From: Escherichia coli | Lineage (GTDB): Bacteria; Pseudomonadota; Gammaproteobacteria; Enterobacterales; Enterobacteriaceae | NCBI RefSeq assembly: GCF_013315695.1 | Contig: NZ_CP054353.1 | Reading direction: 5' to 3' (one strand) | DNA length: 64,000 bases | Part shown: positions 1-64,000 of the stretch, one piece after another | Position numbering within the stretch: position 1 is the stretch's first letter | How the letters are laid out: each line of letters opens with the position of its first letter | Notes under the pieces: generated by a model | Told to the model about the DNA's origin: nothing | Seen by the model: the letters and a program-made list of their open reading frames with translations, nothing else | The model's database searches: none | Translations under genes and position numbers: made by a program

Positions 1-11
1 GAATCCCCCCG

Positions 12-1067
12 TTAACCAATTTTGACGGTAACAAATTTGCGAATATCTGCCGGAACCGGCTGCGGTGCGCTGTGCGTCTGCACGTACTCAATCGCCGGAT
101 CGCCGTCCTCAATCCAGTTTTTCGGGTAAAACATGTTTTGCGTTGCGCCCGTTCTTACCGCTTCCTGTTCCAGGATCGCACCATAGGCCACCAGCCCTTT
201 ATTGTTGGTGTTGCCCAGGACCAGCAAATCAGGCTCAAGGAAATATTTTTCTGTGCCGTCGCTGTCAGTGTATTTGCCGGAATAGACGATAAGGGCCAGA
301 TCACCAAGATAGCCTTTAAAGCTCACCACTTCGCCCAGGTTTTTACATGCCAGCTCTGCGGCGGATTCTGAACCACGGGAGAGATCGTACAGTTCACGGA
401 ATTTTTTAAAGCTGCGTAACATGCGCCATACATCAACGCCCATAATCATGACGTTTGCGGGGCAACCTGCCTGATCTGCGTATAGCTCAATGTCATAGAT
501 TGGGTCGTGTATGTCTTTGTCCTGCTCTGACCATTTTTTACCGTCGGCCTGCTCTATGATGTTTTTTTCCGGTATCTTCCAGTCGATTTCATAGCGCTCT
601 ATGCCTTCGCCCTCAATGATGTTTTTTCCGGTCGTTACCGCATTTACCGCCAGCCATTCCACGCGCGCTTTAATGGCGTTTATCTGGCGGCGCATGTTGC
701 CAGTAATCAGGCGCATACGGCGGTAGGTAGGGTCGTTAAGCTGTGCTGGATCTTCTCCAGCCATGCGCATTATTGTTTTTAATGGATCGATTTCGTGTTT
801 TGGCTTCATGTAGCCAGGGCGAATAATGCTTGTTTCGTACCCTTTATCGCGCTGAACCTGGCTACCCACCATAGGCGAACAAAACGCCGACATAGTGACT
901 TCTTCAATATCCAGGTTATCTAACATGATGTCCTGTGTGTTGAATGTCGCCACGTTCGGGAAAAACAGCGCGGTAAACAGCGGACTGAATTTAAATTCCG
1001 CAATATCCTCGCGATTCAGGTACGCAAAAAGCTGGTTAGTGTTAAGTGCTATTGCTTTTACTGTCAT
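12..1067 (-). CDS. Major capsid protein, lambda gpE family
   Basis: 351-aa ORF; translation shares many conserved blocks with lambda E as I recall it (GY.KPKHE, DP.YRR.R, RSFK, RGS.SE, VYSG.Y, VLGNT, YPKNW..GDPA, QSAP). Start overlaps stop of upstream gene (TAATG); GGGGGTGA RBS. Confidence 0.8.
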   Translation of the reverse strand: MTVKAIALNTNQLFAYLNREDIAEFKFSPLFTALFFPNVATFNTQDIMLDNLDIEEVTMSAFCSPMVGSQVQRDKGYETSIIRPGYMKPKHEIDPLKTIMRMAGEDPAQLNDPTYRRMRLITGNMRRQINAIKARVEWLAVNAVTTGKNIIEGEGIERYEIDWKIPEKNIIEQADGKKWSEQDKDIHDPIYDIELYADQAGCPANVMIMGVDVWRMLRSFKKFRELYDLSRGSESAAELACKNLGEVVSFKGYLGDLALIVYSGKYTDSDGTEKYFLEPDLLVLGNTNNKGLVAYGAILEQEAVRTGATQNMFYPKNWIEDGDPAIEYVQTHSAPQPVPADIRKFVTVKIG

Positions 1068-1273
1068 TATTCACCCCCGTGAACCTGATTCATACCCAGC
1101 GCCGCGCGTAAATAGGCGCGTACCTGCCAGCCTGTTGACGGCTCAACCATCGCCAGCGGATCAAGTCCTGCCGCAATGCCTGCTTTTACGTTCTGCTGGT
1201 GGCGTTCCTTGAGCGCCTTCACGATGTCGGGGCTTATGTACACCGAAACACCGCCTTTTTTCTCTTCAGCCAT
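1067..1273 (-). CDS. Hypothetical small protein (68 aa), first gene of capsid operon
   Basis: ORF with AAGAGGA RBS ~10 nt upstream; translationally coupled to capsid gene; no recognisable family. Confidence 0.45.
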   Translation of the reverse strand: MAEEKKGGVSVYISPDIVKALKERHQQNVKAGIAAGLDPLAMVEPSTGWQVRAYLRAALGMNQVHGGE

Positions 1274-1304
1274 AGTAAGAAATTCCTCTTTGACTTAAAA
1301 AATC

Positions 1305-1358
1305 ATAACTGGATGTTCATCCAGTTATGATTATAATCATGATTGCATTTTGTGCAAT
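1305..1358 (-). promoter_or_regulatory. Promoter/operator of capsid operon: three adjacent palindromes overlapping sigma70-like -35/-10
   Basis: Perfect 24-bp palindrome ATAACTGGATG-TT-CATCCAGTTAT (1305-1328); 14-bp palindrome ATGATTATAATCAT (1327-1340) containing TATAAT on minus strand; ATTGCA-N5-TGCAAT (1342-1358) containing TTGCAC -35 at 16-bp spacing. Confidence 0.5.
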
Positions 1359-1436
1359 GATATTGAGTTGCGTTGCAAATTATGAAATTATTATCCCGAT
1401 CATGTGTGTCAGTGCACCAAAAAACCTCATATGCAA

Positions 1437-1510
1437 AAGCCCGATAAGCCACCTCTGACCTTATCGGGCTTTTTTTGGGCGCAAAAAAGCCGGATTGCTC
1501 CGGCTGTGTG
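1437..1510 (-). terminator. Two tandem hairpin terminators downstream of PerC-like gene
   Basis: GCCCGATAAG...CTTATCGGGC hairpin flanked by A-run and T-run (bidirectional), then AGCCGG-attgct-CCGGCT hairpin followed by T-run on minus strand. Confidence 0.5.
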
Positions 1511-1527
1511 GTGTGGTTCTGGTATTC

Positions 1528-1776
1528 CTACTCTGCTAATTTGCTCAGCCCCATGTCTGCGTAAGTGCGATTTACTGCATTTCTCAGGTCTGCATAGTTC
1601 TCCGTTGGCGGCTCCGGTGGCCTCTGTGCCTTCCTGGAACATTCCAGCCGTCGCATCGTGATGTGATGCCGTTCCTTGTCTGTCTCCACCAGCATCATGA
1701 CTTCACCCCATCGCGCCGCCGCCCTCCGGTAAAATCCTTTCGCTTCGAGTTCTTCCGCTATGCGGTCATGTACCAT
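1528..1776 (-). CDS. PerC-like transcriptional regulator (82 aa)
   Basis: Start chosen at internal ATG with GAGGGGGTGA RBS 10 nt after SSB stop; motif AEELEAKGFYRRAAARW resembles the PerC/Pch family signature from memory; needs profile search. Confidence 0.45.
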   Translation of the reverse strand: MVHDRIAEELEAKGFYRRAAARWGEVMMLVETDKERHHITMRRLECSRKAQRPPEPPTENYADLRNAVNRTYADMGLSKLAE

Positions 1777-1786
1777 CGTCACCCCC

Positions 1787-2197
1787 TCAGAACGGAATAT
1801 CATCACCGTAAGGGTCATCGCCTCCCGCTGGTGGCTGATTACCCTGTGCGCCTGTGGTTTTGCGTCTGTTCCCGCCAGGACGTGCCGCACGGGCACTGAT
1901 TACGCTGTCTGCAATAACCTGATAACCCTGACGCGTCTCCCCGTTCTGTCCGGTCCACTGGCTTACCTGCATCGTGCCGGATACGCTGGCAACGTCGCCT
2001 TTTTGATGTTTAGCCAGGAAGTCGGCCTGCTTACCAAATGCGATGACCGATAGCCATAACGTCGCCTGTCCGTCCTGTGCCTGACTGCATGGCAGTGATA
2101 CCGCCATACGCGCCAGCGTCATCGGTGTGCCCTTGCTGGTCTGTTTTACCTGCGGGTCGTCCACCAGCCGACCGTAAGCCGCTATCTGTGCTGTCAT
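1787..2197 (-). CDS. ssb: Single-stranded DNA-binding protein (SSB)
   Basis: 136-aa ORF, Gly/Pro/Gln-rich C-terminal linker ending in acidic tip ...GDDIPF, the hallmark SSB C-terminus; GGAGAGGTGG RBS; ATGA overlap with upstream gene. Confidence 0.8.
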   Translation of the reverse strand: MTAQIAAYGRLVDDPQVKQTSKGTPMTLARMAVSLPCSQAQDGQATLWLSVIAFGKQADFLAKHQKGDVASVSGTMQVSQWTGQNGETRQGYQVIADSVISARAARPGGNRRKTTGAQGNQPPAGGDDPYGDDIPF

Positions 2198-2445
2198 GAT
2201 TCCACCTCTCCGGTTTTAACGTTGATGGTTGTTACCTGTTCCGCTTCGGCAATCTCCCGTTCTGTCAGCGTGGCAAAGTTTGCCGCCGCCGTGGTCATGA
2301 ATGCGCTTATCAGGTCGGGATGTTCCTTCGCGTATCCTTCCCGCGTGTGGCGGTCTATCGTTCTGATTGCCACCTTTAAGGTGTGCTCAGTCATGTCTAA
2401 CGCTTTATATTTTGGCTCTGTTCTGTCTCTGCGTGTTCTGGTCAT
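2194..2445 (-). CDS. Hypothetical protein (83 aa) between ori and ssb
   Basis: ORF with GAGGTGG RBS before ATG at 2445 (ORF track extends to TTG at 2457); coupled to ssb by ATGA overlap; no recognised family. Confidence 0.45.
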   Translation of the reverse strand: MTRTRRDRTEPKYKALDMTEHTLKVAIRTIDRHTREGYAKEHPDLISAFMTTAAANFATLTEREIAEAEQVTTINVKTGEVES

Positions 2446-2477
2446 TTGCCACCTCAATTTATATATATAGAAACATG

Positions 2478-2795
2478 TGCGGGTTATGCGGGTTATTGGG
2501 TTATCTTAGCGTGCTAACCATTTTTTATCCTTTTATATCAGTATTTTGCAAAACACCCTGTTTATTATTTGCCCACCACGTAACCCGCAAAACGCTCAAA
2601 ATAACCCGCAAACGGGGTTTTTTCTGCGGGTTACGCATGACTGTCCGGTGTTACTTCAGTTATTCGCCTGCGGGTTATAATCGTGCTTTTGCGGGTTATA
2701 AATGCCCTTTTGCGGGTTACGTGCGGGTTATTGGTTTCCTTTATATTCATGCACTTAATACACTTATACACAGGATAACCCGCATAACCCGCAAT
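2478..2795. repeat. Iteron array / replication origin of the island
   Basis: About 11 copies of the 9-mer GCGGGTTA(T/C) in both orientations with AT-rich spacers, including tandem pairs, directly downstream of the primase-helicase gene. Confidence 0.7.
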
Positions 2796-2815
2796 TTTTT
2801 TCCTCACACAGGGGA

Positions 2816-4939
2816 TTAATCTTCATCATCAGGCTGGAACATCAGCACGTAAAAAACATGCTGCTTACCCCCAATCTTGCCCAGCGCCTTTTTTTTGTAT
2901 CGGCGATCGCTTCCCTTCTCCAGCATTCCGGCAGCATCCAGGGCACGCGCAAAATGCGCCGGATTAAATCCCTTCGCTATCTCACTCTCAAACACGTGCG
3001 GGAACGTGTAATAGCGCATCTCGTCATCTTCGTTGCGAATGCTCCCTTTTCTGTATCCGGCAAGCTCTTTAATCGGTAAATCACGCTCATCTGTATTGGG
3101 GTACGGAAGGTAGCGGCTAAACCCAAACGACGACAAAAACGCCTCAGCCTGTTCAACCATCTGTTTAAATTCCCTGTTACCCGTGCCGAACTCCTTCACC
3201 CAGGCATTAAAGTTATGCTGTATCGCGTCGCGGCATTCCTGCACGACCCAGCCAGTTACATGACCGGAAAGCACAAGCGCGGCCTCCAGTATGGCGAAAC
3301 GTTCACCCACGCGGTGGACCTGCTCGCCGTAGCTCTCCGGTATCAGGTTGCGCCACCGTTCGCGGCATTCCCTTACCGTATCCTTTGCCTCCTGCTGGTG
3401 GCCTGCCAGCCATTTAACCCACTCACGACCCGCCGCCCCGTGATTTGCTGTCCAGGCATCCTTTAACGCGTCAGCATGTTCCTTACCGTTGCTGTATTCG
3501 TGAAATTTCGTGGCTTTTTCCATCGGAACGTTAAGCAGTCGGACAAGCTGCCCCGCCTTAACTTTTATCCCCTCACTTTTGAGGAATGTCTCAACGTCCA
3601 TTTCTCCGGTGCTGATTGCCACCGTTCGCCAGTGTTTGATCTCCCTGTTGCCGCCATCCTTCGCCCCCTGCAATTTCCCTGAACCGTTAAACAGCGTATA
3701 AGCAGACGTTGACACTTCCCGCGCATTTCCGGCCTGGCCTATCTCATCCAGTGGTAAAAGCCCGTCATTATGGGCCTCGGCCTCATTGGCAATACCTAAC
3801 GCCGTGCCGTACCAGGTCAGCCGCTGCGCGTCCGGCTCTCCCCATAAACTTGATGCGATGTTCTGCGTGGTGGTCTTACCTGCCGATGACTGTTCGAAAA
3901 GATGCACCCCGAAGCCGTCAGCACCCACAAGGCCAATTAAAGGCGCTGCCAGTGACGTTGCCACACCCAGCATCATTGAGGCATTACCGCCAGCCAGCCG
4001 CGCCACACTCTCGCGCCAGCCCTCCGCCGTACCCGCCACGGAATAACCGTTAATCGCGGCGCTTTTTCCGGTAAACAGGATCGGTTTTTCAGAATCACCA
4101 ATGATCGAACCGTCCGGCATGATGTACGCGCCAAAATGCCAGCCCGTTGTTGTGCTTAACTGCCATTCCTCATGGCTTCCGCTTAACTGCATCCAGTCCG
4201 CCAGGATTGCCCTGTATTTGCCGTTGGTTGTCACGTTCAGCCCGTGATCTTTAAGTAACCGCCAGCCGTCACGGTCGCCGATACCACCACACGGGATCGC
4301 CATTGTGATGACTTCATGATTTGCTAATTTTTTCCAGCGCATGACGCGGTAATGCTCTTTACCGATCGTCCCCGTTCCCAGTAGTTCAAGCGGAGAACAT
4401 AACCACGTCTCAGGCCGGATAATTTCGCCTGACTGCTTATCCACTTTGGGCGTTACCCAGAAAACACCATCGGCGCGACTTTCAACGCGTGGCTTTAATT
4501 CGTCATCGCTATGGCTTCCGGTATCTTTTTTCTTTACCGGAAACTCAATAACCAGACCATCAGAAAGATTCTGCCGCTCACGGGCCAGATATTCGCGCCA
4601 GTTCTCCACCTCCTGACCGTGCATTCCATCAGGGTAAAAATTTGCATCCTGTACGCCTGCCGCCGCCAGCTTCTGACCAATCGCCTTGATCATTACTGGC
4701 TCAAGATGTCCGGCCCTGAATATGCGTACTGATTTTCGGCCTTCCGGCACAATTTGCAGCTTATCCAGTTCGGCAAGTTGTTGCTCTCCAAGCCAGACAG
4801 GAGGCACGTTATCGCCAGCCAGTCGCCCGTCCTGTTCCTGCCACTGTTTCGCATGTGCCCAGGCATCACTACCCGCAAAAATGATGACTTCCGTCATTTT
4901 GTCACGTGGCTGGTGTTTTAAATTTGGCGCTTTTTTCAT
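2816..4939 (-). CDS. Primase-helicase (P4 alpha-like, D5/SF3-type)
   Basis: ~707-aa ORF; Walker A-like SSAGKTTT; size and position (next to iteron ori, downstream of int/alpA) typical of satellite replication proteins. Likely start ATG at 4939 with GGAGAG RBS, overlapping upstream stop (ATGA); ORF track extends to 4954. Confidence 0.75.
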   Translation of the reverse strand: MKKAPNLKHQPRDKMTEVIIFAGSDAWAHAKQWQEQDGRLAGDNVPPVWLGEQQLAELDKLQIVPEGRKSVRIFRAGHLEPVMIKAIGQKLAAAGVQDANFYPDGMHGQEVENWREYLARERQNLSDGLVIEFPVKKKDTGSHSDDELKPRVESRADGVFWVTPKVDKQSGEIIRPETWLCSPLELLGTGTIGKEHYRVMRWKKLANHEVITMAIPCGGIGDRDGWRLLKDHGLNVTTNGKYRAILADWMQLSGSHEEWQLSTTTGWHFGAYIMPDGSIIGDSEKPILFTGKSAAINGYSVAGTAEGWRESVARLAGGNASMMLGVATSLAAPLIGLVGADGFGVHLFEQSSAGKTTTQNIASSLWGEPDAQRLTWYGTALGIANEAEAHNDGLLPLDEIGQAGNAREVSTSAYTLFNGSGKLQGAKDGGNREIKHWRTVAISTGEMDVETFLKSEGIKVKAGQLVRLLNVPMEKATKFHEYSNGKEHADALKDAWTANHGAAGREWVKWLAGHQQEAKDTVRECRERWRNLIPESYGEQVHRVGERFAILEAALVLSGHVTGWVVQECRDAIQHNFNAWVKEFGTGNREFKQMVEQAEAFLSSFGFSRYLPYPNTDERDLPIKELAGYRKGSIRNEDDEMRYYTFPHVFESEIAKGFNPAHFARALDAAGMLEKGSDRRYKKKALGKIGGKQHVFYVLMFQPDDED

Positions 4940-5235
4940 TTCTGCTCTCTCCACGCGGCAATCATGTTTTTCAGTTCCTGTAGTTTTTTATCCACATCCA
5001 CACGTGACACATGGTTATTTCTGGAAGTCGGGATTTCCCGCCTGAATCTGCTAATAAAGATCTCCACGTTCAGCGAACTATGAAATGAATAGCCATCACG
5101 AATAAAATACACACGGTCAAACATCAGTTCTTTTACCGTTACTCTGTTGCCGTTCTTATCCAGATAAATAGCGCCGGGGATAATTTTGGGGTGTGCATAA
5201 CCGCTGGCAGTCAAGCCAGATAAATATGTTCTCAT
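4936..5235 (-). CDS. Hypothetical protein (99 aa), low-GC cargo
   Basis: ORF translationally coupled to primase gene (ATGA); local GC ~30-38% versus ~50% for neighbours; no recognised domain. Confidence 0.5.
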   Translation of the reverse strand: MRTYLSGLTASGYAHPKIIPGAIYLDKNGNRVTVKELMFDRVYFIRDGYSFHSSLNVEIFISRFRREIPTSRNNHVSRVDVDKKLQELKNMIAAWREQK

Positions 5236-5241
5236 GATTAT

Positions 5242-5562
5242 TTATCCCCGATTTGAATCAGTATTCGCTTTCTTTATAGCATTTAATGCATTTGTGGCAT
5301 TTTCAATGGTGCACCGTAACGAAATATCAAACTGCCCAAGCATTGCCAGTAACAAACCGATATTACCCATATCAATGCGCATGGCCTTTTCGTCATATTC
5401 CTCATTTTCTGACGCATACCACATCAGGCTACCAATTGACGCAATACCCATTGATATATTGTCAGTAGCCCCATCCGCAGCGGAATAAACTTTTTTAGCA
5501 ATATCATGCTCACAGTTAAAATGCGGATTAATCAGGTACTGGTAATTGGTCATGTCAGGCAT
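5242..5562 (-). CDS. Hypothetical protein (106 aa), low-GC cargo
   Basis: ORF starting ATGCCTGA-overlapped with upstream 67-aa gene; low GC; no recognised domain. Confidence 0.5.
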   Translation of the reverse strand: MPDMTNYQYLINPHFNCEHDIAKKVYSAADGATDNISMGIASIGSLMWYASENEEYDEKAMRIDMGNIGLLLAMLGQFDISLRCTIENATNALNAIKKANTDSNRG

Positions 5563-5758
5563 GGCACACCCCCTGACGAATACGGGCGGCGAATACCATC
5601 ACGCAGCCAGCCGGGGATTGCTGGCGTGCTTCCTGTTCGCTGCTGGCCTCAATGGTAATCACGCGCGGTTGTGCCGTGCTCAGGGCGATAAAACGCCAGA
5701 TGTATTTATTCAGGTTGTGCGAGTCCCGCCCTTGCGGGTGTGTGGTATGATTTAACAT
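5555..5758 (-). CDS. Small conserved satellite protein (67 aa), possibly Icd-like
   Basis: 3' portion of a long spurious ORF; ATG at 5758 preceded by GAGG; native-like GC; YIWRF...FAARIR pattern vaguely matches Icd-like annotations from memory (unverified). Confidence 0.4.
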   Translation of the reverse strand: MLNHTTHPQGRDSHNLNKYIWRFIALSTAQPRVITIEASSEQEARQQSPAGCVMVFAARIRQGVCHA

Positions 5759-5839
5759 AGCTACCTCGATACTGTTGCTATCGTTGGTTGTTAGACGCCC
5801 TGCATGTGTTGCGAGCACTGCGGGGCGTTGCTCTTTCAG

Positions 5840-5885
5840 GTGTATTTCACCTTTGCTTTTTAATTTACTCACTGGTGAAATACAC
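5840..5885. promoter_or_regulatory. Perfect 12-bp inverted repeat in divergent promoter region (candidate operator)
   Basis: GTGTATTTCACC (5840-5851) and GGTGAAATACAC (5874-5885) separated by a 22-nt loop, followed by T-rich tract; lies between divergently oriented 67-aa gene and RHH gene. Confidence 0.45.
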
Positions 5886-5951
5886 TTCAAGCCTTTTTTT
5901 ATCATTTTTTTTGCGTATACTGACATACACCAATTTTTAGGAGATCCAGAA

Positions 5952-6131
5952 ATGGCAACTGGTGCAAAGAACGCAAAATCACAAATGACAACTGTCAGAA
6001 TCCCACATGAAGTAATGGATGATATTGAGCAACTTAAAGAACCTGGCGAAAGTACCGCTGGTTTTTTAGTTACTGCCGCAAAAGGCGAGATCAAACGCCG
6101 CCAGCGCCGCAAGGCCAAAGAATCAGAATAA
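5952..6131 (+). CDS. Ribbon-helix-helix-like small DNA-binding protein (59 aa), candidate repressor
   Basis: ATG at 5952 preceded by AGGAGAT RBS; N-terminal region (TTVRIPHEVMDDIEQLK) has RHH/CopG-like character; basic C-terminal tail. Confidence 0.45.
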   Translation: MATGAKNAKSQMTTVRIPHEVMDDIEQLKEPGESTAGFLVTAAKGEIKRRQRRKAKESE

Positions 6132-6188
6132 TCACTATCAGCGCCGTGGCGTGAGGTACTCCGGCGCATTGCTTTACAGGTCAGTACT

Positions 6189-6398
6189 ATGAGCAAAAAA
6201 CACCGATCAGCAGATGAGATTTTTGCAGAACAACGAAGATTGCTTTTGCAAAGTATCATTTCACGCCAGCAAGAGAAGGCGCGAGCTAAACAAATGCCAC
6301 CAAATACAGAACCAGCGCCTACAAGATTTGCGCTTGATGATTTTCTCGATAAACACCCCAGGGTAATGAAAGCAAACAAAAACCGCCCACCAGCCTGA
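6189..6398 (+). CDS. Hypothetical protein (69 aa)
   Basis: ORF downstream of RHH gene on same strand, followed by a strong terminator; weak RBS; no recognised family. Confidence 0.35.
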   Translation: MSKKHRSADEIFAEQRRLLLQSIISRQQEKARAKQMPPNTEPAPTRFALDDFLDKHPRVMKANKNRPPA

Positions 6399-6441
6399 TA
6401 GCGGCTATCATCCCCGTGCTTATGTTTAGTGTTTCCAAACT

Positions 6442-6469
6442 GGCGACCTCCCAAGGTCGCCTTTTTTTT
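6442..6469 (+). terminator. Rho-independent terminator
   Basis: GGCGACCT-ccca-AGGTCGCC hairpin followed by T8. Confidence 0.65.
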
Positions 6470-6488
6470 ATGTGCCATTGTCACCACC

Positions 6489-6785
6489 TCAAGCGGCCTT
6501 GCCTGAATTAATGCGTTCGCGGTTTTTGACCCACGCCACAACCTCAGACTTAACCCAGCCAACAGAACGACCGCCGAGACTGATACGGGAGGGGAAGCGG
6601 CCCTGCTTTTCCATCTCGTAACGAGTTGTGCGGCAAACGCCTGTTAGCTCTCTGCATTCTTTTTCGCGGATTACGCGATCTTCATTTATTTCACGCATAC
6701 AAAAACCTACATAAAAATTACGTATATAAACTTTTCTCTTAGCTGTAGATATATGAGATCGGATATTACTTAGATTCTTTTTCAC
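6489..6785 (-). CDS. alpA: AlpA/Vis-family phage transcriptional regulator / excisionase-like
   Basis: C-terminal part matches AlpA-type HTH pattern (ECRELTGVCRTTRYEMEKQGRFP...GGRSVGWVKSEVVAWV). Start uncertain: GTG at 6785 or ATG at 6698. Confidence 0.6.
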   Translation of the reverse strand: MKKNLSNIRSHISTAKRKVYIRNFYVGFCMREINEDRVIREKECRELTGVCRTTRYEMEKQGRFPSRISLGGRSVGWVKSEVVAWVKNRERINSGKAA

Positions 6786-7107
6786 CTCTTAAATTAAAAA
6801 CACAACCATGCTAAAGGCTTTGTTCGCTAAGGTTCGTAGAAGCTCGTTAGTGTTTAAAATCGTGTCACGAGTTTTTAAGCGACGCAACAAAAAATGTCGT
6901 TATTTGGCATGACACCTGAATTACCTCATTAAAAACAAATAGATAAACCATCAGGTGTTGGAACAATCAAGAAACAGAGAATAAGAACTAAGAAGAAGAC
7001 ATTTCAAATTTTTTCAATACTTGACACATATAAATCGTCGATATTTGCCGATATTCGACGATTTATTTTAGAGGGCCATTTTTCGCAAGAAAAACAGCCG
7101 TAATTTG

Positions 7108-8346
7108 TCAAGAATTTTGGGAGTAAATTCGCGGGGTCATAACAACGATTTTTTCATCATTGTTCTGGAGAAGCTCGAGACGCTCAACCCATAGATTAAG
7201 AGCGTCACGTTTTGCATCGAGATAACGGGAGTGATTATAGACTCGTTGCATTCCTGGCAACTGGTGCGCGGTTAGCTGCTCCACTACATGAGGATCCACG
7301 CCTAAATCGTTCAGCATCGTTGTAAACGTGTGCCGGATGTCGTGCAACGTCCAGGGGGCTTGATTAATGCGTCTGTGTGCCGTTCTTCCGTACTCTGATA
7401 CAGATGATTGCCCTTTCAGTTCTCCGAGTAATAAGCCCGTGTGTCGGTTCTGCTCCACCAGCTTCGTTACGAACGGCAAGATCGCTTCCGGTATTGGCCT
7501 GAATATTGCTACCTTCGTTTTGCTGTGTTCTTTCGGCACAGTCCAGAGCATTTCTTTAAAATCCCATTCCTGGACCTCAGAGCGTCTTAGCTCAGTGGTA
7601 CGGCATCCGAAGACAATCAGGAGGCGAATCAGGGCGCTGTAGTACGGTGTGTAAATTTTTTCATCCAGGGCGCGTAGTAATTCCCCAAGCTCCTTGTTTG
7701 TTAGTACGCGCTCGCTTATTTCTGCTTTTTTCCCAACATCACCTACAACCATATCATCTAGAACGTTGGTAATTGCGTAGCGTCGTTTGCGGCAGTACTT
7801 AAGCGCCTGCTTGCATACCTGTAACAAAAATCCTGCTGATACCGGATTACGCATAGCAAGCTGATCAAAACAGGTCAGCCAGTGGCGTAGCTCGCATTTT
7901 TCCAGCGGCATAGCACCAATATGGCTGATTATGTGTGTATTGATCCGGCTTTTCAGAGATTCGTAATCTGTGCGCTTTTCCTTCGCGTACGATTCAAGCC
8001 AGTAAGTGAGCGCTTCCTTAACCGTAACAGGTGATAACGCTTCCTGTACGGTGTGATTAAGCTCATGGCGTGGATTTTTACCCTCAGCAAGCCAGGCGCG
8101 ACACTGCGACGCTTTTTCCCTGGCTGCTTTCAGGCTCAAATCTGGATAATTTCCCAGCCTCAGACGTTCAGGGGCTACCTTCCTGCCTGTTCCGGCCCTG
8201 TAAGTGAAATACCAGGTTAACAGGCCATTGGTTGAATGCCTTACGCTAAGGTTGCCACCATCATTAAAAAAGGTGTTTTTTGTGGTTGGTGATCCGCTTA
8301 ATTTTCGTAAAAGAGTGTCGCTAAGTCTATGAATTGCCCTGCTCAT
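7108..8346 (-). CDS. int: Tyrosine-type site-specific integrase
   Basis: 412-aa ORF; C-terminal catalytic region with HDIRHT and ...VYNHSRY (R-H-R-Y family pattern); located at island edge next to host gene. Confidence 0.85.
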   Translation of the reverse strand: MSRAIHRLSDTLLRKLSGSPTTKNTFFNDGGNLSVRHSTNGLLTWYFTYRAGTGRKVAPERLRLGNYPDLSLKAAREKASQCRAWLAEGKNPRHELNHTVQEALSPVTVKEALTYWLESYAKEKRTDYESLKSRINTHIISHIGAMPLEKCELRHWLTCFDQLAMRNPVSAGFLLQVCKQALKYCRKRRYAITNVLDDMVVGDVGKKAEISERVLTNKELGELLRALDEKIYTPYYSALIRLLIVFGCRTTELRRSEVQEWDFKEMLWTVPKEHSKTKVAIFRPIPEAILPFVTKLVEQNRHTGLLLGELKGQSSVSEYGRTAHRRINQAPWTLHDIRHTFTTMLNDLGVDPHVVEQLTAHQLPGMQRVYNHSRYLDAKRDALNLWVERLELLQNNDEKIVVMTPRIYSQNS

Positions 8347-8401
8347 GTTTCGAATTTCCGGTCATCAAAATTAACTACACCATTGACTACACCGAGCATC
8401 G

Positions 8402-8434
8402 TACAAGGGCGAACTGTGACGAACAAGGGCGAAC
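8402..8434. repeat. Direct repeats (ACAAGGGCGAAC x2) in int-proximal attachment region
   Basis: Two copies of a 12-mer 8 bp apart, plus CGAACAC repeats nearby, between int start and cspD; candidate integrase arm-type sites. Confidence 0.3.
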
Positions 8435-8750
8435 AAGAAAAACGAAATTATCCTTTATAATCATAGAAATAAATGAGATACCTACACCATGACGAACACC
8501 CACGAACACTAACTGATAAATAACTATCATCTATCGTTGGCATCAGCGACATCTGTCACATTCCTGTCAATAGCGTTAACTGCTTCAAATTTTTGATTCA
8601 TACCTGCCCCCTGGCCCCTGTCAAATGCTTGACGGCTCGCCCTAATTCTCTAAATTGTATTTCTAGAGTTGGCGAGGTTTTGAACAGCCCCCTCTCTGAC
8701 CCCGGTTTATTCCATCTTACTTGTATAAGATTTGCGAAGGATGTCGAAGC

Positions 8751-8975
8751 ATGGAAAAGGGTACTGTTAAGTGGTTCAACAATGCCAAAGGGTTTGGTTT
8801 CATCTGCCCTGAAGGCGGCGGCGAAGATATTTTCGCTCATTATTCCACCATTCAGATGGATGGTTACAGAACGCTAAAAGCTGGACAATCCGTTCAGTTT
8901 GATGTCCACCAGGGGCCAAAAGGCAATCACGCCAGTGTTATTGTGCCCGTCGAAGTAGAAGCGGCAGTCGCATAG
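8751..8975 (+). CDS. cspD: Stationary-phase cold-shock-domain protein CspD
   Basis: 74-aa translation MEKGTVKWFNNAKGFGFI... recognised as CspD; ORF track begins upstream at an earlier in-frame ATG. Confidence 0.9.
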   Translation: MEKGTVKWFNNAKGFGFICPEGGGEDIFAHYSTIQMDGYRTLKAGQSVQFDVHQGPKGNHASVIVPVEVEAAVA

Positions 8976-9010
8976 CTCTTCTGTCTCATTGTGTACATCC
9001 TAAAGGCAAA

Positions 9011-9040
9011 ATGCCAGCCCGATCGGCTGGCATTTTTATC
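9011..9040. terminator. Bidirectional rho-independent terminator (cspD / macB convergent)
   Basis: ATGCCAGCC-loop-GGCTGGCAT hairpin flanked by A-run and T-run. Confidence 0.6.
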
Positions 9041-9047
9041 TCAAAAA

Positions 9048-10994
9048 TTACTCTCGTGCCAGAGCATCTACTGGATCCAGTCGTGCCGCATTTCGTGCGG
9101 GTAACCAGCCAAATAAAATCCCGGTGACCGTCGAGCAGAGAAATGCCAGCAGCAGCGCCAACGGTGAAAAACCGATCTCCCAGCCGGGTAAGAAAAGCTG
9201 CAAGGTGAAAGCAATTAACAGTGACAGTGTTATTCCCAACGCGCCACCGACCAGGCAAACCAGTACGGCTTCGATCAGGAACTGTTGCAAAACATCACTT
9301 GCTCGCGCACCTACAGCCATGCGAATGCCAATTTCCCGCGTCCGCTCGGTCACTGACACCAGCATAATATTCATTACACCAATACCGCCCACCACCAGCG
9401 AAATCACCGCCACCAGCGTCAGAAACAGTTGTAAAGTACGTGTGGTCTTTTCAACGGTTTTCAAGACGCCGTCCATGTTCCAGGTAAAGAAATCCTTCTT
9501 ACCGTGGCGCAGTGAAAGTAAACGCGTGAGTTGCTGTTCCGCCTCGGCGCTGTCAAATCCTTCTTTCACCCTGACAGTAATGGAGTTCAGCCACGACTGG
9601 CCCATAACTCGCCCGGACATCGTGCTGTAAGGTAGCCAGACACGCAGCACTTTACTGCTACCAAACATCGACTGTTTTTCTTCCGCCACACCAATGACTC
9701 TGGCGGGCATATTGCCGACCAGAATTACCTCACCAACCACATCTGCTTTATGGGGGAAAAGCTGGCGGCGAGTATTACTGTCGAGAACCACGACCTGCGC
9801 ACGACCGTTCAGCTGCTCCTGATTAAAGGTGTTCCCTTCACTGAAGGTCATGCCATAGACATTAAAATAATCGCCGCTCACGCCATTGGCACTGGCAGCC
9901 ACATCAACATTGTTATAACGCAGGTGCAGGTTTTGCGAGACGGCAGGTGTGGCTGAGGCGACCCACGGTTGTTTTTGGATGGCGATTAAGTCATCGTACT
10001 TCAGCGCCTGCTGATATTGCGGATCGTCATCGCCAAAATCTTTCCCGGGATAGACATCAATAGTATTCGTACCAATAGAACGAATATCCGCCAGCACCAT
10101 TTGTTTGGCGGCGTCGCCCACCACGACAATGGAAACCACCGACGCAATACCGATAATAATCCCCAGCATGGTCAGTAAAGTACGCATTTTATTCGCTGCC
10201 AGCGCCCGCCATGCCATCGTCAGCGCTTCGTTAAAACCGCTGACAAATTGCCGCCAGCCAGAGGCCGTGTTGACAACAGGTTCCGTCCCGCCAGCAACAT
10301 TCACTTTTTCAATGGCGGGAGGATTGCGCACAATTTCACCGTCACGAATTTCGATCACCCGCTCGGCCTGAGCAGCGACCTGCGGATCGTGGGTAACGAT
10401 AATCACCGTATGCCCGCGATCGCGCAGCTGATGCAGGATCGCCATCACCTCTTCGCCAGAATGGCTGTCCAGTGCGCCGGTTGGTTCATCGGCAAGAATT
10501 ACCTGACCGCCGTTCATCAATGCCCGCGCGATGCTGACACGCTGTTGCTGACCACCCGAAAGCTGTGCCGGATAATACTCTGTACGGTCTTCCAGCCCCA
10601 GTCGTTGCAGCAACTCCTGGGCGCGAAGCAGCCGCTGTTTCCGCTCAAGACCAGCATAGACAGCGGGTACTTCAACGTTCTGCTCGGCGGTTAAATGCGA
10701 AAGCAAATGGTAACGCTGGAAAATAAAGCCGAAATGCTCGCGGCGCAGTTGCGCCAGCGCATCGGCGTCCAGCGTGGCAACATCCTGACCGGCGACGCGA
10801 TAGGTGCCGCTGGTGGCCTTATCCAGGCAGCCGAGAATATTCATCAGGGTCGATTTACCGGAACCCGAAGCGCCAACAATCGCTACCATCTCACCGGCAT
10901 AAATATCGAGGCTGATGCCCTTCAGCACCTCAACCTGCTCATCACCGGCAGGATAGCTGCGACGAATATCCTTTAATTCGAGCAAGGGCGTCAT
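9048..10994 (-). CDS. macB: Macrolide export ABC transporter ATP-binding/permease MacB
   Basis: 648-aa ORF with N-terminal ABC ATPase motifs and C-terminal FtsX-like permease; recognised as MacB. Confidence 0.9.
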
Positions 10995-12106
10995 TGTGCA
11001 GCTCCTGGTTTGTCCTCACCAATCACCACTTCATCGCCCGCTTCCAGCCCTTTGACAATCTCAACATCGGTATCGTTACGTGCGCCAATCGTCACTTCAC
11101 GCTCCCGTGTTTCACCATTACGCAACAATTTGACTTTATAACGATTATCGCCAACCGGATCGCCTAACGCCGACAGAGGGATCGTCAGCACATTTTTCAC
11201 ATCGGTGAGCTGAATATGCACTTGCGCGGTCATATCCAGCCGCAGCAAACCATTGGGGTTGGGTACTTCAAAACGGGCGTAATAGAAAATAGCGTCGTTA
11301 ACCTTTTCCGGCGTCGGTAGCACATCCTTGATTTGCCCCTCGTAGCGCGTCAGTGGATCGCCAAGCACCGTAAACCAGGCTTTTTGCCCCGGCTTCAGGT
11401 GGATTACATCCGCTTCAGAAACCTGCGCTTTTACCAGCATGGTGCTCATATCTGCCAGCGTCAGAATGTTCGGTGCTTGTTGTGCGGCAATCACCGTCTG
11501 GCCTTGCAGAGTGGTGATTTGCGTGACTTCCCCGGCCATCGGAGCAACGATGCGGGTGTAATCGAGATTGGTTTTAGCCGTATCGAGAGAGGCCTGATTG
11601 CGCTTGATTTGCGCGTCAATGGTGCCAATTTGCGCCTGTTTCACAGCCATCTCCGTCGCGGCGGTATCGAGATCCTGCTGTGAAACCGCTTGCGTTTGTG
11701 CAAGACGTTGCTGACGGGAATACGTCACCCGCGCCAGTTTCAGCTCCGCTTCCGCCTGCTGCCGCTGCGCGCGTAGCTCCATCAGCGTTGCTTCCACCTC
11801 CTTAATCTGGTTTTCAGCCTGTTCAGGATCAATAACCCCTAAAAGCTGGTCTTTTTTTACTTTATCGCCAATCGCCACCGACAGCGTTTTCAACTGACCG
11901 CTGACCTGCGCGCCCACGTCAACCTTACGCAGCGCGTCCAGCTTTCCGGTCGCCAGCACGCTTTGCTGTAAATCACCGGGGCGCACAATCAGCGTCTGAT
12001 AAGTCGGCTCGGGTGCGTTAAGAATTCTCCATAACGTAATCAGTCCGGCGATGACTATCACCAGCGCAATAACGTAACGCTTCTTCACGGTTTTCCGCTT
12101 TTTCAT
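10991..12106 (-). CDS. macA: Macrolide export periplasmic adaptor MacA
   Basis: Membrane-fusion-protein family; ATGA overlap with macB; start set at MKKRKTVKK. Confidence 0.9.
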
Positions 12107-12220
12107 AAATATTCTGAATACTCCATATGCCAATCCGGGTCATTAACTTCAACGAAATATCAACAAAACCCTAAAATTTACGTTAGTAATCACACTATTG
12201 ATGTTTGGTTAAGATACGCA

Positions 12221-13213
12221 ATGGTGAAATCGACGTCATGTATAATCATTGATTTCATGAATATGTCGCAGCTAACTGAACGGACCTTTACGCCATCTGA
12301 ATCTCTCAGCAGCCTGTCACTTTTTCTTAGTCTGGCACGTGGACAGTGTCGGCCGGGTAAATTCTGGCATCGCCGTAGTTTTCGCCAGAAATTTTTGCTG
12401 CGCTCGTTGATTATGCCGCGTTTAAGCGTTGAGTGGATGAACGAACTTTCCCACTGGCCCAATCTCAATGTGTTGTTAACGCGCCAGCCGCGACTGCCTG
12501 TGCGTCTGCATCGCCCTTACCTTGCGGCGAATCTTAGCCGTAAGCAATTGCTGGAGGCGTTACGTTACCATTATGCGTTACTCCGCGGGTGTATGTCGGC
12601 GGAAGAATTCAGCTTATATTTGAATACCCCCGGGCTGCAACTGGCGAAGCTGGAAGGCAAAAACGGCGAGCAGTTCACGCTTGAGCTGACCATGATGATC
12701 TCAATGGATAAAGAAGGTGACAGCACAATCCTGTTCCGCAACAGCGAAGGTATTCCTCTGGCAGAGATCACGTTTACTCTGTGTGAATATCAGGGGAAAA
12801 GAACAATGTTTATTGGCGGACTGCAAGGCGCAAAATGGGAAATTCCACATCAGGAAATCCAGAATGCGACGAAAGCCTGCCACGGGCTATTTCCCAAACG
12901 CCTTGTGATGGAAGCGGCCTGTCTGTTTGCCCAACGTTTGCAGGTAGAGCAGATTATTGCCGTCAGCAATGAAACGCATATTTACCGCAGCCTGCGTTAT
13001 CGCGATAAAGAAGGCAAGATCCACGCTGATTACAACGCTTTCTGGGAATCGGTTGGCGGCGTATGTGATGCTGAACGCCATTACCGCCTTCCAGCACAGA
13101 TAGCACGAAAAGAGATTGCCGAAATCGCCAGTAAAAAACGGGCTGAATACCGTCGGCGCTATGAGATGCTCGACGCTATTCAGCCACAAATGGCCACAAT
13201 GTTTCGCGGTTAA
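12221..13213 (+). CDS. ybjX: DUF535/VirK-like protein YbjX
   Basis: ORF in conserved K-12 position between macA and ybjD; start may be internal. Confidence 0.75.
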   Translation: MVKSTSCIIIDFMNMSQLTERTFTPSESLSSLSLFLSLARGQCRPGKFWHRRSFRQKFLLRSLIMPRLSVEWMNELSHWPNLNVLLTRQPRLPVRLHRPYLAANLSRKQLLEALRYHYALLRGCMSAEEFSLYLNTPGLQLAKLEGKNGEQFTLELTMMISMDKEGDSTILFRNSEGIPLAEITFTLCEYQGKRTMFIGGLQGAKWEIPHQEIQNATKACHGLFPKRLVMEAACLFAQRLQVEQIIAVSNETHIYRSLRYRDKEGKIHADYNAFWESVGGVCDAERHYRLPAQIARKEIAEIASKKRAEYRRRYEMLDAIQPQMATMFRG

Positions 13214-14868
13214 TCCGCGCGACCGCGCGCCAGCCACAGCACGCGTGAGAACATTTTTTTCAGCAGAGTCGGTACGGAATCCACACCACGACGTCCGGCC
13301 TCCATTGCCACTTCAATGGCAAGATCGGGTTTGGAAGAGCGATGGATCGCTTTCGAGATAATTTTGCGCAGATTCATCGGTACATTTTCCGGGATTTGCG
13401 CCACGCGGTGGAACACATCGGAAAATCCCTGGCGATACATAAAATGTTCCATATCCAGCGCCGGTAACGCCGTTAAATGTTCTCGTTCGGCTTCCCGATC
13501 GTTATTCAACAGGCTGCGTACCGTAGCGGCATATTTCTTCCCTGCTTCATCGCCATCGACCAGTACATGCCATTCAATCCCCATTCGCCGGGCAAATTTC
13601 ACCAGTGGTTTTAGCCCGGACTGGGCAAATTCAATGACCTTAATCCCTTCGGCATCGAAATGGTGTCCACACTGGCGCGCCAGTTCGTTGATAACCCAGG
13701 TTTCTGTTTCCCCTTCCACCAGCAGCCAGCAGCGTGCAAACAGCGATGATGGACGATTAAAACGAATGTGGAAAGAGATGCGTCGGCTATCTTCGGTACT
13801 CAAACCACTCGGCCCCAGACGCCAGGCGGCAACGCGCGAGGACTCACGTACCAGTCGGCAAACATGCTCTACCGGCGTTAACGAAAGCAACTCTCCCGAG
13901 TTGGTAGTAGCGATGCGCTGCAATGGCAGAAGATTCAACAGATGCCAGGCAACTGAAAGCATAATGGGGTGCAAACGGGTTTCTGGATCTTCGATCAGCA
14001 ACAATGGACGGGAGTCTTTATCCAGCCGCAATGTGCCTTTTGCCTGCAATAAAGTAGCAAACAGACCGAGCAAAATAACCCGATACGAGCGCCCTCCAGG
14101 TCGGTCAATCATCCGGTTGATGATATCCAGATAGCGCCAGCTTCGTTGCTCATTGCTGGCTCGCCGCCGCATTAAACGATATCGCGCCTGTCCAGCTCCC
14201 TGCTCAGAGAAATAATGCTCAAGCAGTTGCACCATTGCGGAAAGTCCCTGACGAATCTGTCCATCAGAGAGATTTTGCGGATGTGAGGACAACTCACGGG
14301 CGAGGAAATCGAGCTGGCGCGCGGTGACTTCCACATTAGGGACATTTGGCACCGTGCCGTTACGAATACGGCGCATAAAACGGGCATCACGCAAGCGCAG
14401 CACCGGCATTAAACGCACCAGATGGCGTGCCTGATCGTTAATATCCTCGACATCAATCGGATGTCCGTCTTTATCGAGAAAACTGCGGAGTGTCATCACG
14501 CTGCCGTCTTCCGCACTCTCCCCTTCCAGACGATAAAAAATACGGTGATAGCCATCGGTGCATGGCGTCCAGCACGCTTCCAGCGGCCGATAGCGGCGAA
14601 CCCGATGTCGGCCTGGCAGCGATTCGCGGAAGGTCAAAATAATATGCAGATGATGTTCTCGCCCGTTGATATCTCCCGGCGGGAACCAGAAATCGTCGCG
14701 CTCAAAATGGTAGAGATCTGATTCTGGCGATAGCAGCAGGGTTAAGGCGTCCAGCAAGCTGGATTTACCCCACGCGTTCTCCCCAATCAGGACGTTGTTT
14801 TGTTCCAGCATCAACGACAAACGGTTGATACCGCGAAAACCCACAATTTCAACGCGCTCAAGAATCAT
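13210..14868 (-). CDS. ybjD: OLD-family ATPase/nuclease-like protein YbjD
   Basis: 552-aa ORF with N-terminal P-loop (GENAWGKSS) ATPase; K-12 synteny. Confidence 0.85.
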   Translation of the reverse strand: MILERVEIVGFRGINRLSLMLEQNNVLIGENAWGKSSLLDALTLLLSPESDLYHFERDDFWFPPGDINGREHHLHIILTFRESLPGRHRVRRYRPLEACWTPCTDGYHRIFYRLEGESAEDGSVMTLRSFLDKDGHPIDVEDINDQARHLVRLMPVLRLRDARFMRRIRNGTVPNVPNVEVTARQLDFLARELSSHPQNLSDGQIRQGLSAMVQLLEHYFSEQGAGQARYRLMRRRASNEQRSWRYLDIINRMIDRPGGRSYRVILLGLFATLLQAKGTLRLDKDSRPLLLIEDPETRLHPIMLSVAWHLLNLLPLQRIATTNSGELLSLTPVEHVCRLVRESSRVAAWRLGPSGLSTEDSRRISFHIRFNRPSSLFARCWLLVEGETETWVINELARQCGHHFDAEGIKVIEFAQSGLKPLVKFARRMGIEWHVLVDGDEAGKKYAATVRSLLNNDREAEREHLTALPALDMEHFMYRQGFSDVFHRVAQIPENVPMNLRKIISKAIHRSSKPDLAIEVAMEAGRRGVDSVPTLLKKMFSRVLWLARGRAD

Positions 14869-15293
14869 ATCCCCTCCAGAAATATGTGACTTATCCTTTA
14901 CGCTGGCAGTATAACGGGAAAGGCCATGCTAATACGTGATGACATCACATTTAAGCATGGCAAATGTCTGAAAAATGAGCGAATAATCGCGTTATACTCC
15001 CTCTTGCTGATAAGCCTGCAAAAACAACAAAATCAAATAATTAGCATGATAAATTATTTTTTATTACGCCTAAAGGATTAAATCTTTTGCTTGCACTACA
15101 CTGTCAATCAGACAAATGACTATATGGGGCAACCCGCTGTTGCCCTAAATCAAATTTACTGGATTTATTTATCTGGTGAATGACTCGCCTTCGTTTTTAA
15201 AATAGCCGCGCATTATTTCCGTCGTCACTTTTTTACGACGACCCTATAAAACGACCATATTTTTCACAGGGTCAATTTTTAATTGAGGTGGAT

Positions 15294-15989
15294 ATGTTCA
15301 GAAAATTAGCAGCTGAATGTTTTGGTACTTTCTGGCTTGTTTTTGGTGGCTGTGGTAGTGCCGTACTGGCCGCAGGCTTCCCGGAATTAGGCATTGGTTT
15401 TGCCGGCGTGGCGCTTGCATTCGGTCTGACCGTTCTGACGATGGCCTTTGCTGTTGGTCATATTTCTGGTGGTCATTTTAACCCGGCGGTCACTATTGGT
15501 TTATGGGCTGGCGGACGTTTCCCGGCAAAAGAAGTCGTTGGCTACGTAATTGCCCAGGTTGTCGGCGGTATTGTTGCGGCGGCGCTGCTGTATTTAATTG
15601 CCAGTGGTAAAACGGGTTTTGACGCGGCAGCCAGCGGTTTTGCTTCTAACGGTTATGGCGAGCATTCGCCAGGCGGTTATTCCATGCTTTCCGCGCTGGT
15701 AGTTGAACTGGTATTGAGTGCAGGTTTCCTGCTGGTGATCCACGGCGCAACCGACAAATTCGCTCCGGCAGGTTTTGCGCCGATCGCTATTGGTCTGGCC
15801 TTAACCCTGATTCACTTAATCAGTATTCCGGTGACTAACACTTCTGTTAACCCGGCGCGCAGCACCGCGGTTGCTATCTTCCAGGGCGGCTGGGCGTTAG
15901 AACAACTGTGGTTCTTCTGGGTGGTGCCAATTGTCGGCGGTATTATCGGTGGTCTGATTTACCGGACCCTGCTGGAAAAGCGTAATTAA
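15294..15989 (+). CDS. aqpZ: Aquaporin Z
   Basis: MIP-family channel with two NPA motifs ([14 protein letters not shown]). Confidence 0.9.
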
Positions 15990-16001
15990 TTAACGCAGAA
16001 G

Positions 16002-16027
16002 GCCTGGCGCAATGTCAGGCTTTTTTT
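16002..16027 (+). terminator. aqpZ rho-independent terminator
   Basis: GCCTG-loop-CAGGC hairpin followed by T7 directly after aqpZ stop. Confidence 0.55.
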
Positions 16028-16112
16028 AAAATGTTGTTATATGTTGATTCATCATCTTGTTGCGCTCCTTTCATGAGCTAAGCCACATATTGCCACTGAC
16101 GCAAGGAGCGCG

Positions 16113-16141
16113 CAGGGGGCGGCCAATCGCCGCCGCCCCCT
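16113..16141. repeat. GC-rich palindrome
   Basis: CAGGGGGCGGC-caatcgc-GCCGCCCCCTG, perfect 11-bp arms. Confidence 0.4.
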
Positions 16142-16253
16142 GCCCCCCCGGGCTCTGGCGAACAAAATCGCCGCTGCGCGGTACCCTCGGCTTATCCCTT
16201 GCGGCTACCGGGTCGGGCGCGAGGTAACATATATGGACGCTCCCGGAATGCAA

Positions 16254-16503
16254 TGCTTTCTTCAGTTATGTAATAAAACGGGTAGGTGCAGCCATATATC
16301 CGGTTTCTGATGGGATTTTTATCCCGAACCATGATGAAATCCGCCAGGCAGGTACCAATCATCCTCTACGGGCTAACTTGCCCTTGTTACCTCTCGGTGT
16401 ATCCTGCCTGCGGTCTTACCTGTTTTGCCATCTTCTGAAGTCACCTGCACCTACCAGGACGTTAACTTTTTTTCAGCACCTCGTCAGATTGACTGACCTT
16501 GTG
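16254..16503 (-). ncRNA. Candidate structured non-coding RNA (possible bridge RNA) 3' of IS110-family recombinase
   Basis: 250-nt non-coding region with long-range inverted repeat GGTAGGTGCAG / CTGCACCTACC and local hairpins; bridge-RNA assignment is by analogy only. Confidence 0.25.
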
Positions 16504-17529
16504 TCAGGCGAGCTGCCGAGGTTGATATTCAGTATTGTGTGACAACATTGACCACATGATCCTCGCTGTTTTTGCCGCCATGGCGACAACAGCTACATTG
16601 TAGTGCTTCCGCTCAAGGAGTCCCTGAAGCCAGGAATTCTCCTCAACCGCGCCGTTTCGGTTGACCCAGGCGGTAAGTGCGCGTGCGCCGTGAACCAGCA
16701 GGTATCGGAAATATCCATCTCCACGTTTGCTGATCCCTCCCAGTTGCTGTTTCCCGCCGCTGGAATGTTCCTTTGGTGTCAGCCCCAGCCATGAAGCGAA
16801 CTGCTTTGCGGTACTGAATTGTCGGGCATTACCCACTGCTGCTACCACATAAGTGGCCGTTAGCATGCCAACCCCCGGGATCTTGGCCATTCTCTGGCAG
16901 GCTTCCTGCGTTCTATACCAGGAGGCCAGAGCTTCTTCTACCTGTTTAACTTGTTCTTCAAGTTCCCGGATATGTTTAGACTGTCTGTAGATGCTGGTTC
17001 TGACAAAGGGAGATAAACCATTTTCGCCATCCTCCAGAATGGCTGGCAGCTCACGTGTTAAATGGCTTTGTCCGGCCGCAATCGTAATACCAAACTCAGC
17101 AAGTGTGGCTCTTAAACTATTGGCACAGGCAATCCGCTCACGGATAAGTATTCCCCGTTCAGTGTGTAACGCTAAAACGGCCTGCTGCTCTTCGGTTTTT
17201 ATCTGAACAAAACGCATATTCGGACGGGTTACCGCTTCGCAGATTGCTTCAGCATCTGCTGCATCCGTCTTGTTCGTTTTCACATAAGGCTTCACATACT
17301 GCGGAGGTATGAGTTTTACCTCATGACCATAGCGGGTGAATAATCGCGCAAAATAATGACTGGATGAGCAGGCTTCCATGCCAATCAGACAAGGTTCCAG
17401 TTGAATCACAAACTGAACAAACTTAGCCCGGGTGAGCTTTTTACGCAAAATAGTATGGCCTTCATGATCGACACCATGAAGCTGAAAAACGTTCTTTGCC
17501 AGGTCGATACCAAGAGTTGATACTTTCAT
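16504..17529 (-). CDS. IS110-family transposase/recombinase (DEDD RuvC-like N-domain + C-terminal HhH domain)
   Basis: 341-aa ORF; N-terminus GIDLAKNVFQLHGVD and C-terminal AKIPGVGMLTATYVVAAVGNARQF...GISKRGD match IS110/IS1111 transposase family patterns. Confidence 0.8.
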   Translation of the reverse strand: MKVSTLGIDLAKNVFQLHGVDHEGHTILRKKLTRAKFVQFVIQLEPCLIGMEACSSSHYFARLFTRYGHEVKLIPPQYVKPYVKTNKTDAADAEAICEAVTRPNMRFVQIKTEEQQAVLALHTERGILIRERIACANSLRATLAEFGITIAAGQSHLTRELPAILEDGENGLSPFVRTSIYRQSKHIRELEEQVKQVEEALASWYRTQEACQRMAKIPGVGMLTATYVVAAVGNARQFSTAKQFASWLGLTPKEHSSGGKQQLGGISKRGDGYFRYLLVHGARALTAWVNRNGAVEENSWLQGLLERKHYNVAVVAMAAKTARIMWSMLSHNTEYQPRQLA

Positions 17530-17530
17530 G

Positions 17531-17606
17531 TGGACGCTCCTAATTTTTCAGGACGTATTGCAACGATCCAGTCTGGTACTTTGATACCGTAAAATCTGGA
17601 GCGTCC
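17531..17606 (-). promoter_or_regulatory. RBS-sequestering hairpin in recombinase leader
   Basis: On minus-strand RNA, TGGACGCTCC (from 17606-17597) can pair with GGAGCGTCCA (17540-17531), which contains the GGAG Shine-Dalgarno immediately before the ATG. Confidence 0.4.
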
Positions 17607-17760
17607 ATCTCATTATCCCTGTAAAACGCGCCCTCAGCCCACATCCATGTGGGCTGCCCCGGCCTTCAGGGAACGCCTCGGCGATTTTGACGCCACCAAA
17701 CAACCGTGCGGCCTATTGATAAAGAGCTAACACATTGTCAAAAAACATCACTATGGTTTC

Positions 17761-18708
17761 TTAGAGTTTCTCGATATCAATTGCCTGAATAGCCCTTGCA
17801 ATATCAGGGGAATTATTCAACACCCGAACATGCTGAAATAATTCTGTTGCTTCATCGTATTCTTTACGCAAATAACTCAACCACTGTTTAATCCGCGCTA
17901 CGTGATATAACCCGGTATCGCCCTGCTTTTCCAGACGGGTATATTTTTGCAGCAAAGCAACTACCTCCGGCCACGGCATTCGCGGTTCGTTATATTTTAC
18001 CACCCGGCTCAGGTTGGGAATATTGAGCGCCCCGCGACCAATCATCACTGCGTCACAGCCGCTGATCGCCATGCATTGTTGCGCGCTCTGCCAGTCCCAG
18101 ATTTCACCGTTGGCAATCACCGGAATATTCAACCGCTGGCGAATCTCGCCAATCGCCTGCCAGTCAATATGCTCCGCGCGGTAACCCTGCTCTTTTGTCC
18201 GCCCATGTACTACCAGCTCCGTAGCGCCAGCCTGTTGCACCGCATCGGCGATTTCAAATTTCTTCTCACCGCTGTCCCAGCCCAGACGCACTTTTACGCT
18301 GACGGGCAAATGCGCCGGTACAGCTTCGCGCATCGCTTTTGCACCCTGATAGATGAGTTCAGGATCTTTGAGTAACGTCGCCCCACCGCCGCTACCGTTA
18401 ACCGTTTTCGACGGGCAGCCGCAATTGAGATCCACGCCCCAGGAACCTAACTCGACCGCACGGGCGGCATTCTCTGCCAGCCATTGTGGGAACTGACCTA
18501 ACAACTGCACGCGCACCAGCGTACCGGATGGTGTCCGGCTGGCGTTTTGTAGCTCAGGGCAAATGCGATGAAAGACTTTTACCGGCAGCAGTTGATCCAC
18601 CACGCGGACAAACTCGGTGATGCACAGATCGTAGTCGTTAACTTCGGTCAGCAATTCACGCACCAGAGAGTCGAGTACACCCTCCATCGGTGCCAGTAAC
18701 ACACGCAT
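17761..18708 (-). CDS. dusC: tRNA-dihydrouridine synthase C
   Basis: 315-aa Dus-family TIM-barrel flavoenzyme; recognised as DusC (YohI). Confidence 0.9.
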
Positions 18709-18769
18709 ATCATCACCCGCAAAAAAATGAGGCGCTATGTTAGCGCCTATGGTCAGCGGATTAAAGTAC

Positions 18770-19963
18770 TCAGCGTGGTTGCAAACAGTTATCTTCTTTC
18801 CAGCCGTACAGCCACTCCATGCCGCGGTAAAACTCTGCCTGCGATTTCCCTTTCCACAGCAGGTTACGTACCTGGCGCTCTACTCCTGCGGCATGATAAA
18901 CCCGCCCCATTTCACGGGTCGACCAGATGATGCGCGCGGTGCGCGGTATACGTACCGACTCATACAGCGCAAAGGCTTGTGCCGCATCACCCTCACACTG
19001 CGCCAGCGCCTTACCCAGTGTTACCGCGTCTTCCAGCGCCATACAGGCACCCTGCGCCATATACTGCGCCACCGAATGGGCCGCATCGCCCACCAGCGTA
19101 ATGCGCTTCGTTCCCCACTTCGCTACCGGTTCACGGTCGGCGGTTGACCAGCGTCGCCAGGAGGTCGGTTTATCCAGCATCTGGCGCGGACGGGGGTGAA
19201 TCCCTTCAAAGTAAGAGAGCACTTCCTCTTTACTGCCATCTTTCACGCCCCACTCTTCCTGCTGGCGGCTGTGGAATGTCACCACCAGGTTATACTGCTT
19301 GCCGCCGCGTAAAGGGTAATGCACCAAGTGACAGCACGGCCCCGCCCACAGTACTGGTGCGTTAATGCGCAAATCTTCCGGCATATCGGCACAATCGATA
19401 ACCGCACGGTAGACCACATGCCCGGTGACACGCGGCGCATCGCCCAATAAGCTCTGGCGCACCACTGACTTCACGCCGTCACAGCCAATCAGAATATCGC
19501 CGATCCAACTATTGCCGCGATCGTCGAAAACGGTGACATCGTCTTCTGTCTCGCGAATATCCACGACGTTGGTGGAGGTGTGATATTCCACGTCCGGATG
19601 CGTCAGTACCGCTTCCCACACCGAGGCATGAATATCAACCCGGTGGATCACCGCGTAAGGGCCGCCGAAATGATCGCGAAAGGCCTGACCGGTTTCAATG
19701 CGCACCACTTCTTCGGCGTTTACCGCATCCATCATGGTGATGTGATCGGTGAATACCGCGCGCTGGCGGGCGATTTCGCCGACGCCGAGGCTATCCAACG
19801 CCGAAAACGCATTTGGCCCCAACTGGATACCTGCGCCAATCTCACCGATCTCATGCGCCTTTTCCAGCAGCACCACTTTGATCCCCTGGCGGGCCAGTGA
19901 CAACGCAGTTGCCGCACCGCCGATCCCGCCTCCCACAATTACTGCGCGTGTCACTTTAGTCAT
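18770..19963 (-). CDS. mhbM: 3-hydroxybenzoate 6-hydroxylase (FAD-dependent monooxygenase)
   Basis: N-terminal GGGIGG FAD-binding fold, salicylate-hydroxylase-like; last gene of mhb-type cluster. Confidence 0.7.
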
Positions 19964-19977
19964 TATGGTTCTCCTGG

Positions 19978-20637
19978 TCAGGCTGAAATTTTATCTTGTT
20001 GATTTTCTGGCGCTGCGGCAATGAACGCTGGCAGCTGCGTGCAGGCGTCGTACACCGCTTTGCAGCGCGGATACCCGCTCAGATCGCAGTTCATACGTAG
20101 CGCGTTCGCCCACTGTGGAACAAGGCAGCAATCTGCCAGCGTCGGCGTCTCGCCCACACAAAATTGCCCCGACTGGCTCTGGCGCAGTAGCTGTTCCACC
20201 GCGCTTAACCCTTGCTGGATCCAGTGCGCATACCAGCGTTTTTTATCTTCTTCACTGACGTTCAGCTCTTCGGTCAGGTAGCGCAGCACGCGTAGGTTAT
20301 TCAATGGATGAATATCGCAGGCGATGGCATAGACAATTTCCAGCACCTTGTTGCGGGCCGGTTCTTCCTGCGGCATCAGCGGAACTTGCGGGTAGTGACT
20401 CTCCAGCCAGTCAATAATCGCCAGCGATTGTCCGAGTGATTCGCCCTCGTCGGTCAGCAGCGTCGGCACCAGCCCGACCGGATTCATCCGCCGGTAGGCC
20501 AGTTCGTTTTGCTGACCAATGCGGATATTCACCCCTTCGGTCTGGTAATCGATACCCTTCAGCGCCAGCGCAATGCGCACCCGGTAAGACGCTGAACTAT
20601 TAAAAAAACTGTACAGCTTCATCATCACCTCAGACAA
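19978..20637 (-). CDS. mhbI: Maleylpyruvate isomerase (zeta-class glutathione S-transferase)
   Basis: GST-fold N-terminus ([18 protein letters not shown]) typical of maleylacetoacetate/maleylpyruvate isomerases. Confidence 0.7.
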
Positions 20638-21331
20638 TCTTCACCGCGATAGGCGTTAAGCCCTCGACGTTGCCCGTGATCACATCACCTTTGACTACTG
20701 GGCCAACCCCTTCCGGCGTACCTGTAAAGATTAGATCGCCCGGTTGCAGTTCAAAGAAGCCTGACAGGTAGCTGATGGTTTCATTCACTGACCAGATGAG
20801 ATGACGAATATCGCTGCGCTGATGATCTTCGCCGTTAACCTGTAACCAGATAGGTGCGTTATCAATACCGCCAGTTTCGCTGGCTTTGTGCAGCGGCGCG
20901 ATGGGGGCCGAGAGATCGAACGCTTTGCCGATTTCCCACGGGCGGCCCATCTGGCGCATTTCCATTTGACGGTCACGGCGAGTCATATCAAGACCCGTGG
21001 CATAACCCCAGACATATTCATGGGCGTTTTCCAGCGGGATATCACTGCCTTTTTTACCAATCGCCACCACCAGTTCAATTTCATAATGGTAGTTATCGGT
21101 CTGCGCCGGATACGGCAGCGCCAGCGTTTCGCCAGCGGCAACCGGAACAACGGCATCCGCCGGTTTGCAGAAGAAGAATGGCGGTTCACGATCCGGATCA
21201 AAGCCCATTTCACGGGCGTGGGCGGCATAGTTACGTCCGACGCAGTAAACGCGGCGTACGGGGAATTGTTCATCACTGCCAACAACCGGTACGGTAACGG
21301 GCGCTTGTGGTTCGAATACGTATTGAGTCAT
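20630..21331 (-). CDS. mhbH: Fumarylpyruvate hydrolase (FAH family)
   Basis: FAH-family pattern ([16 protein letters not shown]...). Confidence 0.7.
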
Positions 21332-21346
21332 TTTCTCTCTCCCAAA

Positions 21347-22375
21347 TTAATAACGCGCTTCGCGGAACAGCCCCAGGGCTTCTTGTACCGGTCTGTCCGA
21401 AAAACTAAATAAAACGGTATCTTGCGTGGTCTGGAACGACACGCCGTGCCAGGTCGGCACCACGAAGATATCTTTTGCACTAAAGCTGAAGGTTTCATTG
21501 CCGATAGTGACCTGCCCGCTACCTTCCACCACATGGTAGATGGTGCTGTCAGTGGTACGCGCCACGCGTGAGGCAAACCCTTTCGGCAGCAGTTGCAGGA
21601 AAGCGCCCATCGACGGCATCGGATAGCCACCGGTGACCGGGTTGACGTAGCGCATTTTGTAGCCATCCCACTCATCGGCATCGCCCAGGCGGGTTAAATC
21701 GTGTAGCACTTCGCGGCTACGCTCATAACGGTAGTTAAAGATGGGCGAGGAGTTCCCGGTCTGATGGCGCAGCGGCAACATATTGGCAGCGTAACGCGGC
21801 AGATAATCGCCCTCTTTACGCGTTACTGGTTGTTGCTCCTCCGGGTAATCTTCGGCAAAACCGCAGCCCAGAGTGTTCACTAATGGCAGATCCAGCCCAT
21901 CGAGCCAGATAACCGGTTCGTCGCCAGGGTTACCGTGATCGTGCCAGCGCCACTGCGGGGTCAGGATAAAATCGCCCTCATTCATTGGCGTGCGTTCGCC
22001 ATCAACGGCGGTGAATGCCCCTTTACCTTCAACAATAAAACGCAGCGCCGACTGGTTATGGCGATGACTCGGTGCCACTTCGCCCGGCATGATCAGTTGC
22101 AAACCGGCATATAAAGTCGCGGTGATGGAAGACTGCCCGCGCAGCGCCGGGTTTTCCAGCACCAGCACGCGGCGCACGGCTTCTTTCGCGCCAATCAGGC
22201 TGCCGCTCTCCAGCAGCAGCGGGCGGATCTCCTGATAATTCCAGTACGCTGGCGCACAGTTAGCGTTGGGCGTTTTTGGCACCAGATGGTGCAGTGACTC
22301 CCACAGAGGGGTCAGGTTTTGCCCGGAAATATACTGATAAAATTGCTCGCGGCTATTTTGATTGTTATCAGTCAT
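21347..22375 (-). CDS. mhbD: Gentisate 1,2-dioxygenase (bicupin)
   Basis: 342-aa cupin protein with His-rich metal motif ([13 protein letters not shown]) and gentisate-dioxygenase-like N-terminus. Confidence 0.75.
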
Positions 22376-22386
22376 TGGGATGCTCC

Positions 22387-23745
22387 TTATTCGTTCACAA
22401 CACCTGCGTGAGGCAGTGAGTCAGGGACAGAGGTCGACTGGCGAACCACGGTGATCAGCAGGGTTAACATCACCGCACTGATCGCCGCGGGCACAGCGAT
22501 AATGAAAAACAGAGTGTCGAAAGAGAAATTCATCGCCATCATCACGCCGCCAGACAGCGAGCCAACAATCGCGCCGCAGCGGCCCACGGCGTTTGACCAG
22601 CTCACGCCCGTGGCGCGACTTTGTGTTGGATAAAGTGTTGCGGTCAGCGCATTCAGCCCCACCTGCGATCCGCTGATGCCAATGCCGGTGCCGAAAATCG
22701 CCAGCGCCATTAGCCATAATCCGTCCTGGCTTAAGCCAATCATCACGATGCATACAGCGCCTATGGCATAGCTCAGCGCCAGTACGCGGAAAGGATTGAA
22801 CTTATCCATCAGCACGCCCAGCGCCAGCGCGCCCAACGTACCGCCAATCTGGAACGCGGCGGTAACCCAGGAGGCATGTTGCAGGTCGATGCCGCGATGG
22901 TTGAGCAGCGTTGGCATCCAGCTTGAGAGCAGGTAAATAATCAGCAAGCTCATAAAGAACACCACCCACAGCATCAACGTGATGGGTAACTGACGCCCCA
23001 TAAACAGTTGACGAATGCTGCCTTTTGTAACGGAGGCTGATTCAATGAGATAAAAGTGGGTATCGACATAACGCTCGCGGGTGATGGCGCTGACGGTTTT
23101 CGCAATCACCGCCTGGGGTAGCTGGCGGCGCACCTGCCAGCGTGGCGATTCCGGCAGAACCACCAGCAGTGCAACAAACAGCATCAGCGGTAATACGCCA
23201 CCCAACACCAGGATCCCGTGCCAGCCAATCACCGGCACCAGCTGCGCGCTGACAATCCCACCAAACGCCGAACCCAGGGTAAAGCCGCAAAACATCAGCG
23301 TCACCAGCGCGCCGCGGCGGCGGGCAGGCAGATATTCCGAGGTCATGGTAATTGTGTTTGGCATCGCGCCACCCAGCCCAAGGCCGGTGAGGAAACGGAG
23401 GAATACTAGCGTTTGCAGATCCGGTGAGAAAGCCGAGGCGAGGCTTAACGCGCCAAACAAAAAGACGCACAGCTCAATCACCCGTTTGCGGCCAAAGCGA
23501 TCGGACAACGGACCACAAAGCAGTGCGCCTGCGGTTAACCCCAGCAGACCCGCGCCAAAAAGCGGGGCGAGATCGCCTGCGGTGAGTTGCCAGTGAGTGC
23601 GAATATCAGGGGCGATAAAGCCGATAGCCGCGGTGTCAAAACCATCGAGCATTACCACCAGAAAACAGCAGATGATAACGCGCCACTGCATCTTGCCGAC
23701 CGGAGCAGCATCGATCAGTGCTTGTAAATCACGTCGTTGAGTCAT
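22387..23745 (-). CDS. mhbT: MFS aromatic-acid transporter (3-hydroxybenzoate transporter-like)
   Basis: 452-aa, 12-TM MFS profile; first gene of the catabolic operon. Confidence 0.7.
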
Positions 23746-23871
23746 AGTAAATGCCTCAGTGCAGGTAAGGTAGATGTTTCTTTTGTTTTATGTATGTTGC
23801 GATATTGTGATTAAAGAGATGAAATGTACAATGGCATTTCGGGCAGAGAGATAACCTGGAGGTTATGGCAA

Positions 23872-24780
23872 ATGGCAAACTGGGCGCAGAAACTAAAGCT
23901 TCATCACCTGCAAATGCTGGTGGCGCTGGGTGAACAGGGCAATCTGACCCATGTGGCGCGGATGATGAATATCACCCAGCCTGCGCTGTCGAAATGGTTG
24001 TCACAACTCGAAGATGAGATCGGCCTCACACTCTTTGAGCGGCACAGCAAAGGGTTACGCCCTACCGAAGGCGGTAGATTGTTATTGCAACATGCCCAGC
24101 GGTTAATCAATGACATGGAGCGCTCGCAACATGAACTGGCCCGTTTTAAACAAGGTGGGCTGGTCGGCAGTCTGAAAATTGGCTGTTCTCCCGTCGCCAC
24201 TGACTGCGTATCACAGGCGATTTTGCATTTGCTCAAGGAGATGCCAACTCTACACCTGAATATTGAAGAGAAGGTTATGACCCCATTGCTGCAAGATCTG
24301 TTGGCAGGTTCTGTCGACGTGGTCGTTGGGCGAATTGGCGGTCGCGCCTTGCAGCTGCCACTGAATTATAAGGTGCTCTACACCGAGCCGGTGTGTTTTG
24401 TCGCCCGTGCTGAGCATCCACTGGCGAAATACGCCACCCTCAGCTGGAATGATCTTGCTAACTGGCGGTGGATAGTCTGGCCGACAGGTACCCCCATTCG
24501 CATCAGTATTGATAATGCGCTGGTAGACCACGGCGTGATGCTGCCAGAAAACACGATTGAGTCGGCGTCGATGAACGTCAGTACCAACCTGTTACAAAGC
24601 AGCGATATGATCTCTATTTTGTCATTACGCCTGGCGCAACGTTATGCCAGCCAGGGACAACTGGTGATCCTCAACCTGCCAAAGATAGAACAGAAAGGCA
24701 GCGTCGGTGTGTTCTGGCGCAATAACGAAACGCCTTCTTATGCTTTAAGTCAGTTTCTGCACTTTTTACAGCAGAATTAG
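23872..24780 (+). CDS. mhbR: LysR-family transcriptional regulator of the gentisate cluster
   Basis: N-terminal LysR HTH (LQMLVALGEQGNLTHVARMMNITQPALSKWLSQLE); divergent from operon; start set at MANWAQK with GGAGG RBS. Confidence 0.75.
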   Translation: MANWAQKLKLHHLQMLVALGEQGNLTHVARMMNITQPALSKWLSQLEDEIGLTLFERHSKGLRPTEGGRLLLQHAQRLINDMERSQHELARFKQGGLVGSLKIGCSPVATDCVSQAILHLLKEMPTLHLNIEEKVMTPLLQDLLAGSVDVVVGRIGGRALQLPLNYKVLYTEPVCFVARAEHPLAKYATLSWNDLANWRWIVWPTGTPIRISIDNALVDHGVMLPENTIESASMNVSTNLLQSSDMISILSLRLAQRYASQGQLVILNLPKIEQKGSVGVFWRNNETPSYALSQFLHFLQQN

Positions 24781-24874
24781 TGTGCTGAACTGGGCGCTCG
24801 CCCGAGGTTACGTCCCTAAAATTCAACTATGCTGAGAATTCTTAATGTGATCGGTAGCACGTTTTACGAATTAA

Positions 24875-26001
<1,127 letters not shown>

Positions 26002-26130
26002 AATTTGCGATGCGTCGCGCATTTTTGATGTAAGTTTCACGCGTTGCATAATTAATGAGATTCAGATCACATATAAAGCCATAACGGGTTCGTAAACTGT
26101 TATCCCATTACATGATTATGAGGCAACGCC

Positions 26131-28126
<1,996 letters not shown>

Positions 28127-28319
28127 TATTTTCCCTTTTCTGTTAATTATTGAGAATAATTATTACTTCACTTAATAAGCTGCGGATATAACATTCTGAA
28201 CCGCAGCTATTTGTGAATCCTTTCACAGTTTAAATTTCCCCACGCGCATAGCCTTAATATCAGCACGCAATATTTATTTAGCGTTCGCCTTAATTACTCA
28301 TAGCATTAAGGAAGATCAC

Positions 28320-29558
28320 ATGCCGCAACAAAATTATCTGGATGAACTCACTCCGGCTTTTACGCCTTTACTGGCGATTAAAGAAGCCTCTCGCTGTTTA
28401 TTATGTCATGACGCTCCCTGTAGTCAGGCTTGCCCGGCACAGACCGATCCGGGGAAATTTATTCGCTCAATCTACTTTCGTAATTTTAAAGGTGCTGCCG
28501 AGACAATTCGCGAAAATAATGCCCTCGGTGCCGTTTGTGCCAGAGTGTGCCCGACGGAGAAATTATGCCAAAGCGGTTGTACACGTGCCGGTGTTGATAC
28601 TCCCATTGATATCGGTCGCTTACAGCGTTTTGTTACTGATTTTGAACAACAAACTGGGATGGAAATTTATCAGCCCGGTACTAAAACGCTCGGCAAAGTC
28701 GCGATTATTGGCGCGGGTCCTGCCGGATTGCAGGCCAGTGTGACACTGACAAACCAGGGTTATGACGTCACGATCTATGAGAAAGAAGCACAACCCGGTG
28801 GCTGGTTGCGTAACGGCATTCCGCAATTCCGGTTACCGCAATCAGTACTGGATGCAGAAATCGCCCGTATTGAAAAAATGGGCGTGACCATTAAATGCAA
28901 TAACGAAATCGGTAACACACTCACCCTGGAGCAGCTGAAAGCGGAAAACCGCGCGGTACTGGTCACAGTGGGGTTATCGAGCGGTTCGGGGCTACCACTG
29001 TTTGAGCATAGCAACGTTGAGATTGCCGTCGACTTCTTGCAACGTGCACGACAGGCGCAAGGCGATATCAGCATTCCACAAAGCGCATTAATTATCGGCG
29101 GCGGTGATGTCACGATGGACGTAGCCAGCACGCTGAAAGTTCTCGGCTGTCAGGCAGTAACTTGCGTAGCGCGTGAAGAGTTAGATGAGTTTCCGGCAAG
29201 CGAAAAAGAGTTTGCCAGCGCCCGGGAGCTGGGCGTTTCGATCATTGATGGATTCACGCCAGTAGCCGTGGAAGGCAATAAAGTCACGTTTAAGCATGTA
29301 CGGTTACCGGGCGAACTGACGATGGCGGCAGATAAAATTATTCTCGCCGTCGGTCAGCATGCCAGACTGGATGCCTTTGCGGAGTTAGAGCCGCAGCGTA
29401 ACACCATCAAAACACAAAATTATCAGACCCGCGATCCGCAAGTCTTTGCTGCTGGCGATATTGTTGAGGGTGACAAAACCGTGGTCTATGCCGTGAAAAC
29501 CGGGAAAGAAGCCGCCGAGGCGATTCATCACTATTTAGAGGGAGCTTGCTCATGTTAA
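28320..29558 (+). CDS. preT: NAD-dependent dihydropyrimidine dehydrogenase subunit PreT
   Basis: FeS cysteine clusters plus FAD/NAD Rossmann motif (IIGAGPAG). Confidence 0.85.
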
Positions 29559-30787
29559 CGAAAGATCTTTCGATTACTTTTTGCGGCGTGAAGTTTCCCA
29601 ACCCGTTCTGCCTCTCTTCTTCGCCTGTAGGCAACTGCTATGAGATGTGTGCCAAAGCCTACGACACAGGCTGGGGCGGCGTGGTGTTTAAAACGATCGG
29701 CTTTTTTATCGCCAACGAAGTCTCGCCGCGTTTTGATCATCTGGTGAAAGAAGATACCGGTTTTATCGGCTTCAAAAATATGGAGCAGATTGCTGAACAT
29801 CCGTTGGAAGATAATCTGGCCGCCCTGCGTCGGCTGAAAGAAGATTATCCGGACAAAGTATTGATCGCTTCAATCATGGGCGAAAATGAGCAGCAATGGG
29901 AAGAGCTGGCGCGTCTGGTGCAAGAAGCTGGCGCGGATATGATCGAGTGTAACTTCTCCTGTCCGCAAATGACTTCTCATGCGATGGGTAGCGATGTCGG
30001 GCAAAGCCCGGAGCTGGTAGAAAAATATTGTCGGGCAGTAAAACGTGGTTCCACGCTGCCAATGCTGGCGAAGATGACGCCGAATATCGGTGATATGTGC
30101 GAAGTGGCGCTGGCGGCGAAGCGCGGCGGCGCAGATGGCATTGCGGCGATTAACACCGTTAAATCCATCACCAATATCGATCTTAATCAGAAAATCGGTA
30201 TGCCGATCGTTAACGGTAAATCGAGTATTTCCGGATATTCCGGTAAAGCGGTAAAACCGATCGCCCTGCGCTTCATTCAGCAAATGCGTACCCATCCAGA
30301 GCTGCGCGATTTCCCGATCAGCGGTATCGGCGGTATTGAAACCTGGGAAGATGCGGCAGAGTTTTTATTGCTCGGTGCAGCGACGTTGCAGGTGACCACC
30401 GGCATTATGCAGTACGGGTATCGGATAGTGGAAGATATGGCGAGCGGGTTGTCGCATTATCTCGCCGATCAAGGGTTTGATTCGTTGCAGGAGATGGTAG
30501 GTCTGGCGAATAACAATATTGTCCCGGCGGAAGATTTAGACCGCAGTTATATTGTCTATCCCCATATCAATCTTGATAAATGTGTTGGCTGTGGACGCTG
30601 TTATATTTCCTGTTACGACGGCGGTCACCAGGCGATGGAATGGAGCGAGAAAACCCGTACACCGCATTGTAATACCGAGAAATGTGTGGGTTGCCTGCTT
30701 TGTGGTCACGTCTGCCCGGTGGGTTGTATTGATCTCGGAGAAGTGAAGTTTAAGAAGGGAGAGAAAGAACACCCGGTAACGTTGTAA
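29552..30787 (+). CDS. preA: NAD-dependent dihydropyrimidine dehydrogenase subunit PreA
   Basis: Dihydroorotate-dehydrogenase-like TIM barrel with C-terminal 4Fe-4S ferredoxin motifs. Confidence 0.85.
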
Positions 30788-30794
30788 AATCAGA

Positions 30795-30843
30795 GACGCA
30801 TCCGGCATTTGGCACCGATTGCCGGATGCAGCGCATCCGGCAA
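30795..30843. repeat. REP-type palindromic unit(s) (BIME-like)
   Basis: GACGCATCCGGCA ... TTGCCGGATGCAGCGCATCCGGCAA between convergent preA and mglC. Confidence 0.6.
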
Positions 30844-30857
30844 TACCCACATTCACA

Positions 30858-31868
30858 TCATTTCTTACGCGCGTATTTCAGTGAATCCAGCGCTACGGCG
30901 AAGATAATAATCGCCCCTTTGATGATGTACTGCCAGTATGGGTTTACGCCGATATACGTCAGGCCATAGTTGATGACGGTAAAAATAATTACCCCGGTCA
31001 CCACGCCAATCACCGTCCCCACACCGCCGCTGAACGATACGCCGCCCACCACGCACGCCGCGATAGCATCCAGTTCATACATAAAGCCGAGGTTGTTGGT
31101 GGCAGAGCCGATACGTCCGGCTTCTAACATCCCGCCGAAGGCATAGAACACACCAGACAACGCGTAGATCATCAGCAGGTTCAGGCCGACGTTGACACCA
31201 GATACTTTCGCCGCTTCCGGGTTACCGCCAATGGCAAAAATGTTCTTACCGAAGCGGGTTTTGTTCCACAACACCCAGACGAACGCCACCGCAATCAACG
31301 CGTAGAAGGTGATGTAAGAGAGACGGAAACTCCCCAGCGCGACAAAGCCCTGAGCAAAGGTAGAGAAGCCACTGTCAAAACCAGAAATTGGCGACGCCCC
31401 GACAAAGTCGTAATAGAGCGAGTTGATGCCATAGACGATGATCATCGTGCCGAGCGTGGTAATGAACGGCGTCACGTTGAGATAGGCGATAATCAGACCG
31501 TTGATCAAACCGATCACCGCACCAATGGCACAGACAATCAGAATAACCAGCGCAATCGGCATCGTCGCCATTTCCGGGAACACTTTGTTAGCGTTATCCA
31601 TGGACTGCAATAACGTCGCTGCCACCACTGCCGCCAGCCCCACCTGGCGACCTGCAGAAAGGTCGGTCCCCTGGGTGACAATTAACCCTGCCACACCGAG
31701 CGCGATAATAATACGCACCGATGACTGGGTGAGAATATTACTTAAGTTCAACAGACTTAAAAATGTTGGGTCCTGGAAAATAATAATCGCCAGCAAAACT
31801 AAAAGAACGACGTAAATACCGCCCTCTTTCAGGTAAGTAAGAAAACTTTTCTTATTTAACGCACTCAT
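30858..31868 (-). CDS. mglC: Galactose/methyl-galactoside ABC transporter permease
   Basis: 336-aa multi-TM permease; mglBAC operon context. Confidence 0.9.
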   Translation of the reverse strand: MSALNKKSFLTYLKEGGIYVVLLVLLAIIIFQDPTFLSLLNLSNILTQSSVRIIIALGVAGLIVTQGTDLSAGRQVGLAAVVAATLLQSMDNANKVFPEMATMPIALVILIVCAIGAVIGLINGLIIAYLNVTPFITTLGTMIIVYGINSLYYDFVGASPISGFDSGFSTFAQGFVALGSFRLSYITFYALIAVAFVWVLWNKTRFGKNIFAIGGNPEAAKVSGVNVGLNLLMIYALSGVFYAFGGMLEAGRIGSATNNLGFMYELDAIAACVVGGVSFSGGVGTVIGVVTGVIIFTVINYGLTYIGVNPYWQYIIKGAIIIFAVALDSLKYARKK

Positions 31869-31883
31869 GGGAAGCCCCTAATC

Positions 31884-33404
31884 TTAAAGGTGCAAAGACG
31901 CAAGACGCAGAATTTCGTTTTGCGTTGTTGTTTTTGTATCGACAATTCCGGAAACGAGACCATTGCTCATGACCAGAATACGGTCTGTTATCCCTAACAA
32001 CTCAGGCATTTCAGAGGAGATAATAATAATCCCTTTGCCTTTCTTCGCCAGTTCGGCAATTAACTGATAGATCTCAAACTTCGCTCCGACATCAATACCG
32101 CGCGTCGGTTCATCGAGCATTAATATTTCTGGTTGCGTTAGTAGCCAGCGACCAATAATCACCTTTTGCTGATTACCGCCGGAGAGCGAACCAATTTGCG
32201 TCCGATGACCTGGCGTTTTTACCCGCATCGAATCAATGACCCACTGGGTATCGCTTTTCATCCGCGAATTATCCAGCAAGCCAACTTTGTTTTTGTAATT
32301 GCGAATATTGGAAATTAACGAGTTAAAGCCAATATCCAGATAGGCATAAATTCCCGTTGAGCGGCGCTCTTCAGTTACCAGTGCAAATCCGTGGTTTATG
32401 GCTTCGTTGGCATTATGGTTATTGATCTTTTTGCCGTGCAACGTAATGGTGCCAGCCGATTTCTCGCGAATACCAAATAACGTCTCAACAATATCGGTAC
32501 GTTTCGCTCCCACCAGACCGGCTATACCGAGAATCTCCCCTTTATGCAGATCAAACGAGACATCACGGATCGACGGCTGGCGCAGCGACGTCAGGTTACG
32601 CACTTCCAGAATCACTTCGCCCGGCTTGTTTTCTTTGTCAGGGAAACGCTGGTTAAGAGAACGCCCAACCATCATGGCGATGATCTTGTCCATCGTCAGC
32701 CCTGCCAGCGGTTCGGTAGCGATCCACTGACCGTCGCGCAATACGGTAACTTCATCACATAACTGGAAGATTTCTTCCATTTTATGCGAGATATAAACAA
32801 TACCGCAGCCGCGCTCTTTTAATTTACGAATAATAGTGAACAGATGATTGACCTCTTTTTCGGTTAACGAAGAAGTCGGTTCATCCATAATCACAATTTT
32901 CGCGTTATAGGAAAACGCTTTGGCGATTTCAATCATCTGCATTTGCGAAACGGATAATGTGCCGACGCGTGCACGCGGATCGATATCAATATCCAGTTCA
33001 TCAAAAATCGCTTTGGTTTCGCGGTACATTTTGTCTTGATCGACAAACATGCCTTTGGTGGGATATCGCCCCAGCCACATGTTATCCATCACCGAACGTT
33101 GTAATACCAGGTTTAACTCCTGGTGTACCATCGAAATACCATTTTCCAGCGCTTCTTTGGCAGAATGGAAATCGATCTCTTTACCCTGGAATAAAATGGT
33201 GCCGGAGTCTTTTTGATAAATACCAAACAGGCATTTTAATAATGTTGATTTTCCTGCGCCGTTTTCCCCCATTAATGCATGGATAGAATGTGGCCGGACT
33301 TTTAAATTAACGTTATCAAGTGCCTTAACACCAGGAAAAGACTTGTTGATACCGCTCATTTCCAACAAGTATTCCCCGGAAGACGGAGTCGTTGAGCTGA
33401 CCAT
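31884..33404 (-). CDS. mglA: Galactose/methyl-galactoside ABC transporter ATP-binding protein
   Basis: 506-aa duplicated ABC ATPase ([17 protein letters not shown]). Confidence 0.9.
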
Positions 33405-33464
33405 ATAATTTTACCTTGTTGGCCATACAATAAGGGCGCAGTAAACGACTGCGCCCAATCAGTC

Positions 33465-34463
33465 TTATTTCTTGCTGAATTCAGCCAGGTTGTCTTTATC
33501 TACGCCAACATAAGGTACGCGGACCACTTTGTTGTCGATTTTCCAGTTGGTGCCATCAGCCGCACCTTTGCCATCGGCCAGGTTTTTCGCCAAATCAAAG
33601 GTCGCTTTCGCCTGGTTGTTAGCATCGTTCAGTACGGTGCCCGCCAGTGCACCGGATTTCACCAGCGCAAGCGCTTCTGGCAGCGCATCGACGCCAAACA
33701 CCGGAATGCTGGATTTGTTGTGTGCTTTCAGTGCTTCTACCGCGCCCATTGCCATCGCATCGTTGTTGGCGATAACCACTTCGATTTTGTTGGCGTTCGG
33801 GCCAGACAGCCAGGCGTCCATCTTATCTTTCGCCTGAGCGGTATCCCACATAGCGGTATCTAACTGTAACTGTTCAGTTTTGATGCCTTTGTCGTTCAAT
33901 TCTTTAATCACGTAAGTGGTACGTGCTTCTGCATCCGGATGGCCCGGCTCACCTTTCAGCAGTACGAATTGAATCTGACCGTCTTTGTTCAGATCCCAAC
34001 CCTGATTCGCCGCCCAGTGTTTAGCAATCAAATCGCCCTGAATAATGCCGGACTCTTTGGAGTCAGTGCCAACGTAGTAGGCTTTGTCGTAGCTATCCAG
34101 CGCCTTACGAGACGGTTCTTTGTTGAAGAAAACCACCGGCACGTTTTGCCCACGCGCTTTCTCAATCACCGTACCCGCAGCTGCCGGGTCAACCAGGTTG
34201 ATTGCCAGTGCCTTCACCCCTTTCGCCAGCAATACGTCGATCTGATCGTTCTGCTTGGACTGGTCATTCTGAGAATCATTCATCAGCAGCTGAACATCTG
34301 GCGCGGCTTTCGCATCTTGCTCAATAGCCTTGCGCACCACAGACATAAAGTTATCGTCGTACTTGTAGATTGTTACACCAATGCGAGTATCAGCGGCGTG
34401 TGCAGCGGCACCGAATAACATGCTGGCCATCACAGCAGACAGGGTTAACACCTTCTTATTCAT
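33465..34463 (-). CDS. mglB: Periplasmic D-galactose/D-glucose-binding protein
   Basis: 332-aa protein with signal peptide; recognised MglB sequence. Confidence 0.9.
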
Positions 34464-34714
34464 GGTATCTCCGGTTTTTCTTATGCAGGGTAGTGCTTGA
34501 GATAAATGCTCGGCGGGGCAGTAGAGTTAATGAAGTGTTACTGAACGCCGAAGCTCACTTTTTAAAATTCGTTCTTCCATGCCCGGTAACGCTCCAGAAA
34601 ACGGCTTTAATTGTTGTTATGACGCTATTACCTCGGTGAAAGTGATTATTCACTGTTACATACGGGTTACAACGTTAAAACGGTGCAATCATAGCTATCA
34701 CATTGTTAAGATAC

Positions 34715-34730
34715 TGTGAAATCACTCACA
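34715..34730. promoter_or_regulatory. CRP-binding site (perfect consensus half-sites)
   Basis: TGTGA-aatcac-TCACA upstream of mglB. Confidence 0.6.
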
Positions 34731-34732
34731 GA

Positions 34733-34748
34733 TTGAAAGCGGTTACAT
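34733..34748. promoter_or_regulatory. GalR/GalS-type operator
   Basis: TTGAAAGCGGTTACAT resembles gal operator half-palindromes (..AGCGGTTACAT); overlaps galS stop, adjacent to CRP site. Confidence 0.45.
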
Positions 34749-35783
34749 CGCCTGATTTGTTGAGTTAGTGATCGCCGCCGCATTCTGGCGCGTTGCGACA
34801 GAATGACGACGCACTAACGTTGGCATAAAACAGTGGCTGGCACGAGGATCAATATTGCCTGCTGCCCCCTGCAAGGCCAGTTCGGTGGCTAATTTAGCCA
34901 TTGAAGCAATGGGATAACGCACGGTCGTTAATTGCGGGTCGGTGTAACGGGCGATGGGAATATCATCGAAACCGATGATTGAGAGATGTAACGGAATCGC
35001 AATGCCATTATCTTTTAATGCTGTCAGTGCGCCAGCAGCCATATTGTCGTTATAAGCAAATACAGCGGTAAGTTGTAGATTGCGCCCCAGCAGTTCAACC
35101 ATCGCCGCCTCACCGCCCGGCATGTCCGGCGTGCCAGTGCCAATCCAGCTTTCCGGCGGAATAATATCCTGCTCTTTCAACGCACTCATCCAGCCTGCTT
35201 TACGCATGGCGTCATCTTCAATGCCGTGACTGGAAGAAAGATAACCAATACGTTGATGACCGTTATTCAGCAACATGCGCGTCGCCATTCGGGCACCGCT
35301 GAGATTATCCAGGCAAACGCAACGATGGGCGTACCCCGGCACAACGCGGTTGATTAACACCATACCGGGAATGTTATCCATAAATTGTGCCAGTTCATCA
35401 TCACTCAATGCTTTTGAGTGAACAATCAACGCATTACAACGCTGGCGAATTAACACCTCAATGGCGTGACGCTCTTTTTCCGCTTCATGATAGCTATTGC
35501 CTATTAGCACGTATTTCTGATGCTGCTGAGCGACCAAATCCACCGCTTTTACCAGCGCACCAAAAAACGCATCAGAAACGTCCATCACCACCACGCCAAT
35601 GGTATCGCTAACCTGAGTTGCCAGCGCCTGGGCATTGGCGTTTGGCCGATAATCCAGCTCACTCACGGCTTTCATTACTGCTTCACGCGTGTCGGCACTG
35701 ACCAGCGTGCTGTTATTGAGCACCCGGGAAACCGTTGCCACAGAGACGCCAGCCTGACGCGCTACATCACGAATGGTGATCAT
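34743..35783 (-). CDS. galS: Galactose isorepressor GalS (LacI family)
   Basis: N-terminal [26 protein letters not shown]; K-12 synteny. Confidence 0.9.
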
Positions 35784-35924
35784 ATTCACTACCTGTTATG
35801 AGATTGCAGTAAATGACTGCTTGCTGGCGGCTATTTTGTCAGCACTGAATACAGGACTTCGTGAATCGAGTCACAGCAATGGAAACGGTTACAGCCGTTT
35901 TGTTAACGAATGTGATCCAGATCG

Positions 35925-37082
35925 TTATCTTGATGTTTTAGATATTGCCGGTCCGGCAGCACGCAAAGTTAACTGACGCCAGAGCCATTCCACCGGCCCC
36001 TGGCGGAAGTAACGCAGCCAGATAACAGAGAAGAAGATATTCGCCAGCCATACCGGAATAACAAACGCCAGCAGCTCCAGACGGTCAAACTGCATAAACA
36101 AACCGAGGTGGTAAAAAAGCGTAGTACAAATCAGCGTTTGCAATAGATAGTTGGTCAGTGCCATCCGTCCGACACAGGCGATTGCCAGCACCAGCTTAAA
36201 GCGGCTTAATTGCGGCCAGAAGCCATAAAACAGCGACGCATAGCCAATCGCTTGAAACGGCGCACTCAGTTCCCGCGGCATTTGAAGTAAGAAGGCACAC
36301 CAGCGATACGCCCAGTCTAGCTGCCATTGCAGGGCGATGGCAGGAAGGTTAATGGTCACCCCAATCGCCACCAGCACAAAACCAGTACGACGATAGTGAC
36401 GTAAGCTGAACTGCCCTTTCAGCCAGCCGCTGCGCATCAGCGCCGCACCAATGAGCATCATCCCTGCCAGTTGCCAGCCATACTGTGCGCCCAGTGCCAG
36501 TAAACTGTTGCCAACACCATCGGCACGATTACTGATCGCTTCAACGCCGCCGTGAAGCTTCCAGTATTTTTCATACAAAATAGCCGATGCATCCGGCGTC
36601 CAGGCGCGGCTGGTCTGGCTGTCGGAAATCAGCCCCAATAACAGCAAAACGCCAAGCCCCACCAGATAAAGCATGACGCCTGTATTAAACAGGCTTTTTA
36701 CCGATGGCGCATCGCGCACCAGCCGCCAGCAGATTAAGCCCACCAGCCCGTAAGCCAGCAGAATATCGCCGTCCCAGAACAATAAACCGTGAATAAAGCC
36801 CAGCAAGACTAACAGCGTTAACCGCGACTGGATCCAGCGTCTGCCACGGGGCAGCAACATTTGCAGGCCCGCCCCAAACAGCAGAGCAAAAAGCGTGAGG
36901 AATTTCACCTGGCCGATGAGATCGAGAAATGCCCAGGTCCATGCATCCTGCGACGTAATAGCGCCGTACCAGGCGGGATTGAGATAAGCCGCCTTTGGTA
37001 GCCCAAAGGCGCTGATGTTTAATAGCAGGATCCCCAGAATGGCGACGCCGCGAACAAAATCGAGCGTGACGTTGCGCTCCAT
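35925..37082 (-). CDS. yeiB: DUF418 inner-membrane protein YeiB
   Basis: 385-aa multi-TM ORF; K-12 synteny. Confidence 0.8.
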   Translation of the reverse strand: MERNVTLDFVRGVAILGILLLNISAFGLPKAAYLNPAWYGAITSQDAWTWAFLDLIGQVKFLTLFALLFGAGLQMLLPRGRRWIQSRLTLLVLLGFIHGLLFWDGDILLAYGLVGLICWRLVRDAPSVKSLFNTGVMLYLVGLGVLLLLGLISDSQTSRAWTPDASAILYEKYWKLHGGVEAISNRADGVGNSLLALGAQYGWQLAGMMLIGAALMRSGWLKGQFSLRHYRRTGFVLVAIGVTINLPAIALQWQLDWAYRWCAFLLQMPRELSAPFQAIGYASLFYGFWPQLSRFKLVLAIACVGRMALTNYLLQTLICTTLFYHLGLFMQFDRLELLAFVIPVWLANIFFSVIWLRYFRQGPVEWLWRQLTLRAAGPAISKTSR

Positions 37083-37098
37083 GGTTCCTGTCTTTTAA

Positions 37099-37767
37099 TC
37101 AGTTGTGATGACGCACAGCGCGCAGAAACTCGTGGCGCGTATTCTGACTGGATTTGAACAATCCACCAAGAGAAGTCGTTGTTGTGGCACTGGTTGCGTC
37201 GCGGATGCCACGCGCTTTCACGCAGTAATGCACCGCGTCGATAGAGACAGCCACGTTATTGGTGCCCAGCAGCGTTTGTAGCGCAATGAGAATTTGCTGG
37301 GTCAGACGTTCCTGCACCTGCGGACGTTGGGCAAAGAACTGCACGATGCGGTTAATTTTTGACAGACCGATCACCGAATCTTTCGGGATATAAGCCACCG
37401 TCGCTTTGCCATCGATGGTAACAAAATGGTGTTCACAGGTGCTGGTCAGGGTGATATCGCGCACGGTGACCATTTCATCGACCTTCATTTTGTTTTCAAT
37501 GAGGGTGATTTTCGGGAAATTGGCGTAATCCAGACCGGAGAAAATTTCATCGACATACATTTTAGCGATGCGATGCGGCGTTTCCATCAAACTGTCATCA
37601 GCCAGGTCGAGATTCAGCAGCTGCATGATTTCGGTCATATGACCAGCAATAAGGCTTTTGCGCGTTTCGTTATCCATTTCATGCACGGGCGGGCGCAGCG
37701 GTGTTTCCAGTCCTCGCGCAACTAACGCTTCATGAACCAGGGCCGCTTCTTTACTGAGTGATGGCAT
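37099..37767 (-). CDS. folE: GTP cyclohydrolase I
   Basis: 222-aa protein; recognised FolE sequence with catalytic Cys/His region (TSTCEHHF). Confidence 0.9.
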
Positions 37768-37991
37768 TTATGATTTCTCCTGCAGGTGTGACGCCTCCGC
37801 CCTGCGTGGGGGCAAAGTTATTAAGCTGATTTACAGCCTGATTATTGTGCGTGAGGCGGCGCACATAATCCAGTATTCACAGCGATAATTATTGTAATTG
37901 CCGCTGCCTTTCATCAGCAGATGTTAAAACATCGTTATGCAAATACGGAAGTGAAAGTTACTCACAGCACATTGAATAAACGGTATGATGA

Positions 37992-38861
<870 letters not shown>

Positions 38862-38892
38862 AAGTCCGCCCGGTTCGCCGGGCATCTTCTCA

Positions 38893-40884
38893 TCAGAAGC
38901 GATAATCCACTGCCATAAAGTAACGACGTCCGTCTTCGTTATAGCTGTAGTCGTCACGACTGAGATCCTTGTCGCCAAGGTTCAGCACGCCTGCGCGCAG
39001 TTTGACGTCTTTAGTTACCTGCCAGGCCGCACCGGTATTCCAGATGGTATAACCGCCCGGTGTTTTAGCCGTCGCGCTGTCGGCGCGTTTCTGCCCGGTA
39101 TAGTGACCAGAAACATAGAATGACCAGTCTTCCAGCGCCAGCGGTTTCCAGTCCAGCGTACCGTTAGCAGTATGGAACGGCAGATCGGATAGCGGTTTGT
39201 TTTCGCCGTTGCTGACATCACGACCATCGTTGTAGGTGTAGTTGAGTGACAGTTTCCATTCATCGTTGAACGGAATTTTCAGCTCGGTTTCCACGCCCTG
39301 AATACGTGCTTTGTTAACGTTGTAGTAGCTGAATACCGGTATGCGCCGTCCGTTAGCGCCCGTCTCAAAACCGACAAAGTTTTGGTAGCCCGGTGCAGCA
39401 TTGACGTCAGACGTACGGCTGATGCTGATGCGATCTTTCACATCGTTACGGAAAACGGTAACGCTGGACTCCACCCCTTCCAGCCAGCCTTCTTCACCCA
39501 TGTAGTAAAGCCCCAGCTCCCAACTTTCGCTGGTTTCTGGTTTCAGATCCGGGCTACCCACAATCTTACATGCGCCACGGCAGGAATTGCTCGTCCAGTC
39601 AGGGCTAAGTTGCAACAGAGAAGGCGCTTTAAATGCCGTCGCCCAGCCCCCTTTCACCGTTACGGTGTCGGTGGCGTTATAAACCAGGTAGGCACGCGGA
39701 CTCCAGTGTTCACCGTAGGTTTCATGATCGTCCATACGTACGCCGGTCGTCAGCGCCAGCGGCTCGAAGATCCGCCATTCATCTTCCACAAACAGCGCGT
39801 ACTGGCTGGCAGATGTTTTGGAGCTGGTTCCCCCTGTCAGGTTCACCTCATCGCTAAGTTTGTCGTGACGCCATTCACCGCCAACCGTGAGAAACTGATT
39901 AATCGCCGTTAACGGCAACGTGTATTTGCCGTCGACCGTATTGCTTTCGGAAGTTATCGGGCTGCTGTTGCCGGGGTTTTTGTTCTCGACTTTCTCACCG
40001 TAGTATTTCAGTTCGCTGGTGCCGTAATCCCAACGCCCATTATGGCTAACGGAGTAGTTCTGGCGTTCCAGGCGGTTTTTGTCCAGCGAGTCGGAATCAC
40101 GATCCTGACGGTCGAAACCGTATCCGGCAGTAAAATCGTGATTTTGATTCGGTGTCCAGGCAAATTCGACATTGCCGTCGCGGCTGGAGAATCCTTCAAT
40201 ACGCGGCGTTTCTCCGGTATCGGTGGTCGTTGAGTTTTGCGGGTCATCCTTTTCACGTTTTGCCAGGCTGCCGTAAGCTTTCATTCCCAGCACGCCGTCA
40301 ATTAATGGTCCGCTGGTAAAGAACTGACCGTTATAGGTATCACCGCGATCGCGATGTTCCTGAACGGTGGTATCGACGGTAACGGTGCCCGACCATTTCT
40401 GACCGATTTTTTTGGTGATGATATTCACTACACCGCCGAGCGCATCGGAACCGTACAGCGACGACATCGGACCACGGACCACTTCAATACGTTCGATGGA
40501 ATCGACCGGGATCCAGTTCAGATCGAAATCATTGTGGCGGAAGACGGCATTGCGGGAGTTAACGCGTTTACCGTCGACAAGAATCAGGGTGTAGCTGCTG
40601 TCCAGACCACGAATACTTACGCCCTTACGGTTATCCCCTTCGTTCGTCAGTTGTACGCCAGGCACTTCTTTGAGGACATCCTTCAGATTCTGTACCGGTT
40701 TTCGCTGCAGGTCTTCCTAGGTAATGACGCTGATACTGGCGGGTGCATCTTTAAGGTTTTGCTCAACGGAAGATGCAGTGACAACCATCGTTTCGCCATC
40801 ATCATCGACCGCTAACACAGGCCATGCACAAGAAATAGCGGACAAACACAGCCCGACCCGTACGAAAGGGTTCAACCTAAACAT
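38893..40884 (-). pseudogene. cirA: cirA (catecholate siderophore / colicin Ia-Ib receptor) interrupted by in-frame amber codon
   Basis: Reading frame from ATG at 40884 encodes the CirA signal peptide and TonB box (ETMVVTA) then TAG at codon 56 (minus-strand codon 40719-40717) where K-12 has Gln, as I recall; the rest of the 663-codon frame is intact. Confidence 0.7.
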
Positions 40885-41176
40885 TCCATATCTCCATGAG
40901 GTAACTACGAAAATAAAATGGGTTATCGCTCACATCTTCTTCATGTCCCCTTGCGTACGGCAGCATCGCGGTGGACTTATTTGTATGCAGGTGATCATCC
41001 CAGAAAGCCGGAACAGCCTCTGATTTGTCAGCCTTTTTTGATTGCGGCGTAACGATAATGCAAACGATAACAATTATCAATCCAAATGTTAAATTTTATA
41101 TCCGCATGATTTGTCAGGGAAATGGAATTGAAAAAGCCCTCTCGGTTGAGAGGGCTTAGCAAGGAAGGGAGGAAAC

Positions 41177-42646
41177 TTATTTCTTATCGTTCTGCGGGAA
41201 CTTCATTTCGCTGTAACGTACGAAGTGTGTTCCTTTAATCAGCTTGTAGCCGAACCAAATAATCAGGAACAGCGGGATACCAATATACGTTGCCGCTACG
41301 CCGCCCCAGTCAATGGTATCTTTCAGGAACGCTTCGTAGTTCTGGCCCAAAGTGATAATCAGACACAGAATGAATGCGAAGATCGGCCCCAGTGGGAAGA
41401 AACCTGAACGGTACGGCAGATCGTTAATGTCGTGTCCCTGCAATACGTAACCGCGACGGAAGCGGTAGTGGCTAATGGCAATCCCCAGCCAGGCGATAAA
41501 ACCCGTCATCCCGGAGGTGTTCAGCAGCCACAGGTATACCGTCTGGTTGCCAAACATGGAGGTCAGGAAGCACAGACCGGCAATCACCGTCGTCGCATAC
41601 AGCGCATTACGCGGCACGCCACCACGCGACAGTTTAGCGAAAATGCGCGGCGCTTTACCGTCACACGCCAGGGTGTACAGCATACGAGTAGACGCATACA
41701 TACCGGAGTTACCCGCTGACAGCACCGCCGTCAGAATAACTGCGTTCATCACCGCCGCCGCAGAGAGCAGACCCGCGTGCTGGAACACCAGGGTGAACGG
41801 ACTAACGCTGATGTCTTTAACATCGTTACGCAGCAGGCTCGGATCGGTGTACGGAATAATCAGGCTGATAATCAGGATCGCGAACACATAGAACAACAGG
41901 ATTCGCCAGAATACCTGACGTACCGCGCGTGGAATGTTTTTCGCCGGATCTTCGGACTCGCCTGCAGCAATACCGATCAGCTCGGTTCCCTGGAAAGAGA
42001 AGCCGACAATCATAGCTACGCCGATCATCGCCGCAAAACCACCAGCAAACGGCGCTTCGCCGATTGTCCAGTTGCTCCAGCCCGCAGGCTGCGCGCCTTT
42101 GAAGATACCGATAATCATCAGCACGCCAACGATGATAAAGACAATAACTGTCGTGACTTTGATCAGTGAGAACCAGTATTCCGCTTCACCAAAGCCACGA
42201 ACTGAGATGTAGTTCAGCAGGAAGATAACGCCGAGGAACAGCGCACTCCAGATCCAGCCCGGTGTATCCGGGAACCACCAGCTCATGACCAGCTGTGCTG
42301 CAACCAGGTCAACGGCGATAGTCACCGCCCAGTTGTACCAGTAGTTCCAGCCCAGCGCGAAGCCAAAGCCTTCTTCAACATAGTTCTGACCATAAGTGGC
42401 AAACGAACCGGAAACCGGCATATATGCAGCCAGTTCACCGAGACTGGTCATCAGGAAGTAAACCATCAGGCCAATCAGCATATACGAGAGCAATGCCCCG
42501 CCCGGACCTGCCTGAGAAATCGTTGCGCCAGAGGCAACAAAAAGACCTGTACCGATGGAACCGCCAATGGCAATCATCGTCAGGTGACGCGCCTTTAATT
42601 CACGGCGTAAGCCCGGCGCTTCTGTAGTTTTAGTTTCGGAACCCAT
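41177..42646 (-). CDS. lysP: Lysine-specific permease
   Basis: 489-aa APC-family transporter; recognised LysP. Confidence 0.9.
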   Translation of the reverse strand: MGSETKTTEAPGLRRELKARHLTMIAIGGSIGTGLFVASGATISQAGPGGALLSYMLIGLMVYFLMTSLGELAAYMPVSGSFATYGQNYVEEGFGFALGWNYWYNWAVTIAVDLVAAQLVMSWWFPDTPGWIWSALFLGVIFLLNYISVRGFGEAEYWFSLIKVTTVIVFIIVGVLMIIGIFKGAQPAGWSNWTIGEAPFAGGFAAMIGVAMIVGFSFQGTELIGIAAGESEDPAKNIPRAVRQVFWRILLFYVFAILIISLIIPYTDPSLLRNDVKDISVSPFTLVFQHAGLLSAAAVMNAVILTAVLSAGNSGMYASTRMLYTLACDGKAPRIFAKLSRGGVPRNALYATTVIAGLCFLTSMFGNQTVYLWLLNTSGMTGFIAWLGIAISHYRFRRGYVLQGHDINDLPYRSGFFPLGPIFAFILCLIITLGQNYEAFLKDTIDWGGVAATYIGIPLFLIIWFGYKLIKGTHFVRYSEMKFPQNDKK

Positions 42647-42850
42647 ACAAAAATGCTATCCATCTTAAAAATGAGGCGCGATTGTAGCAGACGATTGGCA
42701 ATCCTTCCGGCAGAAATACACGGTTATAAGACACCTTCATGATCGCCCAGGGATTATAAGTAAAGCAGCCAATCTCTTTTCTGGCGAATGCATGCTGAGG
42801 GCGCTGCGTCACGAAATCGACACAGCACCAGCATGTTCTTGTACAGCAAC

Positions 42851-43732
42851 TTAACGCGGTACATTCGCGGGATCGCAATAGTCCAGGAAGCGCCGTAGCG
42901 CGTTGGAAAGGTGTTTTTGCCGATGATGTATACGCCACAACGTACGCATCAGGCGCGGAAGAGGGACCGCAACTTCACTTAATGTGCCTGCCTGCAATTG
43001 ATCTTCAATCACCCGTCGCGACAGGCAACTAATACCCAACCCATGACGCACCGCATGTTTGATTGCCTCGGAGTTACCTAATTCCATCGCCATCTCAAAC
43101 TTCGGTAAATGTGACAGCAACAGATAATCGACAATCTCCCGCGTGCCGGAACCGCGTTCACGCAGGATCCACGGCGCAGCGGCCAGCTGTTCTAAGGTGA
43201 CCGGACCACGAGCCAATGGCGAAGTCGGCGCGGCGAAAACCACCAGCTCGTCTTCCAGCCACGGTTCAGAGATGATTTCAGTGCTGTGGCACGGTCCTTC
43301 AATAAAGCCAATATCAACGCGGAAGTCCAGCACCGCTTGCATCACGTCCTGGCTGTTCCCAACGCTAAGTTCAATCGGCAACTGCGGATAATCATGGCGA
43401 TAACGGGCGATAACTGCAGGCAGAATATAGTTACCGATGGTACTACTGGCATAGATACGAATCGCGCCGTTGTCTTCGCGAAACAGTTGTTCGATTTCAA
43501 CTGCCTGTTCAAGCAGTGCCAACGCTCGCGGATAGAGCAGCCGCCCGTGTTCATTAACAACCAGTCTTTTCCCCACGCGATCAAACAGTTGAACGCCAAG
43601 CTGCCCTTCCAGGTCGGTCAAGGCTGCGCTCACTGCTGATTGCGACAACGCCAGCATCACCGACGCCTGGGTGGTTGATCCACTTTTCAATACTTCTGCA
43701 AAAACTTCCAACTGCCGGAGGGTGATGTGCAT
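42851..43732 (-). CDS. yeiE: LysR-family transcriptional regulator YeiE
   Basis: 293-aa with N-terminal LysR HTH; divergent from yeiH. Confidence 0.85.
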
Positions 43733-43830
43733 AGTCGCTTACCACTTATAAAGATTAATTATAAATATATAATCAATTTTATTTTTAAACCAGTTAGTCG
43801 TAACCTTATGCCCGGTTAAAGGAGAGGGTT

Positions 43831-44880
43831 ATGACGAATATCACCTTACAGAAACAACATCGTACACTGTGGCATTTTATTCCGGGGTTAGCCCTGAGTG
43901 CAGTTATCACCGGGGTCGCCCTGTGGGGTGGTTCCATTCCCGCGGTTGCGGGTGCCGGGTTTAGTGCCCTCACCCTCGCAATTTTGTTGGGGATGGTTTT
44001 AGGCAACACCATCTATCCGCACATCTGGAAAAGCTGTGACGGTGGTGTGCTGTTTGCCAAGCAATATTTATTACGTCTGGGTATCATTCTTTATGGCTTC
44101 CGTCTGACGTTCTCGCAAATTGCCGATGTCGGTATCAGTGGGATCATCATTGACGTGCTGACGCTGTCCAGTACCTTCCTGCTGGCTTGCTTCCTGGGGC
44201 AGAAAGTGTTTGGTCTGGATAAGCACACCAGCTGGTTGATCGGTGCCGGTAGCAGTATCTGTGGTGCTGCCGCGGTACTGGCGACTGAGCCGGTAGTGAA
44301 AGCAGAAGCCAGTAAAGTAACCGTGGCTGTTGCAACCGTTGTTATCTTCGGGACCGTCGCGATTTTCCTCTACCCGGCGATATATCCGCTGATGTCTCAA
44401 TGGTTTAGTCCGGAAACTTTCGGTATCTACATTGGTTCTACTGTGCACGAAGTGGCGCAGGTGGTGGCGGCAGGTCATGCCATCAGCCCGGATGCAGAAA
44501 ACGCAGCAGTTATTTCCAAAATGCTGCGCGTGATGATGCTGGCTCCGTTCCTCATCCTGCTGGCGGCGCGTGTTAAACAGCTGTCTGGGGCGAACAGCGG
44601 CGAGAAAAGCAAAATCACTATTCCGTGGTTTGCCATCTTGTTCATCGTAGTTGCCATCTTTAACTCGTTCCACCTGTTACCGCAGAGCGTAGTGAATATG
44701 CTGGTAACGCTGGATACCTTCCTGCTGGCAATGGCGATGGCGGCGCTGGGTCTGACCACTCACGTCAGCGCGCTGAAAAAAGCCGGGGCGAAACCTCTGC
44801 TGATGGCTCTGGTACTGTTTGCCTGGCTGATTGTTGGTGGTGGTGCGATTAACTATGTGATTCAAAGCGTCATCGCATAA
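43831..44880 (+). CDS. yeiH: UPF0324 inner-membrane protein YeiH
   Basis: 349-aa multi-TM ORF; K-12 synteny. Confidence 0.85.
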
Positions 44881-44953
44881 ACCACTACATCTTGCTCCTG
44901 TTAACCCGCTATCATTACCGTTTTCCTCCAGCGGGTTTAACAGGAGTCCTCGC

Positions 44954-45811
44954 ATGAAATACATTGGAGCGCACGTTAGTGCTGCTGGCGGTCTGGCAAA
45001 TGCCGCAATTCGCGCCGCCGAAATCGACGCAACCGCGTTTGCCTTGTTCACCAAAAACCAACGTCAGTGGCGTGCCGCACCGCTCACGACGCAAACCATC
45101 GATGAATTCAAAGCCGCCTGTGAAAAATATCACTACACATCGGCGCAAATTCTTCCCCACGACAGTTATCTGATTAACCTCGGACATCCGGTCGCTGAAG
45201 CTCTGGAAAAATCGCGCGATGCGTTTATCGATGAAATGCAGCGTTGCGAACAGCTGGGGCTTTCTTTGCTCAACTTCCACCCTGGCAGCCATCTGATGCA
45301 GATTTCAGAAGAGGATTGCCTTGCGCGTATTGCCGAATCCATCAACATTGCGCTGGATAAAACTCATGGTGTGACAGCGGTGATTGAAAACACCGCCGGT
45401 CAGGGCAGTAACTTAGGGTTTAAATTCGAACATCTCGCGGCGATTATCGACGGCGTGGAAGATAAATCCCGCGTCGGCGTCTGCATTGATACCTGCCATG
45501 CTTTCGCTGCCGGGTATGATTTGCGTACTTCTGCCGAATGCGAGAAAACGTTCGCGGATTTTGCCCGTATTGTCGGCTTTAAGTATCTGCGCGGGATGCA
45601 CCTTAACGATGCGAAAAGCACCTTTGGCAGCCGCGTTGACCGCCATCATAGCCTCGGTGAAGGCAATATCGGTCATGATGCGTTCCGCTGGATCATGCAG
45701 GACGACCGTTTCGACGGCATTCCGCTGATCCTTGAAACCATCAACCCGGATATCTGGGCAGAAGAGATCGCCTGGCTGAAAGCGCAACAAACTGAAAAAG
45801 CGGTAGCCTGA
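44954..45811 (+). CDS. nfo: Endonuclease IV
   Basis: 285-aa TIM-barrel AP endonuclease; recognised Nfo sequence. Confidence 0.9.
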
Positions 45812-45813
45812 AG

Positions 45814-46902
45814 ATGAATAACCGGGAGAAGGAGATCCTTGCAATATTAAGGCGTAACCCGCTGATTCAGCAGAACGAAATTGCGGATATGCTGCAAATC
45901 AGCCGTTCGCGTGTTGCAGCGCATATTATGGATTTAATGCGCAAAGGACGGATTAAAGGCAAAGGTTACATTCTCACCGAGCAGGAATACTGCGTAGTGG
46001 TGGGGACAATCAATATGGATATTCGCGGGATGGCGGATATCCGTTACCCGCAAGCGGCTTCTCATCCCGGTACCATTCATTGCTCGGCAGGCGGCGTTGG
46101 ACGCAATATCGCCCACAATCTGGCGCTGTTAGGCCGCGACGTTCATTTGCTTTCAGTGATTGGCGATGACTTTTATGGCGAAATGCTCCTGGAAGAAACG
46201 CGCCGCGCCGGCGTGAATGTCTCCGGCTGCGTTCGTTTACATGGTCAAAGCACATCGACGTATCTGGCAATTGCCAATCGAGACGATCAAACCGTGCTGG
46301 CGATTAACGATACCCATCTGCTGGATCAGTTGACACCGCAACTACTGAACGGGTCGCGCGATTTACTTCGTCATGCGGGCGTGGTACTGGCTGATTGCAA
46401 CCTGACAGCCGAGGCGCTGGAGTGGGTCTTTACCCTCGCTGATGAAATCCCGGTGTTTGTCGATACCGTTTCAGAATTCAAAGCGGGCAAAATCAAACAC
46501 TGGCTGGCGCATATTCACACCCTGAAACCCACTTTACCGGAGCTGGAAATTTTATGGGGACAGGCGATCACCAGCGATGCTGACCGTAATGCCGCAGTGA
46601 ATGCATTACATCAGCAAGGTGTTCAGCAACTGTTTGTTTATTTGCCCGATGAGTCAGTTTATTGCAGCGAAAAGGATGGAGCACAATTTTTGCTGACCGC
46701 ACCAGCGCATACGACAGTAGACAGTTTTGGTGCTGACGATGGTTTTATGGCGGGTCTGGTATATAGCTTTCTGGAGGGAAACAATTTCCGTGACAGCGCC
46801 CGTTTTGCGATGGCCTGCGCGGCAATTTCACGCGCCAGCGGCAGCTTAAACAACCCTACCCTGTCTGCCGATAACGCGCTTTCATTAGTGCCAATGGTGT
46901 AA
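45814..46902 (+). CDS. yeiI: Sugar kinase with N-terminal HTH domain YeiI
   Basis: 362-aa PfkB-family kinase (GAGD motif) preceded by HTH. Confidence 0.85.
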   Translation: MNNREKEILAILRRNPLIQQNEIADMLQISRSRVAAHIMDLMRKGRIKGKGYILTEQEYCVVVGTINMDIRGMADIRYPQAASHPGTIHCSAGGVGRNIAHNLALLGRDVHLLSVIGDDFYGEMLLEETRRAGVNVSGCVRLHGQSTSTYLAIANRDDQTVLAINDTHLLDQLTPQLLNGSRDLLRHAGVVLADCNLTAEALEWVFTLADEIPVFVDTVSEFKAGKIKHWLAHIHTLKPTLPELEILWGQAITSDADRNAAVNALHQQGVQQLFVYLPDESVYCSEKDGAQFLLTAPAHTTVDSFGADDGFMAGLVYSFLEGNNFRDSARFAMACAAISRASGSLNNPTLSADNALSLVPMV

Positions 46903-46909
46903 CAATGTT

Positions 46910-46943
46910 GCCGGATTCGACGCTTGACCGCGTCTTATCCGGC
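46910..46943. repeat. REP element
   Basis: GCCGGATTCGACGCTTGACCGCGTCTTATCCGGC. Confidence 0.6.
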
Positions 46944-46957
46944 TCATAACTCGCGCA

Positions 46958-48208
46958 CTACGCTAAGCCAATAAAGAACCCGGCAATGGTAGCGCTCATC
47001 AGGTTAGAAAGTGTCGCCGCCGCCAGCGCGCGTAAACCAAGCTGGGCGATTTCCGGCGCGCGGTGTGGCGCAACCGCAGAAAATGCCCCAACCACTACCC
47101 CGATAGAACCAAAGTTAGCGAAACCGCACAACGCGAAGGAAATAATCGCCACGGTTTTAGCATCCAGAGTGCCAGCTGTTTGCAGATAAGGTGAGAAATT
47201 GAGGTAAGCGACAAATTCATTAATCGCCAGTTTCTGTCCAATCAAACTCCCGGCAAGATTCGCATCACTCCAGTCAACCCCCATCACCCACGCCAGTGGA
47301 GCCAACAGGTAACCTAAAATGGACTCCAGCGAGGCATGTTCAAAACCAAACCAGCCGCCAACGCCGCCGATAATACCGTTAATCAACGCAATTATTGCAA
47401 CAAATGCCATCACCACTGTCGCTACACCGGCGGCGATTTTCAGCCCGGTCATTGCCCCTGTCGCAGCGGCTTCAATAATGCTTTTTGGCGGTGTTTCGGT
47501 GAAAGAGAGGTTATTAAAAGAAACCTGCGAAGATTCCGTAGCCGGGCTTAACAGGCGGGCAAACAAGATCCCGCCTGGGATCGCCATTAACGATGCCGCC
47601 AGCAAATATTCCACAGGTACGCCCAGTGCGGCGTAACCAATCATTGTCGAACCAGCAATCGAGGCCATGCCACTACAAATCGCTGTAAATAATTCATTGC
47701 GATTCAGCCGATCGATAAAGGGTTTGACGATTGCCGGAATTTCGTTTTGCCCGAGGAAAATGGTAGTGACCGCGACGAATGACTCGATCTTGCTGATATT
47801 TAATGCTTTCTGGAAGATACCGCCGAGAATGCGAATTAAGATCCCCATCACACCGATGTAGTAGAGAATACTCACCAGCGCGGTGACGAAGATAATTGCC
47901 GGTAATACTCTGAAACCAAAGATAAATCCTGCACCATCAAACAGCGTGTCCATTTTCGGCCCGACCAGCGAACCGAAGATAAATGCGCTACCCGCGTCGC
48001 TGTACGCCATCACTTTATGCACGCCAAAAGCGACTTTTTCTGCGACCCAACGCCCTGGCGGTAACCAAAGCATAATCCCGCCAATCACGACCTGTAACAC
48101 TAACGCCGCGCCAACGGTACGCAGGCTTATCTTCTTCTTGTTTACTGACAGTAAAAACGCAATTGCCAGCAGTACCACCATTCCCAGAACACTTCTCATG
48201 ACATCCAT
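46958..48208 (-). CDS. nupX: Nucleoside permease (NupC/CNT family)
   Basis: 416-aa CNT-family transporter; paralog of psuT in this window. Confidence 0.85.
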   Translation of the reverse strand: MDVMRSVLGMVVLLAIAFLLSVNKKKISLRTVGAALVLQVVIGGIMLWLPPGRWVAEKVAFGVHKVMAYSDAGSAFIFGSLVGPKMDTLFDGAGFIFGFRVLPAIIFVTALVSILYYIGVMGILIRILGGIFQKALNISKIESFVAVTTIFLGQNEIPAIVKPFIDRLNRNELFTAICSGMASIAGSTMIGYAALGVPVEYLLAASLMAIPGGILFARLLSPATESSQVSFNNLSFTETPPKSIIEAAATGAMTGLKIAAGVATVVMAFVAIIALINGIIGGVGGWFGFEHASLESILGYLLAPLAWVMGVDWSDANLAGSLIGQKLAINEFVAYLNFSPYLQTAGTLDAKTVAIISFALCGFANFGSIGVVVGAFSAVAPHRAPEIAQLGLRALAAATLSNLMSATIAGFFIGLA

Positions 48209-48307
48209 AGTGATTATCTCTTCATGTCATTTTGGGCGACGGCTTTCTGCCCATCAGAAATAGCCGGGCCTGCATCTTGCGATACTGTCCCGGCTTGTTA
48301 TCAACAC

Positions 48308-49249
48308 TTAATGGGTTTTGATGTAGCCGCGCACGCACTCTTCGACTAAGCCCCAGAACCAGTCGGTATCAATAGTGATGCCGACTTTGGTATTAGCGGG
48401 CTTGCCAAGAACGCCCAGTTCGTCGCAGACGGTACGCCCGTAGCAAGGGCCGCTGTTGACGTCCACTTCGACGTACATCTCCTGGGTTTTAATGCCATCA
48501 GGGTTGATCAGATAACCAATGCAGGTGGCGTCGTGCACCGGGCCGCCAGCCAGGCCGTAGTTTTCGAACTGGGTTTTGAGAGTGAAGTTCATGATGTCGC
48601 TGAACAGCTCTCCGGCAGGGCCGCCTGCCCTTTCCATCCGAGCAATTACGTCCGGGGTGCAAACGGTCTGGTTGGTAAGATCGAGGCCCATCATCACTAA
48701 TGGAACGCCGGAGGTGAACACCACGCGTGCGGCTTCCGGGTCAGCAAAGATGTTGAACTCGGCAGATGGGGTGAAGTTGCCTGTACCGTAAGCGCCGCCC
48801 ATTAGCACAATTTCACGGATTTTGGGCAGGATCGCGGGTTGCATACGCATTGCCACCGCGATATTTGAAAGCGGACCAACCGGCACCAGAGTGATATCGC
48901 CATCGCTTGCCATCAGGGTATCAATGATATATTTCACCGCATGAGTGCTTTCTGCCTGGCGGGTCAGCGGCTCGAATACCGGGCCATCCAGTCCGGTTTC
49001 ACCGTGAATATTATCGGCAACGATTTGTTGCCGCATAATGGGTTGTGGCATCCCCGCATAAACCGGAACATTAATCTCCAGTTTCTGGCAAACATTCAGG
49101 CCATTAATTAATGTTTTATCGAGGGTTTGATTACCCGCTACAATGGTGATACCTAATAAATCAATCGCCGGATGTTTCGCTGCCATCATCATTGCAATAG
49201 CATCATCATGACCCGGATCACAATCCAGAATAATTTTTCTCTTTTCCAT
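48308..49249 (-). CDS. rihB: Pyrimidine-specific ribonucleoside hydrolase RihB
   Basis: 313-aa IU-nucleoside hydrolase with N-terminal DCDPGHDDA motif. Confidence 0.9.
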
Positions 49250-49326
49250 TGTTTATTTCCTCTGTTTCCAGGGTGATGCTGCCAACTTACTGATTTAGTG
49301 TATGATGGTGTTTTTGAGGTGCTCCA

Positions 49327-49602
49327 GTGGCTTCTGTTTCTATCAGCTGTCCCTCCTGTTCAGCTACTGACGGGGTGGTGCGTAACGGCAAAAGCACCGC
49401 CGGACATCAGCGCTATCTCTGCTCTCACTGCCGTAAAACATGGCAACTGCAGTTCACTTACACCGCTTCTCAACCCGGTACGCACCAGAAAATCATTGAT
49501 ATGGCCATGAATGGCGTTGGATGCCGGGCAACAGCCCGCATTATGGGCGTTGGCCTCAACACGATTTTACGTCACTTAAAAAACTCAGGCCGCAGTCGGT
49601 AA
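49327..49602 (+). CDS. insA: IS1 InsA
   Basis: 91-aa protein with CPSC...CSHC zinc finger; recognised IS1 InsA. Confidence 0.9.
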
Positions 49603-50024
49603 CCTCGCGCATACAGCCGGGCAGTGACGTCATCGTCTGCGCGGAAATGGACGAACAGTGGGGCTATGTCGGGGCTAAATCGCGCCAGCGCTGGCTGTTT
49701 TACGCGTATGACAGGCTCCGGAAGACGGTTGTTGCGCACGTATTCGGTGAACGCACTATGGCGACGCTGGGGCGTCTTATGAGCCTGCTGTCACCCTTTG
49801 ACGTGGTGATATGGATGACGGATGGCTGGCCGCTGTATGAATCCCGCCTGAAGGGAAAGCTGCACGTAATCAGCAAGCGATATACGCAGCGAATTGAGCG
49901 GCATAACCTGAATCTGAGGCAGCACCTGGCACGGCTGGGACGGAAGTCGCTGTCGTTCTCAAAATCGGTGGAGCTGCATGACAAAGTCATCGGGCATTAT
50001 CTGAACATAAAACACTATCAATAA
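49521..50024 (+). CDS. insB: IS1 InsB (expressed as InsAB' by -1 frameshift)
   Basis: 167-aa ORF overlapping the insA 3' end in the -1 frame; recognised IS1 InsB. Confidence 0.85.
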
Positions 50025-50194
50025 GTTGGAGTCATTACCTGTTTCCAGTTGCGTTATTTTTTCTACAGCAAAGAAAATTCGACCGGGCCGATGATTGAAT
50101 CTTAACAACAGCGTACGTATGCTAAATATGAGAAATCTCATAGCGGATAAACATCGTGAAAGAAATCCACAATAATGATCTTAAGCAGCAATTG

Positions 50195-50854
50195 ATGAGT
50201 GAATCCGCGTTTAAGGATTGCTTTTCAACGGATGTTTCAGCCGATACGCGGCTGTTTCATTTTTTAGCACGTGACTACATTGTGCAGGAAGGGCAACAGC
50301 CGTCATGGCTGTTTTACCTGACGCGAGGCCGCGCCAGGCTTTACGCCACGCTAGCTAATGGTCGCGTGTCGCTGATCGATTTCTTTGCCGCCCCCTGTTT
50401 TATTGGTGAGATTGAGTTAATCGATAAAGACCATGAACCGCGTGCGGTGCAGGCTATTGAAGAGTGTTGGTGCCTTGCGCTCCCTATGAAACATTACCGC
50501 CCGCTGTTATTAAACGACACGCTATTTTTACGAAAACTCTGCGTTACTTTAAGCCATAAAAATTATCGCAATATTGTTTCTTTAACTCAGAATCAATCAT
50601 TTCCGTTAGTGAATCGCCTGGCAGCATTTATATTACTCTCACAAGAAGGTGATCTTTATCACGAAAAGCATACGCAAGCGGCAGAGTATTTAGGCGTTTC
50701 TTATCGACATCTTTTATATGTTCTCGCGCAATTCATTCACGACGGTTTATTAATTAAAAGCAAGAAAGGATATCTAATTAAAAACAGAAAGCAGTTGTCA
50801 GGACTGGCGCTGGAGATGGACCCGGAGAATAAATTCTCCGGGATGATGCAGTAA
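50195..50854 (+). CDS. yeiL: CRP/FNR-family regulator YeiL
   Basis: cNMP-binding-like domain plus C-terminal HTH; start set at MSESAFK. Confidence 0.8.
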
Positions 50855-50876
50855 AAAATAATCTGCAATAGCGCGA

Positions 50877-50915
50877 TTGCCGGATGCAACGCTTAATAAG
50901 GCGTACATCCGGCAA
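50877..50915. repeat. REP-like palindromic element
   Basis: TTGCCGGATGCAACGC...GCGTACATCCGGCAA between yeiL and psuT. Confidence 0.55.
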
Positions 50916-50921
50916 TGAAAC

Positions 50922-52172
50922 TCAAGCTAAACCAATAAAGAACCCGGCAATGGTCGCGCTCATCAGGTTGGAAAGCGTTGCTGCTGCCAGCGCCCGTAAA
51001 CCAAGCTGAGCGATTTCCGGTGCGCGTTTTGGCGAAATAGCCGAAAATGCCCCAACGACAACACCGATAGAACCAAAGTTAGCAAAACCACAAAGCGCAA
51101 AGGAGATAATCGCCACGGTTTTCACTTCCAGCGTGCCGCTCGTTTGCAGGTATGGGGAGAAACTCAGGTAAGCGACGAATTCGTTAATCGCCAGTTTCTG
51201 CCCAATCAGGCTACCCGCAAGGTTGGCATCACTCCAGTCCACACCCATGATCCACGCCAGTGGTGCCAACACATAGCCAAAAATACTTTCCAGAGAGGCA
51301 TTGGCGAAACCAAACCAGCCGCCAATTCCGCCGATAATGCCGTTGATCAGCGCAATAATTGCGACAAACGCCATTACTACCGTCGCTACACCAGCGGCGA
51401 TTTTCAGCCCGGTCATCGCACCGCTCGCCGCTGCTTCGATAAAGCTTTTTGGCGGCGTTTCGCTGAACGACAGATTTTCAAATGTGACCTGCGAAGGCTC
51501 GGTTGCCGGGCTAAGAATACGTGCAAACAAAATACCACCAGGGATCGCCATCAGCGATGCCGCTAACAGGTAGTCAATTGGTACGCCCATTCCGGCATAA
51601 CCAATCATCATCGAACCAGCAATGGACGCCATCCCGCTACAAATAGCCGTAAACAACTCGTTGCGATTCATGCGATCGATAAACGGTTTAACGATCGCCG
51701 GGATCTCATTTTGCCCGAGGAAAATAGTGGTAACCGCAACAAAAGATTCGATTTTGCTGATGTTGAGGGCTTTCTGGAAAATGCTGCCAAGGATGCGAAT
51801 CAGCAGCCCCATCACGCCAATGTAGTACAGCAGACTAATGAGCGCAGTGACGAAGATAATCGCCGGGAGTACGCGAAAGGCGAAGATAAAACCCGCACCG
51901 TCAAAGAGGACATCCATTTTCGGCCCAACCAGCGAACCAAAAATGAAGGCGCTACCGGCATCACTGTAAGACATCACTTTATGAACGCCTAATGCCGCCT
52001 GTTCTACCGCCCATTTTCCTGGTGGAAAATAGAGCATGATTCCGCCAATGGCGATTTGTAGCAGCAACGCGGCTCCAACCGTGCGCAAACTGATGCTCTT
52101 TTTATTCACTGACAACAAAAATGCTATTGCCAGTAACACCACCATCCCCACAACACTTCTCATTATATCCAT
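50922..52172 (-). CDS. psuT: Putative pseudouridine/nucleoside transporter (NupC family)
   Basis: 416-aa CNT-family transporter upstream of psuG/psuK; K-12 synteny. Confidence 0.85.
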   Translation of the reverse strand: MDIMRSVVGMVVLLAIAFLLSVNKKSISLRTVGAALLLQIAIGGIMLYFPPGKWAVEQAALGVHKVMSYSDAGSAFIFGSLVGPKMDVLFDGAGFIFAFRVLPAIIFVTALISLLYYIGVMGLLIRILGSIFQKALNISKIESFVAVTTIFLGQNEIPAIVKPFIDRMNRNELFTAICSGMASIAGSMMIGYAGMGVPIDYLLAASLMAIPGGILFARILSPATEPSQVTFENLSFSETPPKSFIEAAASGAMTGLKIAAGVATVVMAFVAIIALINGIIGGIGGWFGFANASLESIFGYVLAPLAWIMGVDWSDANLAGSLIGQKLAINEFVAYLSFSPYLQTSGTLEVKTVAIISFALCGFANFGSIGVVVGAFSAISPKRAPEIAQLGLRALAAATLSNLMSATIAGFFIGLA

Positions 52173-52265
52173 AATGATTTTCCCTTCATGCCAGTAAACC
52201 CGGCGTCAGCGCCAGGTTTTGGTATGTATGATCAGTACGGGCGACGGCTTTCTGCCCGTCAGAAA

Positions 52266-53204
52266 TTAACCCGCGAGACGCTGGTATTCTTTGGCAATTT
52301 CGCTCGCCAGAATGGCGTTGTTGAACACCAGTTGGATGTTGGATTTCAGGCTGTCACCGCCAGTCAGTTCAGCAACACGCGCCAGCAGGAACGGTGTACT
52401 TTCTTTACCAATAACGCCCTGCTCTTCGGCTTCGGCGACGGCTTGATCTATGGCTGCATTGATAGATTCCTCCGGCATCGCAAACTGCTCCGGGATCGGA
52501 TTCGCCACTACCAGGCCGCCGTTCAAACCGGTTTGCCATTTCACTGCCATTGCACGAGCGATTTCCGTGGCACTATCAAGGCGAATGCTGACGTCAAACG
52601 GGCTGGTACGGCAGAAAAACGCAGGCAGCGCTTTTGTCTGATAGCCAATTAACGGCACACCGAAGGTTTCTAAATATTCTGTTGTTAATCCTAAATCGAG
52701 AATAGATTTTGCACCGGCACAAACAACGGTGACATTAGTATTTGCCAGTTCTTGCAAATCGGCAGAAATATCGAAGGTATGTTCCGCCCCGCGATGCACA
52801 CCACCAATTCCCCCGGTGGCAAATACTTTAATTCCGGCAAGCGCCGCAATAATCATCGTTGAAGCCACAGTGGTTGCGCCATTTTTTCCGGCGGCAACGA
52901 CAAAAGGTAAATCGCGACGACTAACTTTGGTCACGTTATGCCCTTCGCGACCCAGCAATTCAATTTCTTCTTTGCTTAAACCCACTTTCATCACGCCGCC
53001 AATAATGGCGATAGTGGCAGGTACAGCGCCCTGTTCACGAATAGTTTCTTCAACTTCAATTGCGGTCTGGGCATTTTGTGGGAACGGCATCCCGTGAGAA
53101 ATAATGGTCGATTCCAGCGCCACAACCGGTTTTTTGTTTTTTAAAGCGTCCTGCACTTCCGGGGAAATTTGTAATAATTCAGGGGAAATTTTTAATTCAG
53201 ACAT
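52266..53204 (-). CDS. psuG: Pseudouridine-5'-phosphate glycosidase
   Basis: 312-aa ORF; recognised YeiN/PsuG. Confidence 0.85.
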   Translation of the reverse strand: MSELKISPELLQISPEVQDALKNKKPVVALESTIISHGMPFPQNAQTAIEVEETIREQGAVPATIAIIGGVMKVGLSKEEIELLGREGHNVTKVSRRDLPFVVAAGKNGATTVASTMIIAALAGIKVFATGGIGGVHRGAEHTFDISADLQELANTNVTVVCAGAKSILDLGLTTEYLETFGVPLIGYQTKALPAFFCRTSPFDVSIRLDSATEIARAMAVKWQTGLNGGLVVANPIPEQFAMPEESINAAIDQAVAEAEEQGVIGKESTPFLLARVAELTGGDSLKSNIQLVFNNAILASEIAKEYQRLAG

Positions 53205-54133
53205 TCTGCGTTCTCCACTAACGATATAACGTTGGCAATCGATAAATCGGGGTTATTGGTGTATTCACAGGAGAGCGCCATTGACGAACATCCCTGTGCG
53301 AAACGAACAGATTCGGCAAACGGCATTCCGTCTACCCAACACGAAGCAAGTCCCGCCATCATGGCATCGCCCGCTCCGGTAACATTAATAACATTGGTTT
53401 TGATCGGCGCAGACCAGCCACTTTCACCGCTGATATCGCTGTAATAAACGCCATCGCCGCCCATGCTCAATACCAGTCGGTTCAGCCCATGTTGATGGAA
53501 CCAGGCAGCAACTTTTGCCACATCTTCACGCCCTGACAGCGCAATCCCACTCAGGGTTTCCGCTTCAAGGCGGTTTGGCTTGAGAGTGTGGATTTGATTT
53601 AGACGGTCGCGCACTTTGACACATTTCCACGCTGAAACAGGATCGACAAATACGGGTACGTTGGCGGCATTATCCAGAATCCATGCCAGTGCCTCTTCAC
53701 TGATATTACAGTCCGCGACAATGACCTTTGCCCTCTGAATAAATTCACGGTGCTGTGCGAGATATTCAGCTGTAATAGCGTTGCTAATATTCATGTCATT
53801 TATAGCAACCAGCATTTCACCGGTATTATCGAGTAATGATAAATAGCTCGACGTATTTTCTCCCGGCACAATCAGGCATTTATCGACATAAACGCCAGAT
53901 TGATTGGTTTGCGTTAGCAGCGATTGGCCATAAAAATCACTGCCTACGGCGCTCAGTAGCCAGGCTCTATTACCCAGCAACGCCAGGTTTTGTGCAATAT
54001 TGCGCCCTACCCCACCAGGCGTAAATTTTATTTTACCTGGATTTGAATCCGCATAATTTAATGATTCATGTGAATATCCGGCGACATCAATATTCGCCGA
54101 GCCTATAATTACGACATAATCCTTTTCGCGCAT
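53192..54133 (-). CDS. psuK: Pseudouridine kinase (PfkB family)
   Basis: 313-aa ribokinase-like protein with GAGD motif; overlaps psuG start. Confidence 0.85.
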   Translation of the reverse strand: MREKDYVVIIGSANIDVAGYSHESLNYADSNPGKIKFTPGGVGRNIAQNLALLGNRAWLLSAVGSDFYGQSLLTQTNQSGVYVDKCLIVPGENTSSYLSLLDNTGEMLVAINDMNISNAITAEYLAQHREFIQRAKVIVADCNISEEALAWILDNAANVPVFVDPVSAWKCVKVRDRLNQIHTLKPNRLEAETLSGIALSGREDVAKVAAWFHQHGLNRLVLSMGGDGVYYSDISGESGWSAPIKTNVINVTGAGDAMMAGLASCWVDGMPFAESVRFAQGCSSMALSCEYTNNPDLSIANVISLVENAECLN

Positions 54134-54200
54134 AGCACGTCCTCTGGTAAAAAATTACCAACCCTGTCAATCCACAAGAATATAGATACTGCAAAGACGG

Positions 54201-54236
54201 TTTAAACATGTGTTCATATTTAAACATGTGCTCATA
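54201..54236. repeat. Tandem 18-bp direct repeat upstream of psuK
   Basis: TTTAAACATGTGTTCATA immediately followed by TTTAAACATGTGCTCATA. Confidence 0.5.
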
Positions 54237-54556
54237 GTATGCATGTTTTACGTAAAGTAAATTGCCGCCAGAGAGGCAAAATGGGCAGATTTGAGCAGGC
54301 TCACAAAATGCGATTAAATGCCTGAATTACAAAAACGGGGAATTTGTGACGGGATGCACAGAACAGGAACACTAAAAAAGGGCAGAAATTAATCTGCCCT
54401 TGAGGAAATAACCTTAGTGTTTGATGAAAGTTTCAGGTTTCTACTAAAAGATAAAACCATTTAAATTCATAAAATTACATTCACAAACCGGTCATTCCCT
54501 TTGCGCTCATCCAATGTTACAGGGCAGGAAATTTCTGCCCTGGAACACACCTTTTA

Positions 54557-56248
54557 TTACGCTGCTTTCGCTACTGCGTCCACTTCCGGACGTTTCAGGA
54601 AGGCATAGGCCAAACCCGCCACCAGCGTACCGGCAATAATGGCTACCAGGTAACCCAATACCGGCGTAATCGCGCCAGGGATCAGCAGAACAAACAGACC
54701 ACCGTGCGGTGCCATCAGTTTCGCACCAATCGCCATTGAGATTGCGCCAGTCAGCGCCCCACCCACGATACAGCACGGCAGCACACGCATCGGATCACGA
54801 GCAGCAAACGGAATTGCACCTTCCGAAATGAAGCACAGTCCCAATACCAGAGCGGCTTTGCCACCTTCCTGCTGCGCTTTGTCGAATTTGCGACGCGCCA
54901 CCATTGTTGCCAGACCCATTGCCAGCGGTGGCACCATACCTGCCGCCATAATCGCCGCCATCGGGCCATAGGTTTGAGTACTCAGCAGACCCACACCGAA
55001 CGCGTACGCTGCTTTGTTTACCGGACCGCCCATGTCAGTACACATCATGCCACCGAGGATCGCCCCCAGCAGAACCGCATTCGCAGTCCCCATGGTCTGC
55101 AGCCAGTGAGTCAACCCTTCGAGAATGCCAGCAACCGGTTTACCGATCAGGTAAATCATCGCCAGACCGACCACCAGACTGGAAATTAGCGGAATGATCA
55201 GGATCGGTTTCAGCGCCTCCATACTCTGCGGCAGTTTCAATTGCGTACTGATTAACTTCGCAATGTAACCCGCCAGGAAGCCCGCAATAATACCGCCAAT
55301 GAAGCCAGAACCGGTGCTGACCGCCAGCATACCGCCAATCAGACCCGGCGTGAGACCCGGACGATCGGCAATAGAAAAGGCAATATAACCTGCCAGTACC
55401 GGCACCATCAACGCAAAGGCTGAACCACCACCAATCTGCATCAGCGCCGCAGCCAACGTACCCGGCTCTTTAAACGCTTCGATACCAAAAGCAAAAGAAA
55501 GCGCGATACACAGACCACCTGCAACGACCATCGGCAGCATGTAAGAGACGCCCGTCAGCAAGTGACGGTAAGCGCCTGCACTCTCTTTCTTGCCTTCAGT
55601 GGTCGCTGTTTGAGCTTTGCCCGCTGGTTCATACAGCGTTGCTTCAGCAACCGCTTTATCCAGTTCCTGCGCAGTTTTCTTCAGCGCCAGACCGGTAGAG
55701 GTGCGATACATCGGTTTACCAGCAAATTTCGCCAGATCCACTTCAATATCTGCCGCCACAATCACCAGATCCGCTGCGGCGACTTCTTCAGGGGTGATTG
55801 CATTACCCGCGCCAACCGAACCACGGGTTTCAACTTTCACCCACCAGCCACGTTTTTTCGCTTCGGTTTCAATGGCTTCAGCCGCCATAAAGGTGTGTGC
55901 TACGCCAGTCGGGCAAGCAGTCACCGCAACTACGCGTTTCGGACCGCTGGCGGCAACCGGTGCTGTCGCAGCGACCGGCGCAGTGTAAGGTTTCGCATGG
56001 CCTTTGGCTTCACTCAGGAACAGCTCAGGGTGCGCAACTGCCCGGGAAATATCGCCCAGCCAGACATTTTTACCGTTCAGCGCGCTGTCGTTCGGGATGG
56101 AATCACCGAGAACAATCGCCATTTCAGCGTCGTTCGGATTGTCGATGATTTCCAGTTTTGCTTTTCGCGCCGCCGCGCCCAGCAGGGTCTTCGCCATATA
56201 GGCGCGTGCCTGACCGAGATTAGCGTCAATAATCAGCAGCGTTTTCAT
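54557..56248 (-). CDS. fruA: PTS fructose-specific EIIB'BC component
   Basis: 563-aa; IIB domain followed by multi-TM IIC domain; fruBKA operon context. Confidence 0.9.
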   Translation of the reverse strand: MKTLLIIDANLGQARAYMAKTLLGAAARKAKLEIIDNPNDAEMAIVLGDSIPNDSALNGKNVWLGDISRAVAHPELFLSEAKGHAKPYTAPVAATAPVAASGPKRVVAVTACPTGVAHTFMAAEAIETEAKKRGWWVKVETRGSVGAGNAITPEEVAAADLVIVAADIEVDLAKFAGKPMYRTSTGLALKKTAQELDKAVAEATLYEPAGKAQTATTEGKKESAGAYRHLLTGVSYMLPMVVAGGLCIALSFAFGIEAFKEPGTLAAALMQIGGGSAFALMVPVLAGYIAFSIADRPGLTPGLIGGMLAVSTGSGFIGGIIAGFLAGYIAKLISTQLKLPQSMEALKPILIIPLISSLVVGLAMIYLIGKPVAGILEGLTHWLQTMGTANAVLLGAILGGMMCTDMGGPVNKAAYAFGVGLLSTQTYGPMAAIMAAGMVPPLAMGLATMVARRKFDKAQQEGGKAALVLGLCFISEGAIPFAARDPMRVLPCCIVGGALTGAISMAIGAKLMAPHGGLFVLLIPGAITPVLGYLVAIIAGTLVAGLAYAFLKRPEVDAVAKAA

Positions 56249-56264
56249 TATGCCTCTCCTGCTG

Positions 56265-57203
56265 TCAGTTAAAAGGTTGTAAGTCGACGCGCGCCATCAT
56301 TGCGGCCAACTGCGGACGATCGGTAATACCCACATTGCTTTGACTTACCGCCAGGGCTGCAACAGCTGTCGCCAGACGCAGTGTGTGTTCACTGGATTCA
56401 CGCATCAGCAAGCCATAAATCAGGCCACCAACCATAGAATCCCCTGCGCCAACGGTGCTTACGACATCGACTGACGGTGGTTTGGCGATCCATTCGCCGG
56501 AGGCATTAACCCAAAGCGCGCCTTCGGCACCCAGTGAAATAACGACATGCGCGATACCCTGTTCACGCAGCGCATGCGCAGCTTCAATCACATCTTTCAT
56601 TTCAGGCAGTTTACGGCCCGCCCAGATTTCCAGCTCGCGGCGGTTAGGTTTCACCAGCCACGGTGCCGCTTTCAAACCTGCTACTAACGCTTCACGGCTA
56701 CTATCAAAGATAATGCAAGGACACTGACTACGCAGGCGAGTCATCCAGTCGGTGAACGCTTCCGGGCTGACGCCTGACGGTAAGCTTCCGCTGACACAGA
56801 CCATATCGAACTGACCGAGCCAGCTCAGAGAATCAGTCACAAAGCGTTCCCAGTCGGCGGGGGTGACTTCAAAACCCGAGAAGTTGAAGTCGGTCACTTC
56901 GCCGTCTTTTTCCGTCAGCTTAACGTTAATTCGGGTGCGCCCCTGTACAACCTGGAAACGGTTGGCAATGCCCAGCTCGCTGAACAGTTGCTGAAAACCA
57001 TCCTGATTGTCTTTACCGAGGAAGCCGCCAACGGTGACATCAATTCCCAGGTCTTTTAATACTTTGGCCACGTTGATGCCTTTACCCGCCGCATGCAGAC
57101 CGGTGGTTTTCACCAGGTTCACTTCGCCGCGTTCAATTTCCGGGCAGAAACCAACAAGGTCATAAGCCGGATTAAGGGTGATAGTAGCAACACGTCTGCT
57201 CAT
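56265..57203 (-). CDS. fruK: 1-phosphofructokinase
   Basis: 312-aa PfkB-family kinase between fruB and fruA. Confidence 0.9.
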   Translation of the reverse strand: MSRRVATITLNPAYDLVGFCPEIERGEVNLVKTTGLHAAGKGINVAKVLKDLGIDVTVGGFLGKDNQDGFQQLFSELGIANRFQVVQGRTRINVKLTEKDGEVTDFNFSGFEVTPADWERFVTDSLSWLGQFDMVCVSGSLPSGVSPEAFTDWMTRLRSQCPCIIFDSSREALVAGLKAAPWLVKPNRRELEIWAGRKLPEMKDVIEAAHALREQGIAHVVISLGAEGALWVNASGEWIAKPPSVDVVSTVGAGDSMVGGLIYGLLMRESSEHTLRLATAVAALAVSQSNVGITDRPQLAAMMARVDLQPFN

Positions 57204-58333
57204 TATGCGCCCTCCCCAAGACCAGCAGCGATAGCGTCGCCAATGGCTTTCAGCGCCTGTTCAGCATCTGCACCCTGGGCGGTAAAGCGTAGGCGATGAC
57301 CTTTCTTAACGCCAAGTGCCACAACTTTCATCAGACTACGTCCGTTTGCCGGTTTGCCGGTGCCATCAAGGTTTGTCACGGTAATATCACTGTTAAATTG
57401 TTTAATGGTATTGACCAGCATGGTACCTGGACGAGCATGCAGGCCGTGTTCATTGCGCACCACAAACTCCGCGCTTAACACGTCGTCGGTCGGCGCATCA
57501 TCGCTGGTCAGCAGTGCCAGCAACGTTGCCGCATCCGCTTTCAGCAAGCGGTCAGCTTTATTATCGAGTAACAAATCAGCGAGACGCTTAAGAACCGCGA
57601 CGGGCTGATCGTCATTCATCGCCACACTCACCAGCATGGCTGCCGTTTCGCCGTCCACATCAAAAGCATTTGCCGCACGGCTTACCGCAATCGCGCTACG
57701 CAGATTGCCTTCGGCGCTATCGCTCAGCCAGATACCCTGTCCGAGGTTCAGCGGTTGTTCATTGATGGCTTTGGTGACGAAAGTGGCGTCAACTGCCCCC
57801 GCCTCTTTCAGACGTGCAGCGTTCAGCGCCTGAAGAGTCAGCAGATCGCTGGCGACGATATCCAGCGTCAGCATTTCGTTGTCGAGCTTCAGCTGCTCAC
57901 TCTGCTTTTCGCCCATCAGCAATGCGCGAAGTTCTTCTGCTGTTGTTGCTGACTTCAGCTGTTCAGCAACGGAATCATCGCTCAGTACGTGGGTCAGCTG
58001 GCGTAGCAGGCCCAGATGTTCATCCGAGCTGGCAGCAATACCGATCGCCACGTACGCTACCTGACCGTCACCCCAGGTGACGCCTTCCGGGAACTGAAAT
58101 ACCTGAACGCCGGTTTTCAGCACCTGATCGCGGGTGTCGGTAGTGCCGTGTGGAATAGCAATACCATTGCCGAGGAACGTTGAGGTTTGCTGTTCGCGCG
58201 CCAGCATGCCATTGACGTAGCCTTCTGCTACATTACCGGCCTGCACCAGCGCCGCAGCGACCTGGCGAATCGCCTCTTCTTTGTCTCCGGCCTTTTCGCC
58301 CGGATGGATGTCCTGTACGGATAACTGGAACAT
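57203..58333 (-). CDS. fruB: Fructose PTS diphosphoryl transfer protein (EIIA-Fru/FPr)
   Basis: 376-aa; N-terminal IIA-Fru domain and C-terminal HPr-like domain. Confidence 0.9.
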
Positions 58334-58347
58334 AGTTCTCCTCTCTT

Positions 58348-58368
58348 GCTGAATTGAAACGATTCAGC
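58348..58368. promoter_or_regulatory. Cra (FruR) operator-like palindrome
   Basis: GCTGAAT-tgaaac-GATTCAGC just upstream of fruB start. Confidence 0.55.
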
Positions 58369-58419
58369 TTCTATGAGAAAAAAAGCGCCAACCTGGCTTA
58401 GGGTTAAAGACAAGATCGC

Positions 58420-58433
58420 GCTGAAACGTTTCA
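58420..58433. promoter_or_regulatory. Cra (FruR) operator, consensus match
   Basis: GCTGAAACGTTTCA, palindromic Cra consensus, upstream of fruB. Confidence 0.65.
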
Positions 58434-58700
58434 AGAAAGCATAATACTTCTGTTTCAGCACGCAAGGAAAGCCGTAAAGTAATGAGCAAAAGTTTGATGT
58501 GCTGCACAATTTTTTGTCATTTTTCCTAATTGCTGATGGGAAAATCCGTTATCAGCAATTTCATTTCAGCAGCGTCAGCAGCCAATCAGCAACAGTGAAA
58601 TGGCATTTTGATTATTCGTGGCGCTTTTGATTTCGCTGTCTGTTTATTTTCTGACAAGCAGCGTAAACTCCGCGTCTTCCTCTTCCAGTGATCGACCAGC

Positions 58701-59882
58701 ATGCATAACTCCCCCGCAGTCTCCAGCGCGAAATCGTTTGACCTGACCTCGACGGCGTTTTTAATCGTTGCCTTTCTCACCGGTATTGCGGGCGCTCTGC
58801 AAACCCCGACACTCAGTATTTTTCTTACTGATGAAGTACATGCCCGTCCGGCGATGGTGGGATTCTTCTTTACCGGCAGCGCTGTCATTGGGATTCTGGT
58901 CAGTCAGTTTCTCGCCGGGCGCTCTGATAAGCGCGGCGATCGCAAATCGCTGATTGTCTTTTGCTGCCTGTTAGGCGTGCTGGCCTGCACTCTTTTTGCC
59001 TGGAATCGCAACTACTTTGTTTTGCTATTCGTTGGCGTCTTTCTTAGCAGCTTTGGCTCAACTGCTAACCCGCAAATGTTTGCCCTTGCCCGTGAACATG
59101 CCGACAAAACCGGACGTGAGGCGGTGATGTTCAGCTCTTTTTTACGCGCTCAGGTTTCACTGGCATGGGTCATTGGCCCGCCGCTGGCTTATGCCTTAGC
59201 GATGGGTTTCAGCTTTACGGTAATGTATCTGAGCGCAGCGGTAGCGTTTATTGTTTGCGGCGTGATGGTGTGGCTGTTTTTACCGTCGATGCAAAAAGAA
59301 CTTCCACTGGCGACCGGCACGGTTGAAGCGCCGCGCCGTAACCGTCGCGATACGCTGCTGCTGTTTGTCATTTGTACATTGATGTGGGGCTCGAACAGCC
59401 TGTACATCATCAACATGCCGCTATTTATTATCAACGAACTGCATCTTCCCGAGAAACTGGCCGGTGTGATGATGGGGACCGCCGCCGGGCTGGAAATCCC
59501 GACCATGTTGATTGCCGGATATTTCGCCAAACGTCTGGGTAAGCGTTTCTTAATGCGCGTTGCTGCCGTGGGTGGCGTCTGTTTTTACGCAGGAATGCTG
59601 ATGGCGCATTCACCTGCCATTCTGTTGGGCTTGCAGCTGCTAAATGCTATTTTTATTGGCATTCTGGGCGGCATCGGGATGCTTTATTTTCAGGATTTGA
59701 TGCCCGGTCAGGCAGGTTCAGCCACCACGCTCTATACCAACACGTCGCGCGTGGGCTGGATCATCGCAGGATCTGTGGCGGGCATCGTCGCCGAGATCTG
59801 GAATTATCACGCTGTGTTCTGGTTTGCGATGGTGATGATTATCGCCACTCTGTTTTGCTTACTGCGGATTAAAGATGTTTAA
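58701..59882 (+). CDS. setB: Sugar efflux transporter B (MFS)
   Basis: 393-aa 12-TM MFS protein; K-12 synteny. Confidence 0.85.
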
Positions 59883-60133
59883 GGCGCGGTCAGCATTTCC
59901 AGATCGATAAGCCAGGTCATGGCCTGCTGACGCGAGTTACCGCACATTTCAGCGCTGGCTTGTAAGCCTGCACAGACTTTCGGCCGCAGTGGCGAGGTGA
60001 AAATTTTACAGCGTTGCTGTTCATCAAGCTGAATGCAGGGCGTATTGGCGGGCTTGCCATCTGGCATACCGGGAATAGGGCTGGAAATTGAAGGGGCAGT
60101 GCAACACGCCCCGCAACCCGGACGGCATTCCAT
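59879..60133 (-). CDS. yeiW: Cys-rich UPF0153 protein YeiW
   Basis: 84-aa protein beginning [14 protein letters not shown]; ORF track extends upstream. Confidence 0.75.
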
Positions 60134-60287
60134 ACGTTGTTCTCTTAAGGTTAACCACCGGATTGATGAGCGCGCACAGTACCACCTTTTTTGCACCAGC
60201 AAAAGTGCGAATACCACTTGCCCGAAAGGCCCGTCGCGAGTACTTTGTCGCGATATTTTTGACATTTTTGACTACAGGAATTTTTCG

Positions 60288-60860
60288 ATGCCAAGAGCGA
60301 ACGAAATTAAAAAAGGTATGGTACTGAATTACAACGGCAAACTGCTGCTGGTTAAGGACATTGATATTCAGTCGCCCACTGCCCGCGGTGCCGCTACGCT
60401 GTACAAAATGCGTTTTTCTGATGTCCGAACCGGGCTGAAAGTAGAAGAGCGTTTCAAAGGTGATGATATCGTTGACACCGTGACGCTGACCCGCCGTTAC
60501 GTTGACTTCTCCTATGTCGATGGTAACGAATATGTCTTTATGGATAAAGAAGACTATACCCCGTATACCTTCACCAAAGATCAGATTGAAGAAGAGTTGC
60601 TGTTTATGCCAGAGGGCGGGATGCCGGACATGCAGGTGCTGACCTGGGACGGTCAATTGCTGGCGCTTGAGCTGCCGCAGACCGTTGATCTGGAAATCGT
60701 TGAAACCGCACCAGGCATCAAAGGGGCATCTGCCAGCGCCCGTAACAAACCGGCGACATTGAGCACTGGTCTGGTGATTCAGGTACCAGAATACTTAAGC
60801 CCGGGCGAAAAAATTCGTATCCATATCGAAGAACGCCGTTATATGGGTCGTGCTGACTAA
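60288..60860 (+). CDS. yeiP: Elongation factor P-like protein
   Basis: 190-aa EF-P fold paralog; start ATG at 60288 inside a longer track ORF. Confidence 0.85.
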
Positions 60861-60877
60861 CTTCAGCCGCATGCAGA

Positions 60878-60906
60878 AAAGGGATAGCTCAGGCTGTCCC
60901 TTTTTT
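60878..60906 (+). terminator. Rho-independent terminator after yeiP
   Basis: GGGATAGC-tcag-GCTGTCCC hairpin (one mismatch) followed by T6. Confidence 0.55.
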
Positions 60907-61082
60907 AATTTATTATACCAATCTTCTATTTTGCGCTTCCTGAATATAGTTCTCCCGTAATATTCACCAGTTCATTGATCGCCCTCACACTTCATCGCAT
61001 TAACAATCCAGACCAATTTCAATTGTTGTCATATAACTTTACACTGTCATTGTTAATCAATCGTTACTAAGACGTGACTCCT

Positions 61083-62549
61083 ATGAATACAATCGCCTCC
61101 GTTACGCTCCCGCATCATGTACACGCTCCACGCTACGATCGCCAGCAGTTGCAATCACGTATCGTTCATTTTGGCTTTGGAGCCTTTCACCGCGCTCATC
61201 AGGCGTTACTGACCGATCGTGTGCTGAATGCCCAGGGCGGCGACTGGGGGATCTGTGAAATCAGCTTGTTCAGCGGTGATCAACTGATGAGCCAGCTCCG
61301 CGCACAGAACCATTTATATACCGTGCTGGAGAAAGGTGCGGACGGCAATCAGGCGATAATTGTCGGTGCCGTTCACGACTGCCTGAATGCAAAACTGGAT
61401 TCCTTAGCGGCAATTATTGAGAAATTTTGCGAGCCACAGGTGGCAATTGTTTCCCTGACGATTACCGAAAAAGGCTATTGTATTGACCCGGCCACCGGTG
61501 CACTCGACACCAGCAATCCGCGGATTATTCACGATCTTCAAAATCCTGAAGAACCTCACTCCGCGCCGGGTATTCTCGTCGAAGCACTGAAACGACGCCG
61601 TGAACGCGGCCTTGCACCGTTTACCGTACTCTCCTGCGACAATATTCCCGACAATGGCCATGTGGTGAAAAACGCGGTGCTGGGAATGGCAGAAAAACGT
61701 TCACCAGAACTCGCCGGGTGGATAAAAGAACACGTCAGTTTTCCGGGAACCATGGTCGACCGTATTGTTCCGGCAGCAACCGACGAATCACTGGCGGAAA
61801 TCAGCCAGCATCTGGGAGTGAATGATCCCTGCGCGATTAGCTGCGAACCGTTTATCCAGTGGGTGGTGGAAGATAACTTCGTCGCTGGGCGTCCTGCCTG
61901 GGAAGTCGCAGGCGTACAAATGGTGAATGATGTCCTGCCATGGGAAGAGATGAAACTGCGTATGCTTAATGGCAGCCACTCTTTTCTCGCTTATCTGGGT
62001 TACCTCTCAGGATTCGCCCATATCAGTGATTGCATGCAGGATCGCGCATTTCGCCATGCCGCCAGAACATTAATGCTGGATGAGCAAGCGCCGACTCTGC
62101 GAATTAAAGATGTCGATTTAACACAATATGCGGATAAGTTAATTGCACGTTTTGCTAACCCGGCGCTGAAACATAAGACCTGGCAAATCGCGATGGATGG
62201 CAGCCAGAAATTACCGCAACGTATGCTGGCAGGTATTCGCATACATCTGGCGCGCGAAACGGACTGGTCGTTGCTGGCATTAGGCGTTGCAGGCTGGATG
62301 CGTTACGTCAGCGGCGTTGATGATGCCGGAAATGCCATTGATGTTCGCGATCCGCTTAGCGATAAAATTTGCGAACTTGTTGCGGGCAGTAACAGTGAAC
62401 AACGCGTAACCGCCCTGCTTTCTCTGCGTGAAGTTTTCGGTGATGATCTGCCAGATAACCCGCATTTTGTGCAGGCAATCGAACAAGCCTGGCAACAAAT
62501 CGCACAATTCGGCGCGCATCAAGCGCTATTAAACACCCTCAAAATTTAA
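61083..62549 (+). CDS. yeiQ: Mannitol-dehydrogenase-family oxidoreductase YeiQ
   Basis: N-terminal Rossmann fold (VHFGFGAFHRAHQA); K-12 synteny. Confidence 0.85.
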   Translation: MNTIASVTLPHHVHAPRYDRQQLQSRIVHFGFGAFHRAHQALLTDRVLNAQGGDWGICEISLFSGDQLMSQLRAQNHLYTVLEKGADGNQAIIVGAVHDCLNAKLDSLAAIIEKFCEPQVAIVSLTITEKGYCIDPATGALDTSNPRIIHDLQNPEEPHSAPGILVEALKRRRERGLAPFTVLSCDNIPDNGHVVKNAVLGMAEKRSPELAGWIKEHVSFPGTMVDRIVPAATDESLAEISQHLGVNDPCAISCEPFIQWVVEDNFVAGRPAWEVAGVQMVNDVLPWEEMKLRMLNGSHSFLAYLGYLSGFAHISDCMQDRAFRHAARTLMLDEQAPTLRIKDVDLTQYADKLIARFANPALKHKTWQIAMDGSQKLPQRMLAGIRIHLARETDWSLLALGVAGWMRYVSGVDDAGNAIDVRDPLSDKICELVAGSNSEQRVTALLSLREVFGDDLPDNPHFVQAIEQAWQQIAQFGAHQALLNTLKI

Positions 62550-62666
62550 CGATTTCTGCGGTTAAAGCGGATGAAGCTCGCCTTCGTCCGCTCTCCCCTT
62601 CTCTTTTCTGCCTTTTTTAGCCAGGATTAACGCTCAGTTAACTTTTAAGAGTATTGCGGAGCCGTT

Positions 62667-63653
62667 GTGACCAGAACCAACCTCATCACCGGTTTTCTCG
62701 GCAGCGGGAAAACTACGTCGATTCTTCATCTGTTAGCCCATAAAGATCCCAACGAAAAATGGGCGGTACTGGTTAATGAATTTGGGGAAGTCGGAATTGA
62801 TGGTGCTTTGCTCGCCGATAGCGGCGCATTGTTGAAAGAGATCCCCGGCGGCTGTATGTGCTGCGTTAATGGTTTACCCATGCAGGTAGGGTTGAATACC
62901 TTACTGCGTCAGGGAAAACCAGACCGCTTGTTGATAGAGCCGACCGGGCTGGGCCATCCGAAACAGATCCTCGATCTCTTAACCGCGCCCGTGTATGAAC
63001 CGTGGATAGATCTGCGCGCCACGTTGTGCATTCTCGATCCACGCCTGCTGCTGGACGAAAAAAGCGCCAGCAATGAAAATTTCCGTGACCAGCTGGCTGC
63101 CGCAGACATTATTGTCGCCAATAAATCCGACCGTGCGACGCCCGAAAGTGAGCAAGCGCTACAGCGCTGGTGGCAGCAAAATGGTGGCGATCGGCAATTA
63201 ATTCACAGCGAGCATGGAAAAATTGACGGTCATCTTCTGGATTTGCCGCGTCGCAATTTAGCCGAGTTGCCCGCCAGCGCCGCGCATTCTCATCAGCATG
63301 TCGTGAAAAAAGGGTTAGCAGCGTTAAGCCTGCCAGAGCATCAACGCTGGCGTCGCAGTCTGAACAGCGGGCAAGGATATCAGGCCTGCGGCTGGATATT
63401 CGACGCTGATACGGTATTCGACACCATTGGCATTCTGGAATGGGCGCGACTTGCACCGGTAGAACGCGTCAAAGGCGTGCTGCGTATTCCCGAAGGGCTG
63501 GTGCGAATCAACCGTCAGGGCGATGACCTGCACATTGAAACGCAAAACGTTGCGCCACCGGACAGCCGTATTGAGCTGATTTCCAGCAGCGAAGCTGACT
63601 GGAATGCCTTGCAGAGCGCGCTGTTGAAGCTTCGTTTAGCGACTACCGCGTAA
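62667..63653 (+). CDS. yeiR: CobW/COG0523-family metal-chaperone GTPase YeiR
   Basis: P-loop GFLGSGKTT and CxCC motif (GGCMCCV). Confidence 0.85.
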   Translation: MTRTNLITGFLGSGKTTSILHLLAHKDPNEKWAVLVNEFGEVGIDGALLADSGALLKEIPGGCMCCVNGLPMQVGLNTLLRQGKPDRLLIEPTGLGHPKQILDLLTAPVYEPWIDLRATLCILDPRLLLDEKSASNENFRDQLAAADIIVANKSDRATPESEQALQRWWQQNGGDRQLIHSEHGKIDGHLLDLPRRNLAELPASAAHSHQHVVKKGLAALSLPEHQRWRRSLNSGQGYQACGWIFDADTVFDTIGILEWARLAPVERVKGVLRIPEGLVRINRQGDDLHIETQNVAPPDSRIELISSSEADWNALQSALLKLRLATTA

Positions 63654-63691
63654 GGTTGCCTGCGTTTTTCAGTAAGATAATTAGAGAAAAT

Positions 63692-64000
63692 ATGATTAAA
63701 AATTTGCCGCAAATAGTGTTGTTGAATATTGTCGGCCTCGCGCTGTTTCTTTCCTGGTATATTCCCGTTAATCATGGATTCTGGTTGCCGATTGATGCGG
63801 ATATTTTTTATTTCTTTAATCAGAAACTGGTCGAAAGTAAGGCCTTTTTGTGGCTGGTTGCATTGACCAACAATCGCGCCTTCGACGGTTGTTCACTGCT
63901 GGCGATGGGTATGTTGATGCTGAGTTTCTGGCTGAAAGAAAACGCCCCTGGCAGACGACGTATCGTGATTATTGGTCTGGTCATGCTATTAACTGCAGTG
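63692..64000 (+). CDS. lpxT: Lipid A 1-diphosphate synthase LpxT (partial, 3' end beyond window)
   Basis: ORF start MIKNLPQIVLLNIVGLALFLSWY..., PAP2-family membrane protein; truncated by window end. Confidence 0.75.
   Translation, partial: MIKNLPQIVLLNIVGLALFLSWYIPVNHGFWLPIDADIFYFFNQKLVESKAFLWLVALTNNRAFDGCSLLAMGMLMLSFWLKENAPGRRRIVIIGLVMLLTAV

Follow-up and report, generated by a model that had tools for sequence, protein, structure and literature searches.

The 64-kb stretch of Escherichia coli DNA analyzed here, referred to below as the window, opens within a mobile island, a phage-inducible chromosomal island (PICI), whose genes are read leftward and whose integrase gene (int) closes it on the right; beyond it lies the chromosomal gene cspD, followed by macB and macA (Table 1). 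The start codons of int and cspD are 405 bp apart, in agreement with the distance of about 400 bp given in the initial annotation of this DNA. Between the island/chromosome junction and cspD there is yljB, a small-protein gene that the initial annotation overlooked; a homolog of YljB is present in Salmonella (PMC10117436). A search with ARAGORN revealed no tRNA or tmRNA gene anywhere in the window, and no RNA family was matched in Rfam; according to the initial annotation, no tRNA or tmRNA gene was evident at the junction.

Table 1. Features of the island and of the adjoining chromosomal DNA (positions in the window)
Feature	Position	Strand	Evidence or remark
Island body (PICI); leftward genes int, alpA, icd-like, DUF4222, DUF927 primase, SSB, perC, capsid E	1..8513	-	ORFs, Pfam, N10 match
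DUF927 primase, 712 aa	2816-4954	-	
DUF4222 gene	4936-5235	-	
AlpA-family helix-turn-helix gene	6489..6698	-	PF05930 (5.9e-16); HTH regulator annotation in relatives
Tyrosine integrase, 412 aa, with N-terminal arm-DNA-binding domain	7108..8346	-	PF00589 (1e-18), PF13356 (9e-17)
Int-proximal att arm, island DNA, 167 bp, absent from empty sites	8347..8513	+	empty-site homology starts at 8514
Tandem 12-mers ATTAACTACACC / ATTGACTACACC	8370..8393	+	repeat search
Three CGAAC motifs (8410, 8420, 8430) with 10-bp spacing, including both 12-mers of the initial annotation	8403..8435	+	repeat search
AT-rich segment ttatcctttataatcatagaaataaatgag	8447..8476	+	arm comparison; partly conserved across att classes
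Two CGAACA motifs, 10 bp apart, adjoining the core	8493..8508	+	kept in every cspD-class arm
att core identity block TGATAAATAACTATCAT	8514..8530	+	empty site TGATAGATAACTATCAT; published core ATGATAGTTAT
Island-side core site (part of identity block)	8514-8520		
Central crossover region TAACTATCA (part of identity block)	8521-8529		
Published 11-bp core within identity block	8520-8530		
yljB, 24-codon small-protein gene	8527..8601	-	RefSeq annotation in relatives, moved to the window by offset
Two weak CRP-like sites, 29 bp apart, in native DNA	8545-8560, 8574-8589	+	motif match
cspD promoter-like site, TTGACG-16-TAAATT	8629..8656	+	promoter scan; identical at empty locus
cspD coding sequence	8751..8975	+	ORF list and annotation in relatives

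The alignment to island-free E. coli, which had been proposed along with the initial annotation, gave both the core and the exact island/chromosome junction, at positions 8514-8530. Of the 5426 complete E. coli genomes, 5423 gave a match to a 1.5-kb query spanning the region, and in all but 364 of these the match started at position 8514. The K-12-like empty site reads ...CCACA-TGATAGATAACTATCAT-CTATCGTTGG..., the junction in the window ...CACTAAC-TGATAAATAACTATCAT-CTATCGTTGG..., and the clpS-side junction in five genomes with a complete island ...CCACA-TGATAGATAACTATCAT-TTATAACAT... Comparison of the three defines an att identity block of 17 bp with one mismatch, which in the complete islands of relatives is present in a second copy at the far end. 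The sixth base of the core is A in all int-proximal junctions and G in all distal junctions and empty sites; this polymorphism, the empty site and both junctions are mutually consistent in five independent islands. The A/G split indicates that the crossover would take place on the right-hand side of that base, within ATAACTATCAT, and it cannot be placed more precisely than that. The interval 8347-8720, initially proposed as the integration site, is thus composed of island DNA (8347-8513), the core, and DNA that is native (8531-8720, half of the interval) and common to more than 5000 E. coli genomes.

What the core overlaps is not a tRNA or tmRNA gene but the stop codon of yljB: the TGA triplet at 8527-8529 lies inside the core and is rebuilt exactly by the insertion. 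In species-representative genomes, the exact 21-bp attB is confined to Escherichia, one chance match aside. The initial proposal of an att site near a protein-coding gene in the cspD upstream region agrees with the literature. Fillol-Salom et al. 2018 (Table S1, PMC6092414) list the islands EcCIIHE3034 (NC_017628.1, 920272-930825, 10.5 kb) and EcCI18098 with the att core ATGATAGTTAT and the att gene cspD-clpS, and ATGATAGTTAT is the reverse complement of positions 8520-8530 of the window. The site is, therefore, already known and catalogued as a PICI site. It stands in a supplementary table; our literature search on PICI and cspD retrieved only papers on the CSPD chemiluminescent reagent, and that on integrase, clpS, cspD and island retrieved nothing relevant. 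The published entry gives the 11-bp core only, and the arms, the 17-bp block and the yljB overlap are not described there (PMC6092414).

The gene content of the island is that of a Gram-negative PICI. The Pfam scan, which covered part of the island ORFs, returned matches to PF00589, PF13356, PF05930, PF06048, PF13973, PF00436, PF06069 and PF03864, and the int, alpA, DUF4222 and DUF927 primase genes follow each other on the minus strand in the module order typical of PICIs. The integrase combines a catalytic domain with an N-terminal arm-binding domain (PF13356, Arm-DNA-bind_3, residues 8-95), as do heterobivalent tyrosine integrases. Its residues R249, K272, H335, R338, H361 and Y370 are invariant in seven homologs, and we take them, by their spacing as compared with lambda Int, to be the catalytic R-K-H-R-H-Y residues. 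Among solved structures no sequence match to the integrase was found. The AlpA-family protein is a regulator that may also serve as an excision directionality factor; in EcCICFT073, AlpA controls induction (PMC6092414).

Since the window begins inside the capsid gene and holds the island only partly, the island size and the distal junction were read from relatives. The closest one, in strain N10, shows 98.6% identity over 91% of the island stretch; it has 11.3 kb, lies between clpS and yljB, and continues with genes of a decoration protein and a small terminase subunit. Tail and lysis genes are absent from the closest relatives, whose sizes of 9-11.3 kb fall within the PICI range of about 8-15 kb. 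About 790 bp (5597-6384) do not align to the N10 island, which is otherwise 99% identical, and mark a swapped module in the regulatory region. An ORF of 335 codons with a TTG start (5555-6562, minus strand) overlaps several short genes of annotated type and is probably spurious.

The island of the window resembles EcCIIHE3034, whose locus in strain IHE3034 we examined, in the flanking genes, gene order, att core and the perC-type accessory gene (named rdgR in Fillol-Salom et al. 2018), and the integrases of the two are 92% identical. They differ in that only 60% of the island part of the window aligns, with 85% identity, and in the primase, which has 582 aa in EcCIIHE3034 as compared to the 712 aa of the DUF927-type primase in the window; these islands are mosaic. 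Taken together, our results identify positions 8347-8530, with high confidence, as the integrase-proximal junction of an EcCIIHE3034-type Gram-negative PICI at the published cspD-clpS attachment site.

Among the 5426 complete E. coli genomes, attB is intact in 5058 and interrupted in 366. The int-proximal arm, at a coverage of at least 80%, was found in exactly 366 genomes, always adjoining yljB/cspD, so that every interruption in this collection appears to be due to an integrase of this type. The att site thus conforms to the expectation that PICIs have an att site of their own, unused by prophages: in a phage collection of 50,697 records, no integrase exceeded 47% identity to that of the window.

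Several other occupants or neighbors of this site deserve mention. Strain B1W1 carries, at the same att site and with an integrase of the same type, a larger island (locus positions 1-14191) with HK97-type capsid, protease, portal, head-tail connector, HNH and large-terminase genes, the gene set known from descriptions of capsid-forming PICIs, so that two satellite types use one att site. In strain VL40, the same junction borders a decayed island in which the primase gene is broken by IS1 and IS421 (locus 7242-14181). Its far side abuts ybiX instead of clpS, which suggests an IS-mediated rearrangement or deletion. Strain N41 has a type I-F CRISPR array and cas1f directly beyond clpA (locus 199-706), where the other strains examined have infA/serW.

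The arm between int and the core contains repeats of two kinds. One is a tandem pair, ATTRACTACACC in two copies, which was overlooked in the initial annotation. Every intact island contains exactly two copies of this pair (referred to below as the ACTACACC pair), one per arm and both in the same orientation, and the loci of 14-41 kb that were compared contain no others. The other is the CGAAC motif, present at 8410, 8420, 8430, 8493 and 8503; the spacings of 10, 10, 63 and 10 bp put all five copies roughly on one helix face. The cluster is unique in the window, of which no other 100-bp stretch has more than two copies. The 12-mers ACAAGGGCGAAC, which the initial annotation described as tandem candidates for arm sites, are indeed exact copies (8403-8414 and 8423-8434, the only two in the window, as compared to 0.3 expected in 64 kb) and do belong to repeated, arm-like motifs beside int. 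However, they are separated by an 8-bp spacer, with 20 bp from one copy to the next, and are thus not tandem, and each is part of the CGAAC array. In the arms of EcCIIHE3034 type, the corresponding positions read ACAAGGGCAAAC and ACAAGAGCGAAC, which shows that the 12-mer is not a conserved unit. The distal arm of complete islands has the same module in the same orientation, namely, the ACTACACC pair followed by three CGAACA motifs.

From the conservation of these motifs and of the integrase domains across att classes (see below) we infer that the ACTACACC pair is a better candidate for the integrase arm-type site than the 12-mer or the CGAAC array. The AT-rich segment of the arm is a possible DNA-bending site; inspection by eye gave no convincing match to the IHF consensus in it. 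Two other candidates were discarded: a third copy of CTACACC (8479-8490) is not conserved in relatives, and recombination at the ACTACACC pair itself is contradicted by the empty sites, which lack the DNA that separates this pair from the core.

Arms about 76-81% identical to that of the window are present at other loci in more than 600 genomes. The examples of other att classes that were read are those at roxA-phoQ (roxA/ycfD-phoQ, the EcCICFT073 site) and at abgR-smrA (abgR/lysR-smrA, EcCIEC2733.1-type). Their integrases are 74-77% identical to that of the window, while their AlpA proteins are only 58-61% identical to its AlpA. The tandem ACTACACC pair is identical in both arms of these islands; the second motif is GGAACA or GAAACA instead of CGAACA, with the 10-bp spacing kept. 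In all three classes, attP has the form T(G/T)ATAAA, 9 bp, TTTAT(A/C)A, in which only the 9 bp differ: the centers are ATATGTCCT and ATCACGATA in these two classes vs. TAACTATCA in the cspD class, and hence the chromosomal targets are different. Within the integrase, conservation between att classes is highest in residues 26-100, which lie in the arm-binding domain (84-87%). Among the folded domains it is lowest in the core-binding region, residues 101-210 (65-76%), and the N-terminal 25 residues show 56-60% identity.

On the chromosomal side, the last 220 bp before the cspD start codon and the DNA that follows are unchanged, and the junction lies about 135 bp upstream of the inferred cspD start site. 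The boundary is beyond the promoter-like -35/-10 site and beyond the CRP-like sites (Table 1), so that no recognizable cspD control element is replaced. In this respect our results call for a change in the initial annotation, according to which the DNA upstream of the cspD promoter is replaced. The CRP-like sites have two and three mismatches to TGTGA-N6-TCACA, and such matches are no commoner across the window than expected by chance. If transcription starts near 8665, they are centered at -112.5 and -83.5. Uppal et al. reportedly described, in 2014, control of cspD by CRP from sites at -112.5 and -83.5, to which we presume the offsets in the window correspond, weak as the motif matches are. 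Altered expression of cspD is possible as a speculation, without support from the sequence.

The yljB and int genes and, at empty sites, clpS are on the same strand. Under the criteria of the promoter scan, no minus-strand promoter was found for int or yljB, and no terminator-like site was found downstream of yljB, either before clpS at the empty locus or before int. Transcription of yljB may normally read into clpS and, with the island present, into int.

The supposition that all of 8347-8720 is native, K-12-like intergenic DNA and that the island boundary lies elsewhere would explain the almost complete identity of 8531-8720 to island-free strains, but positions 8347-8513 are absent from the 5058 empty-site genomes and always travel with the integrase, and the junction is sharp, with its core duplicated at the far end of the island. 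We regard this supposition as having virtually no chance of being correct. The nature of the element could be questioned as well. In favor of a P4-type satellite or a decayed cryptic prophage, the integrase is a member of the broad group in which the N-terminal domain is Arm-DNA-bind_3, AlpA was first described in a P4-like prophage, and one E. coli att site is common to PICIs and P4 elements (PMC6092414). Nevertheless, the content and order of genes (int, alpA, icd-like, DUF4222, primase, SSB, perC, capsid E, decoration protein, small terminase) are those of published E. coli PICIs. No sid, psu, delta or alpha primase gene of P4 is annotated in the full-length relatives and no such Pfam match was obtained among the ORFs scanned; the cspD-clpS site is listed as a PICI site, and the phage collection lacks a close integrase. 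The assignment of the element to P4-type satellites or decayed prophages is, thus, very improbable, and we retain its assignment to PICIs.

The roles of the two arm motifs and the effects on neighboring genes leave more room for discussion. The ACAAGGGCGAAC 12-mers could be the integrase arm-type sites, with the ACTACACC pair serving AlpA or another regulator. Their exact repetition is unlikely by chance, both arms have NGAACA arrays spaced at 10 bp, which may be compared with the tandem arm sites P'1-P'3 of lambda, and the variation in the N-terminal 25 residues of the integrase parallels that of CGAACA vs. GGAACA/GAAACA. On the other hand, the 12-mer as a unit is not kept in EcCIIHE3034-type arms, the highly conserved integrase residues 26-100 fit better the unchanging ACTACACC pair, and the greater divergence of AlpA fits the variable motif. 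We consider these roles of the two motifs possible, if somewhat doubtful, and favor the ACTACACC pair as the integrase site. It could also be proposed that the insertion matters mainly by rewiring its neighbors, that is, by changing cspD control, by splitting yljB from clpS-clpA, or by read-through from yljB into int. The common strand of yljB, int and clpS, the lack of terminator-like sites between them and the distance of only about 12-15 bp between the junction and the distal CRP-like site speak for it; yet all recognizable cspD promoter elements are on the native side and unchanged, and a plausible promoter, TTGTCA-18-GATAAC, is left, as judged by eye, in the 85 bp kept next to clpS. Such rewiring as the main effect of the insertion seems unlikely to us.

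The organization of the junction, read as that of a PICI with the ACTACACC pair as the integrase arm site, suggests the following course of integration. The tyrosine integrase would recombine attP, TGATAAA-TAACTATCA-TTTATAA, with the chromosomal attB, TGATAGA-TAACTATCA-TCTATCG. Strand exchange would occur inside the shared 9-bp center, which overlaps the yljB stop codon, and yljB would stay intact. One att arm would be the 167-bp segment with its two 12-bp ACTACACC repeats, five CGAAC motifs and AT-rich stretch, and the other, beyond the window, would carry the same ACTACACC pair plus a triplet. Bridging arm and core sites, the integrase would form the recombination complex, in which its N-terminal domain, together with AlpA or host factors as an accessory component, would most likely be positioned by the arm repeats; AlpA and host bending proteins may assist the recombination. 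The ACTACACC pair may be the site of Int, and the NGAACA array that of AlpA or of the variable N-terminus of the integrase, or the reverse. As the int start is only 23 bp from the ACTACACC pair, these repeats probably also regulate int transcription, presumably by repression. The position of the crossover within the 9 bp, the pairing of proteins with repeats and the regulation of int are all deduced from the arrangement of these sites. The scheme predicts that the clpS-side junction of the island in the window would read ...CCACATGATAGATAACTATCATTTATAAC..., that the attP of the circle would read TGATAAATAACTATCATTTATAA, and that the restored attB would have G at the sixth base.

Similar features are known from lambda-type elements, KplE1 and P4, which also have a two-domain integrase, core-type inverted repeats around the overlap and repeats in both arms. 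The likeness to KplE1 and P4 extends to the int gene abutting the att arm, with recombination sites that overlap its promoter (PMC2951348). In the case of KplE1 IntS/TorI, sites of Int and of the RDF overlap the att-adjacent int promoter and int is repressed; P4 Int/Vis is cited in the same context (PMC2951348). The sites themselves show no sequence similarity to those of the island, and the target, which here is the 3' end of a 24-codon protein gene, is a tRNA gene in the case of KplE1 and P4 and gal-bio in the case of lambda.

The comparison of att classes raises the question of whether the PICIs at cspD-clpS, roxA-phoQ and abgR-smrA (at least three classes) use one recombination scaffold and differ essentially in the 9-bp center. 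They have the ACTACACC arm pair in common, as well as the 7-bp core-type inverted repeat and the spacing, and we would give this proposal an even chance.

The arm pair was also encountered in EcCIDI14 of E. coli clone D i14, where the published 26-bp 'att site core' CGGTGTAGTTAATGGTGTAGTTAATT is the ACTACACC arm pair, present once per arm. There the pair lies at locus positions 3048-3073 and 13664-13689, well inside the island ends, with further abgR-smrA-type arm DNA outside it on each side, which rules CGGTGTAGTTAATGGTGTAGTTAATT out as the crossover site. In the yejM-luxR class, the tandem 'core' of 29 bp has a similar form and may be an error of the same kind.

Since the junction is a catalogued PICI site and the insertion leaves the control region of cspD as it was, nothing at this locus gives grounds for expecting new biology. 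The by-products of the analysis concern the annotation and engineering of PICIs: a base-level att model, with a 7-9-7 core, the overlap with the yljB stop codon and the G/A marker; a two-motif arm layout that is kept across att classes; and the correction of one published att core, that of EcCIDI14. If the proposal of a shared scaffold is true, some of the published 'att cores' are really arm repeats, and target switching in this integrase clade would proceed mainly by a change of the overlap sequence.

Follow-up and report, generated by a model that had tools for sequence, protein, structure and literature searches.

The aqpZ-dusC junction in the analysed DNA (a stretch of 64,000 nucleotides from Escherichia coli, here called the window) was confirmed to be one end of a real inversion of 1.3–1.55 Mb around the replication terminus. 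The inversion is already known, having been reported for SMS-3-5 and related strains, and the refinement made here is the presence of an insertion sequence (IS) within the TRIP1 repeat at the junctions. Homologous recombination between TRIP1 copies carrying this element (TRIP1::IS) probably gave rise to the inversion, which is nearly symmetric about dif and hence would be tolerated. The ORFs of the window showed aqpZ and dusC to be convergent and separated by a 1,771-bp spacer containing an IS110-family element, organized as follows:

15294..15989, plus strand: aqpZ (aquaporin Z), an ORF annotated as aqpZ in LR898874.1 (K-12 b0875); last gene of the inverted segment here
16052..16230, no strand assigned: left arm of a hybrid TRIP1; outer end derived from TRIP1a, AT core (16229–16230) at its end
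16231..17614, minus strand: IS110-family element, IS1111 type, body of 1,384 bp; bounds from the empty sites of K-12 and the excised site of KFu014
16231..16503, minus strand: downstream non-coding region, right end of the IS, 273 nt; one subterminal inverted repeat (16233–16243) and a candidate seekRNA guide
16504..17529, minus strand: DEDD-type transposase gene, 341 aa (NF033542, PF01548, PF02371 and C-terminal motif)
17530..17614, minus strand: left end of the IS, 85 nt; subterminal inverted repeat GGAGCGTCCAT on the plus strand (17598–17608) and another inverted copy that overlaps the ribosome-binding site
17615..17709, no strand assigned: right arm of the hybrid TRIP1; outer end derived from TRIP1c, AT core (17615–17616) at its start
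17761..18708, minus strand: dusC (yohI), from ORF and annotation; first gene outside the inverted segment

The gene order in K-12 (NC_000913.3) is hcp-lysO(ybjE)-aqpZ-ybjD at 0.914–0.918 Mb and mdtQ-yohP-dusC-yohJ at 2.227–2.231 Mb, and the original prediction, which was made from the window alone and gave ybjE as the neighbour of aqpZ and mdtQ as that of dusC, was correct in this respect. The K-12 order that it described to the right of the junction was found from dusC to lpxT (17761–64000), except that it is broken by a 6-kb 3-hydroxybenzoate/gentisate cluster (18770–24780) and an IS1 (approximately 49.3–50.0 kb of the window), both absent from K-12. To the left, the reverse of the K-12 order was present as described in positions 8514–15989 (cspD-macBA-ybjX-ybjD-aqpZ); colinearity ends at approximately 8514, and positions 1–8513 are an integrase/primase/capsid island. 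E. coli strain MSB1_4I (LR898874.1) showed 100% DNA identity to the window over 14800–19000, and window positions 1–8513 were not found in the MSB1_4I record by BLAST. GC skew was negative on both sides of the aqpZ-dusC junction, with no change of sign.

An IS between the 3′ flank of aqpZ and dusC was present as predicted, but its site was shown to be TRIP1, a repeat common to both loci. TRIP1 was identified and located according to Li et al. (2024; Genes 15:236, PMC10888264). The repeat is approximately 266–273 bp long with 62–65% G+C; TRIP1a and TRIP1c are 94% identical and lie approximately 70 bp after the stop codon of aqpZ and 43 bp after that of dusC (yohI), respectively (Rudd, 1999; Li et al., 2024). 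In K-12, TRIP1a (lysO-aqpZ) and TRIP1c (yohP-dusC) were uninterrupted, inverted relative to each other (Plus/Minus) and identical at 256 of 272 positions (94%), with uninterrupted identity about the centre over approximately 107 bp. A TRIP1c query gave matches in 5,425 genomes, at a median of three places per genome. The arms of the hybrid TRIP1 in the window start approximately 63 bp past the aqpZ stop and end approximately 52 bp before the dusC stop, with the IS at the centre, and in comparison with both K-12 copies the IS splits the repeat at the same point. The left arm, matched to the aqpZ-proximal arm of TRIP1a, lies within a 96.7% match to K-12 (window 15901–16230) and by itself showed 91.6% identity to the matching arm of TRIP1c (BLAST). 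The right arm falls in a stretch with 98.9% identity to the dusC-proximal region of K-12 and showed 96.8% identity to the matching arm of TRIP1a.

The inserted element belongs to the IS110 family, as predicted, and has IS1111-type features. Its 341-aa ORF scored 359 bits against the NCBIfam model NF033542 ('IS110 family RNA-guided transposase'; cut-off 140) and contained the domains PF01548 (residues 6–146, E = 1e-14) and PF02371 (residues 211–289, E = 4.4e-24). The features used for the IS1111 subgroup, which are a longer downstream non-coding region, a transposase of 330–350 aa and the motif GL-P----S(T)G, were those given in PMC11187229. The sequence GLTPKEHSSG near the C-terminus matches this motif, the length of 341 aa falls within the range, and the non-coding lengths are 273 nt downstream and 85 nt upstream of the transposase gene, as in this subgroup. 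The PGAP annotation gave only the family name. The subterminal inverted repeat ATGGACGCTCC is a perfect 11-bp sequence, separated from the left tip by 6 nt and from the right tip by 2 nt. Compared to an empty TRIP1, the insertion amounts to 1,386 bp rather than 1,384 bp, because AT flanks the IS on both sides, that is, the 1,384-bp body and one additional AT. IS1111-type elements have a circular intermediate with a promoter at the joined ends; when the right end, AT and the left end were joined in silico, a predicted promoter was formed (TTGCAT-N16-TATAAT). The element shares with the IS1111 subgroup (ISEc11, ISPa11, IS4321; Siddiquee et al., 2024, PMC11187229) a 341-aa DEDD transposase with GL-P----SG, a long downstream non-coding region, 11-bp subterminal repeats, a fixed target and orientation, exact excision and a predicted promoter at the joined ends. 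It differs from the known IS1111 elements in that its target is the centre of E. coli TRIP1, a target for which no report was found in the literature searched, and in that RNA guidance is based on one 9-nt match. A near-full-length copy of the IS with at least 99% identity was present in 175 of 5,426 complete E. coli genomes.

The insertion point was GAGGTAAC-AT-IS-AT-CCCTGTAAAACG in one orientation, with the AT dinucleotide as the sole duplication. It was identical at four kinds of loci, TRIP1a, TRIP1c, the hybrid copies and a copy between asmA and yegH, the last being a diverged TRIP1-like sequence occupied by the IS at the same point. A 9-nt candidate seekRNA guide, GAGGUAACA (window 16385–16393, minus strand), is complementary to TGTTACCTC on the top strand of the target, adjoining the AT core (P approximately 0.02 in 5,000 shuffles), and the predicted fold of the 273-nt region (z = −2.98) places this guide in an internal loop. 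In seekRNAs of the IS1111 subgroup, the top-strand match is placed 5′ of a bottom-strand match. Two weak candidates for a bottom-strand guide were present here: GGAUG (5 nt), which occupies the 3′ side of this internal loop, and CGUUUUA (7 nt), located 113 nt downstream. No match to a bridge RNA or seekRNA family was obtained from Rfam over 15000–19000 at E ≤ 1, the single hit being a chance miRNA match. From the 9-nt match, an RNA from the downstream non-coding region probably guides targeting. The element also appears to be active, judged from an exact excision in strain KFu014 and an intact transposase gene.

The reciprocal junction, mdtQ-yohP-IS-lysO, was found in MSB1_4I at 1.55 Mb from its aqpZ-dusC junction. 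Inspection of both junctions in six genomes (MSB1_4I, SMS-3-5, XH992, GF131, CREC-544 and KFu014) showed one repeat copy per junction, in opposite orientation and with reciprocally swapped flanks, and the predicted joining of ybjE (lysO) to mdtQ/yohP across a second IS was seen in all six. The IS was present at both junctions in five of these genomes; KFu014 lacked it at aqpZ-dusC and had kept it at the other junction. In all six, this gene order came with an IS at the reciprocal junction, the lack of which had been named as grounds for refutation. Among 5,426 complete E. coli genomes, 85 contained the aqpZ-dusC junction, 84 of them with the IS, and mdtQ-yohP-IS-lysO was likewise found in 84 genomes, the overlap of the two sets of 84 having been checked directly in the six. 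The hybrid TRIP1 of KFu014, the only one free of the IS, equals the SMS-3-5 junction minus 1,386 bp (458/458 aligned bases). In MG1655 the two insertion points are 1,314,183 bp apart, and the inversion spans 1.35–1.55 Mb in the four of the six genomes that were measured. With dif at 1,590,750–1,590,771 in K-12 MG1655, the two endpoints are 675.6 and 638.5 kb away from it and the midpoint 18.6 kb, in agreement with the inversion of about 1.3 Mb, roughly symmetric about the terminus, that had been proposed. In five non-inverted genomes (CE10, XJ6.1, JNEC-KY178, Res13-Lact-PER13-34 and LR778147.1), TRIP1a and TRIP1c were both occupied by the IS, which represents a pre-inversion or reverted state.

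An inversion between TRIP1a and TRIP1c of 1,313,407 bp, with junctions aqpZ-yohI and ybjE-yohG, was described in SMS-3-5 by Li et al. (2024). It is the same as the one reported here in its loci (the aqpZ/ybjE and yohI/yohG spacers), junction types and size, and SMS-3-5 has the junction of the window; SMS-3-5 differs from the window strain in lacking a gentisate cluster beside dusC. Goodall et al. (2021; PMC8347550) noted the inversion as well; by their account, the inverted termination area covers terE, D, A, C and B and keeps an intact fork trap. Neither of these accounts of the inversion mentions an IS at the junctions, and in PMC10888264 the IS110-family element is unmentioned, the word 'transposase' occurring 0 times and IS110 only in a reference title.

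Variants of IS and TRIP1 were compared over 18 copies. In the pair formed by the window and MSB1_4I, IS positions 411, 826 and 836 read CTC in copy J2 and TGT in copy J1, and position 1308 reads T and C, respectively, which is a reciprocal marker switch between 836 and 1308, within the IS. The switch lies left of IS position 411 in SMS-3-5-type genomes, and CREC-544 showed several switches, some of them in the right TRIP1 arm 54–85 bp outside the IS, showing that TRIP1 homology alone can support exchange. The copies had a mosaic structure, with several marker switches and with patches that lack a reciprocal counterpart (e.g., the right end of CE10_B), and IS variants were assigned to A-type or B-type from a single non-inverted relative, CE10, which has a mosaic B copy. 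A single crossover point was therefore dropped as an explanation of these patterns, and the crossover of the original inversion cannot be located because gene conversion between copies blurs the markers. The only claim possible is that exchange occurs within the TRIP1::IS composite at several places, and this composite of approximately 1.65 kb is the likely recombination substrate. The interpretation put forward in the original prediction, recombination between IS copies, was supported, but it left out of account TRIP1, both as target and as homology, and the earlier publication of the inversion.

The inversion, which covers the third of the E. coli chromosome that holds the terminus, probably arose as follows. 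TRIP1a and TRIP1c are inverted repeats on opposite replichores at nearly equal distances from dif, and the IS1111-type element would have entered the TRIP1 centre, GAGGTAAC-AT-CCCTGTAAAACG, in its one fixed orientation. Occupation of both copies would have turned an inverted repeat of 272 bp and 94% identity into one of approximately 1.65 kb and >99% identity, and homologous recombination in TRIP1::IS would then have produced aqpZ-IS-dusC and mdtQ-yohP-IS-lysO. Such a near-symmetric inversion would keep the replichores balanced and would change neither strand bias nor the polarity of the Ter fork trap. Since it is nearly symmetric about dif, the arrangement would be tolerated and persists in lineages including SMS-3-5 and probably IAI39. 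The anatomy of the junction, its reciprocal, the site-specific insertion, the exact excision, the symmetry and the exchange of sequence between IS copies were all observed, whereas a homologous (RecA-type) exchange, a causal role of the IS in place of bare TRIP1 and RNA guidance of the targeting are inferences.

According to the published reading, homologous recombination between bare TRIP1a and TRIP1c made the inversion, the IS being a passenger that arrived earlier or later. The two copies are indeed inverted and 94% identical over 272 bp, 156 rearrangements have been reported at several TRIP1 repeat types (Li et al., 2024, PMC10888264), and the exchange points of CREC-544 lie partly in the right TRIP1 arm. 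Nevertheless, we consider this origin unlikely: uninterrupted identity in K-12 is only approximately 107 bp as against approximately 1.6 kb with the IS, the switch in the window/MSB1_4I pair lies within the IS, and an inverted aqpZ-TRIP1-dusC junction was found in none of approximately 5,250 IS-free genomes, the lone empty hybrid TRIP1 being an excision product in a genome that has the IS at its other junction. The association of IS and inversion itself carries little statistical weight, since the 85 inverted genomes are related and few independent events may underlie it.

IS110-family recombinases are reportedly programmable for inversion between donor and target sites (Durrant et al., 2024), and the seemingly active state of this element, with its intact transposase gene, would suit a site-specific inversion between the two loci catalysed by the transposase itself (DEDD, of the bridge-RNA/seekRNA kind). 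A reaction of donor with target would, however, not leave a complete IS between TRIP1 halves at each junction, and exchange points that vary by lineage within the IS and the TRIP1 arms fit homologous recombination and not a site-specific reaction; on these two grounds, this very improbable explanation was set aside. Copies of an IS are also a classic source of assembly misjoins, and the window by itself could not exclude one. Yet the junction and its reciprocal occur in 84–85 complete genomes assembled independently, in many laboratories and on many platforms (the aqpZ-dusC junction in 85, including SMS-3-5), and one genome has the junction free of the IS, which leaves practically no likelihood of the misassembly that the original prediction had named as grounds for refutation.

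Recombination in TRIP1::IS is comparable to other symmetric inversions. The rrn operons gave a symmetric inversion across the replication axis in W3110 compared to MG1655. Inverted IS copies have done so in the E. coli long-term evolution experiment (PMC4173774) and in Streptococcus pyogenes (PMC11602124). Shared with the rrn and IS cases are inverted repeats on opposite replichores, endpoints approximately equidistant from the terminus and undisrupted genes; the repeat here differs in that a site-specific IS has entered a low-copy repeat native to the host, so that this host repeat, rather than chance insertion, dictates the position and orientation of both IS copies.

A known group of E. coli has the megabase break in synteny with K-12 as a lineage trait, which is balanced about dif and apparently neutral, and an aqpZ-dusC break should not be taken as a misassembly or a strain-specific event. 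With the nested IS, a near-identical repeat of 1.65 kb takes the place of the diverged 272-bp repeat as the likely cause. SMS-3-5 and IAI39 are phylogroup F reference strains. A further-reaching reading, which we offer tentatively, is that a previously undescribed TRIP1-specific, seekRNA-guided IS1111-type element, rather than TRIP1 itself, drives the inversion by making the two occupied TRIP1 copies a recombination cassette of 1.65 kb, and that this cassette has flipped the terminus domain of 1.3–1.55 Mb more than once, reversibly, within phylogroup F. Recurrent flipping is supported by private variants common to CE10 (non-inverted) and IAI39 (inverted junction) and by exchange points that differ by lineage; if the IS is the driver, the arrangement would be a recurrent polymorphism and not one fixed event. 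The exact excision in KFu014 provides natural evidence of the activity of the element, and the system as a whole illustrates in nature how a fixed target can place a site-specific IS, probably guided by RNA, in advance for symmetric remodelling of the chromosome.

The aqpZ and dusC (yohI) genes of the window converge on a spacer of 1,771 bp, which contains the ORF of an IS110-family element (here called the IS):

15294–15989, + strand, aqpZ
16231–17614, − strand, the IS
16504–17529, − strand, transposase ORF of 341 aa
17761–18708, − strand, dusC

Most of the window is covered by the annotated record LR898874.1 (strain MSB1_4I), which showed 100% identity to the window over 14800–19000 and 99.98% over 8514–64000. 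According to this annotation, cspD, macBA, ybjX, ybjD and aqpZ are found left of the junction, and dusC, a six-gene 3-hydroxybenzoate/gentisate cluster, yohJK, cdd and genes on to lpxT right of it. The gene order in K-12 MG1655 (NC_000913.3) is hcp-lysO(ybjE)-aqpZ-ybjD at 0.914–0.918 Mb and mdtQ-yohP-dusC-yohJ at 2.227–2.231 Mb, which are the neighbors given in the original prediction. The synteny break is therefore real, and aqpZ was shown to be joined to dusC across an IS110-family element, as predicted: the ORF scored 359 bits against NCBIfam NF033542 ‘IS110 family RNA-guided transposase’ (cut-off 140) and matched Pfam PF01548 and PF02371.

Other parts of the window also differ from K-12. 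An island adjoining cspD (1–8513), colinear neither with K-12 nor with MSB1_4I, additionally encodes an SSB and a repressor-like protein besides the following genes:

12–1067, − strand, major head protein
2816–4954, − strand, primase of 712 aa
7108–8346, − strand, integrase

Its gene content resembles that of a phage satellite or a small prophage remnant, and at least 80% coverage of window 1–9500 was found in just 4 of 5,426 complete E. coli genomes. The 3-hydroxybenzoate/gentisate catabolic cluster between dusC and yohJ (18770–24780; 3-hydroxybenzoate 6-monooxygenase, maiA, a fumarylpyruvate hydrolase-like gene, gtdA, mhbT and a LysR regulator) is missing in K-12 and SMS-3-5. In the 99.98%-identical record, an IS1A copy is annotated between yeiL and rihB (~49327–50024), and cirA (~38893–40884) as a pseudogene with an internal stop.

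BLAST of window 15901–17900 against the two K-12 loci showed that both flanks of the IS match both loci. In K-12, the lysO-aqpZ and yohP-dusC spacers contain a 272-bp repeat in opposite orientation (256/272 identical). This repeat is TRIP1 of Rudd (1999), its copies in these spacers being listed as TRIP1a and TRIP1c, respectively, by Li et al. (2024; PMC10888264). A TRIP1c query matched in 5,425 of the 5,426 genomes (median, three places). The IS divides TRIP1 in the middle: an empty site has the sequence GAGGTAAC-AT-CCCTGTAAAACG and an occupied site ...GGTAAC-AT/ATATGGACG...CTCATT/AT-CCCTG, an insertion of 1,386 bp consisting of a 1,384-bp body (16231–17614) and a second AT. At four kinds of locus, i.e., TRIP1a, TRIP1c, hybrid copies with one arm of each, and a diverged TRIP1-like copy in the asmA-yegH spacer, the IS was found at one and the same point of the repeat and in one orientation to it; site specificity of the IS is directly shown.

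The asmA-yegH copy (about 80–93% to TRIP1a/c) is not among the five TRIP1 loci of Li et al. (2024; PMC10888264). In IR53017 (locus L007, 2887–4457) and JX21CE8 (L008, 2887–4456) it carries the genome's sole copy of the IS, at the same central site. In the O170:H18 strain CFIAFB20120266 (L009, 2812–4484), the whole TRIP1 of the dusC-yohP spacer and its IS are reversed relative to both genes; this TRIP1 lies ~40 bp from the dusC stop, as usual, and is nearer in sequence to TRIP1a than to TRIP1c. This flip in place is not accounted for by simple TRIP1 crossover.

The IS was found in 179 of the 5,426 genomes; the median copy number was two. It resembles the IS1111 subgroup (Siddiquee et al., 2024; PMC11187229) in having perfect subterminal inverted repeats of 11 bp, ATGGACGCTCC, located 6 and 2 nt in from its two ends, 273 non-coding nt downstream of the transposase gene compared to 85 nt upstream, and a 341-aa transposase with GLTPKEHSSG, fitting GL-P----SG. 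Joining the IS ends and the AT core in silico gave a predicted promoter, TTGCAT-N16-TATAAT, directed at the transposase gene and similar to the circle-junction promoter described for ISEc11. In the downstream region, the 9-nt GAGGUAACA is the complement of a stretch of the target's top strand that touches the core (a match of this kind and length arose in about 2% of 5,000 shuffles), and falls in an internal loop of the predicted fold (z = −2.98). Since the partner match of this candidate guide region to the other target strand was weak, RNA guidance of the IS is at most plausible. Rfam contained no family matching the IS region. The subterminal repeat occurs once more, in inverted form, as GGAGCGTCCA (window 17531–17540; IS positions 75–84 in gene orientation), where it overlaps the AGGAG ribosome-binding site immediately 5′ of the transposase ATG; pairing with the left-tip repeat (positions 8–17) could hide this site in read-through transcripts.

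The reciprocal junction with a second IS copy, which the original prediction proposed to look for, was found: a chimeric query (mdtQ-yohP-TRIP1c arm-IS-TRIP1a arm-lysO) matched in 84 genomes, and aqpZ-IS-dusC likewise in 84 of the 5,426. Both junctions were inspected directly in MSB1_4I (IS genes at 1,856,477 and 3,405,936, 1.55 Mb apart), SMS-3-5 (910,096 and 2,314,068, 1.40 Mb), CREC-544 (1.36 Mb), KFu014 (1.35 Mb), XH992 and GF131. The predicted size of ~1.3 Mb and rough symmetry about the terminus agreed with MG1655, where the endpoints (915,110 and 2,229,293) are 1,314,183 bp apart and, with dif at 1,590,750–1,590,771, lie 675.6 and 638.5 kb from dif, the midpoint being 18.6 kb off. GC skew is negative on either side of the window junction, and this unchanged sign is expected for a segment flipped onto the other replichore. 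In CREC-544 (L023, 1095–3740), an IS3-family element of ~1.26 kb lies in the left end of the yohP-lysO IS110-family copy and truncates its transposase gene. The same annotation occurred in about 30 of 40 partner-junction records among the matches listed; the insertion is a marker of a large sub-clade of inverted genomes.

With the IS deleted from the query, 85 inverted genomes were detected, and a short query coverable solely by an empty hybrid repeat matched a single genome, KFu014. This strain keeps the IS at lysO-yohP (L013, 12457–13840), and its empty aqpZ-dusC site (L011, 2989–3001) was identical (458/458) to the SMS-3-5 junction minus 1,386 bases, thus a natural exact excision within the inverted lineage. 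Among the 5,426 genomes, no inverted junction was found in genomes without the IS, though nearly all match TRIP1. Non-inverted genomes had TRIP1a occupied (aqpZ-IS-lysO) in eight cases and TRIP1c (mdtQ-yohP-IS-dusC) in 10, and both in five (CE10, XJ6.1, JNEC-KY178, Res13-Lact-PER13-34, and LR778147.1), so the pre-inversion or reverted configuration is present in nature. These genome counts are phylogenetically non-independent and therefore suggest, short of proof, a role for the IS in the inversion.

Exchange points were sought in 18 IS copies and their inner TRIP1 arms, using IS positions 411, 826, 836, and 1308; the non-inverted phylogroup F strain CE10 served as a guide to which variants were A-type (TRIP1a copy) or B-type (TRIP1c copy). 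In SMS-3-5, XH992, and GF131, yohP-lysO was A-type and aqpZ-dusC B-type throughout, placing the exchange left of 411. The window/MSB1_4I pair showed BBBA at yohP-lysO and AAAB at aqpZ-dusC, a reciprocal switch inside the IS between 836 and 1308. CREC-544 showed several switches at both junctions, including the right TRIP1 arm 54–85 bp outside the IS. The B copy of CE10 itself contained an A-type patch, hence gene conversion occurred too and the original crossover is not placeable. The two IS copies have traded sequence repeatedly, at differing points of the ~1.65-kb TRIP1::IS composite. At its inverted yohP-lysO junction, IAI39 carries a copy identical to that of CE10 at aqpZ-lysO, where the order is not inverted, down to a variant private to both; close relatives thus differ in inversion state, a hint that the inversion has recurred or been reversed.

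Symmetric inversions mediated by IS or repeats are a well-known class, and this terminus inversion is already known. Li et al. (2024; PMC10888264) reported it in SMS-3-5 (TRIP1a/TRIP1c, 1,313,407 bp) and found 68 aqpZ-yohI and 58 ybjE-yohG junctions among 6,725 genomes, ascribed to TRIP1 repeats, with no mention of the IS in their text. Goodall et al. (2021; PMC8347550) described the SMS-3-5 termination area as inverted across terE, D, A, C, and B with an intact fork trap. Our literature searches found no report tying an IS110-family element to TRIP1 or to this inversion. The predicted megabase inversion, with probable recombination between IS copies, is supported. What is new is the presence at the junctions of a TRIP1-specific IS1111-type element, which probably supplied most of the homology for the inversion, and the natural exact excision of this element.

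What the first reader, a model, noticed from the sequence alone, without database searches (positions are those of the whole stretch)
16243..17606. IS110-family element with RBS-sequestering leader hairpin and a structured 3' non-coding region (candidate bridge RNA)
The 341-aa recombinase is bounded by inverted 11-mers (ATGGACGCTCC). A copy of the same motif supplies the GGAG Shine-Dalgarno, which can pair with the upstream copy to form a 10-bp stem occluding the RBS, suggesting translational control. The 250-nt region 3' of the gene is non-coding and contains long-range inverted repeats. IS110-family recombinases are known to be guided by element-encoded bridge RNAs, and in the IS1111 subgroup these lie 3' of the recombinase.
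Basis: partly seen in the sequence, partly recalled or inferred. Interest (0 to 1): 0.55.

Follow-up and report, generated by a model that had tools for sequence, protein, structure and literature searches.

The report
ISEc81 insertion sequence with guide RNA

Summary
A 341-aa DEDD transposase gene (16504-17529, minus strand) lies between perfect inverted 11-mers. A third copy of the 11-mer carries the GGAG ribosome-binding site. A 274-nt non-coding tail follows the gene.

An uninterrupted copy of the site in another E. coli fixes the element at 16230-17615 (1386 bp). The repeats are subterminal, with 7-nt and 3-nt extensions and no target duplication. That is the IS1111-group anatomy. The protein is 337/341 identical to ISEc81.

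The tail encodes a two-module RNA (core 16284-16413, minus strand).
- A covariance model built only from distant relatives hits the window once, exactly there (86.7 bits).
- 20 of 24 consensus pairs show compensatory changes.
- In 43 relatives, one loop strand is complementary to each element's own right flank, and another matches its own left flank (0/5000 permutations each).
- Here, GAGGUAACA pairs with TGTTACCTC next to the insertion point.
- The RNA aligns position for position with the validated ISEc11 seekRNA.

Durrant et al. 2024 already list ISEc81 with a right-end bridge RNA.

The leader hairpin is stable and covaries across the clade. Its role in translational control is inferred, not shown.

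Verdict: already known, low interest.

The parts
16230..17615 (-). Complete ISEc81 element, 1386 bp, IS1111 group. An AT overlap leaves the boundaries ambiguous by 1-2 nt (16229-17614 up to 16231-17616).
   Evidence: The uninterrupted site in E. coli KFu014 reads ...GCGAGGTAACAT|CCCTGTAAAAC.... The same ends are found at three other chromosomal sites and in Kluyvera. The element-only query matches 179 of 5426 E. coli genomes, nearly all at 99% identity or more.
17609..17615 (-). 7-nt left-end extension, TAATGAG. Its first 4 nt form part of the -10 hexamer of the circle-junction promoter. Positions 3-7 pair with the RNA segment UUUCAUCA.
   Evidence: (covariation with the RNA, 0 of 2000 shuffles reach the observed value). 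The 7/3 convention is from PMC11187229.
17598..17608 (-). Left subterminal inverted repeat (IRL), ATGGACGCTCC. It is the 5' arm of the leader hairpin.
17575..17588 (-). Small inner leader hairpin, GGUAUC-AAA-GUACC, conserved in relatives as GGCAUC..GAUGUGCC. Function unknown.
   Evidence: fold. (helix 2: 86% of cells paired, 3 of 5 pairs with compensatory changes).
17530..17540 (-). Anti-IRL copy, GGAGCGUCCAC, which contains the Shine-Dalgarno GGAG. It ends 1 nt before the ATG and is the 3' arm of the leader hairpin.
   Evidence: It covaries with the terminal repeat in relatives.
16504..17529 (-). Transposase/recombinase gene, 341 aa, DEDD RuvC-like domain plus Tnp domain. Motif residues: D9, E52, D89, D92, and GLTPKEHSSG.
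   Evidence: (337/341 identical to ISEc81). RefSeq annotates it as 'IS110 family RNA-guided transposase'.
16284..16413 (-). Core of the bridge/seek RNA, two modules. With the conserved 5' leader GAUGGCAAAACAGGUAAGACC it extends to about 16432.
   Evidence: Covariance model R1, built from 38 relatives without this element: a single hit in the window, 86.7 bits, E about 8e-23, full length. Covariation. Alignment to the ISEc11 and ISPa11 non-coding regions.
16344..16411 (-). Module 1, the target-binding module. Outer stem GCAGGCAGG (16403-16411) / CCUGCCUGG (16344-16352). It encloses an internal loop and the apical hairpin GGGCAAGUUAGCCC (16370-16383).
   Evidence: helices 1-4: all 13 pairs show compensatory changes. 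Coordinates.
16385..16393 (-). T guide, GAGGUAACA. It is complementary to the top strand of the right flank, TGTTACCTC (window 16221-16229), which lies immediately next to the insertion point.
   Evidence: (I10). Family test: own flank 7.00 nt versus 3.91 permuted, 0 of 5000 permutations. Same position as the validated ISEc11 T guide.
16360..16364 (-). B guide, GGAUG. It has the same sense as the target top strand GGA|TG, which spans the insertion point, so it pairs with the bottom strand. It is short in this element (5 nt).
   Evidence: Family test: 6.42 versus 3.78, 0 of 5000 permutations. Same position as the ISEc11 B guide.
16292..16343 (-). Module 2, the donor-end module.
- UUUCAUCA (16332-16339) pairs with the left-end extension.
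- Stem GGUU / AACC.
- Hairpin GGGAUAAAAAUCCC (16312-16325).
- GGAUAUAUGG (16292-16301) has the same sense as the right-end extension plus the first flank bases.
   Evidence: (helices 5-7).
16248..16253 (-). -35 hexamer, TTGCAT. It becomes a promoter only when the ends are joined: 16 nt downstream the junction then reads TA|TAAT.
   Evidence: TTGC is nearly invariant in the alignment. The -10 hexamer spans the RE|LE joint in 42 of 43 relatives. 30 of 43 junctions score 9/12 or better, against 5 of 43 for the integrated ends. The integrated element has no minus-strand promoter-like site.
16230..16243 (-). Right subterminal inverted repeat (IRR), GGAGCGTCCAT (16233-16243), plus the 3-nt right-end extension AUA (16230-16232).
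16215..16229 (.). Right half of the target. It is one arm (GGGCGCG on the plus strand) and part of the loop of a hairpin in a repeat of about 280 bp. It contains the T-guide match.
17616..17633 (.). Left half of the target. It holds the rest of the loop (TCCCTGTAAAA on the plus strand) and the other hairpin arm (CGCGCCC).
   Evidence: The uninterrupted repeat gives a sub-threshold TwoAYGGAY hit.

Best explanation
The feature is an intact, probably active copy of ISEc81, an IS1111-group member of the IS110 family. It sits in its specific target, the loop of a hairpin inside an intergenic repeat of about 280 bp.

The element carries three functional parts:
- a DEDD/serine recombinase gene;
- a two-module guide RNA (bridge RNA, also called seekRNA) in the 274-nt tail 3' of the gene;
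- subterminal inverted repeats with 7-nt and 3-nt extensions.

Mechanism, inferred by homology to ISEc11, ISPa11 and IS621:
1. The element excises as a circle.
2. Joining the ends creates a sigma-70 promoter, TTGCAT-16 nt-TA|TAAT.
3. That promoter transcribes the recombinase gene and, as its 3' UTR, the guide RNA. The RNA is then processed and bound by the recombinase.
4. In module 1, the strand GAGGUAACA pairs with the target top strand (TGTTACCTC). The strand GGAUG pairs with the bottom strand across the crossover point. Together these set site and orientation.
5. Module 2 pairs with the element's own end extensions.
6. Recombination inserts the circle without a target duplication.

Separately, the mRNA leader folds the left repeat onto a complementary copy that contains the Shine-Dalgarno sequence. 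This most likely damps translation of the recombinase, including from read-through transcripts of the co-oriented upstream gene (here dusC).

Shown here: the anatomy, the boundaries, the identity, the RNA family membership, covariation, and guide-target complementarity. Inferred: that the RNA is made, that the protein binds it, that it is required, and what the hairpin does.
For: Identity and boundaries
- Both Pfam domains match.
- The protein is 337/341 identical to ISEc81.
- An empty site defines the ends and shows no duplication.
- Identical junctions occur at aqpZ|dusC, dusC-yohP and yegH-asmA, and at three Kluyvera sites.
- The element is in 179 of 5426 complete E. coli genomes, at most 4 places each. 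The target repeat has a median of 4 places per genome.

RNA
- Model R1, built from 38 relatives whose transposases are 54% identical or less (ISEc81 excluded), hits the window once: 16284-16413 on the minus strand, 86.7 bits.
- R1 also hits held-out relatives downstream of, and co-oriented with, their transposase genes.
- RNAalifold predicts 24 pairs, 20 of them with compensatory changes.
- 91.1% of cells are paired, against 43% or less when partners are slid. The covariation score is 0.624 against 0.198 in shuffles, 0 of 500 shuffles as high.

Guides
- The longest match to an element's own right flank averages 7.37 nt, against 5.22 for other elements' flanks. 29 of 43 reach 7 nt, against 8%, and the matches cluster about 150 nt upstream of the right repeat.
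- Position-restricted permutation tests give T 7.00 versus 3.91, B 6.42 versus 3.78, and the module-2 3' strand 3.95 versus 3.44. Each is 0 of 5000.
- The left-end-extension guide covaries, 0 of 2000 shuffles.
- The Pectobacterium relative L012 keeps the RNA scaffold. Its T-guide segment is replaced and matches its own, different flank.

Literature
- seekRNA was shown experimentally for ISEc11, ISPa11, ISKpn4 and ISPst6. The T guide lies 5' of the B guide and the two overlap in the target (PMC11187229).
- The ISEc81 tail aligns position for position with these RNAs.
- Durrant et al. 2024 list ISEc81 as IS1111 with a bridge RNA in the right end.

Promoter.

Hairpin: for stability. The anti-repeat tracks each element's own repeat. 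72.8% of cells are paired against 33-48% when slid, and 6 of 10 pairs change on both sides.
Against: - No expression data exist for this element. The RNA's existence, ends and processing are inferred.
- Rfam 15 has no family that matches.
- The B guide of ISEc81 is only 5 nt of exact match, which is weak taken alone.
- In ISEc11 an 82-nt RNA (module 1 only) was enough for mini-IS movement. The donor-binding role I assign to module 2 is therefore not established for the IS1111 group.
- The 43 relatives are not phylogenetically independent, so the permutation counts are not exact probabilities.
- A junction-promoter transcript would start inside the left repeat and still contain most of the 5' arm. 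The hairpin therefore cannot cleanly tell read-through transcripts from element-driven ones.
Confidence: 0.9

Rival explanations
1. The 3' non-coding region acts only as DNA. It would carry the -35 element of the junction promoter and recombinase-binding sequences, and it would make no functional guide RNA.
For: The last 50 nt or so do hold DNA-level signals: the conserved TTGC -35 and the right repeat. No transcript has been observed for this element. Rfam finds nothing.
Against: Compensatory base-pair changes occur in 20 of 24 pairs. That points to selection on a folded single strand, not on duplex DNA. The variable loop segments track each element's own flanks. The homologous region of ISEc11 is required in cis or in trans as RNA, and that RNA co-purifies with the transposase.
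Confidence: 0.04
2. The third repeat copy at the start codon is not an RNA-level RBS occluder. It would be a DNA-level site, for example a second recombinase-binding or autoregulatory site or an alternative right-end-like end. Or the stem would mainly act as a 5'-terminal hairpin that stabilises the mRNA.
For: The copy has the same sequence and orientation as the right repeat (GGAGCGTCCA), so a protein that binds the repeats could bind it. Covariation between the left repeat and this copy is expected under either reading, because all three copies must co-evolve. A junction-promoter transcript would begin inside the left repeat, which puts the stem at the extreme 5' end (geometry).
Against: In most relatives the copy is always placed so that GGAG and the start codon lie in or next to the 3' arm, ending 0-3 nt from the ATG. 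The RNA stem is very stable. Occlusion of the RBS by pairing a terminal repeat with a nearby repeat is a common theme in IS elements such as IS10 and IS50 (general knowledge).
Confidence: 0.3
3. The copy in the window is an inactive relic, fixed in this lineage and no longer mobile.
For: Only 1-4 copies occur per genome, and most strains share the same few sites.
Against: The ORF is intact and all catalytic motifs are present. Both ends and the RNA are intact. Copies at 99.4-100% identity occupy at least three different repeat copies, and 96-97% identical copies occur in Kluyvera. Low copy number is explained by there being only about 4 target repeats per genome.
Confidence: 0.07
4. The long-range 11-bp inverted repeat (16281-16291 / 16445-16455) is the closing stem that defines the functional RNA.
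For: It is a perfect 11-bp complement (I12). It appears in the single-sequence minimum-energy fold, where the whole non-coding region has z = -2.55.
Against: The 5' arm carries two uncompensated changes in the 97%-identical Kluyvera copies. The stem is not part of the family consensus structure, where the CUGCA of the 3' arm lies just 3' of module 2. The covariance-model hit ends at 16413.
Confidence: 0.1

Closest known systems
ISEc81 (ISfinder entry; IS110 family, IS1111 group)
   Same: The transposase is 337/341 identical. It has the same length (341 aa) and the same host species. Durrant et al. 2024 classify ISEc81 as IS1111 with a predicted bridge RNA in the right end.
   Different: There are four amino-acid differences (A91T, S154N, W288R, E297K relative to the listed sequence). 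The ISfinder nucleotide entry and its stated ends could not be consulted, so DNA identity and agreement of the ends are untested.
ISEc11 and its seekRNA (Siddiquee, Pong, Hall and Ataide 2024, PMC11187229)
   Same: - Same overall anatomy: subterminal repeats, 7/3-nt extensions, no duplication, a 3' non-coding region and a junction promoter.
- The non-coding regions align at 52% identity, with the same scaffold.
- The T and B guides sit at the same positions: ACAGUAUUUU / GUGAAAAU in ISEc11, GAGGUAACA / GGAUG here.
- The T guide is 5' of the B guide and the two overlap in the target.
   Different: - The target differs: GTGAAAATACTG for ISEc11, against the hairpin loop GGGA|TGTTACCTC of an intergenic repeat here.
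- The element is 1386 bp against 1443 bp, and the protein 341 aa against 339 aa.
- The RNA of ISEc81 has not been tested experimentally.
IS621 bridge RNA (Durrant et al. 2024, PMC11208160; Hiraizumi et al. 2024, PMC11208158)
   Same: - Same recombinase family, with DEDD residues plus a catalytic serine in the Tnp domain.
- A two-loop guide RNA in which each loop reads both strands of a DNA partner.
- Cross-recognition of the non-cognate partner (handshake guides). Here this resembles module-2 and module-1 strands that extend across the end-flank junctions.
   Different: - The IS621 RNA is 5' of the gene, in the left end. Here it is 3', in the right end.
- IS621 has only 2-3-bp subterminal repeats and a shared CT core dinucleotide. 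Here the repeats are 11 bp and only a 1-nt overlap is general (40 of 43 relatives).
- The donor-binding function of module 2 is not demonstrated for IS1111 elements.
IS4321 / IS5075 and other IS1111 members that target repeated palindromes (REP, attC, Tn21 inverted repeats)
   Same: They fall in the same transposase cluster in Durrant's table. Each inserts at one position and in one orientation into a repeated, hairpin-forming sequence.
   Different: The target here is a repeat of about 280 bp in Enterobacteriaceae that resembles the TwoAYGGAY motif. It is not a transposon end, REP or attC.
Fold-back inhibition of transposase translation in IS10/IS50-type elements (general knowledge, not tested here)
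   Same: A terminal repeat pairs with a nearby complementary copy that contains the RBS. Transcripts that enter from outside are therefore poorly translated.
   Different: Here the element's own junction-promoter transcript would also contain most of the 5' arm. The stem is also conserved with covariation across a whole clade.

Membership tests
IS110 family | N-terminal DEDD (RuvC-like) domain and C-terminal Tnp domain with the G(L)-P----S(T)G motif | tested here: met
   PF01548 at 1e-14 and PF02371 at 4e-24. D9, E52, D89, D92 and S256-S257-G258 fall in invariant alignment columns, and the GLTPKEHSSG motif is present. Motif definition from PMC11187229.
IS1111 group | Subterminal inverted repeats of about 11-13 bp | tested here: met
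   Perfect 11-bp repeats at 16233-16243 and 17598-17608.
IS1111 group | Asymmetric terminal extensions beyond the repeats (7 nt left, 3 nt right) and no target-site duplication | tested here: met
   Comparison with the empty site gives 10 nt of element DNA outside the repeats, assignable as 7+3, and no duplicated bases. Convention.
IS1111 group | Long non-coding region downstream of the transposase gene | tested here: met
   274 nt 3' of the gene (16230-16503), against an 86-nt leader.
IS1111 group | A promoter assembled at the circle junction | tested here: inconclusive
   In silico, TTGCAT-16 nt-TA|TAAT forms only when the ends are joined. This is conserved in relatives, and the integrated element has no promoter-like site on its coding strand. 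No circle was observed and no transcription was measured.
IS1111 group | Insertion at one specific site and in one orientation | tested here: met
   Identical junctions, and the same orientation relative to the repeat, at three E. coli loci and three Kluyvera loci.
ISEc81 (same IS name) | Near-identity to the ISfinder reference | tested here: met
   The protein is 337/341 identical. The reference nucleotide sequence is not held, so DNA identity is not testable with these tools.
Bridge RNA / seekRNA of IS1111 elements | Conserved secondary structure in the non-coding region, on the transposase strand | tested here: met
   Covariance-model hit of 86.7 bits from a model that excludes this element. 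20 of 24 pairs are compensatory. Controls.
Bridge RNA / seekRNA of IS1111 elements | A loop segment complementary to the target top strand (T guide), 5' of a segment matching the bottom strand (B guide), with the two overlapping in the target | tested here: met
   T guide: 9 nt (11 of 12 with one mismatch) against TGTTACCTC. B guide: GGAUG across the insertion point. The overlap is TG. Family-wide permutation tests give 0 of 5000. On its own, the B guide of this element is short (5 nt).
Bridge RNA / seekRNA of IS1111 elements | The RNA is produced, binds the recombinase, and is required for circle formation and insertion | not testable with these tools
   Shown for ISEc11, ISPa11, ISKpn4 and ISPst6. 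No data exist for ISEc81.
Rfam TwoAYGGAY (RF01731), considered for the target repeat rather than for the element | Score at or above the curated gathering threshold (43 bits) | tested here: not met
   30.9 and 30.2 bits, full-length match, on uninterrupted repeat copies. This is a resemblance only.

The most novel reading that the evidence does not exclude
Two points might not yet be described.

(a) The leader hairpin. It is formed by the left terminal repeat and a Shine-Dalgarno-containing anti-repeat, and it covaries across the whole ISEc81 / IS4321 / ISYen1 clade. It may be a dedicated translational gate on the RNA-guided recombinase.

(b) The natural landing pad of ISEc81. It is the second hairpin loop of an enterobacterial repeat that resembles the orphan TwoAYGGAY RNA motif. 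The outer hexamer of the clade's terminal repeats (RTGGAY) echoes the motif's loops. This hints that such repeats are co-evolved targets or relatives of IS1111-type elements, not free-standing RNAs.
Probability: 0.15. Interest if true: 0.4.

Novelty: already known. Interest (0 to 1): 0.15.

Why it matters
It matters little as a discovery. The element is catalogued as ISEc81. RefSeq already calls its protein an RNA-guided transposase. Its right-end bridge RNA is listed in published supplementary data. The mechanism has been shown experimentally for sister elements.

What this analysis adds is a worked annotation for this element:
- exact ends;
- the target, a hairpin loop in an intergenic repeat with about 4 copies per genome;
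- the explicit T and B guides;
- a covariance model for the clade's RNA.

It also adds two small leads: the covarying leader hairpin and the TwoAYGGAY-like nature of the target. The annotation could help anyone who wants to use ISEc81 as another programmable recombinase that is native to E. coli.

Tried and rejected
- Rfam scans found no family for the RNA, and nothing at all at gathering threshold in 64 kb. I scanned the region with E-value thresholds and the whole window at gathering thresholds. The only hit near the region was a chance miRNA match inside the ORF.
- A sigma-70 and terminator scan of the integrated element found no promoter on the coding strand. I therefore dropped the idea of a separate promoter for the RNA.
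- RNAalifold on a MAFFT alignment of the leaders failed to recover the long stem, because of register shifts. I replaced it with per-sequence matching and explicit pair counting.
- I considered the long-range inverted repeat 16281-16291 / 16445-16455 as the closing stem and rejected it as a conserved feature.
- I first read the core as a 2-nt AT overlap. Across relatives only a 1-nt overlap is general (40 of 43), and the second base matches in 7 of 43.
- I considered whether the IS caused the aqpZ|dusC rearrangement. One genome has the same junction without the IS, so the IS is not needed for it.
- Partridge and Hall 2003 and Prosseda et al. 2006 are not held in the library. I could not check whether the leader hairpin has been described before.
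- I did not test the small ORFs of 50-56 aa in the non-coding region for coding potential. I treated them as spurious because the region's conservation pattern is that of paired RNA.
Full report
**Observation**

The window is E. coli chromosome. The local gene order is ybjD, aqpZ, the element, dusC, then the gentisate genes.

- The 341-aa ORF is at 16504-17529 on the minus strand. It matches Pfam DEDD_Tnp_IS110 and Transposase_20.
- The perfect inverted 11-mers ATGGACGCTCC / GGAGCGTCCAT are at 16233-16243 and 17598-17608. A third copy with one mismatch is at 17530-17540, directly 5' of the ATG, and it contains the GGAG.
- The count of three matches in 64 kb is only mildly unusual by itself (0.85 expected). 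The arrangement and its conservation in relatives carry the weight.
The energy is -30.2 kcal/mol, z = -3.74.

**Boundaries and identity**

Most E. coli genomes carry the flanking DNA without the element. One genome (KFu014) has the very same aqpZ|dusC junction uninterrupted. It reads ...GCGCGAGGTAACAT|CCCTGTAAAACGCG....

- The inserted DNA is 1386 bp. A 2-nt AT ambiguity remains.
- With the 7-nt left / 3-nt right extension convention for IS1111 elements (PMC11187229), the element is 16230-17615.
- There is no target duplication, and the whole 3' non-coding region belongs to the element.
- The protein is 337/341 identical to ISEc81 in the ISfinder set distributed with Siddiquee et al. 2024.
- RefSeq annotates it as 'IS110 family RNA-guided transposase'.
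- The element is present in 179 of 5426 complete E. coli genomes, at up to 4 places each, nearly all at 99% identity or more.

**Target**

Copies at aqpZ|dusC, dusC-yohP and yegH-asmA, and three copies in Kluyvera, all sit at the same position and in the same orientation. In element orientation the site is ...GGGCGCG-TTTTACAGGGA|TGTTACCT-CGCGCCC.... That is the loop of a hairpin with a 7-bp stem.

The hairpin lies in an intergenic repeat of about 280 bp that occurs a median of 4 times per genome. This fits the low copy number of the IS.

Uninterrupted repeats give a full-length but sub-threshold match to Rfam TwoAYGGAY (30.9 bits against a gathering score of 43). The insertion point falls in the loop of the motif's second hairpin. 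I record this as a resemblance, not as membership.

**The 3' RNA**

I fetched 80 loci that encode relatives of the transposase. I located their subterminal repeats, extensions and flanks.

Structure:
- An alignment of the 190 nt upstream of the right repeat from 43 non-redundant elements gives a consensus of 24 pairs. 20 of them have compensatory changes.
- 91.1% of cells are paired, against 31-43% when partners are slid. The covariation score is 0.624 against 0.198 in shuffles.
- The structure has two modules.
  - Module 1 is an outer stem, an internal loop and an apical hairpin.
  - Module 2 is a short GCG/UGC stem, a GGCC/GGCC stem (GGUU/AACC in ISEc81) and a hairpin.
- A covariance model built from 38 relatives, excluding ISEc81, Kluyvera and Pectobacterium, hits the 64-kb window once. 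The hit is 16284-16413 on the minus strand, 86.7 bits, full length.
- The model also hits held-out relatives downstream of their transposase genes.
- Rfam itself has no matching family.

**Guides**

- In ISEc81 the 5' strand of the module-1 loop is GAGGUAACA (16385-16393). It is complementary to TGTTACCTC, the nine bases immediately right of the insertion point. With one mismatch the match extends to 11 of 12.
- The 3' strand contains GGAUG (16360-16364). It has the same sense as GGA|TG across the insertion point, so it can pair with the bottom strand.
- Across the 43 relatives, the segment at the equivalent position matches each element's own right flank. The mean is 7.00 nt against 3.91 after permuting flanks, 0 of 5000.
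- The second segment matches each element's own left flank plus crossover. The mean is 6.42 against 3.78, 0 of 5000.
- The Pectobacterium relative (70% protein identity, same repeats) keeps the scaffold. Its first guide is replaced by UUCGCCG, which matches its own flank CGGCGAA.
- In module 2, the 5' strand (xCCAUCA; UUUCAUCA here) pairs with positions 3-7 of the left-end extension and covaries with it, 0 of 2000 shuffles.
- The module-2 3' strand (GGAYAYAUG...) has the same sense as the right-end extension plus the first flank bases. The signal is weaker but significant.

The relatives are not independent, so these counts are not exact probabilities.

**Link to experiment**

Siddiquee et al. 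2024 showed several things for ISEc11, ISPa11, ISKpn4 and ISPst6.
- The 3' non-coding region is required in cis or in trans.
- RNAs of about 80 and 150 nt from it co-purify with the transposase.
- A top-strand match (T) lies 5' of a bottom-strand match (B), and the two overlap in the target.

Their published non-coding-region sequences align with ISEc81 position for position. The ISEc11 guides ACAGUAUUUU and GUGAAAAU fall where I placed GAGGUAACA and GGAUG.

Durrant et al. 2024 predicted bridge RNAs in 93% of IS1111 elements, located in the right end. Their supplementary table lists ISEc81 as 'RE, IS1111'.

The handshake guides described for IS621 are the nearest analogue to the cross-junction matches seen here.

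One caveat: in ISEc11 the 82-nt RNA alone supported mini-IS movement. The donor role of module 2 is therefore not established.

**Expression logic**

- The integrated element has no promoter-like site on its coding strand.
- Joining the right end to the left end creates TTGCAT-16 nt-TA|TAAT.
- In 42 of 43 relatives the best -10 hexamer spans the joint at the same register. 30 of 43 junctions score 9/12 or better, against 5 of 43 for the integrated ends.
- The TTGC of the -35 is nearly invariant.

This agrees with the junction promoter reported for ISEc11 and others. It implies that the RNA is made as the 3' part of the transposase transcript.

At all sites examined the element is co-oriented with, and downstream of, the neighbouring gene: dusC, yegH or yohP. 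Read-through transcription is therefore also possible.

**Leader hairpin**

The anti-repeat next to the start codon follows each element's own terminal repeat. Examples are GTGGACGGCCC with GGAGCCGTCCAC, ATGGACTCCTCC with GGAGGAGTCC, and GTGGATGGCTCC with GGGAGCCATCCAC.

On an unrefined alignment, 72.8% of cells pair, against 33-48% when slid. 6 of 10 pairs change on both sides.

The feature is therefore selected across the clade. Sequestration of the ribosome-binding site is the simplest reading.

The same covariation would arise if all three copies are protein-binding DNA sites. A junction-promoter transcript would also still contain most of the 5' arm. I put about 0.5-0.6 on translational damping. 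I could not check the older literature for a prior description.

**What did not hold**

The long-range 11-bp inverted repeat (16281-16291 / 16445-16455) is real. However, it carries two uncompensated changes in the Kluyvera copies, and it is not part of the consensus structure.

**Verdict**

The element, its class, its mechanism, and even the prediction of a right-end bridge RNA for ISEc81 are already in the literature and in databases. It is already known and of low interest. The minor leads are listed under things noticed in passing.

Noticed in passing
window 16047-16229 and 17616-17710 (uninterrupted copies: L002 575-714, L003 1615-1766): The IS target is an intergenic repeat of about 280 bp, with a median of 4 places per E. 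coli genome. Uninterrupted copies give a full-length but sub-threshold match to the orphan Rfam motif TwoAYGGAY (30.9 bits, gathering score 43). The IS sits in the loop of the second hairpin. The outer hexamer of the clade's terminal repeats is RTGGAY, which resembles the motif's AYGGAY loops.
   Followed up: partly
window 15288-18708: aqpZ lies next to dusC. In other strains (L003, L005, L007) the repeat next to dusC is flanked by yohP-mdtQ, and most genomes match only one half of the joined junction query at either locus. The junction lies inside the repeat. One genome (KFu014, L002) has the same junction without the IS, so a rearrangement between repeat copies does not require the IS. In strain CFIAFB20120266 (L007) the repeat plus IS is inverted relative to dusC.
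   Followed up: partly
window 17575-17588 (minus strand): A second, small leader hairpin (GGUAUC-AAA-GUACC) lies between the left repeat and the start codon. It is conserved in nearly all relatives as GGCAUC..GAUGUGCC, with 86% of cells paired and some compensatory changes. Its function is unknown. It lies within the roughly 50 bp of left end that sufficed for mini-IS movement in ISEc11.
   Followed up: partly
relatives L012-L088, and window 16229 / 17615: The first base of the left-end extension equals the first base of the right flank in 40 of 43 relatives. The adjacent base matches in only 7 of 43. This suggests a 1-nt overlap at the crossover, not the 2-nt core of IS621. Two ISEc81 copies (L007, L011) have C instead of T at that flank position.
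   Followed up: partly
window 16112-16143: A perfect 12-bp GC-rich palindrome (GCAGGGGGCGGC ... GCCGCCCCCTGC, 8-nt spacer) lies in the left part of the same intergenic repeat, downstream of aqpZ.
   Followed up: no
window 16412-16432 (minus strand): The segment GAUGGCAAAACAGGUAAGACC, just 5' of module 1, is strongly conserved in relatives and in ISEc11 (GAUGACAAAAGACAGGUAAGACC). It lies outside the predicted helices. It may be a processing or protein-binding site.
   Followed up: no
L001 2048-2745: In isolate AF3, which shares the aqpZ|ISEc81|dusC arrangement, an IS1A copy lies between ybjD and aqpZ. That copy is absent from the window.
   Followed up: no

Follow-up and report, generated by a model that had tools for sequence, protein, structure and literature searches.

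The mhbRTDHIM genes let enteric bacteria use 3-hydroxybenzoate and gentisate, aromatic acids of plant origin. Among the closest described clusters is that of Klebsiella pneumoniae M5a1 (now in the K. oxytoca/michiganensis group), with protein lengths of 345, 232, 214 and 397 amino acids (PMC3572157). By its title, as listed in PMC3572157, the study of Robson et al. 1996 reports growth of E. coli K-12 on 3-hydroxybenzoate when supplied with Klebsiella DNA encoding the pathway; the same article cites Goetz and Harmuth 1992 for metabolism of both compounds through this pathway in Salmonella typhimurium. The stretch of E. coli DNA analysed here (64,000 nucleotides, hereafter the window) shares with the M5a1 cluster the six genes, their order and the divergent mhbR, and its protein lengths match those published for M5a1 (PMC3572157). 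In Klebsiella the cluster also has the same neighbours, yohJ and dusC, as judged by synteny, and the same palindrome in the mhbR–mhbT spacer, as judged by footprint alignment. Identity of the window proteins to their counterparts in the K. michiganensis type strain is 84–91%; this strain is a congener through which identity to the characterised M5a1 proteins is gauged. The two clusters differ in host species, and the E. coli allele is known here from its sequence.

In the ORF list of the window, all six mhb reading frames are intact between dusC and yohJ, with the limits given in a preliminary description of this DNA (Table 1). The gene identities proposed there for all six hold, and ORFs and RefSeq annotation bear out the order and orientation: mhbT-D-H-I-M lie on one strand, 7–15 bp apart, and the LysR-type mhbR is divergent. 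The longest ORFs of mhbI and mhbR reach further than the annotated genes, to 20637 and from 23824, respectively. Judged by sequence, the locus is an intact and ordinary copy of the already known mhbRTDHIM cluster, and very probably serves, as a chromosomally native locus, aerobic 3-hydroxybenzoate catabolism via gentisate.

Table 1. Features of the dusC–yohJ region in window coordinates
Feature	Position	Strand	Basis or remark
dusC	17761-18708	-	NF007838, 696 bits (cut-off 395); flank
Intrinsic-terminator-like hairpin	18720..18748	-	AGGCGCTAACATAGCGCCT then CATTTTTTTG
mhbM, 3-hydroxybenzoate 6-monooxygenase, FAD-dependent, 397 aa	18770..19963	-	NF006021
mhbI, glutathione-dependent maleylpyruvate isomerase, zeta-class GST, 214 aa	19978..20622	-	TIGR01262
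mhbH, putative fumarylpyruvate hydrolase, FAH family, 233 aa	20630..21331	-	PF01557
mhbD (RefSeq gtdA), gentisate 1,2-dioxygenase, bicupin, 342 aa	21347..22375	-	TIGR02272
mhbT, aromatic-acid:H+ symporter family MFS transporter, 452 aa	22387..23745	-	Motifs, RefSeq name
Divergent mhbT/mhbR control region	23746..23871		Sigma-70-like box and conserved blocks
Perfect 16-bp palindrome ATAACCTGGAGGTTAT, presumed MhbR operator	23851..23866		Conservation in 16 taxa
mhbR, LysR-type transcriptional regulator, 302 aa from RefSeq start	23872..24780	+	Pfam
yohJ	24911-25309	+	Flank
Whole 6072-bp segment alternating with ~108-bp spacer in E. coli	18767..24838		Junction alignments

Within E. coli, the dusC–yohJ site exists in two states. 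Junction alignments place the 6,072-bp segment of the window opposite 108 bp private to K-12, so that the two states differ by replacement and not by the simple insertion of DNA into the K-12 spacer. The K-12 intergenic region measures 238 bp, as short as the preliminary description had it. Among 5,426 complete E. coli genomes the cluster occurs anywhere in 611 and at dusC–yohJ in 504 (9.3%), which bears out its accessory status, while a single-copy spacer of ~108 bp occupies the site in 4,920 (~91%), K-12 included; the two classes complement each other in 5,424 of the 5,426 genomes. One private 108-bp sequence is common to all empty sites and absent from every occupied locus. The comparison of the junction across E. 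coli that had been suggested thus yields two alleles. To call the cluster strain-specific, as before, was an overstatement: it is carried by every listed O157:H7-named strain, one listed O55:H7 strain and 72 records of the window-type allele. Cluster records fall into discrete identity bands, with 72 at ≥99%, 484 at 95–99% and 61 at 90–95%. Between the window and O157, identity is 94.3–96.7% in the island genes and 97.1–98.7% in the flanks; this greater divergence of the E. coli island alleles is an observation that speaks against ancestry. The O157 left junction differs by a 118-bp repeat-like insert between terminator and mhbM stop, whereas the window shares its left junction with E. albertii and Escherichia E69.

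Outside E. coli, at least ten Enterobacteriaceae genera have the cluster at the same yohJ–dusC position, the occupied sites including those of E. albertii, Escherichia E69, Citrobacter, Klebsiella, Raoultella, Kluyvera, Pluralibacter, Shimwellia and others. The order cdd-yohK-yohJ-R|TDHIM-dusC is common to 22 complete loci, which belong to at least ten genera, and partial loci, including that of E. albertii (L006), agree; the T-D-H-I-M order with divergent mhbR recurs in at least 25 enterobacterial loci. Between species, the nucleotide identity of the island genes tracks that of the flanks, and island and flank protein distances correlate with a Mantel r of 0.93 that none of 5,000 permutations reached. 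The terminator-like element between mhbM and dusC is conserved in many genera, and an identical element is retained at the K-12 empty site.

On this basis, we favour a reading in which the mhb locus is ancestral at yohJ|dusC and was lost in most E. coli, K-12 among them, which we hold to be probable. Since there are two alleles, the spacer is single-copy and K-12 keeps the post-mhbM terminator, a loss or replacement of single origin most likely produced the K-12 state. The direction of the polymorphism that we infer would be as follows: the locus was ancestral in Enterobacteriaceae, one event in E. coli swapped it for the ~108-bp spacer, the spacer allele became the dominant one, and the window represents the retained ancestral allele. 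For the functional assignment and the ancestral-then-lost reading taken together, we use one compromise probability of roughly 0.8.

Alternatively, the ancestral locus may have been lost early in E. coli and regained by a few lineages, this one among them, from a divergent Escherichia donor, with homologous recombination in the dusC/yohJ flanks, a course we regard as unlikely. The distance between window and O157, ~5% across the cluster but 1–3% in the flanks, would fit such restoration, yet long-term persistence of a minority allele predicts deep divergence equally. The discrete identity bands and the altered O157 junction with its insert also point this way; however, the comparison turned up no donor nearer than other E. 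coli, O157 being less distant than either Escherichia E69 or E. albertii, and the left junction of the window is of the Escherichia-ancestral type.

The preliminary description had instead taken the cluster for an inserted island, and a horizontal acquisition in this lineage, with the K-12 arrangement ancestral for E. coli, has become very improbable. The occupied site in E. albertii, Escherichia E69, Citrobacter, Klebsiella and others, at least ten genera in all, and the co-divergence of island and flanks (r = 0.93) contradict it, even though the cluster is present there in just 9.3% of the complete E. coli genomes and the E. coli island alleles are ~2–3% more diverged than the flanks. Nor are hallmarks of mobility found at the site: there is no integrase, transposase or other mobility gene within 18767–24838 (ORFs and annotation), no tRNA within 14000–30000 and no terminal direct or inverted repeat pairing both segment ends, att-like repeats included. 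An acquired island is supported on neither count. A Serratia copy with 80–82% nucleotide identity but without shared synteny, a slightly raised G+C and mobile copies elsewhere (in IS-rich genomic islands and on a 225-kb plasmid) would suit acquisition; against this, the K-12 filler keeps the post-mhbM terminator with no upstream gene to terminate, and all empty sites share their one private sequence. G+C amounts to 0.52–0.60 in the cluster, 0.51–0.58 in dusC and 0.45–0.56 in yohJK, a small shift that is not diagnostic. That the cluster has a slightly higher G+C than the yohJK side is a further observation on the side against ancestry.

A further ~107 E. coli genomes have IS-flanked copies, carried either by genomic islands or by ehxA/STa virulence plasmids. 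Those in IS-rich genomic islands adjoin cadC or yghD, and another is located on a 225-kb ehxA/sta1 plasmid; the existence of mobile copies likewise speaks against ancestry. The right end of one genomic-island copy and the K-12 indel boundary lie within ~7 bp of each other, a near-coincidence for which a simple deletion model offers no explanation and which could point to a shared breakpoint mechanism. Tentatively, dusC–yohJ might be an old and stable two-allele polymorphism, ancestral mhb against a ~108-bp filler of single origin, to which at least two captures of the operon were added, in IS-rich pathogenicity-island-like regions and on ehxA/STa plasmids of cattle-associated strains. If true, polymorphism and captures would imply recurrent selection for the use of 3-hydroxybenzoate or gentisate, with manure or the ruminant or plant-fed gut as the setting.

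Matches to protein families reach E-values of 1e-45 to 1e-226, far beyond chance. MhbM passes the NF006021 equivalog model (750 bits, cut-off 459), contains GGGIGG and GDAAH and keeps Arg169, and its His212/Tyr216 align with His213/Tyr217 of the R. jostii 3HB6H structure 4BJY (E 2.9e-77); it thus combines the flavoprotein character, the Arg169 and the substrate-binding His/Tyr pair of a 3-hydroxybenzoate 6-hydroxylase. MhbD passes TIGR02272 (599.7 bits, cut-off 442), matches the E. coli O157:H7 enzyme (PDB 2D40) from end to end at ~98.5% identity, and possesses His104, His106 and His145, reportedly the Fe ligands in the 2006 structure paper; model, identity and histidines agree with a gentisate 1,2-dioxygenase bicupin. 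The 2D40 structure was solved as gentisate 1,2-dioxygenase (PMC10306065). MhbI passes TIGR01262 (308.6 bits, cut-off 171) and matches the PDB maleylpyruvate isomerase 2V6K/2JL4 (E 3.5e-48; top match 6JWK, 2.9e-69), in line with a glutathione-dependent zeta-GST maleylpyruvate isomerase. The model itself bears the name maleylacetoacetate isomerase, and it is the genomic context that suggests a preference for maleylpyruvate. MhbH has the FAH domain PF01557 (1.2e-54) and as top PDB matches 6J5Y (2.5e-113) and 4MAQ, a 'putative fumarylpyruvate hydrolase' (1.2e-73); like MhbT and MhbR, it reached no equivalog cut-off in the NCBIfam search.

MhbT, whose nearest equivalog model is PcaK, scores 379.7 bits against TIGR00895, under the cut-off of 418.55. 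It nevertheless carries both AAHS motifs, DGFD at residue 34 and the ten-residue loop motif at residue 78 (DGXD in TM1 and GXXXD(R/K)XGR(R/K) in loop 2-3; PMC5566891). RefSeq labels it 'mhbT: 3-hydroxybenzoate transporter MhbT', and its identity to the syntenic counterpart in K. michiganensis is 87%. MhbR consists of HTH_1 and LysR_substrate domains, is 85% identical to its K. michiganensis ortholog and comes nearest to the NCBIfam model PcaQ, at 188.6 bits below the cut-off. In the control region between the two genes, a sigma-70-like TTGTGA-16-TACAAT box is present at 23805–23832 on the + strand, and its TACAAT box is conserved across the 16 taxa of the spacer footprint alignment. The palindrome ATAACCTGGAGGTTAT, which precedes the mhbR ATG by 5 nt, overlaps the GGAGG ribosome-binding site of mhbR; ten of its 16 positions are invariant in that alignment, a further four are ≥90% conserved, and ATAAC-N6-GTTAT also occurs in the betaproteobacterial locus L036. 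We presume it to be the operator of the LysR-type MhbR, whose published site reportedly has this sequence. At the other end of the operon, the terminator-like hairpin lies 21 nt past the mhbM stop, and the dusC ATG follows ~11 nt from the T-run and ~21 nt from the stem.

From family membership and the characterised Klebsiella/Salmonella pathway, MhbT would import 3-hydroxybenzoate by proton symport, and MhbM, using FAD, NAD(P)H and O2, would hydroxylate it para to the hydroxyl group to gentisate. MhbD, an Fe2+ bicupin, would open the ring to maleylpyruvate, which MhbI would isomerise with glutathione to fumarylpyruvate for hydrolysis by MhbH to fumarate and pyruvate. MhbR is predicted to bind ATAACCTGGAGGTTAT, to activate mhbTDHIM when inducer is present and to repress its own promoter; transcription of the operon would end at the hairpin and T-run just upstream of dusC. 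Growth on 3-hydroxybenzoate or gentisate, the identity of the inducer and MhbR binding are predicted by analogy. That the genes are cryptic in E. coli, or serve gentisate only or other substituted hydroxybenzoates or salicylates, is highly unlikely: the searchable literature yielded no E. coli growth data, MhbT stays below the AAHS subfamily cut-off with PcaK as nearest equivalog and the isomerase model is named for maleylacetoacetate, but all six ORFs are full length, catalytic residues, operator-like palindrome and promoter box are preserved, the O157:H7 enzyme was solved as gentisate 1,2-dioxygenase, and growth of K-12 with Klebsiella pathway DNA and use of both compounds by S. typhimurium are on record in the title and citation given above (PMC3572157).

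Also close to the window is the gentisate cluster of E. coli O157:H7, with the same locus, the six genes and the dusC–yohJ site, and with all six proteins 98–99% identical; it is nevertheless a distinct allele, at 95.4% nucleotide identity over the cluster and with its extra 118 bp. The nag (nagIKL) and other gentisate clusters of Ralstonia, Burkholderia and Achromobacter share the core of dioxygenase, glutathione-dependent isomerase and FAH-family hydrolase, and 2V6K/2JL4, which MhbI matches, are NagL structures. The betaproteobacterial loci, arranged R-D-H-I..M, are 54–75% identical to the window, and most of those compared, unlike the window, have no adjacent MhbT homolog. In nag-type clusters the gene order is unlike that of the window, the regulator is a MarR protein in LB400 (PMC3572157), and the pathway is fed from salicylate or naphthalene instead of 3-hydroxybenzoate.

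An ORF scan of the window found six uninterrupted reading frames exactly within the limits given in the preliminary description, and matches to models and structures, together with the divergent mhbR/mhbTDHIM arrangement, bear out the gene content and order named there. RefSeq already carries the labels mhbT, gtdA, maiA and 3-hydroxybenzoate 6-monooxygenase, and the E. coli isolate AF3 (NZ_OZ547117.1, UK blood culture) is 100 % identical to the window.

Features of the dusC-yohJ locus and its surroundings (window positions unless a comparison locus is named: L002, K-12; L003, ST131; L004, O157:H7)
Feature	Position	Strand or orientation	Remarks
IS110-family transposase	16504-17529	-	within the 16231-17614 element
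dusC	17761-18708	-	flank
mhbM, 397 aa	18770-19963	-	3-hydroxybenzoate 6-monooxygenase equivalog, NCBIfam 750 bits vs cut-off 459
mhbI, 214 aa	19978-20622	-	zeta-GST isomerase model, NCBIfam 309 bits vs cut-off 171
mhbH, 233 aa	20630-21331	-	FAH-family hydrolase, family-level match only
mhbD, 342 aa	21347-22375	-	gentisate 1,2-dioxygenase, NCBIfam 600 bits vs cut-off 442
mhbT, 452 aa	22387-23745	-	MFS transporter, family-level match only
TACAAT box	23827-23832	toward mhbR	within a sigma-70-like TTGTGA-16-TACAAT match
Perfect palindrome ATAACCTGGAGGTTAT	23851-23866		5 nt 5' of mhbR ATG, overlaps mhbR GGAGG
mhbR	23872-24780	+, divergent	RefSeq start (longest ORF from 23824); HTH_1 and LysR_substrate domains
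yohJ	24911-25309	+	flank; followed by yohK and cdd
~265-bp yohP-dusC segment	L003 2576-2841, L004 1586-1851	inverted vs L002 1730-1990	blastn

[quoted passage not shown] It also has Arg169, essential according to the title of a Klebsiella M5a1 study in the reference list of PMC5472690. Between MhbD and the E. coli O157:H7 enzyme in PDB 2D40, which PMC10306065 cites as a solved gentisate dioxygenase, only some five residues differ. MhbI matches the maleylpyruvate isomerase structures 2V6K and 2JL4, and MhbH matches 6J5Y and 4MAQ, the latter entered as 'putative fumarylpyruvate hydrolase'. The nearest NCBIfam subfamily of MhbT is that of the aromatic-acid:H+ symporters, with a score of 380 just under the cut-off of 419, and the protein contains both motifs that define bacterial AAHS carriers, DGXD and GXXXD(R/K)XGR(R/K) (PMC5566891). 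The testable defining features of the mhbRTDHIM type are present in every component except the hydrolase, for which an equivalog model is lacking; judged by its sequence, the locus is a member of this type.

The history of the site is a different matter. Loci were fetched via MhbM with one genome per species, and ten proteins were mapped onto each. The order cdd-yohK-yohJ-mhbR/mhbTDHIM-dusC recurs in Escherichia albertii and the Escherichia cryptic-clade genome E69, in at least four Citrobacter species, three Klebsiella species and Raoultella, and in Pseudocitrobacter, Pluralibacter, Kluyvera, Pseudenterobacter, Shimwellia and one further enterobacterium; Salmonella diarizonae has it in part. 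Nucleotide identity to E. albertii is 89.5-92.7 % for the cluster genes and 86.8-92.0 % for the flanks, and the corresponding values for Citrobacter are ~80-85 % and 79-86 %. Over 22 complete loci, protein distances of cluster and flanks are strongly correlated (Mantel r = 0.93), with none of 5000 permutations reaching this value. No tRNA, integrase or terminal repeats were found bracketing the mhb segment. The left junction of the window is of the same type as in E. albertii and E69, and K-12 retains the mhbM-type terminator although no gene precedes it. The preliminary description had the cluster inserted between dusC and yohJ; occupancy of the same site across genera, co-divergence with the flanks and the lack of mobility hallmarks speak against this direction. 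Most simply, the cluster would be ancestral, and a single event of loss or replacement would have given rise to the allele now predominant in E. coli. The useful correction is evolutionary: in a textbook case, absence from K-12 was taken for insertion, where the comparative data point to an ancestral enterobacterial locus kept here and lost in most E. coli.

Two signs of possible exchange between genera were seen among the fetched loci. Serratia marcescens (L022, L025) has RTDHIM proteins 84-92 % identical to those of E. coli but without dusC and yohJ as neighbours, and between Pluralibacter and Pseudocitrobacter (L021 against L015, L017 and L018) the protein distance is 0.05 for the cluster versus 0.18 for the flanks. 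Together these suggest occasional inter-genus transfer superimposed on vertical descent.

Alignment of occupied and empty dusC-yohJ sites set exact limits for the variable segment: window positions 18767-24838 (6072 bp) correspond to 108 bp private to K-12, and 58 bp adjoining dusC and 72 bp adjoining yohJ are common to both alleles. The native mhbR-yohJ junction is found in 504 and the 108-bp spacer, always single-copy, in 4920 of the 5426 complete E. coli genomes. Since these add up to 5424, there are two alleles at the site, of which the empty allele is of single origin. The spacer (L002 3059-3166 in K-12) includes a hairpin with an 11-bp stem, AGAGGGATTGC...GCAATCCCTCT. It matched no Rfam family, and blastn-short found no homolog in any fetched locus bearing the cluster, whatever the genus; being single-copy in E. 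coli, it is not a dispersed repeat. The locus marks a discrete difference in metabolism between E. coli lineages, its carriers including all O157:H7 strains listed, one O55:H7 strain of the list and a minority lineage of ExPEC/avian type.

The window-type allele, present at no less than 99 % identity in 72 records, differs from the O157 allele by ~5 % across the cluster and by only 1-3 % in the flanks. This contrast fits long persistence of a minority allele, and it is equally compatible with restoration of the cluster through recombination with a divergent donor of the genus Escherichia. At its left junction, O157:H7 has a secondary, repeat-like insert of 118 bp (L004 2888-3005) that separates the terminator from the mhbM stop and contains the GC-rich palindromic repeat CCCTCTCCCGAAGGGGCGAGGGG.

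About 107 of the 5426 genomes have the cluster only outside the dusC-yohJ site. In the second-site loci examined (L085-L087), genomic-island copies lie in IS-rich regions beside cadC (O145 RM8995) and beside yghD/gsp (LAU-OXA), and a further copy is on a 225-kb plasmid from bovine faeces (Okinawa) that carries enterohemolysin ehxCA and heat-stable enterotoxin sta1. Plasmids account for 26 places of the cluster in total. Over 6119 bp, the island copies share 97.5 % identity with the chromosomal locus of O157. They also contain ~55 bp of the 118-bp O157:H7 insert, which suggests that they derive from an O157-like chromosomal allele. On the right, ~7 bp lie between the end of their homology and the K-12 indel boundary. 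In the plasmid copy, IS elements truncate the cluster within mhbM and mhbR, with IS1414 adjoining mhbM. A mechanism common to the mobile copies cannot be claimed. An origin of the island-copy flanks from the mhb locus of another species or from a diverged yohJ was rejected, as tblastx gave only noise and the sole match was a 'Collinsella' contig. The latter, a 9-kb 'Collinsella sp.' MAG contig (L005, JAIJJM010000061.1), is 99.9-100 % identical to the flanks and almost certainly comes from E. coli and was mis-binned. That the cluster has been mobilized again, onto islands and virulence plasmids, hints at selection by niche.

Upstream of dusC, window positions 1-18708 carry cydDC-aat-infA-tRNA-Ser-clpAS-cspD-macBA-ybjX-ybjD-IS1-aqpZ, where K-12, ST131 and O157 have mdtQ-yohP. 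In K-12 the aqpZ-side genes lie far from dusC (~0.92 Mb versus 2.22 Mb), and the window therefore spans the breakpoint of a large chromosomal rearrangement. The junction falls at ~15990-17614, and a 1384-bp element of the IS110 family ('RNA-guided transposase'; 16231-17614) sits exactly between aqpZ-side and dusC-side sequence, inserted inside a multi-copy repeat. Window positions 16052-16230 match a part of the yohP-dusC spacer of K-12 at 91.6 % identity, and a 531-bp query that contains them (15700-16230) hits a median of 3 places per genome. ST131 and O157:H7 have a repeat-containing segment of this spacer in the opposite orientation to that in K-12 and the window. The element itself occurs in only 179 of the 5426 genomes, in 1-4 copies that are nearly always at least 99 % identical, and in another strain it adjoins yegH. 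Strain MS 21-1 has the same aqpZ-side/dusC junction together with the window-type mhb allele.

Within the operon, mhbT, D, H, I and M are separated by 7-15 bp. A hairpin, AGGCGCTAACATAGCGCCT, lies 21 nt 3' of the mhbM stop and is followed on the operon strand by a T7 run; this terminator is conserved between mhbM and dusC across many genera. Whichever allele is present, the dusC start codon has a terminator-like hairpin only 21 nt to its 5' side. When the 126-bp mhbT-mhbR spacer was aligned over 16 taxa, two sharply conserved blocks emerged, the TACAAT box and the palindrome. An ATAAC-N6-GTTAT variant precedes both transporter genes of a betaproteobacterial locus (L036). We infer that ATAACCTGGAGGTTAT is a putative MhbR recognition site, at which MhbR would repress its own gene and activate mhbT. 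Use of one site for both autorepression and activation is usual among LysR-type regulators.

From family membership and the pathway of Klebsiella and Salmonella, characterized in work cited in PMC3572157, we infer the following route. MhbT would import 3-hydroxybenzoate, MhbM would convert it with O2 and NAD(P)H to gentisate, and MhbD would cleave gentisate to maleylpyruvate, which MhbI with glutathione would isomerize to fumarylpyruvate for hydrolysis to fumarate and pyruvate by MhbH. Both oxygenases require O2, so the pathway would be useful only in aerobic or microaerobic niches. According to its title, listed in PMC3572157, Robson et al. 1996 reported growth of E. coli K-12 with Klebsiella pathway DNA on 3-hydroxybenzoate, which indicates that the cofactors are provided by the E. 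coli background. Our search of the accessible literature returned no relevant E. coli-wide description of the cluster or E. coli growth data.

In agreement with this assignment, the window proteins correspond in length to those of Klebsiella M5a1 (MhbD 345, MhbH 232, MhbI 214 and MhbM 397 aa; PMC3572157). The gentisate cluster of O157:H7 is the same locus in a different allele. The pathway, its genes, the regulator and the structure of the O157:H7 dioxygenase are already known; only the clean two-allele structure and the repeated capture of the cluster onto virulence elements are mildly new.

Follow-up and report, generated by a model that had tools for sequence, protein, structure and literature searches.

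The cirA locus and its premature stop codon

The window, by which we mean the whole 64,000-nucleotide stretch of Escherichia coli DNA that was analysed, contains the gene for the catecholate siderophore and colicin I receptor on its minus strand, in the conserved gene order yeiG-cirA-lysP. The features of the locus are as follows.

38893..40884, minus strand: cirA pseudogene, 663 codons plus terminator, with a single internal stop
40810..40884, minus strand: signal peptide, codons 1-25, still translated; cleavage site placed by the start of the 2HDF alignment
40774..40794, minus strand: ETMVVTA, residues 31-37, 5' of the stop; from general knowledge of TonB-dependent transporters we take it to be the TonB box
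40717..40719, minus strand: amber codon TAG in place of Gln56 (CAG); CTA on the plus strand
40719: mutated base, A on the plus strand and T on the coding strand
40716..40720: former Dcm site; CCAGG in wild-type coding sequence, its inner C being the first base of codon 56, and CTAGG here (compared with MS 21-1 and K-12)
40156..40160: second Dcm site able to give an amber codon, CC-TGG at Trp243; wild-type in the window, TAG in 21 other genomes
39848, minus strand: A346E (GCG to GAG), a private missense change 3' of the stop, present in no other cirA compared
39022..39026: third Dcm site able to give an amber codon, CC-TGG at Trp621; wild-type in the window, TAG in 5 other genomes
40885..41176, minus strand: region upstream of cirA up to the lysP stop, the same as in the relative with an intact allele, MS 21-1; putative promoter and Fur region

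The original prediction had placed a nonsense codon at Gln56 of an otherwise intact frame, downstream of the signal peptide and the TonB box. Translation of the gene agrees with this. The other 662 codons are open, and the sole internal stop is the TAG at codon 56, which lies within the hexamer CCTAGG (40716-40721). The list of open reading frames splits the gene into a 55-residue frame (40717-40884) and a 590-residue frame (38893-40665) restarting at a GTG codon. Function of the gene through this GTG restart at 40665 was considered and rejected, as the product would have no signal peptide.

Codons 53-57 of the K-12 MG1655 gene (b2155) read GTC ATT ACC CAG GAA, so K-12 indeed has CAG at codon 56, as the original prediction had stated. 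Over the whole gene, 39 of 1992 nucleotides differ between the window and b2155, resulting in Q56*, I174V, A346E and I547L. The K-12 CirA protein matches the 'Colicin I receptor' structure (PDB 2HDF) over residues 26-663 (E = 0). Because this alignment starts at residue 26, only 30 mature residues, preceded by the 25 residues of the signal peptide, are located before the stop. The identity to K-12, the synteny and the match to the plug and barrel of 2HDF all place the gene as cirA, and its frame is interrupted. Judged from its sequence, it is a cirA pseudogene and not a functional member. The position of the stop is that of a predicted receptor-null allele, as was originally expected.

Occurrence of the stop codon in the closest relatives

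The complete genome closest to the cirA-lysP segment is that of MSB1_4I (rectal swab, Australia), in which PGAP annotates cirA as a pseudogene with an internal stop. Comparison of the two showed 7 SNPs over positions 8520-64000 of the window; positions 1-8519 are unrelated and non-collinear. The next relative, AF3 (blood culture, UK), has the same TAG. MS 21-1 (colon, USA) has CAG at this codon but matches AF3 at every other base of the 3.4-kb alignment. From the window, MS 21-1 differs only at positions 39835, 39848 and 40719 over the ~3.4 kb aligned, and the change at 39835 is common to the window and MSB1_4I. Two further members of the window's haplotype group, AF14 and OZ546911 (both UK blood cultures), carry TAG at codon 243 besides that at codon 56.

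The T at codon 56 is thus found in MSB1_4I, AF3, AF14 and OZ546911, and also in 30 further assemblies from unrelated projects. The presence of the same T in 34 complete genomes indicates that the break in the reading frame did not come about by chance. A sequencing or assembly error in the window, which had been named as the alternative to a true mutation, is practically ruled out, since the assemblies of the relatives show the allele to be inherited within the clone and the 34 assemblies come from different laboratories. We conclude that the TAG at codon 56 is very probably a genuine, vertically inherited loss-of-function allele that originated from an inner-C to T change at a Dcm site. The pseudogene has been kept in the window's clone and continues to decay, with extra substitutions and, in one sub-branch, a second stop. 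The description of the allele as recent therefore holds only in part; within the clone, the allele is old enough to occur in isolates from both Australia and the UK and to have gained further changes.

The Dcm site at codon 56 and the proposed mechanism

Alignments with K-12 and MS 21-1 place a Dcm site, CCAGG, within the wild-type ACC-CAG-GAA and the mutated base at the inner C of this site. The change at 40719 is a C-to-T transition on the coding strand. Both dcm (WP_001157265.1) and vsr (WP_000228686.1) are annotated as intact in MSB1_4I, the nearest complete genome. Four of the six features used to judge a Dcm hotspot were found, namely the location at the inner C of CCWGG, the C-to-T direction, dcm and vsr in the nearest genome, and recurrence of the change. 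The wild-type CCAGG being a Dcm site explains why this exact codon mutates, and why it does so repeatedly. The CCTAGG hexamer had been pointed out before, and the Dcm site in its wild-type form had been overlooked.

Vsr normally corrects the T:G mismatch that is left by deamination of 5-methylcytosine (PMC2715241). From the sequence context and the recurrence, the inner C of the CCAGG spanning codons 55-57 would be methylated. Most likely, deamination of this 5-methylcytosine to T escaped very-short-patch repair by Vsr and converted Gln56 from CAG to TAG. Termination by RF1 at codon 56 would then release a 30-residue periplasmic peptide, which, having neither plug nor barrel, should leave no receptor in the outer membrane. 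Resistance to colicins Ia and Ib and to microcin V would be expected, and cefiderocol and other catechol-conjugated beta-lactams would be taken up less. The cost would be one of three redundant catecholate receptors, with FepA and Fiu presumably compensating. As the site is predicted to be hypermutable, the same allele arises again and again in unrelated E. coli lineages, and it is probably retained because losing Cir often benefits the cell or at any rate costs it little. Natural read-through of the UAG codon was also considered and rejected; by general knowledge, glutamine is inserted at levels too low to matter.

Recurrence of the allele in E. coli genomes

A megablast search of 5426 complete E. 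coli genomes with a 31-mer centred on the T found 34 that have TAG at codon 56; a 31-mer seeds megablast only through an exact 28-mer that includes the T. The carriers span several continents and were isolated from human, chicken, bovine, food and environmental sources. The first premature stop is at codon 56 in each of the 22 carrier genomes that were fetched, and PGAP annotates an 'internal stop' in every one. Together with the window, these 22 carriers make up 12 local haplotype groups, which are at least 6 and up to ~66 SNPs apart per ~3.4 kb. The occurrence of TAG on 12 haplotype groups indicates that the mutation recurs. Nine of the 34 carriers, as a raw count, are poultry isolates.

Since E. 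coli recombines, a single ancestral TAG allele could in principle have been spread by homologous recombination instead of arising repeatedly. In a comparison of the first 18 carrier sequences, the SNPs that tell the haplotypes apart come as close as 22 nt and 101 nt to the TAG, and the 122-bp segment between them (40619-40740) is identical, which makes very short imports conceivable. However, ~eleven such imports would be needed, each shorter than ~122 bp and each keeping the recipient haplotype on both flanks. The carrier APEC E18055, of ST95 type, has a single mismatch in 4031 nt to at least 24 genomes outside the TAG list (UTI89, IHE3034, NU14 and others), so that it differs from its CAG sisters by this one base in 4 kb. 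Moreover, the same recurrence is observed at two other Dcm sites of cirA. Spread from one ancestral allele is therefore highly improbable, and independent recurrence appears far more economical than ~eleven micro-recombination events.

Nonsense alleles at Dcm and non-Dcm sites of cirA

Exactly three Dcm positions of cirA are able to give an amber codon, Q56 (CCAGG), W243 and W621 (both CC-TGG). Concatenated mutant 31-mers covering all local haplotypes were used as queries against the 5426 complete genomes, with the following results.

Q56 TAG (Dcm): 34 genomes
W243 TAG (Dcm): 21 genomes
W621 TAG (Dcm): 5 genomes
54 non-Dcm transition-nonsense sites, combined: 72 genomes at at least 23 sites, with up to 9 at any one site among the matches listed (60 of 72)

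The mean number of genomes per site is 20 for the Dcm sites vs. 1.3 for the non-Dcm sites, a difference of ~15-fold in counts that refer to genomes rather than independent events, in a RefSeq collection of complete genomes that over-samples clinical and poultry clones. The enrichment of amber codons at Dcm sites predicted by a hotspot model was thus observed. At least 130 of the 5426 genomes (2.4%) have a transition-type nonsense allele of cirA, a figure that leaves out transversion-type nonsense, frameshifts and IS insertions. Among transition-type alleles, TAG at Q56 is the commonest nonsense allele of cirA.

Glutamine tRNAs and amber suppression

An amber allele of this kind could be a laboratory marker, or could be functional through an amber suppressor such as supE, which would insert glutamine and thereby restore the wild-type protein. 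The check for suppressors covered the glutamine tRNAs of the nearest genome MSB1_4I, the window itself and a query with supE- and supF-type sequences. The metT-leuW-glnUW-metU-glnVX operon was located in MSB1_4I, and ARAGORN assigned its four glutamine tRNAs the anticodons TTG, TTG, CTG and CTG, with TTG in glnU and glnW and CTG in glnV and glnX. No tRNA gene is located within the 64-kb window, and a tRNA with a CUA anticodon was found neither there nor among the MSB1_4I glutamine tRNAs.

The 31-mers with supE-type and supF-type anticodons match 157 genomes. All of the matches listed (60 of 157) come from the supE part of the query, and their names and genome sizes (4.5-4.8 Mb) mark them as K-12 laboratory strains or their derivatives, including C600, DH5alpha, DH1 and J53. 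The recovery of such K-12 derivatives validates the supE query. In contrast to these laboratory strains, the TAG56 carriers are wild isolates, obtained in many countries from people, poultry, cattle, food and the environment. On the checks of MSB1_4I, the window and the listed matches, both proposals of the original prediction, a laboratory amber marker and suppression by supE, have next to no probability.

Nonsense and synonymous changes at the Dcm palindromes

Each Dcm palindrome contains two methylated cytosines. At Q56, the change of the partner cytosine gives the synonymous codon CAA. Comparison of the two changes within each palindrome gave the following numbers.

Q56 palindrome: TAG in 34 genomes vs. 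CAA in 1
W243 palindrome: TAG in 21 genomes vs. A242 GCT in 1
W621 palindrome: TAG in 5 genomes vs. A620 GCT in 5

Synonymous transitions at Dcm sites of cirA are found in 0-17 genomes, with a mean of 5.1 over nine positions that include the three partners; the commoner ones are L207 CTA (17 genomes) and L272 TTG (12 genomes). For Q56, TAG occurs on 12 or more independent backgrounds, compared with a single genome that has the synonymous CAA. An earlier count of at least 10 backgrounds vs. 1 gave a one-sided binomial p of 0.006.

At Q56 the nonsense change affects the coding strand, at W243 the template strand, and a bias of mutation between the strands in transcription therefore cannot account for both excesses. 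In all the events that produce an amber codon, CCAGG becomes CTAGG. Unequal repair of CTAGG and CTTGG mismatches could therefore account for part of the excess, although no consistent difference of this sort is seen at the synonymous sites.

The frequency of the nonsense alleles may instead reflect a hypermutable site in a dispensable gene, with neutral or slightly deleterious decay and hitch-hiking in the sampled clones and no selection for the loss of Cir. Uptake of catecholates by FepA and Fiu is redundant with that by Cir. In AF14 and OZ546911, cirA was null before the W243 amber arose, and this second stop cannot have been selected. Certain synonymous Dcm changes reach 12-17 genomes, and TAG at W621 is no more frequent than its synonymous partner. 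However, nonsense exceeds the equally mutable synonymous partner 34:1 and 21:1 at two palindromes, and at Q56 it does so in terms of haplotype backgrounds as well. Neutral or deleterious alleles would not be expected to outnumber neutral synonymous ones in this way. A hotspot without selection is possible on this evidence, though we consider it rather unlikely.

The counts, which are of genomes and come from biased sampling, provide moderate evidence that the loss of Cir is often favoured. Since the synonymous changes at L207 and L272 are fairly common and the third palindrome shows 5 vs. 5, positive selection is graded as suggestive only. Selection for the loss of Cir, which had originally been put forward on the basis of the nonsense allele itself, is thus plausible, and it gains indirect support from the excess of nonsense over synonymous changes at two Dcm palindromes.

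Possible reversibility of the change at codon 56

Vsr has been reported to stimulate CTAGG-to-CCAGG mutations (PMC2715241), and strains with TAG and with CAG coexist on otherwise identical haplotypes of 3.4-4 kb. Codon 56 might on these grounds be regarded as a quasi-reversible switch of a contingency-like locus, turned off by the Dcm-driven CAG-to-TAG change and on again by the Vsr-driven change from CTAGG to CCAGG. However, TAG persisted in the window's clone while further substitutions accumulated and one sub-branch acquired a second stop, a pattern that resembles decay. No reversion event was seen, and true phase variation has rates far above those expected here. No repeat tract or invertible element is located at codon 56; the change is a single base substitution in unique sequence. 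Such an on/off switch is very improbable. It is scarcely more probable that the Dcm sites of codons 56 and 243 together act as a partly reversible mutational switch that hedges iron scavenging against toxin evasion.

Second changes at Dcm sites of cirA are present in 4 of the 34 TAG56 carriers, a slight excess compared with 1.5% overall. Weakened Vsr repair in some lineages could explain this excess.

Comparison with known systems

The stop at codon 56 closely resembles the amber hotspots of lacI (Coulondre, Miller, Farabaugh and Gilbert 1978), which stem from deamination of 5-methylcytosine at Dcm sites and where the inner C of CCAGG likewise starts a CAG codon and its change to T gives TAG. 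As cited in PMC12606429, two CCAGG sites of lacI were ~ten-fold over-represented among 26 possible nonsense sites (Coulondre 1978); in both genes the hotspots thus exceed the other nonsense sites ten-fold or more. The lacI hotspots, as that account presents them, belong to laboratory mutation spectra of K-12, whereas that of cirA is standing variation in wild genomes, with a predicted dependence on Dcm. In further contrast to lacI as described there, cirA is a receptor gene whose loss can be advantageous.

Truncations of cirA shift the cefiderocol MIC 8- to 64-fold in NDM-5 E. coli (PMC9241927), and in Salmonella Reading they abolish colicin Ib sensitivity and reduce cefiderocol susceptibility (PMC10830755). 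Q56* shares with the truncations in NDM-5 E. coli ST167 and Salmonella Reading the premature termination of CirA in natural isolates. The lesions themselves are different, as the ST167 isolates are truncated at residue 109 and Salmonella Reading has a frameshifting deletion. Complementation or deletion shows the expected phenotype in ST167 and Salmonella Reading, whereas that of Q56* is a prediction from the DNA.

Like contingency receptor genes, cirA encodes a surface receptor targeted by toxins and phages that is turned off through a locally raised mutation rate. Unlike these genes, it uses neither a simple-sequence repeat nor an invertible element, and its forward rate is orders of magnitude lower. 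A survey by Cherry from 2018 reportedly describes Dcm sites as hotspots of C-to-T change in wild E. coli and Salmonella, and codon 56 of cirA illustrates this general claim in natural populations. No paper naming cirA Q56* or the Dcm context of cirA was found in a literature search that did not cover this survey. Both phenomena, cirA pseudogenes and the Dcm hotspot, are textbook knowledge or recently published, and PGAP already flags the stop. The locus represents no new kind of system. Instead it illustrates cleanly, in natural strains, how a textbook mutational mechanism shapes standing variation, and the stop codon of the window is real, natural and inherited.

The practical weight of the site lies in a predictable base change that would disable the main entry route of cefiderocol, colicins Ia and Ib and microcin V. 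Q56* accounts for ~0.6% of the complete E. coli genomes, and W243* adds ~0.4%. Given this prevalence, genotype-based prediction of cefiderocol or bacteriocin susceptibility should check these two codons.

Further changes in the inactivated cirA

The cirA pseudogene, stopped by TAG at codon 56, carries a private missense change, A346E (window 39848), which the 24 further cirA sequences used for comparison all lack. This single event fits relaxed constraint after the inactivation of cirA. Two isolates from the bloodstream of UK patients, AF14 (NZ_OZ546925.1) and NZ_OZ546911.1, belong to the haplotype group of the window and have amber codons at both the Q56 and the W243 Dcm sites. Thus, W243, the second Dcm hotspot, is shown to have fired in a cirA that was already dead.

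A second Dcm-site transition in cirA is present in 4 of the 34 genomes carrying the codon 56 TAG, compared with 1.5% across all genomes. The four carriers are NZ_CM143912.1 (E04), NZ_AP042523.1 (OkiPb01685) and the two UK isolates, and their second transitions are L207 TTG, L400 CTA and, twice, W243 TAG. The excess has a binomial p of ~0.002 (0.013 with the two UK isolates counted once) and could hint at lineages with weaker very-short-patch (Vsr) repair.

Stops in poultry isolates and other pseudogenes

Poultry isolates account for 9 of the 34 codon 56 TAG carriers as a raw count. A different stop, TAG at Q60, which is a non-Dcm site, was found in nine genomes among the matches listed (GPEC464, GPEC606, GPEC1042, GPEC1165 and GPEC1185, for example). 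Chickens are the source of most of these isolates, which come from a single project and probably belong to one clone. The cirA stops in poultry isolates are possibly linked to a poultry flora rich in ColV or colicin Ia/Ib.

Pseudogene flags also fall on three genes of MSB1_4I, the closest complete genome: the yersiniabactin synthetase genes irp2, which has an internal stop, and irp1, which has both a frameshift and an internal stop, and pagP, which has a frameshift. These flags lie outside the window, in the MSB1_4I segments L024 (41599-50000) and L022 (48610-49171). The lesions may reflect either a broader loss of genes for iron uptake and the envelope in this clone or assembly errors.

Genomic surroundings

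Features of the window
12-1067, major head protein (PHROGs)
1787-2197, SSB (PHROGs)
2816-4954, DNA primase (PHROGs)
7108-8346, integrase (PHROGs)
16504-17529 (flanks 15288-18708), IS110-family transposase at the synteny break
18770-24780, 3-hydroxybenzoate/gentisate catabolic cluster between yohJ and dusC (MSB1_4I annotation)
49327-50024, IS1A copy between yeiL and rihB (MSB1_4I annotation)

At the synteny break, dusC adjoins aqpZ-ybjD-ybjX-macAB-cspD in both the window and MSB1_4I. On the K-12 map, dusC lies at ~2.23 Mb and the aqpZ-cspD genes at ~0.92 Mb. The arrangement suggests a large inversion, roughly symmetric around the replication terminus, that is common to the window and MSB1_4I.

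The neighboring catabolic cluster, which is not known from K-12, comprises genes for a LysR regulator, mhbT, gtdA, a fumarylacetoacetate hydrolase family protein, maiA and 3-hydroxybenzoate 6-monooxygenase, as annotated in MSB1_4I.

Positions 1-8519 are occupied by an integrated, phage-like element that carries the four PHROGs-annotated genes listed above and continues beyond this end of the window. Its junction, at ~8519, lies between yljB and clpS, with no tRNA gene at the junction. Comparison with the window showed that MSB1_4I has clpS-clpA-serW-infA-aat-cydCD at the position of the element instead.

Follow-up and report, generated by a model that had tools for sequence, protein, structure and literature searches.

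An IS1 insertion in the shared rihB–yeiL control region of a clinical Escherichia coli lineage

The divergent genes rihB and yeiL are separated, in the window (the whole 64-kb stretch of Escherichia coli DNA analysed here), by a control region that contains an IS1 element. How this insertion arose, and what it does to the genes on either side, are the questions raised by this locus. We favour the account of a recent and ordinary IS1 insertion, by which rihB would be uncoupled from its upstream region and the core promoter of yeiL would be preserved. As a whole this account appears quite probable; its consequences for expression are what we infer from the arrangement of the sequence.

The IS1 element and its target site

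The window contains one copy of IS1, which is complete, transposition-competent and of the IS1A type. The features of the element and of the adjacent genes are as follows.

46958–48208, minus strand: nupX, located 99 bp downstream of rihB (ORF listing, profile match)
48308–49249, minus strand: rihB, 313 aa, intact (ORF listing; NF007417, 728 bits; RefSeq annotation of the 100%-identical AF3)
49258–49262, minus strand: Shine-Dalgarno sequence of rihB, GAGGA, kept, 9 nt from the IS1 end
49263–49271, no strand: left copy of the 9-bp target-site duplication, TGTTTCCAG (sequence, repeat finder)
49272–50039, plus strand: complete IS1 of the IS1A type, 768 bp (annotated by RefSeq as IS1A family transposase in AF3 and MSB1_4I)
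49272–49294, plus strand: IRL, left terminal inverted repeat, overlapped by the inward promoter pIRL (repeat finder)
49279–49306, plus strand: pIRL, inward promoter CTGCCA-16-TATGAT (consensus scan)
49327–49602, plus strand: insA, 91 aa (ORF listing)
49327–50024, plus strand: InsAB' transposase, 232 aa, frameshift-dependent (reconstructed fusion protein)
49578–49584, plus strand: A6C slippery site, at which a -1 frameshift leads to InsAB' (reconstructed fusion protein)
50017–50039, plus strand: IRR, right terminal inverted repeat (repeat finder)
50040–50048, no strand: right copy of the target-site duplication, TGTTTCCAG (sequence, repeat finder)
50156–50854, plus strand: yeiL, 232 aa from GTG, intact, with an alternative ATG at 50194 (ORF listing; NF007707, 420 bits; the GTG is the RefSeq start)

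The element starts with GGTGATGCTGCCAACTTACTGAT and ends with ATCAATAAGTTGGAGTCATTACC, as read from the sequence between 48900 and 50400, and its inverted repeats of 23 nt each are 78% complementary according to the repeat finder. Its length, its inverted repeats, the insA/A6C/insB' layout, the 9-bp duplication and the near identity to a known isoform all agree with the IS1 family. Particularly, the IS1A of K-12 MG1655 (NC_000913.3, 19796–20563) has the same 768 bp, inverted repeats, insA, A6C site and insB' frame, and is identical at 767 of the 768 positions. The sole difference is located at position 444 (G for T); it presumably changes Ser to Arg in InsB' (DSLRK to DRLRK). The K-12 copy, however, occupies another chromosomal location, and the rihB–yeiL region of K-12 is without IS1. 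In a profile search, the reconstructed InsAB' matches NF033558 'IS1 family transposase' with 245 bits against a cut-off of 100. The near identity to the K-12 isoform and the profile match of the fused transposase bear out the preliminary description, which had identified the element as IS1.

The same description had placed the insertion at 49263–50048, in the divergent intergenic region beside the rihB Shine-Dalgarno sequence, 22 nt from the rihB start codon and with an intact 9-bp duplication, and all of these points hold. These coordinates enclose IS1 and both copies of the repeat exactly. The minus-strand rihB frame begins at 49249 and IS1 starts at 49272, which leaves 22 nt (49250–49271) between the ATG and the IS1 end. 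IS1 typically duplicates 9 bp of its target, sometimes 8, and the duplicated sequence is single in the uninserted site. The repeat finder reports a 10-nt direct repeat, CTGTTTCCAG (49262–49271 and 50039–50048), because the terminal C of IS1 at 50039 happens to equal the window base at 49262; the true duplication is 9 bp long.

Comparison with IS-free intergenic sequences, which the preliminary description had proposed as a check, gives the same picture. MS 21-1 and K-12 MG1655 both have an empty site with one TGTTTCCAG each, and their 129-bp intergenic regions are identical in the alignment. When IS1 and one repeat copy are deleted from the window, the resulting 409 nt are 100% identical to MS 21-1. 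Of the 5426 complete E. coli genomes, 5356, among them K-12, have the site uninterrupted. Three independent lines confirm the structure of the insertion. IS copies are a frequent cause of misassembly, and an assembly artefact, or a flanking repeat that matches merely by chance, would mimic such an insertion; but two complete genomes that were sequenced independently, one from the UK and one from Australia, share these junctions, relatives agree exactly with the reconstructed empty site, and 9 identical bases would fall at the two fixed positions by chance with a probability of about 4e-6. We give this explanation practically no weight.

The insertion arose by ordinary IS1 transposition into the AT-rich intergenic DNA, duplicating the 9-bp target TGTTTCCAG. 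IHF sites are favoured by IS1; the target here contains no match to WATCAANNNNTTR with up to one mismatch allowed. In addition, the region contains no Rfam match at E <= 1. The GC content of the target region is 36–39%, and IS1 is described as preferring AT-rich targets (PMC9330008).

The carrier lineage and other insertions at rihB–yeiL

The window belongs to a rare, IS1-rich clinical lineage. At least 99% identity over the 12.3-kb left flank is found in five complete genomes only (AF3, MSB1_4I, MS 21-1, AF14 and AF10), and the next tier, which includes IAI39 and CE10, lies at 98.5–98.7%. The IS1-containing query is matched in one piece in two genomes only, AF3 (100%), from a blood culture in the UK, and MSB1_4I (99.9%), from a rectal swab in Australia. 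Two of the five closest genomes therefore carry the insertion and three (MS 21-1, AF10 and AF14) are empty, so that the insertion arose within this rare lineage, after its split from the nearest sequenced relatives. This distribution supports the earlier suggestion that the insertion is relatively recent. The protein accessions of RihB (WP_000415455.1), NupX and YeiL are identical in carriers and non-carriers. The earlier framing of the locus in terms of K-12 is misleading, as the window comes from a clinical lineage; a K-12 origin is ruled out by the empty K-12 site, with 97.3% identity over the 409-nt query.

Both AF3 and MSB1_4I give at least 40 matching pieces to the IS1-containing query. 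Moreover, AF3 harbors an extra IS1 between ybjD and aqpZ (14192–14959 of the retrieved AF3 segment; the window counterpart is at about 14960–14968), which is 100% identical to the rihB copy and flanked by its own 9-bp duplication, GCAAATGTC. This site is empty in the window and in MSB1_4I, and the extra copy indicates that IS1 is still transposing in the lineage. Since the window is without the ybjD–aqpZ copy of AF3, and its positions 1–8513 are missing at the corresponding place in AF3 and MSB1_4I, the window represents a third strain of the lineage. The insertion is a recent event within this lineage, common by descent to at least three strains (the window strain, AF3 and MSB1_4I).

Other lineages have at least six independent IS1 events within rihB–yeiL, of which four interrupt yeiL or hit its start codon. 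In one cluster of clinical genomes, several of them named 361 or ST361, IS1 is located at the yeiL GTG with the duplication AACATCGTG, and in some genomes of this cluster an IS1-adjacent deletion has removed the 5' half of yeiL. In EC06 and ECCHD184 IS1 is located inside yeiL, in G1/2 it is located in yeiL together with a rearrangement, and in P377 it is located inside rihB. These events fall in the same 1.8-kb stretch as the window insertion, but they differ from it in site and duplication. They hit the yeiL start or coding sequence; the IS1 in the window spares all three genes. Overall, about 39 genomes contain a same-orientation IS1 inside the 1.3-kb query, a count that is biased to the query orientation. 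If IS1 copies were spread uniformly, about 20 genome-instances would be expected as a rough figure (about 10 IS1 per 5-Mb genome, 5426 genomes and a region of 1.8 kb). The excess gives no evidence of enrichment, and an insertion hot spot was rejected; most instances come from one clone, so neither a hot spot nor selection is established.

Several further observations concern other parts of the window. Positions 1–8513 resemble a phage- or satellite-like island, and colinearity with AF3 and MSB1_4I starts at 8514, between cspD/yljB and clpS. A synteny breakpoint relative to K-12 is located at about 15288–18708, where the cydDC-infA-clpA-macAB-ybjD-aqpZ block adjoins dusC-yohJK-cdd; in K-12 these two segments presumably lie at about 0.9 Mb and about 2.2 Mb. 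The corresponding features are listed below.

12–1067, minus strand: capsid-like ORF of the island
2816–4954, minus strand: primase/helicase-like ORF of the island, 712 aa
7108–8346, minus strand: tyrosine-integrase-like ORF of the island
16504–17529, minus strand: IS110-family transposase gene, 341 aa, at the synteny junction

Between dusC and yohJ, at 18770–24780, lies a 3-hydroxybenzoate/gentisate catabolic cluster composed of mhbT, gtdA, maiA, a monooxygenase and a LysR regulator according to the AF3 annotation; to our knowledge, K-12 is without this cluster. In addition, cirA (38893–40884, minus strand), encoding the catecholate siderophore receptor, is cut short by a stop at codon 56 (...SISVIT*EDLQRK) and is a pseudogene in the AF3 annotation. 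Loss of CirA is associated with colicin and cefiderocol resistance.

Predicted consequences for rihB, nupX and yeiL

The insertion splits the 129-bp control region into 22 and 107 bp. The rihB side retains only the 22 nt, and the remaining 107 bp, up to the yeiL GTG, are moved 777 bp further from rihB, across IS1. Ahead of rihB, the ribosome-binding site alone is retained, and the recognisable upstream elements all remain with yeiL. On the minus strand, the 99-bp rihB–nupX gap (48209–48307) has neither a terminator-like nor a promoter-like site; nupX is possibly co-transcribed with rihB, as we infer from this arrangement, and would then share the effects on rihB. The intact state of rihB, nupX and yeiL fits recency or continued use alike. 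The genes nupX and psuT (50922–52172) are direct paralogues with about 79–80% nucleotide identity over about 1.3 kb, and they bracket rihB–IS1–yeiL; they could be substrates for recombinational deletion of the segment between them.

Classically, IS1 is polar in both orientations. The geometry of a polar insertion, with the IS between promoter and coding sequence, fits the locus if the rihB promoter is intergenic; no rihB-directed intergenic candidate beats shuffled sequence. The preliminary description had called rihB poorly expressed or cryptic in K-12, which finds support in the literature: E. coli rihB has been termed 'physiologically silent', with a 25-fold induction in AI-2-conditioned medium (PMC2898832). 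Our literature search found no paper naming rihB together with IS1.

Promoters were scored with a simple weight matrix, shuffled sequence serving as control, and spacers of 15–19 nt were tested behind the outward -35 hexamers; the consensus scans used alongside miss non-sigma-70 and activator-dependent promoters. For reference, pIRL scores 7.6 and the predicted yeiL promoter 11.2 in the same matrix. Activation by IS1 via a fusion promoter combines an outward -35 in the IS end with a correctly spaced -10 in the flank, the latter being necessary (PMC9330008). The IRL does provide an outward -35, TTGGCA, which faces rihB 8 nt from the IRL end. Behind it, no usable -10 is present at spacers of 15–19 nt (CAGAGG, AGAGGA, GAGGAA, AGGAAA and GGAAAT, all scoring <=1.0), and a transcript initiated there would be predicted to start at or beyond the rihB ATG, without the Shine-Dalgarno sequence. 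Within 250 nt, the best outward candidate inside the element is TGGAGC-18-TACACT (49326–49297), which scores 5.2 and is equalled or exceeded by 70% of shuffles, and the consensus scan of the left end finds pIRL on the plus strand only and no promoter on the minus strand. A fusion promoter at either junction (spacers 15–19 nt) and an internal outward promoter were both rejected on these results. The best candidate directed at rihB in the empty allele does not outscore shuffled sequence either, which fits the published silence of rihB; for the same reason, there may be little native rihB transcription to lose. A GC-rich hairpin with a T-rich tract (TCGGCCCGGTCGA ATTTTCTTTG; 50079–50091, minus strand) resembles a terminator on the rihB-directed strand upstream of rihB. 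The empty allele also has it, and it may be a chance occurrence.

On the yeiL side, three elements are recognised between IS1 and the coding sequence.

50095–50123, plus strand: best predicted yeiL promoter, TTGAAT-17-TATGCT, intact (score 11.2, reached by about 5% of shuffles)
50095–50108: FNR-like site TTGAATCTTAACAA, overlapping the predicted yeiL promoter (motif search)
50127–50142: perfect 7-2-7 palindrome TATGAGAAATCTCATA, between the predicted yeiL -10 and the yeiL start (motif search)

All three are located to the right of the insertion and are still joined to yeiL. The palindrome, which departs from the CRP consensus at two positions, resembles an operator of the CRP/FNR family; it is a candidate autoregulatory site for YeiL. 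The core promoter of yeiL would be preserved in this arrangement, with a modest effect on yeiL at most.

Two other outcomes have to be weighed against a polar or neutral insertion. IS1 could activate the silent rihB, and nupX with it, through a fusion promoter at IRL, an internal outward promoter, read-through from IRR, or the breaking of a silencing nucleoprotein structure as at bgl. Fusion promoters made by IS1 are documented, as is the activation by IS1 of silent genes, blaTEM and acrEF among them (PMC9330008); moreover, the region is AT-rich, rihB is reported to be silent, and its retained Shine-Dalgarno sequence could allow an outward transcript to be translated. Set against the fusion-promoter requirement, however, the outward -35 hexamers are without a correctly spaced -10, so that activation is disfavoured, and the internal candidate stands at shuffle level. 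The parallel with bgl fails on position: IS1 is located downstream of all upstream sequence, and the rihB promoter itself would be separated rather than de-repressed. We consider activation improbable. Alternatively, the main regulatory effect may fall on yeiL, either by read-through of insAB' transcripts via IRR or by the displacement of Lrp or IHF activator sites by 777 bp. The insA/insAB' genes are transcribed towards yeiL, and only 47 bp of native DNA are left upstream of the predicted yeiL -35, so that any activator site further upstream is displaced. In addition, RegulonDB has yeiL among the targets of Lrp (PMC2374795). The intergenic region, by contrast, contains no IHF consensus within one mismatch and only poor Lrp-like matches, and the insertion leaves the promoter candidate, together with the FNR-like site and the palindrome (50127–50142), untouched on its downstream side. 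Control of yeiL by Lrp, IHF, RpoS and FNR was reportedly described by Anjum et al. in 2000. As for read-through, pIRL is weak and repressed by InsA, which makes it a weak source. The outward -35 hexamer of IRR that faces yeiL, TTGGAG, has no usable -10 behind it at spacings of 16–18 nt (GTTGCG, TTGCGT and TGCGTT), and the fusion candidates score <=0. A principal effect on yeiL seems rather unlikely.

The preliminary description had proposed that the insertion likely rewires the expression of rihB and possibly of yeiL; this proposal is supported only in part. Judged from these sequence features, IS1 most likely acts as a polar insertion, or has no effect, in front of a gene that was silent beforehand, rather than activating it. 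For rihB, the most probable change would be the loss of whatever regulated transcription existed, or no measurable change; the gene would stay silent or be more firmly silenced, losing any inducibility. An inward promoter in IRR was reportedly described by Machida et al. in 1984, and low-level read-through across IS1 from this promoter could reach rihB. A wider reading takes the insertion as non-neutral, in that transcripts exiting IS1 give constitutive low-level expression of rihB–nupX, or in that repeated IS1 hits reflect selection against a YeiL/RihB module; we judge it very improbable. If the constitutive version were true, the bloodstream and gut lineage would have gained a new route of pyrimidine-nucleoside uptake and hydrolysis. 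If the selection version were true, YeiL/RihB would have been inactivated or uncoupled in unrelated clinical lineages (the cluster with 361/ST361 names, EC06, ECCHD184, G1/2 and P377).

Significance and comparison with known IS1 systems

The insertion is an ordinary polymorphism, which is already annotated in two RefSeq genomes. As a textbook event, IS1 with a 9-bp duplication, it has little significance beyond strain typing. As a lineage marker it does set AF3, MSB1_4I and the window strain apart from AF10, AF14 and MS 21-1, and it provides a natural near-isogenic pair in which the dependence of rihB–nupX expression on the shared rihB–yeiL control region can be tested. If nucleoside catabolism were changed, the locus would be a modest case of IS-driven regulatory evolution in a clinical clone.

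Known IS1 systems resemble the locus to different extents. Fusion promoters formed by IS1, as summarised in PMC9330008 (Prentki et al. 1986 on blaTEM-1, the activation of acrEF, and Goussard et al. 1991 on TEM-6), share with it an IS1 just upstream of a poorly expressed gene and the outward -35-like TTGGCA in the facing end. They differ in that the flank here offers no correctly spaced -10, and with 22 nt to the ATG, the start would miss the ribosome-binding site. The cryptic bgl operon, activated by IS1 or IS5 (context in PMC2646131), is alike in having an IS in AT-rich DNA upstream of a laboratory-silent gene. In the window, IS1 is located between all of the upstream DNA (107 bp) and the Shine-Dalgarno sequence, an arrangement unlike that of bgl. 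There, according to what Reynolds, Felton and Wright are said to have reported in 1981, the IS is located upstream of both the CRP site and the promoter and lifts the silencing, with the promoter still joined to the operon. The classical polar IS1 insertions in the gal and lac leaders share the geometry of the window insertion, in which IS1 is located between the presumed promoter region and the first gene of a possible rihB–nupX unit.
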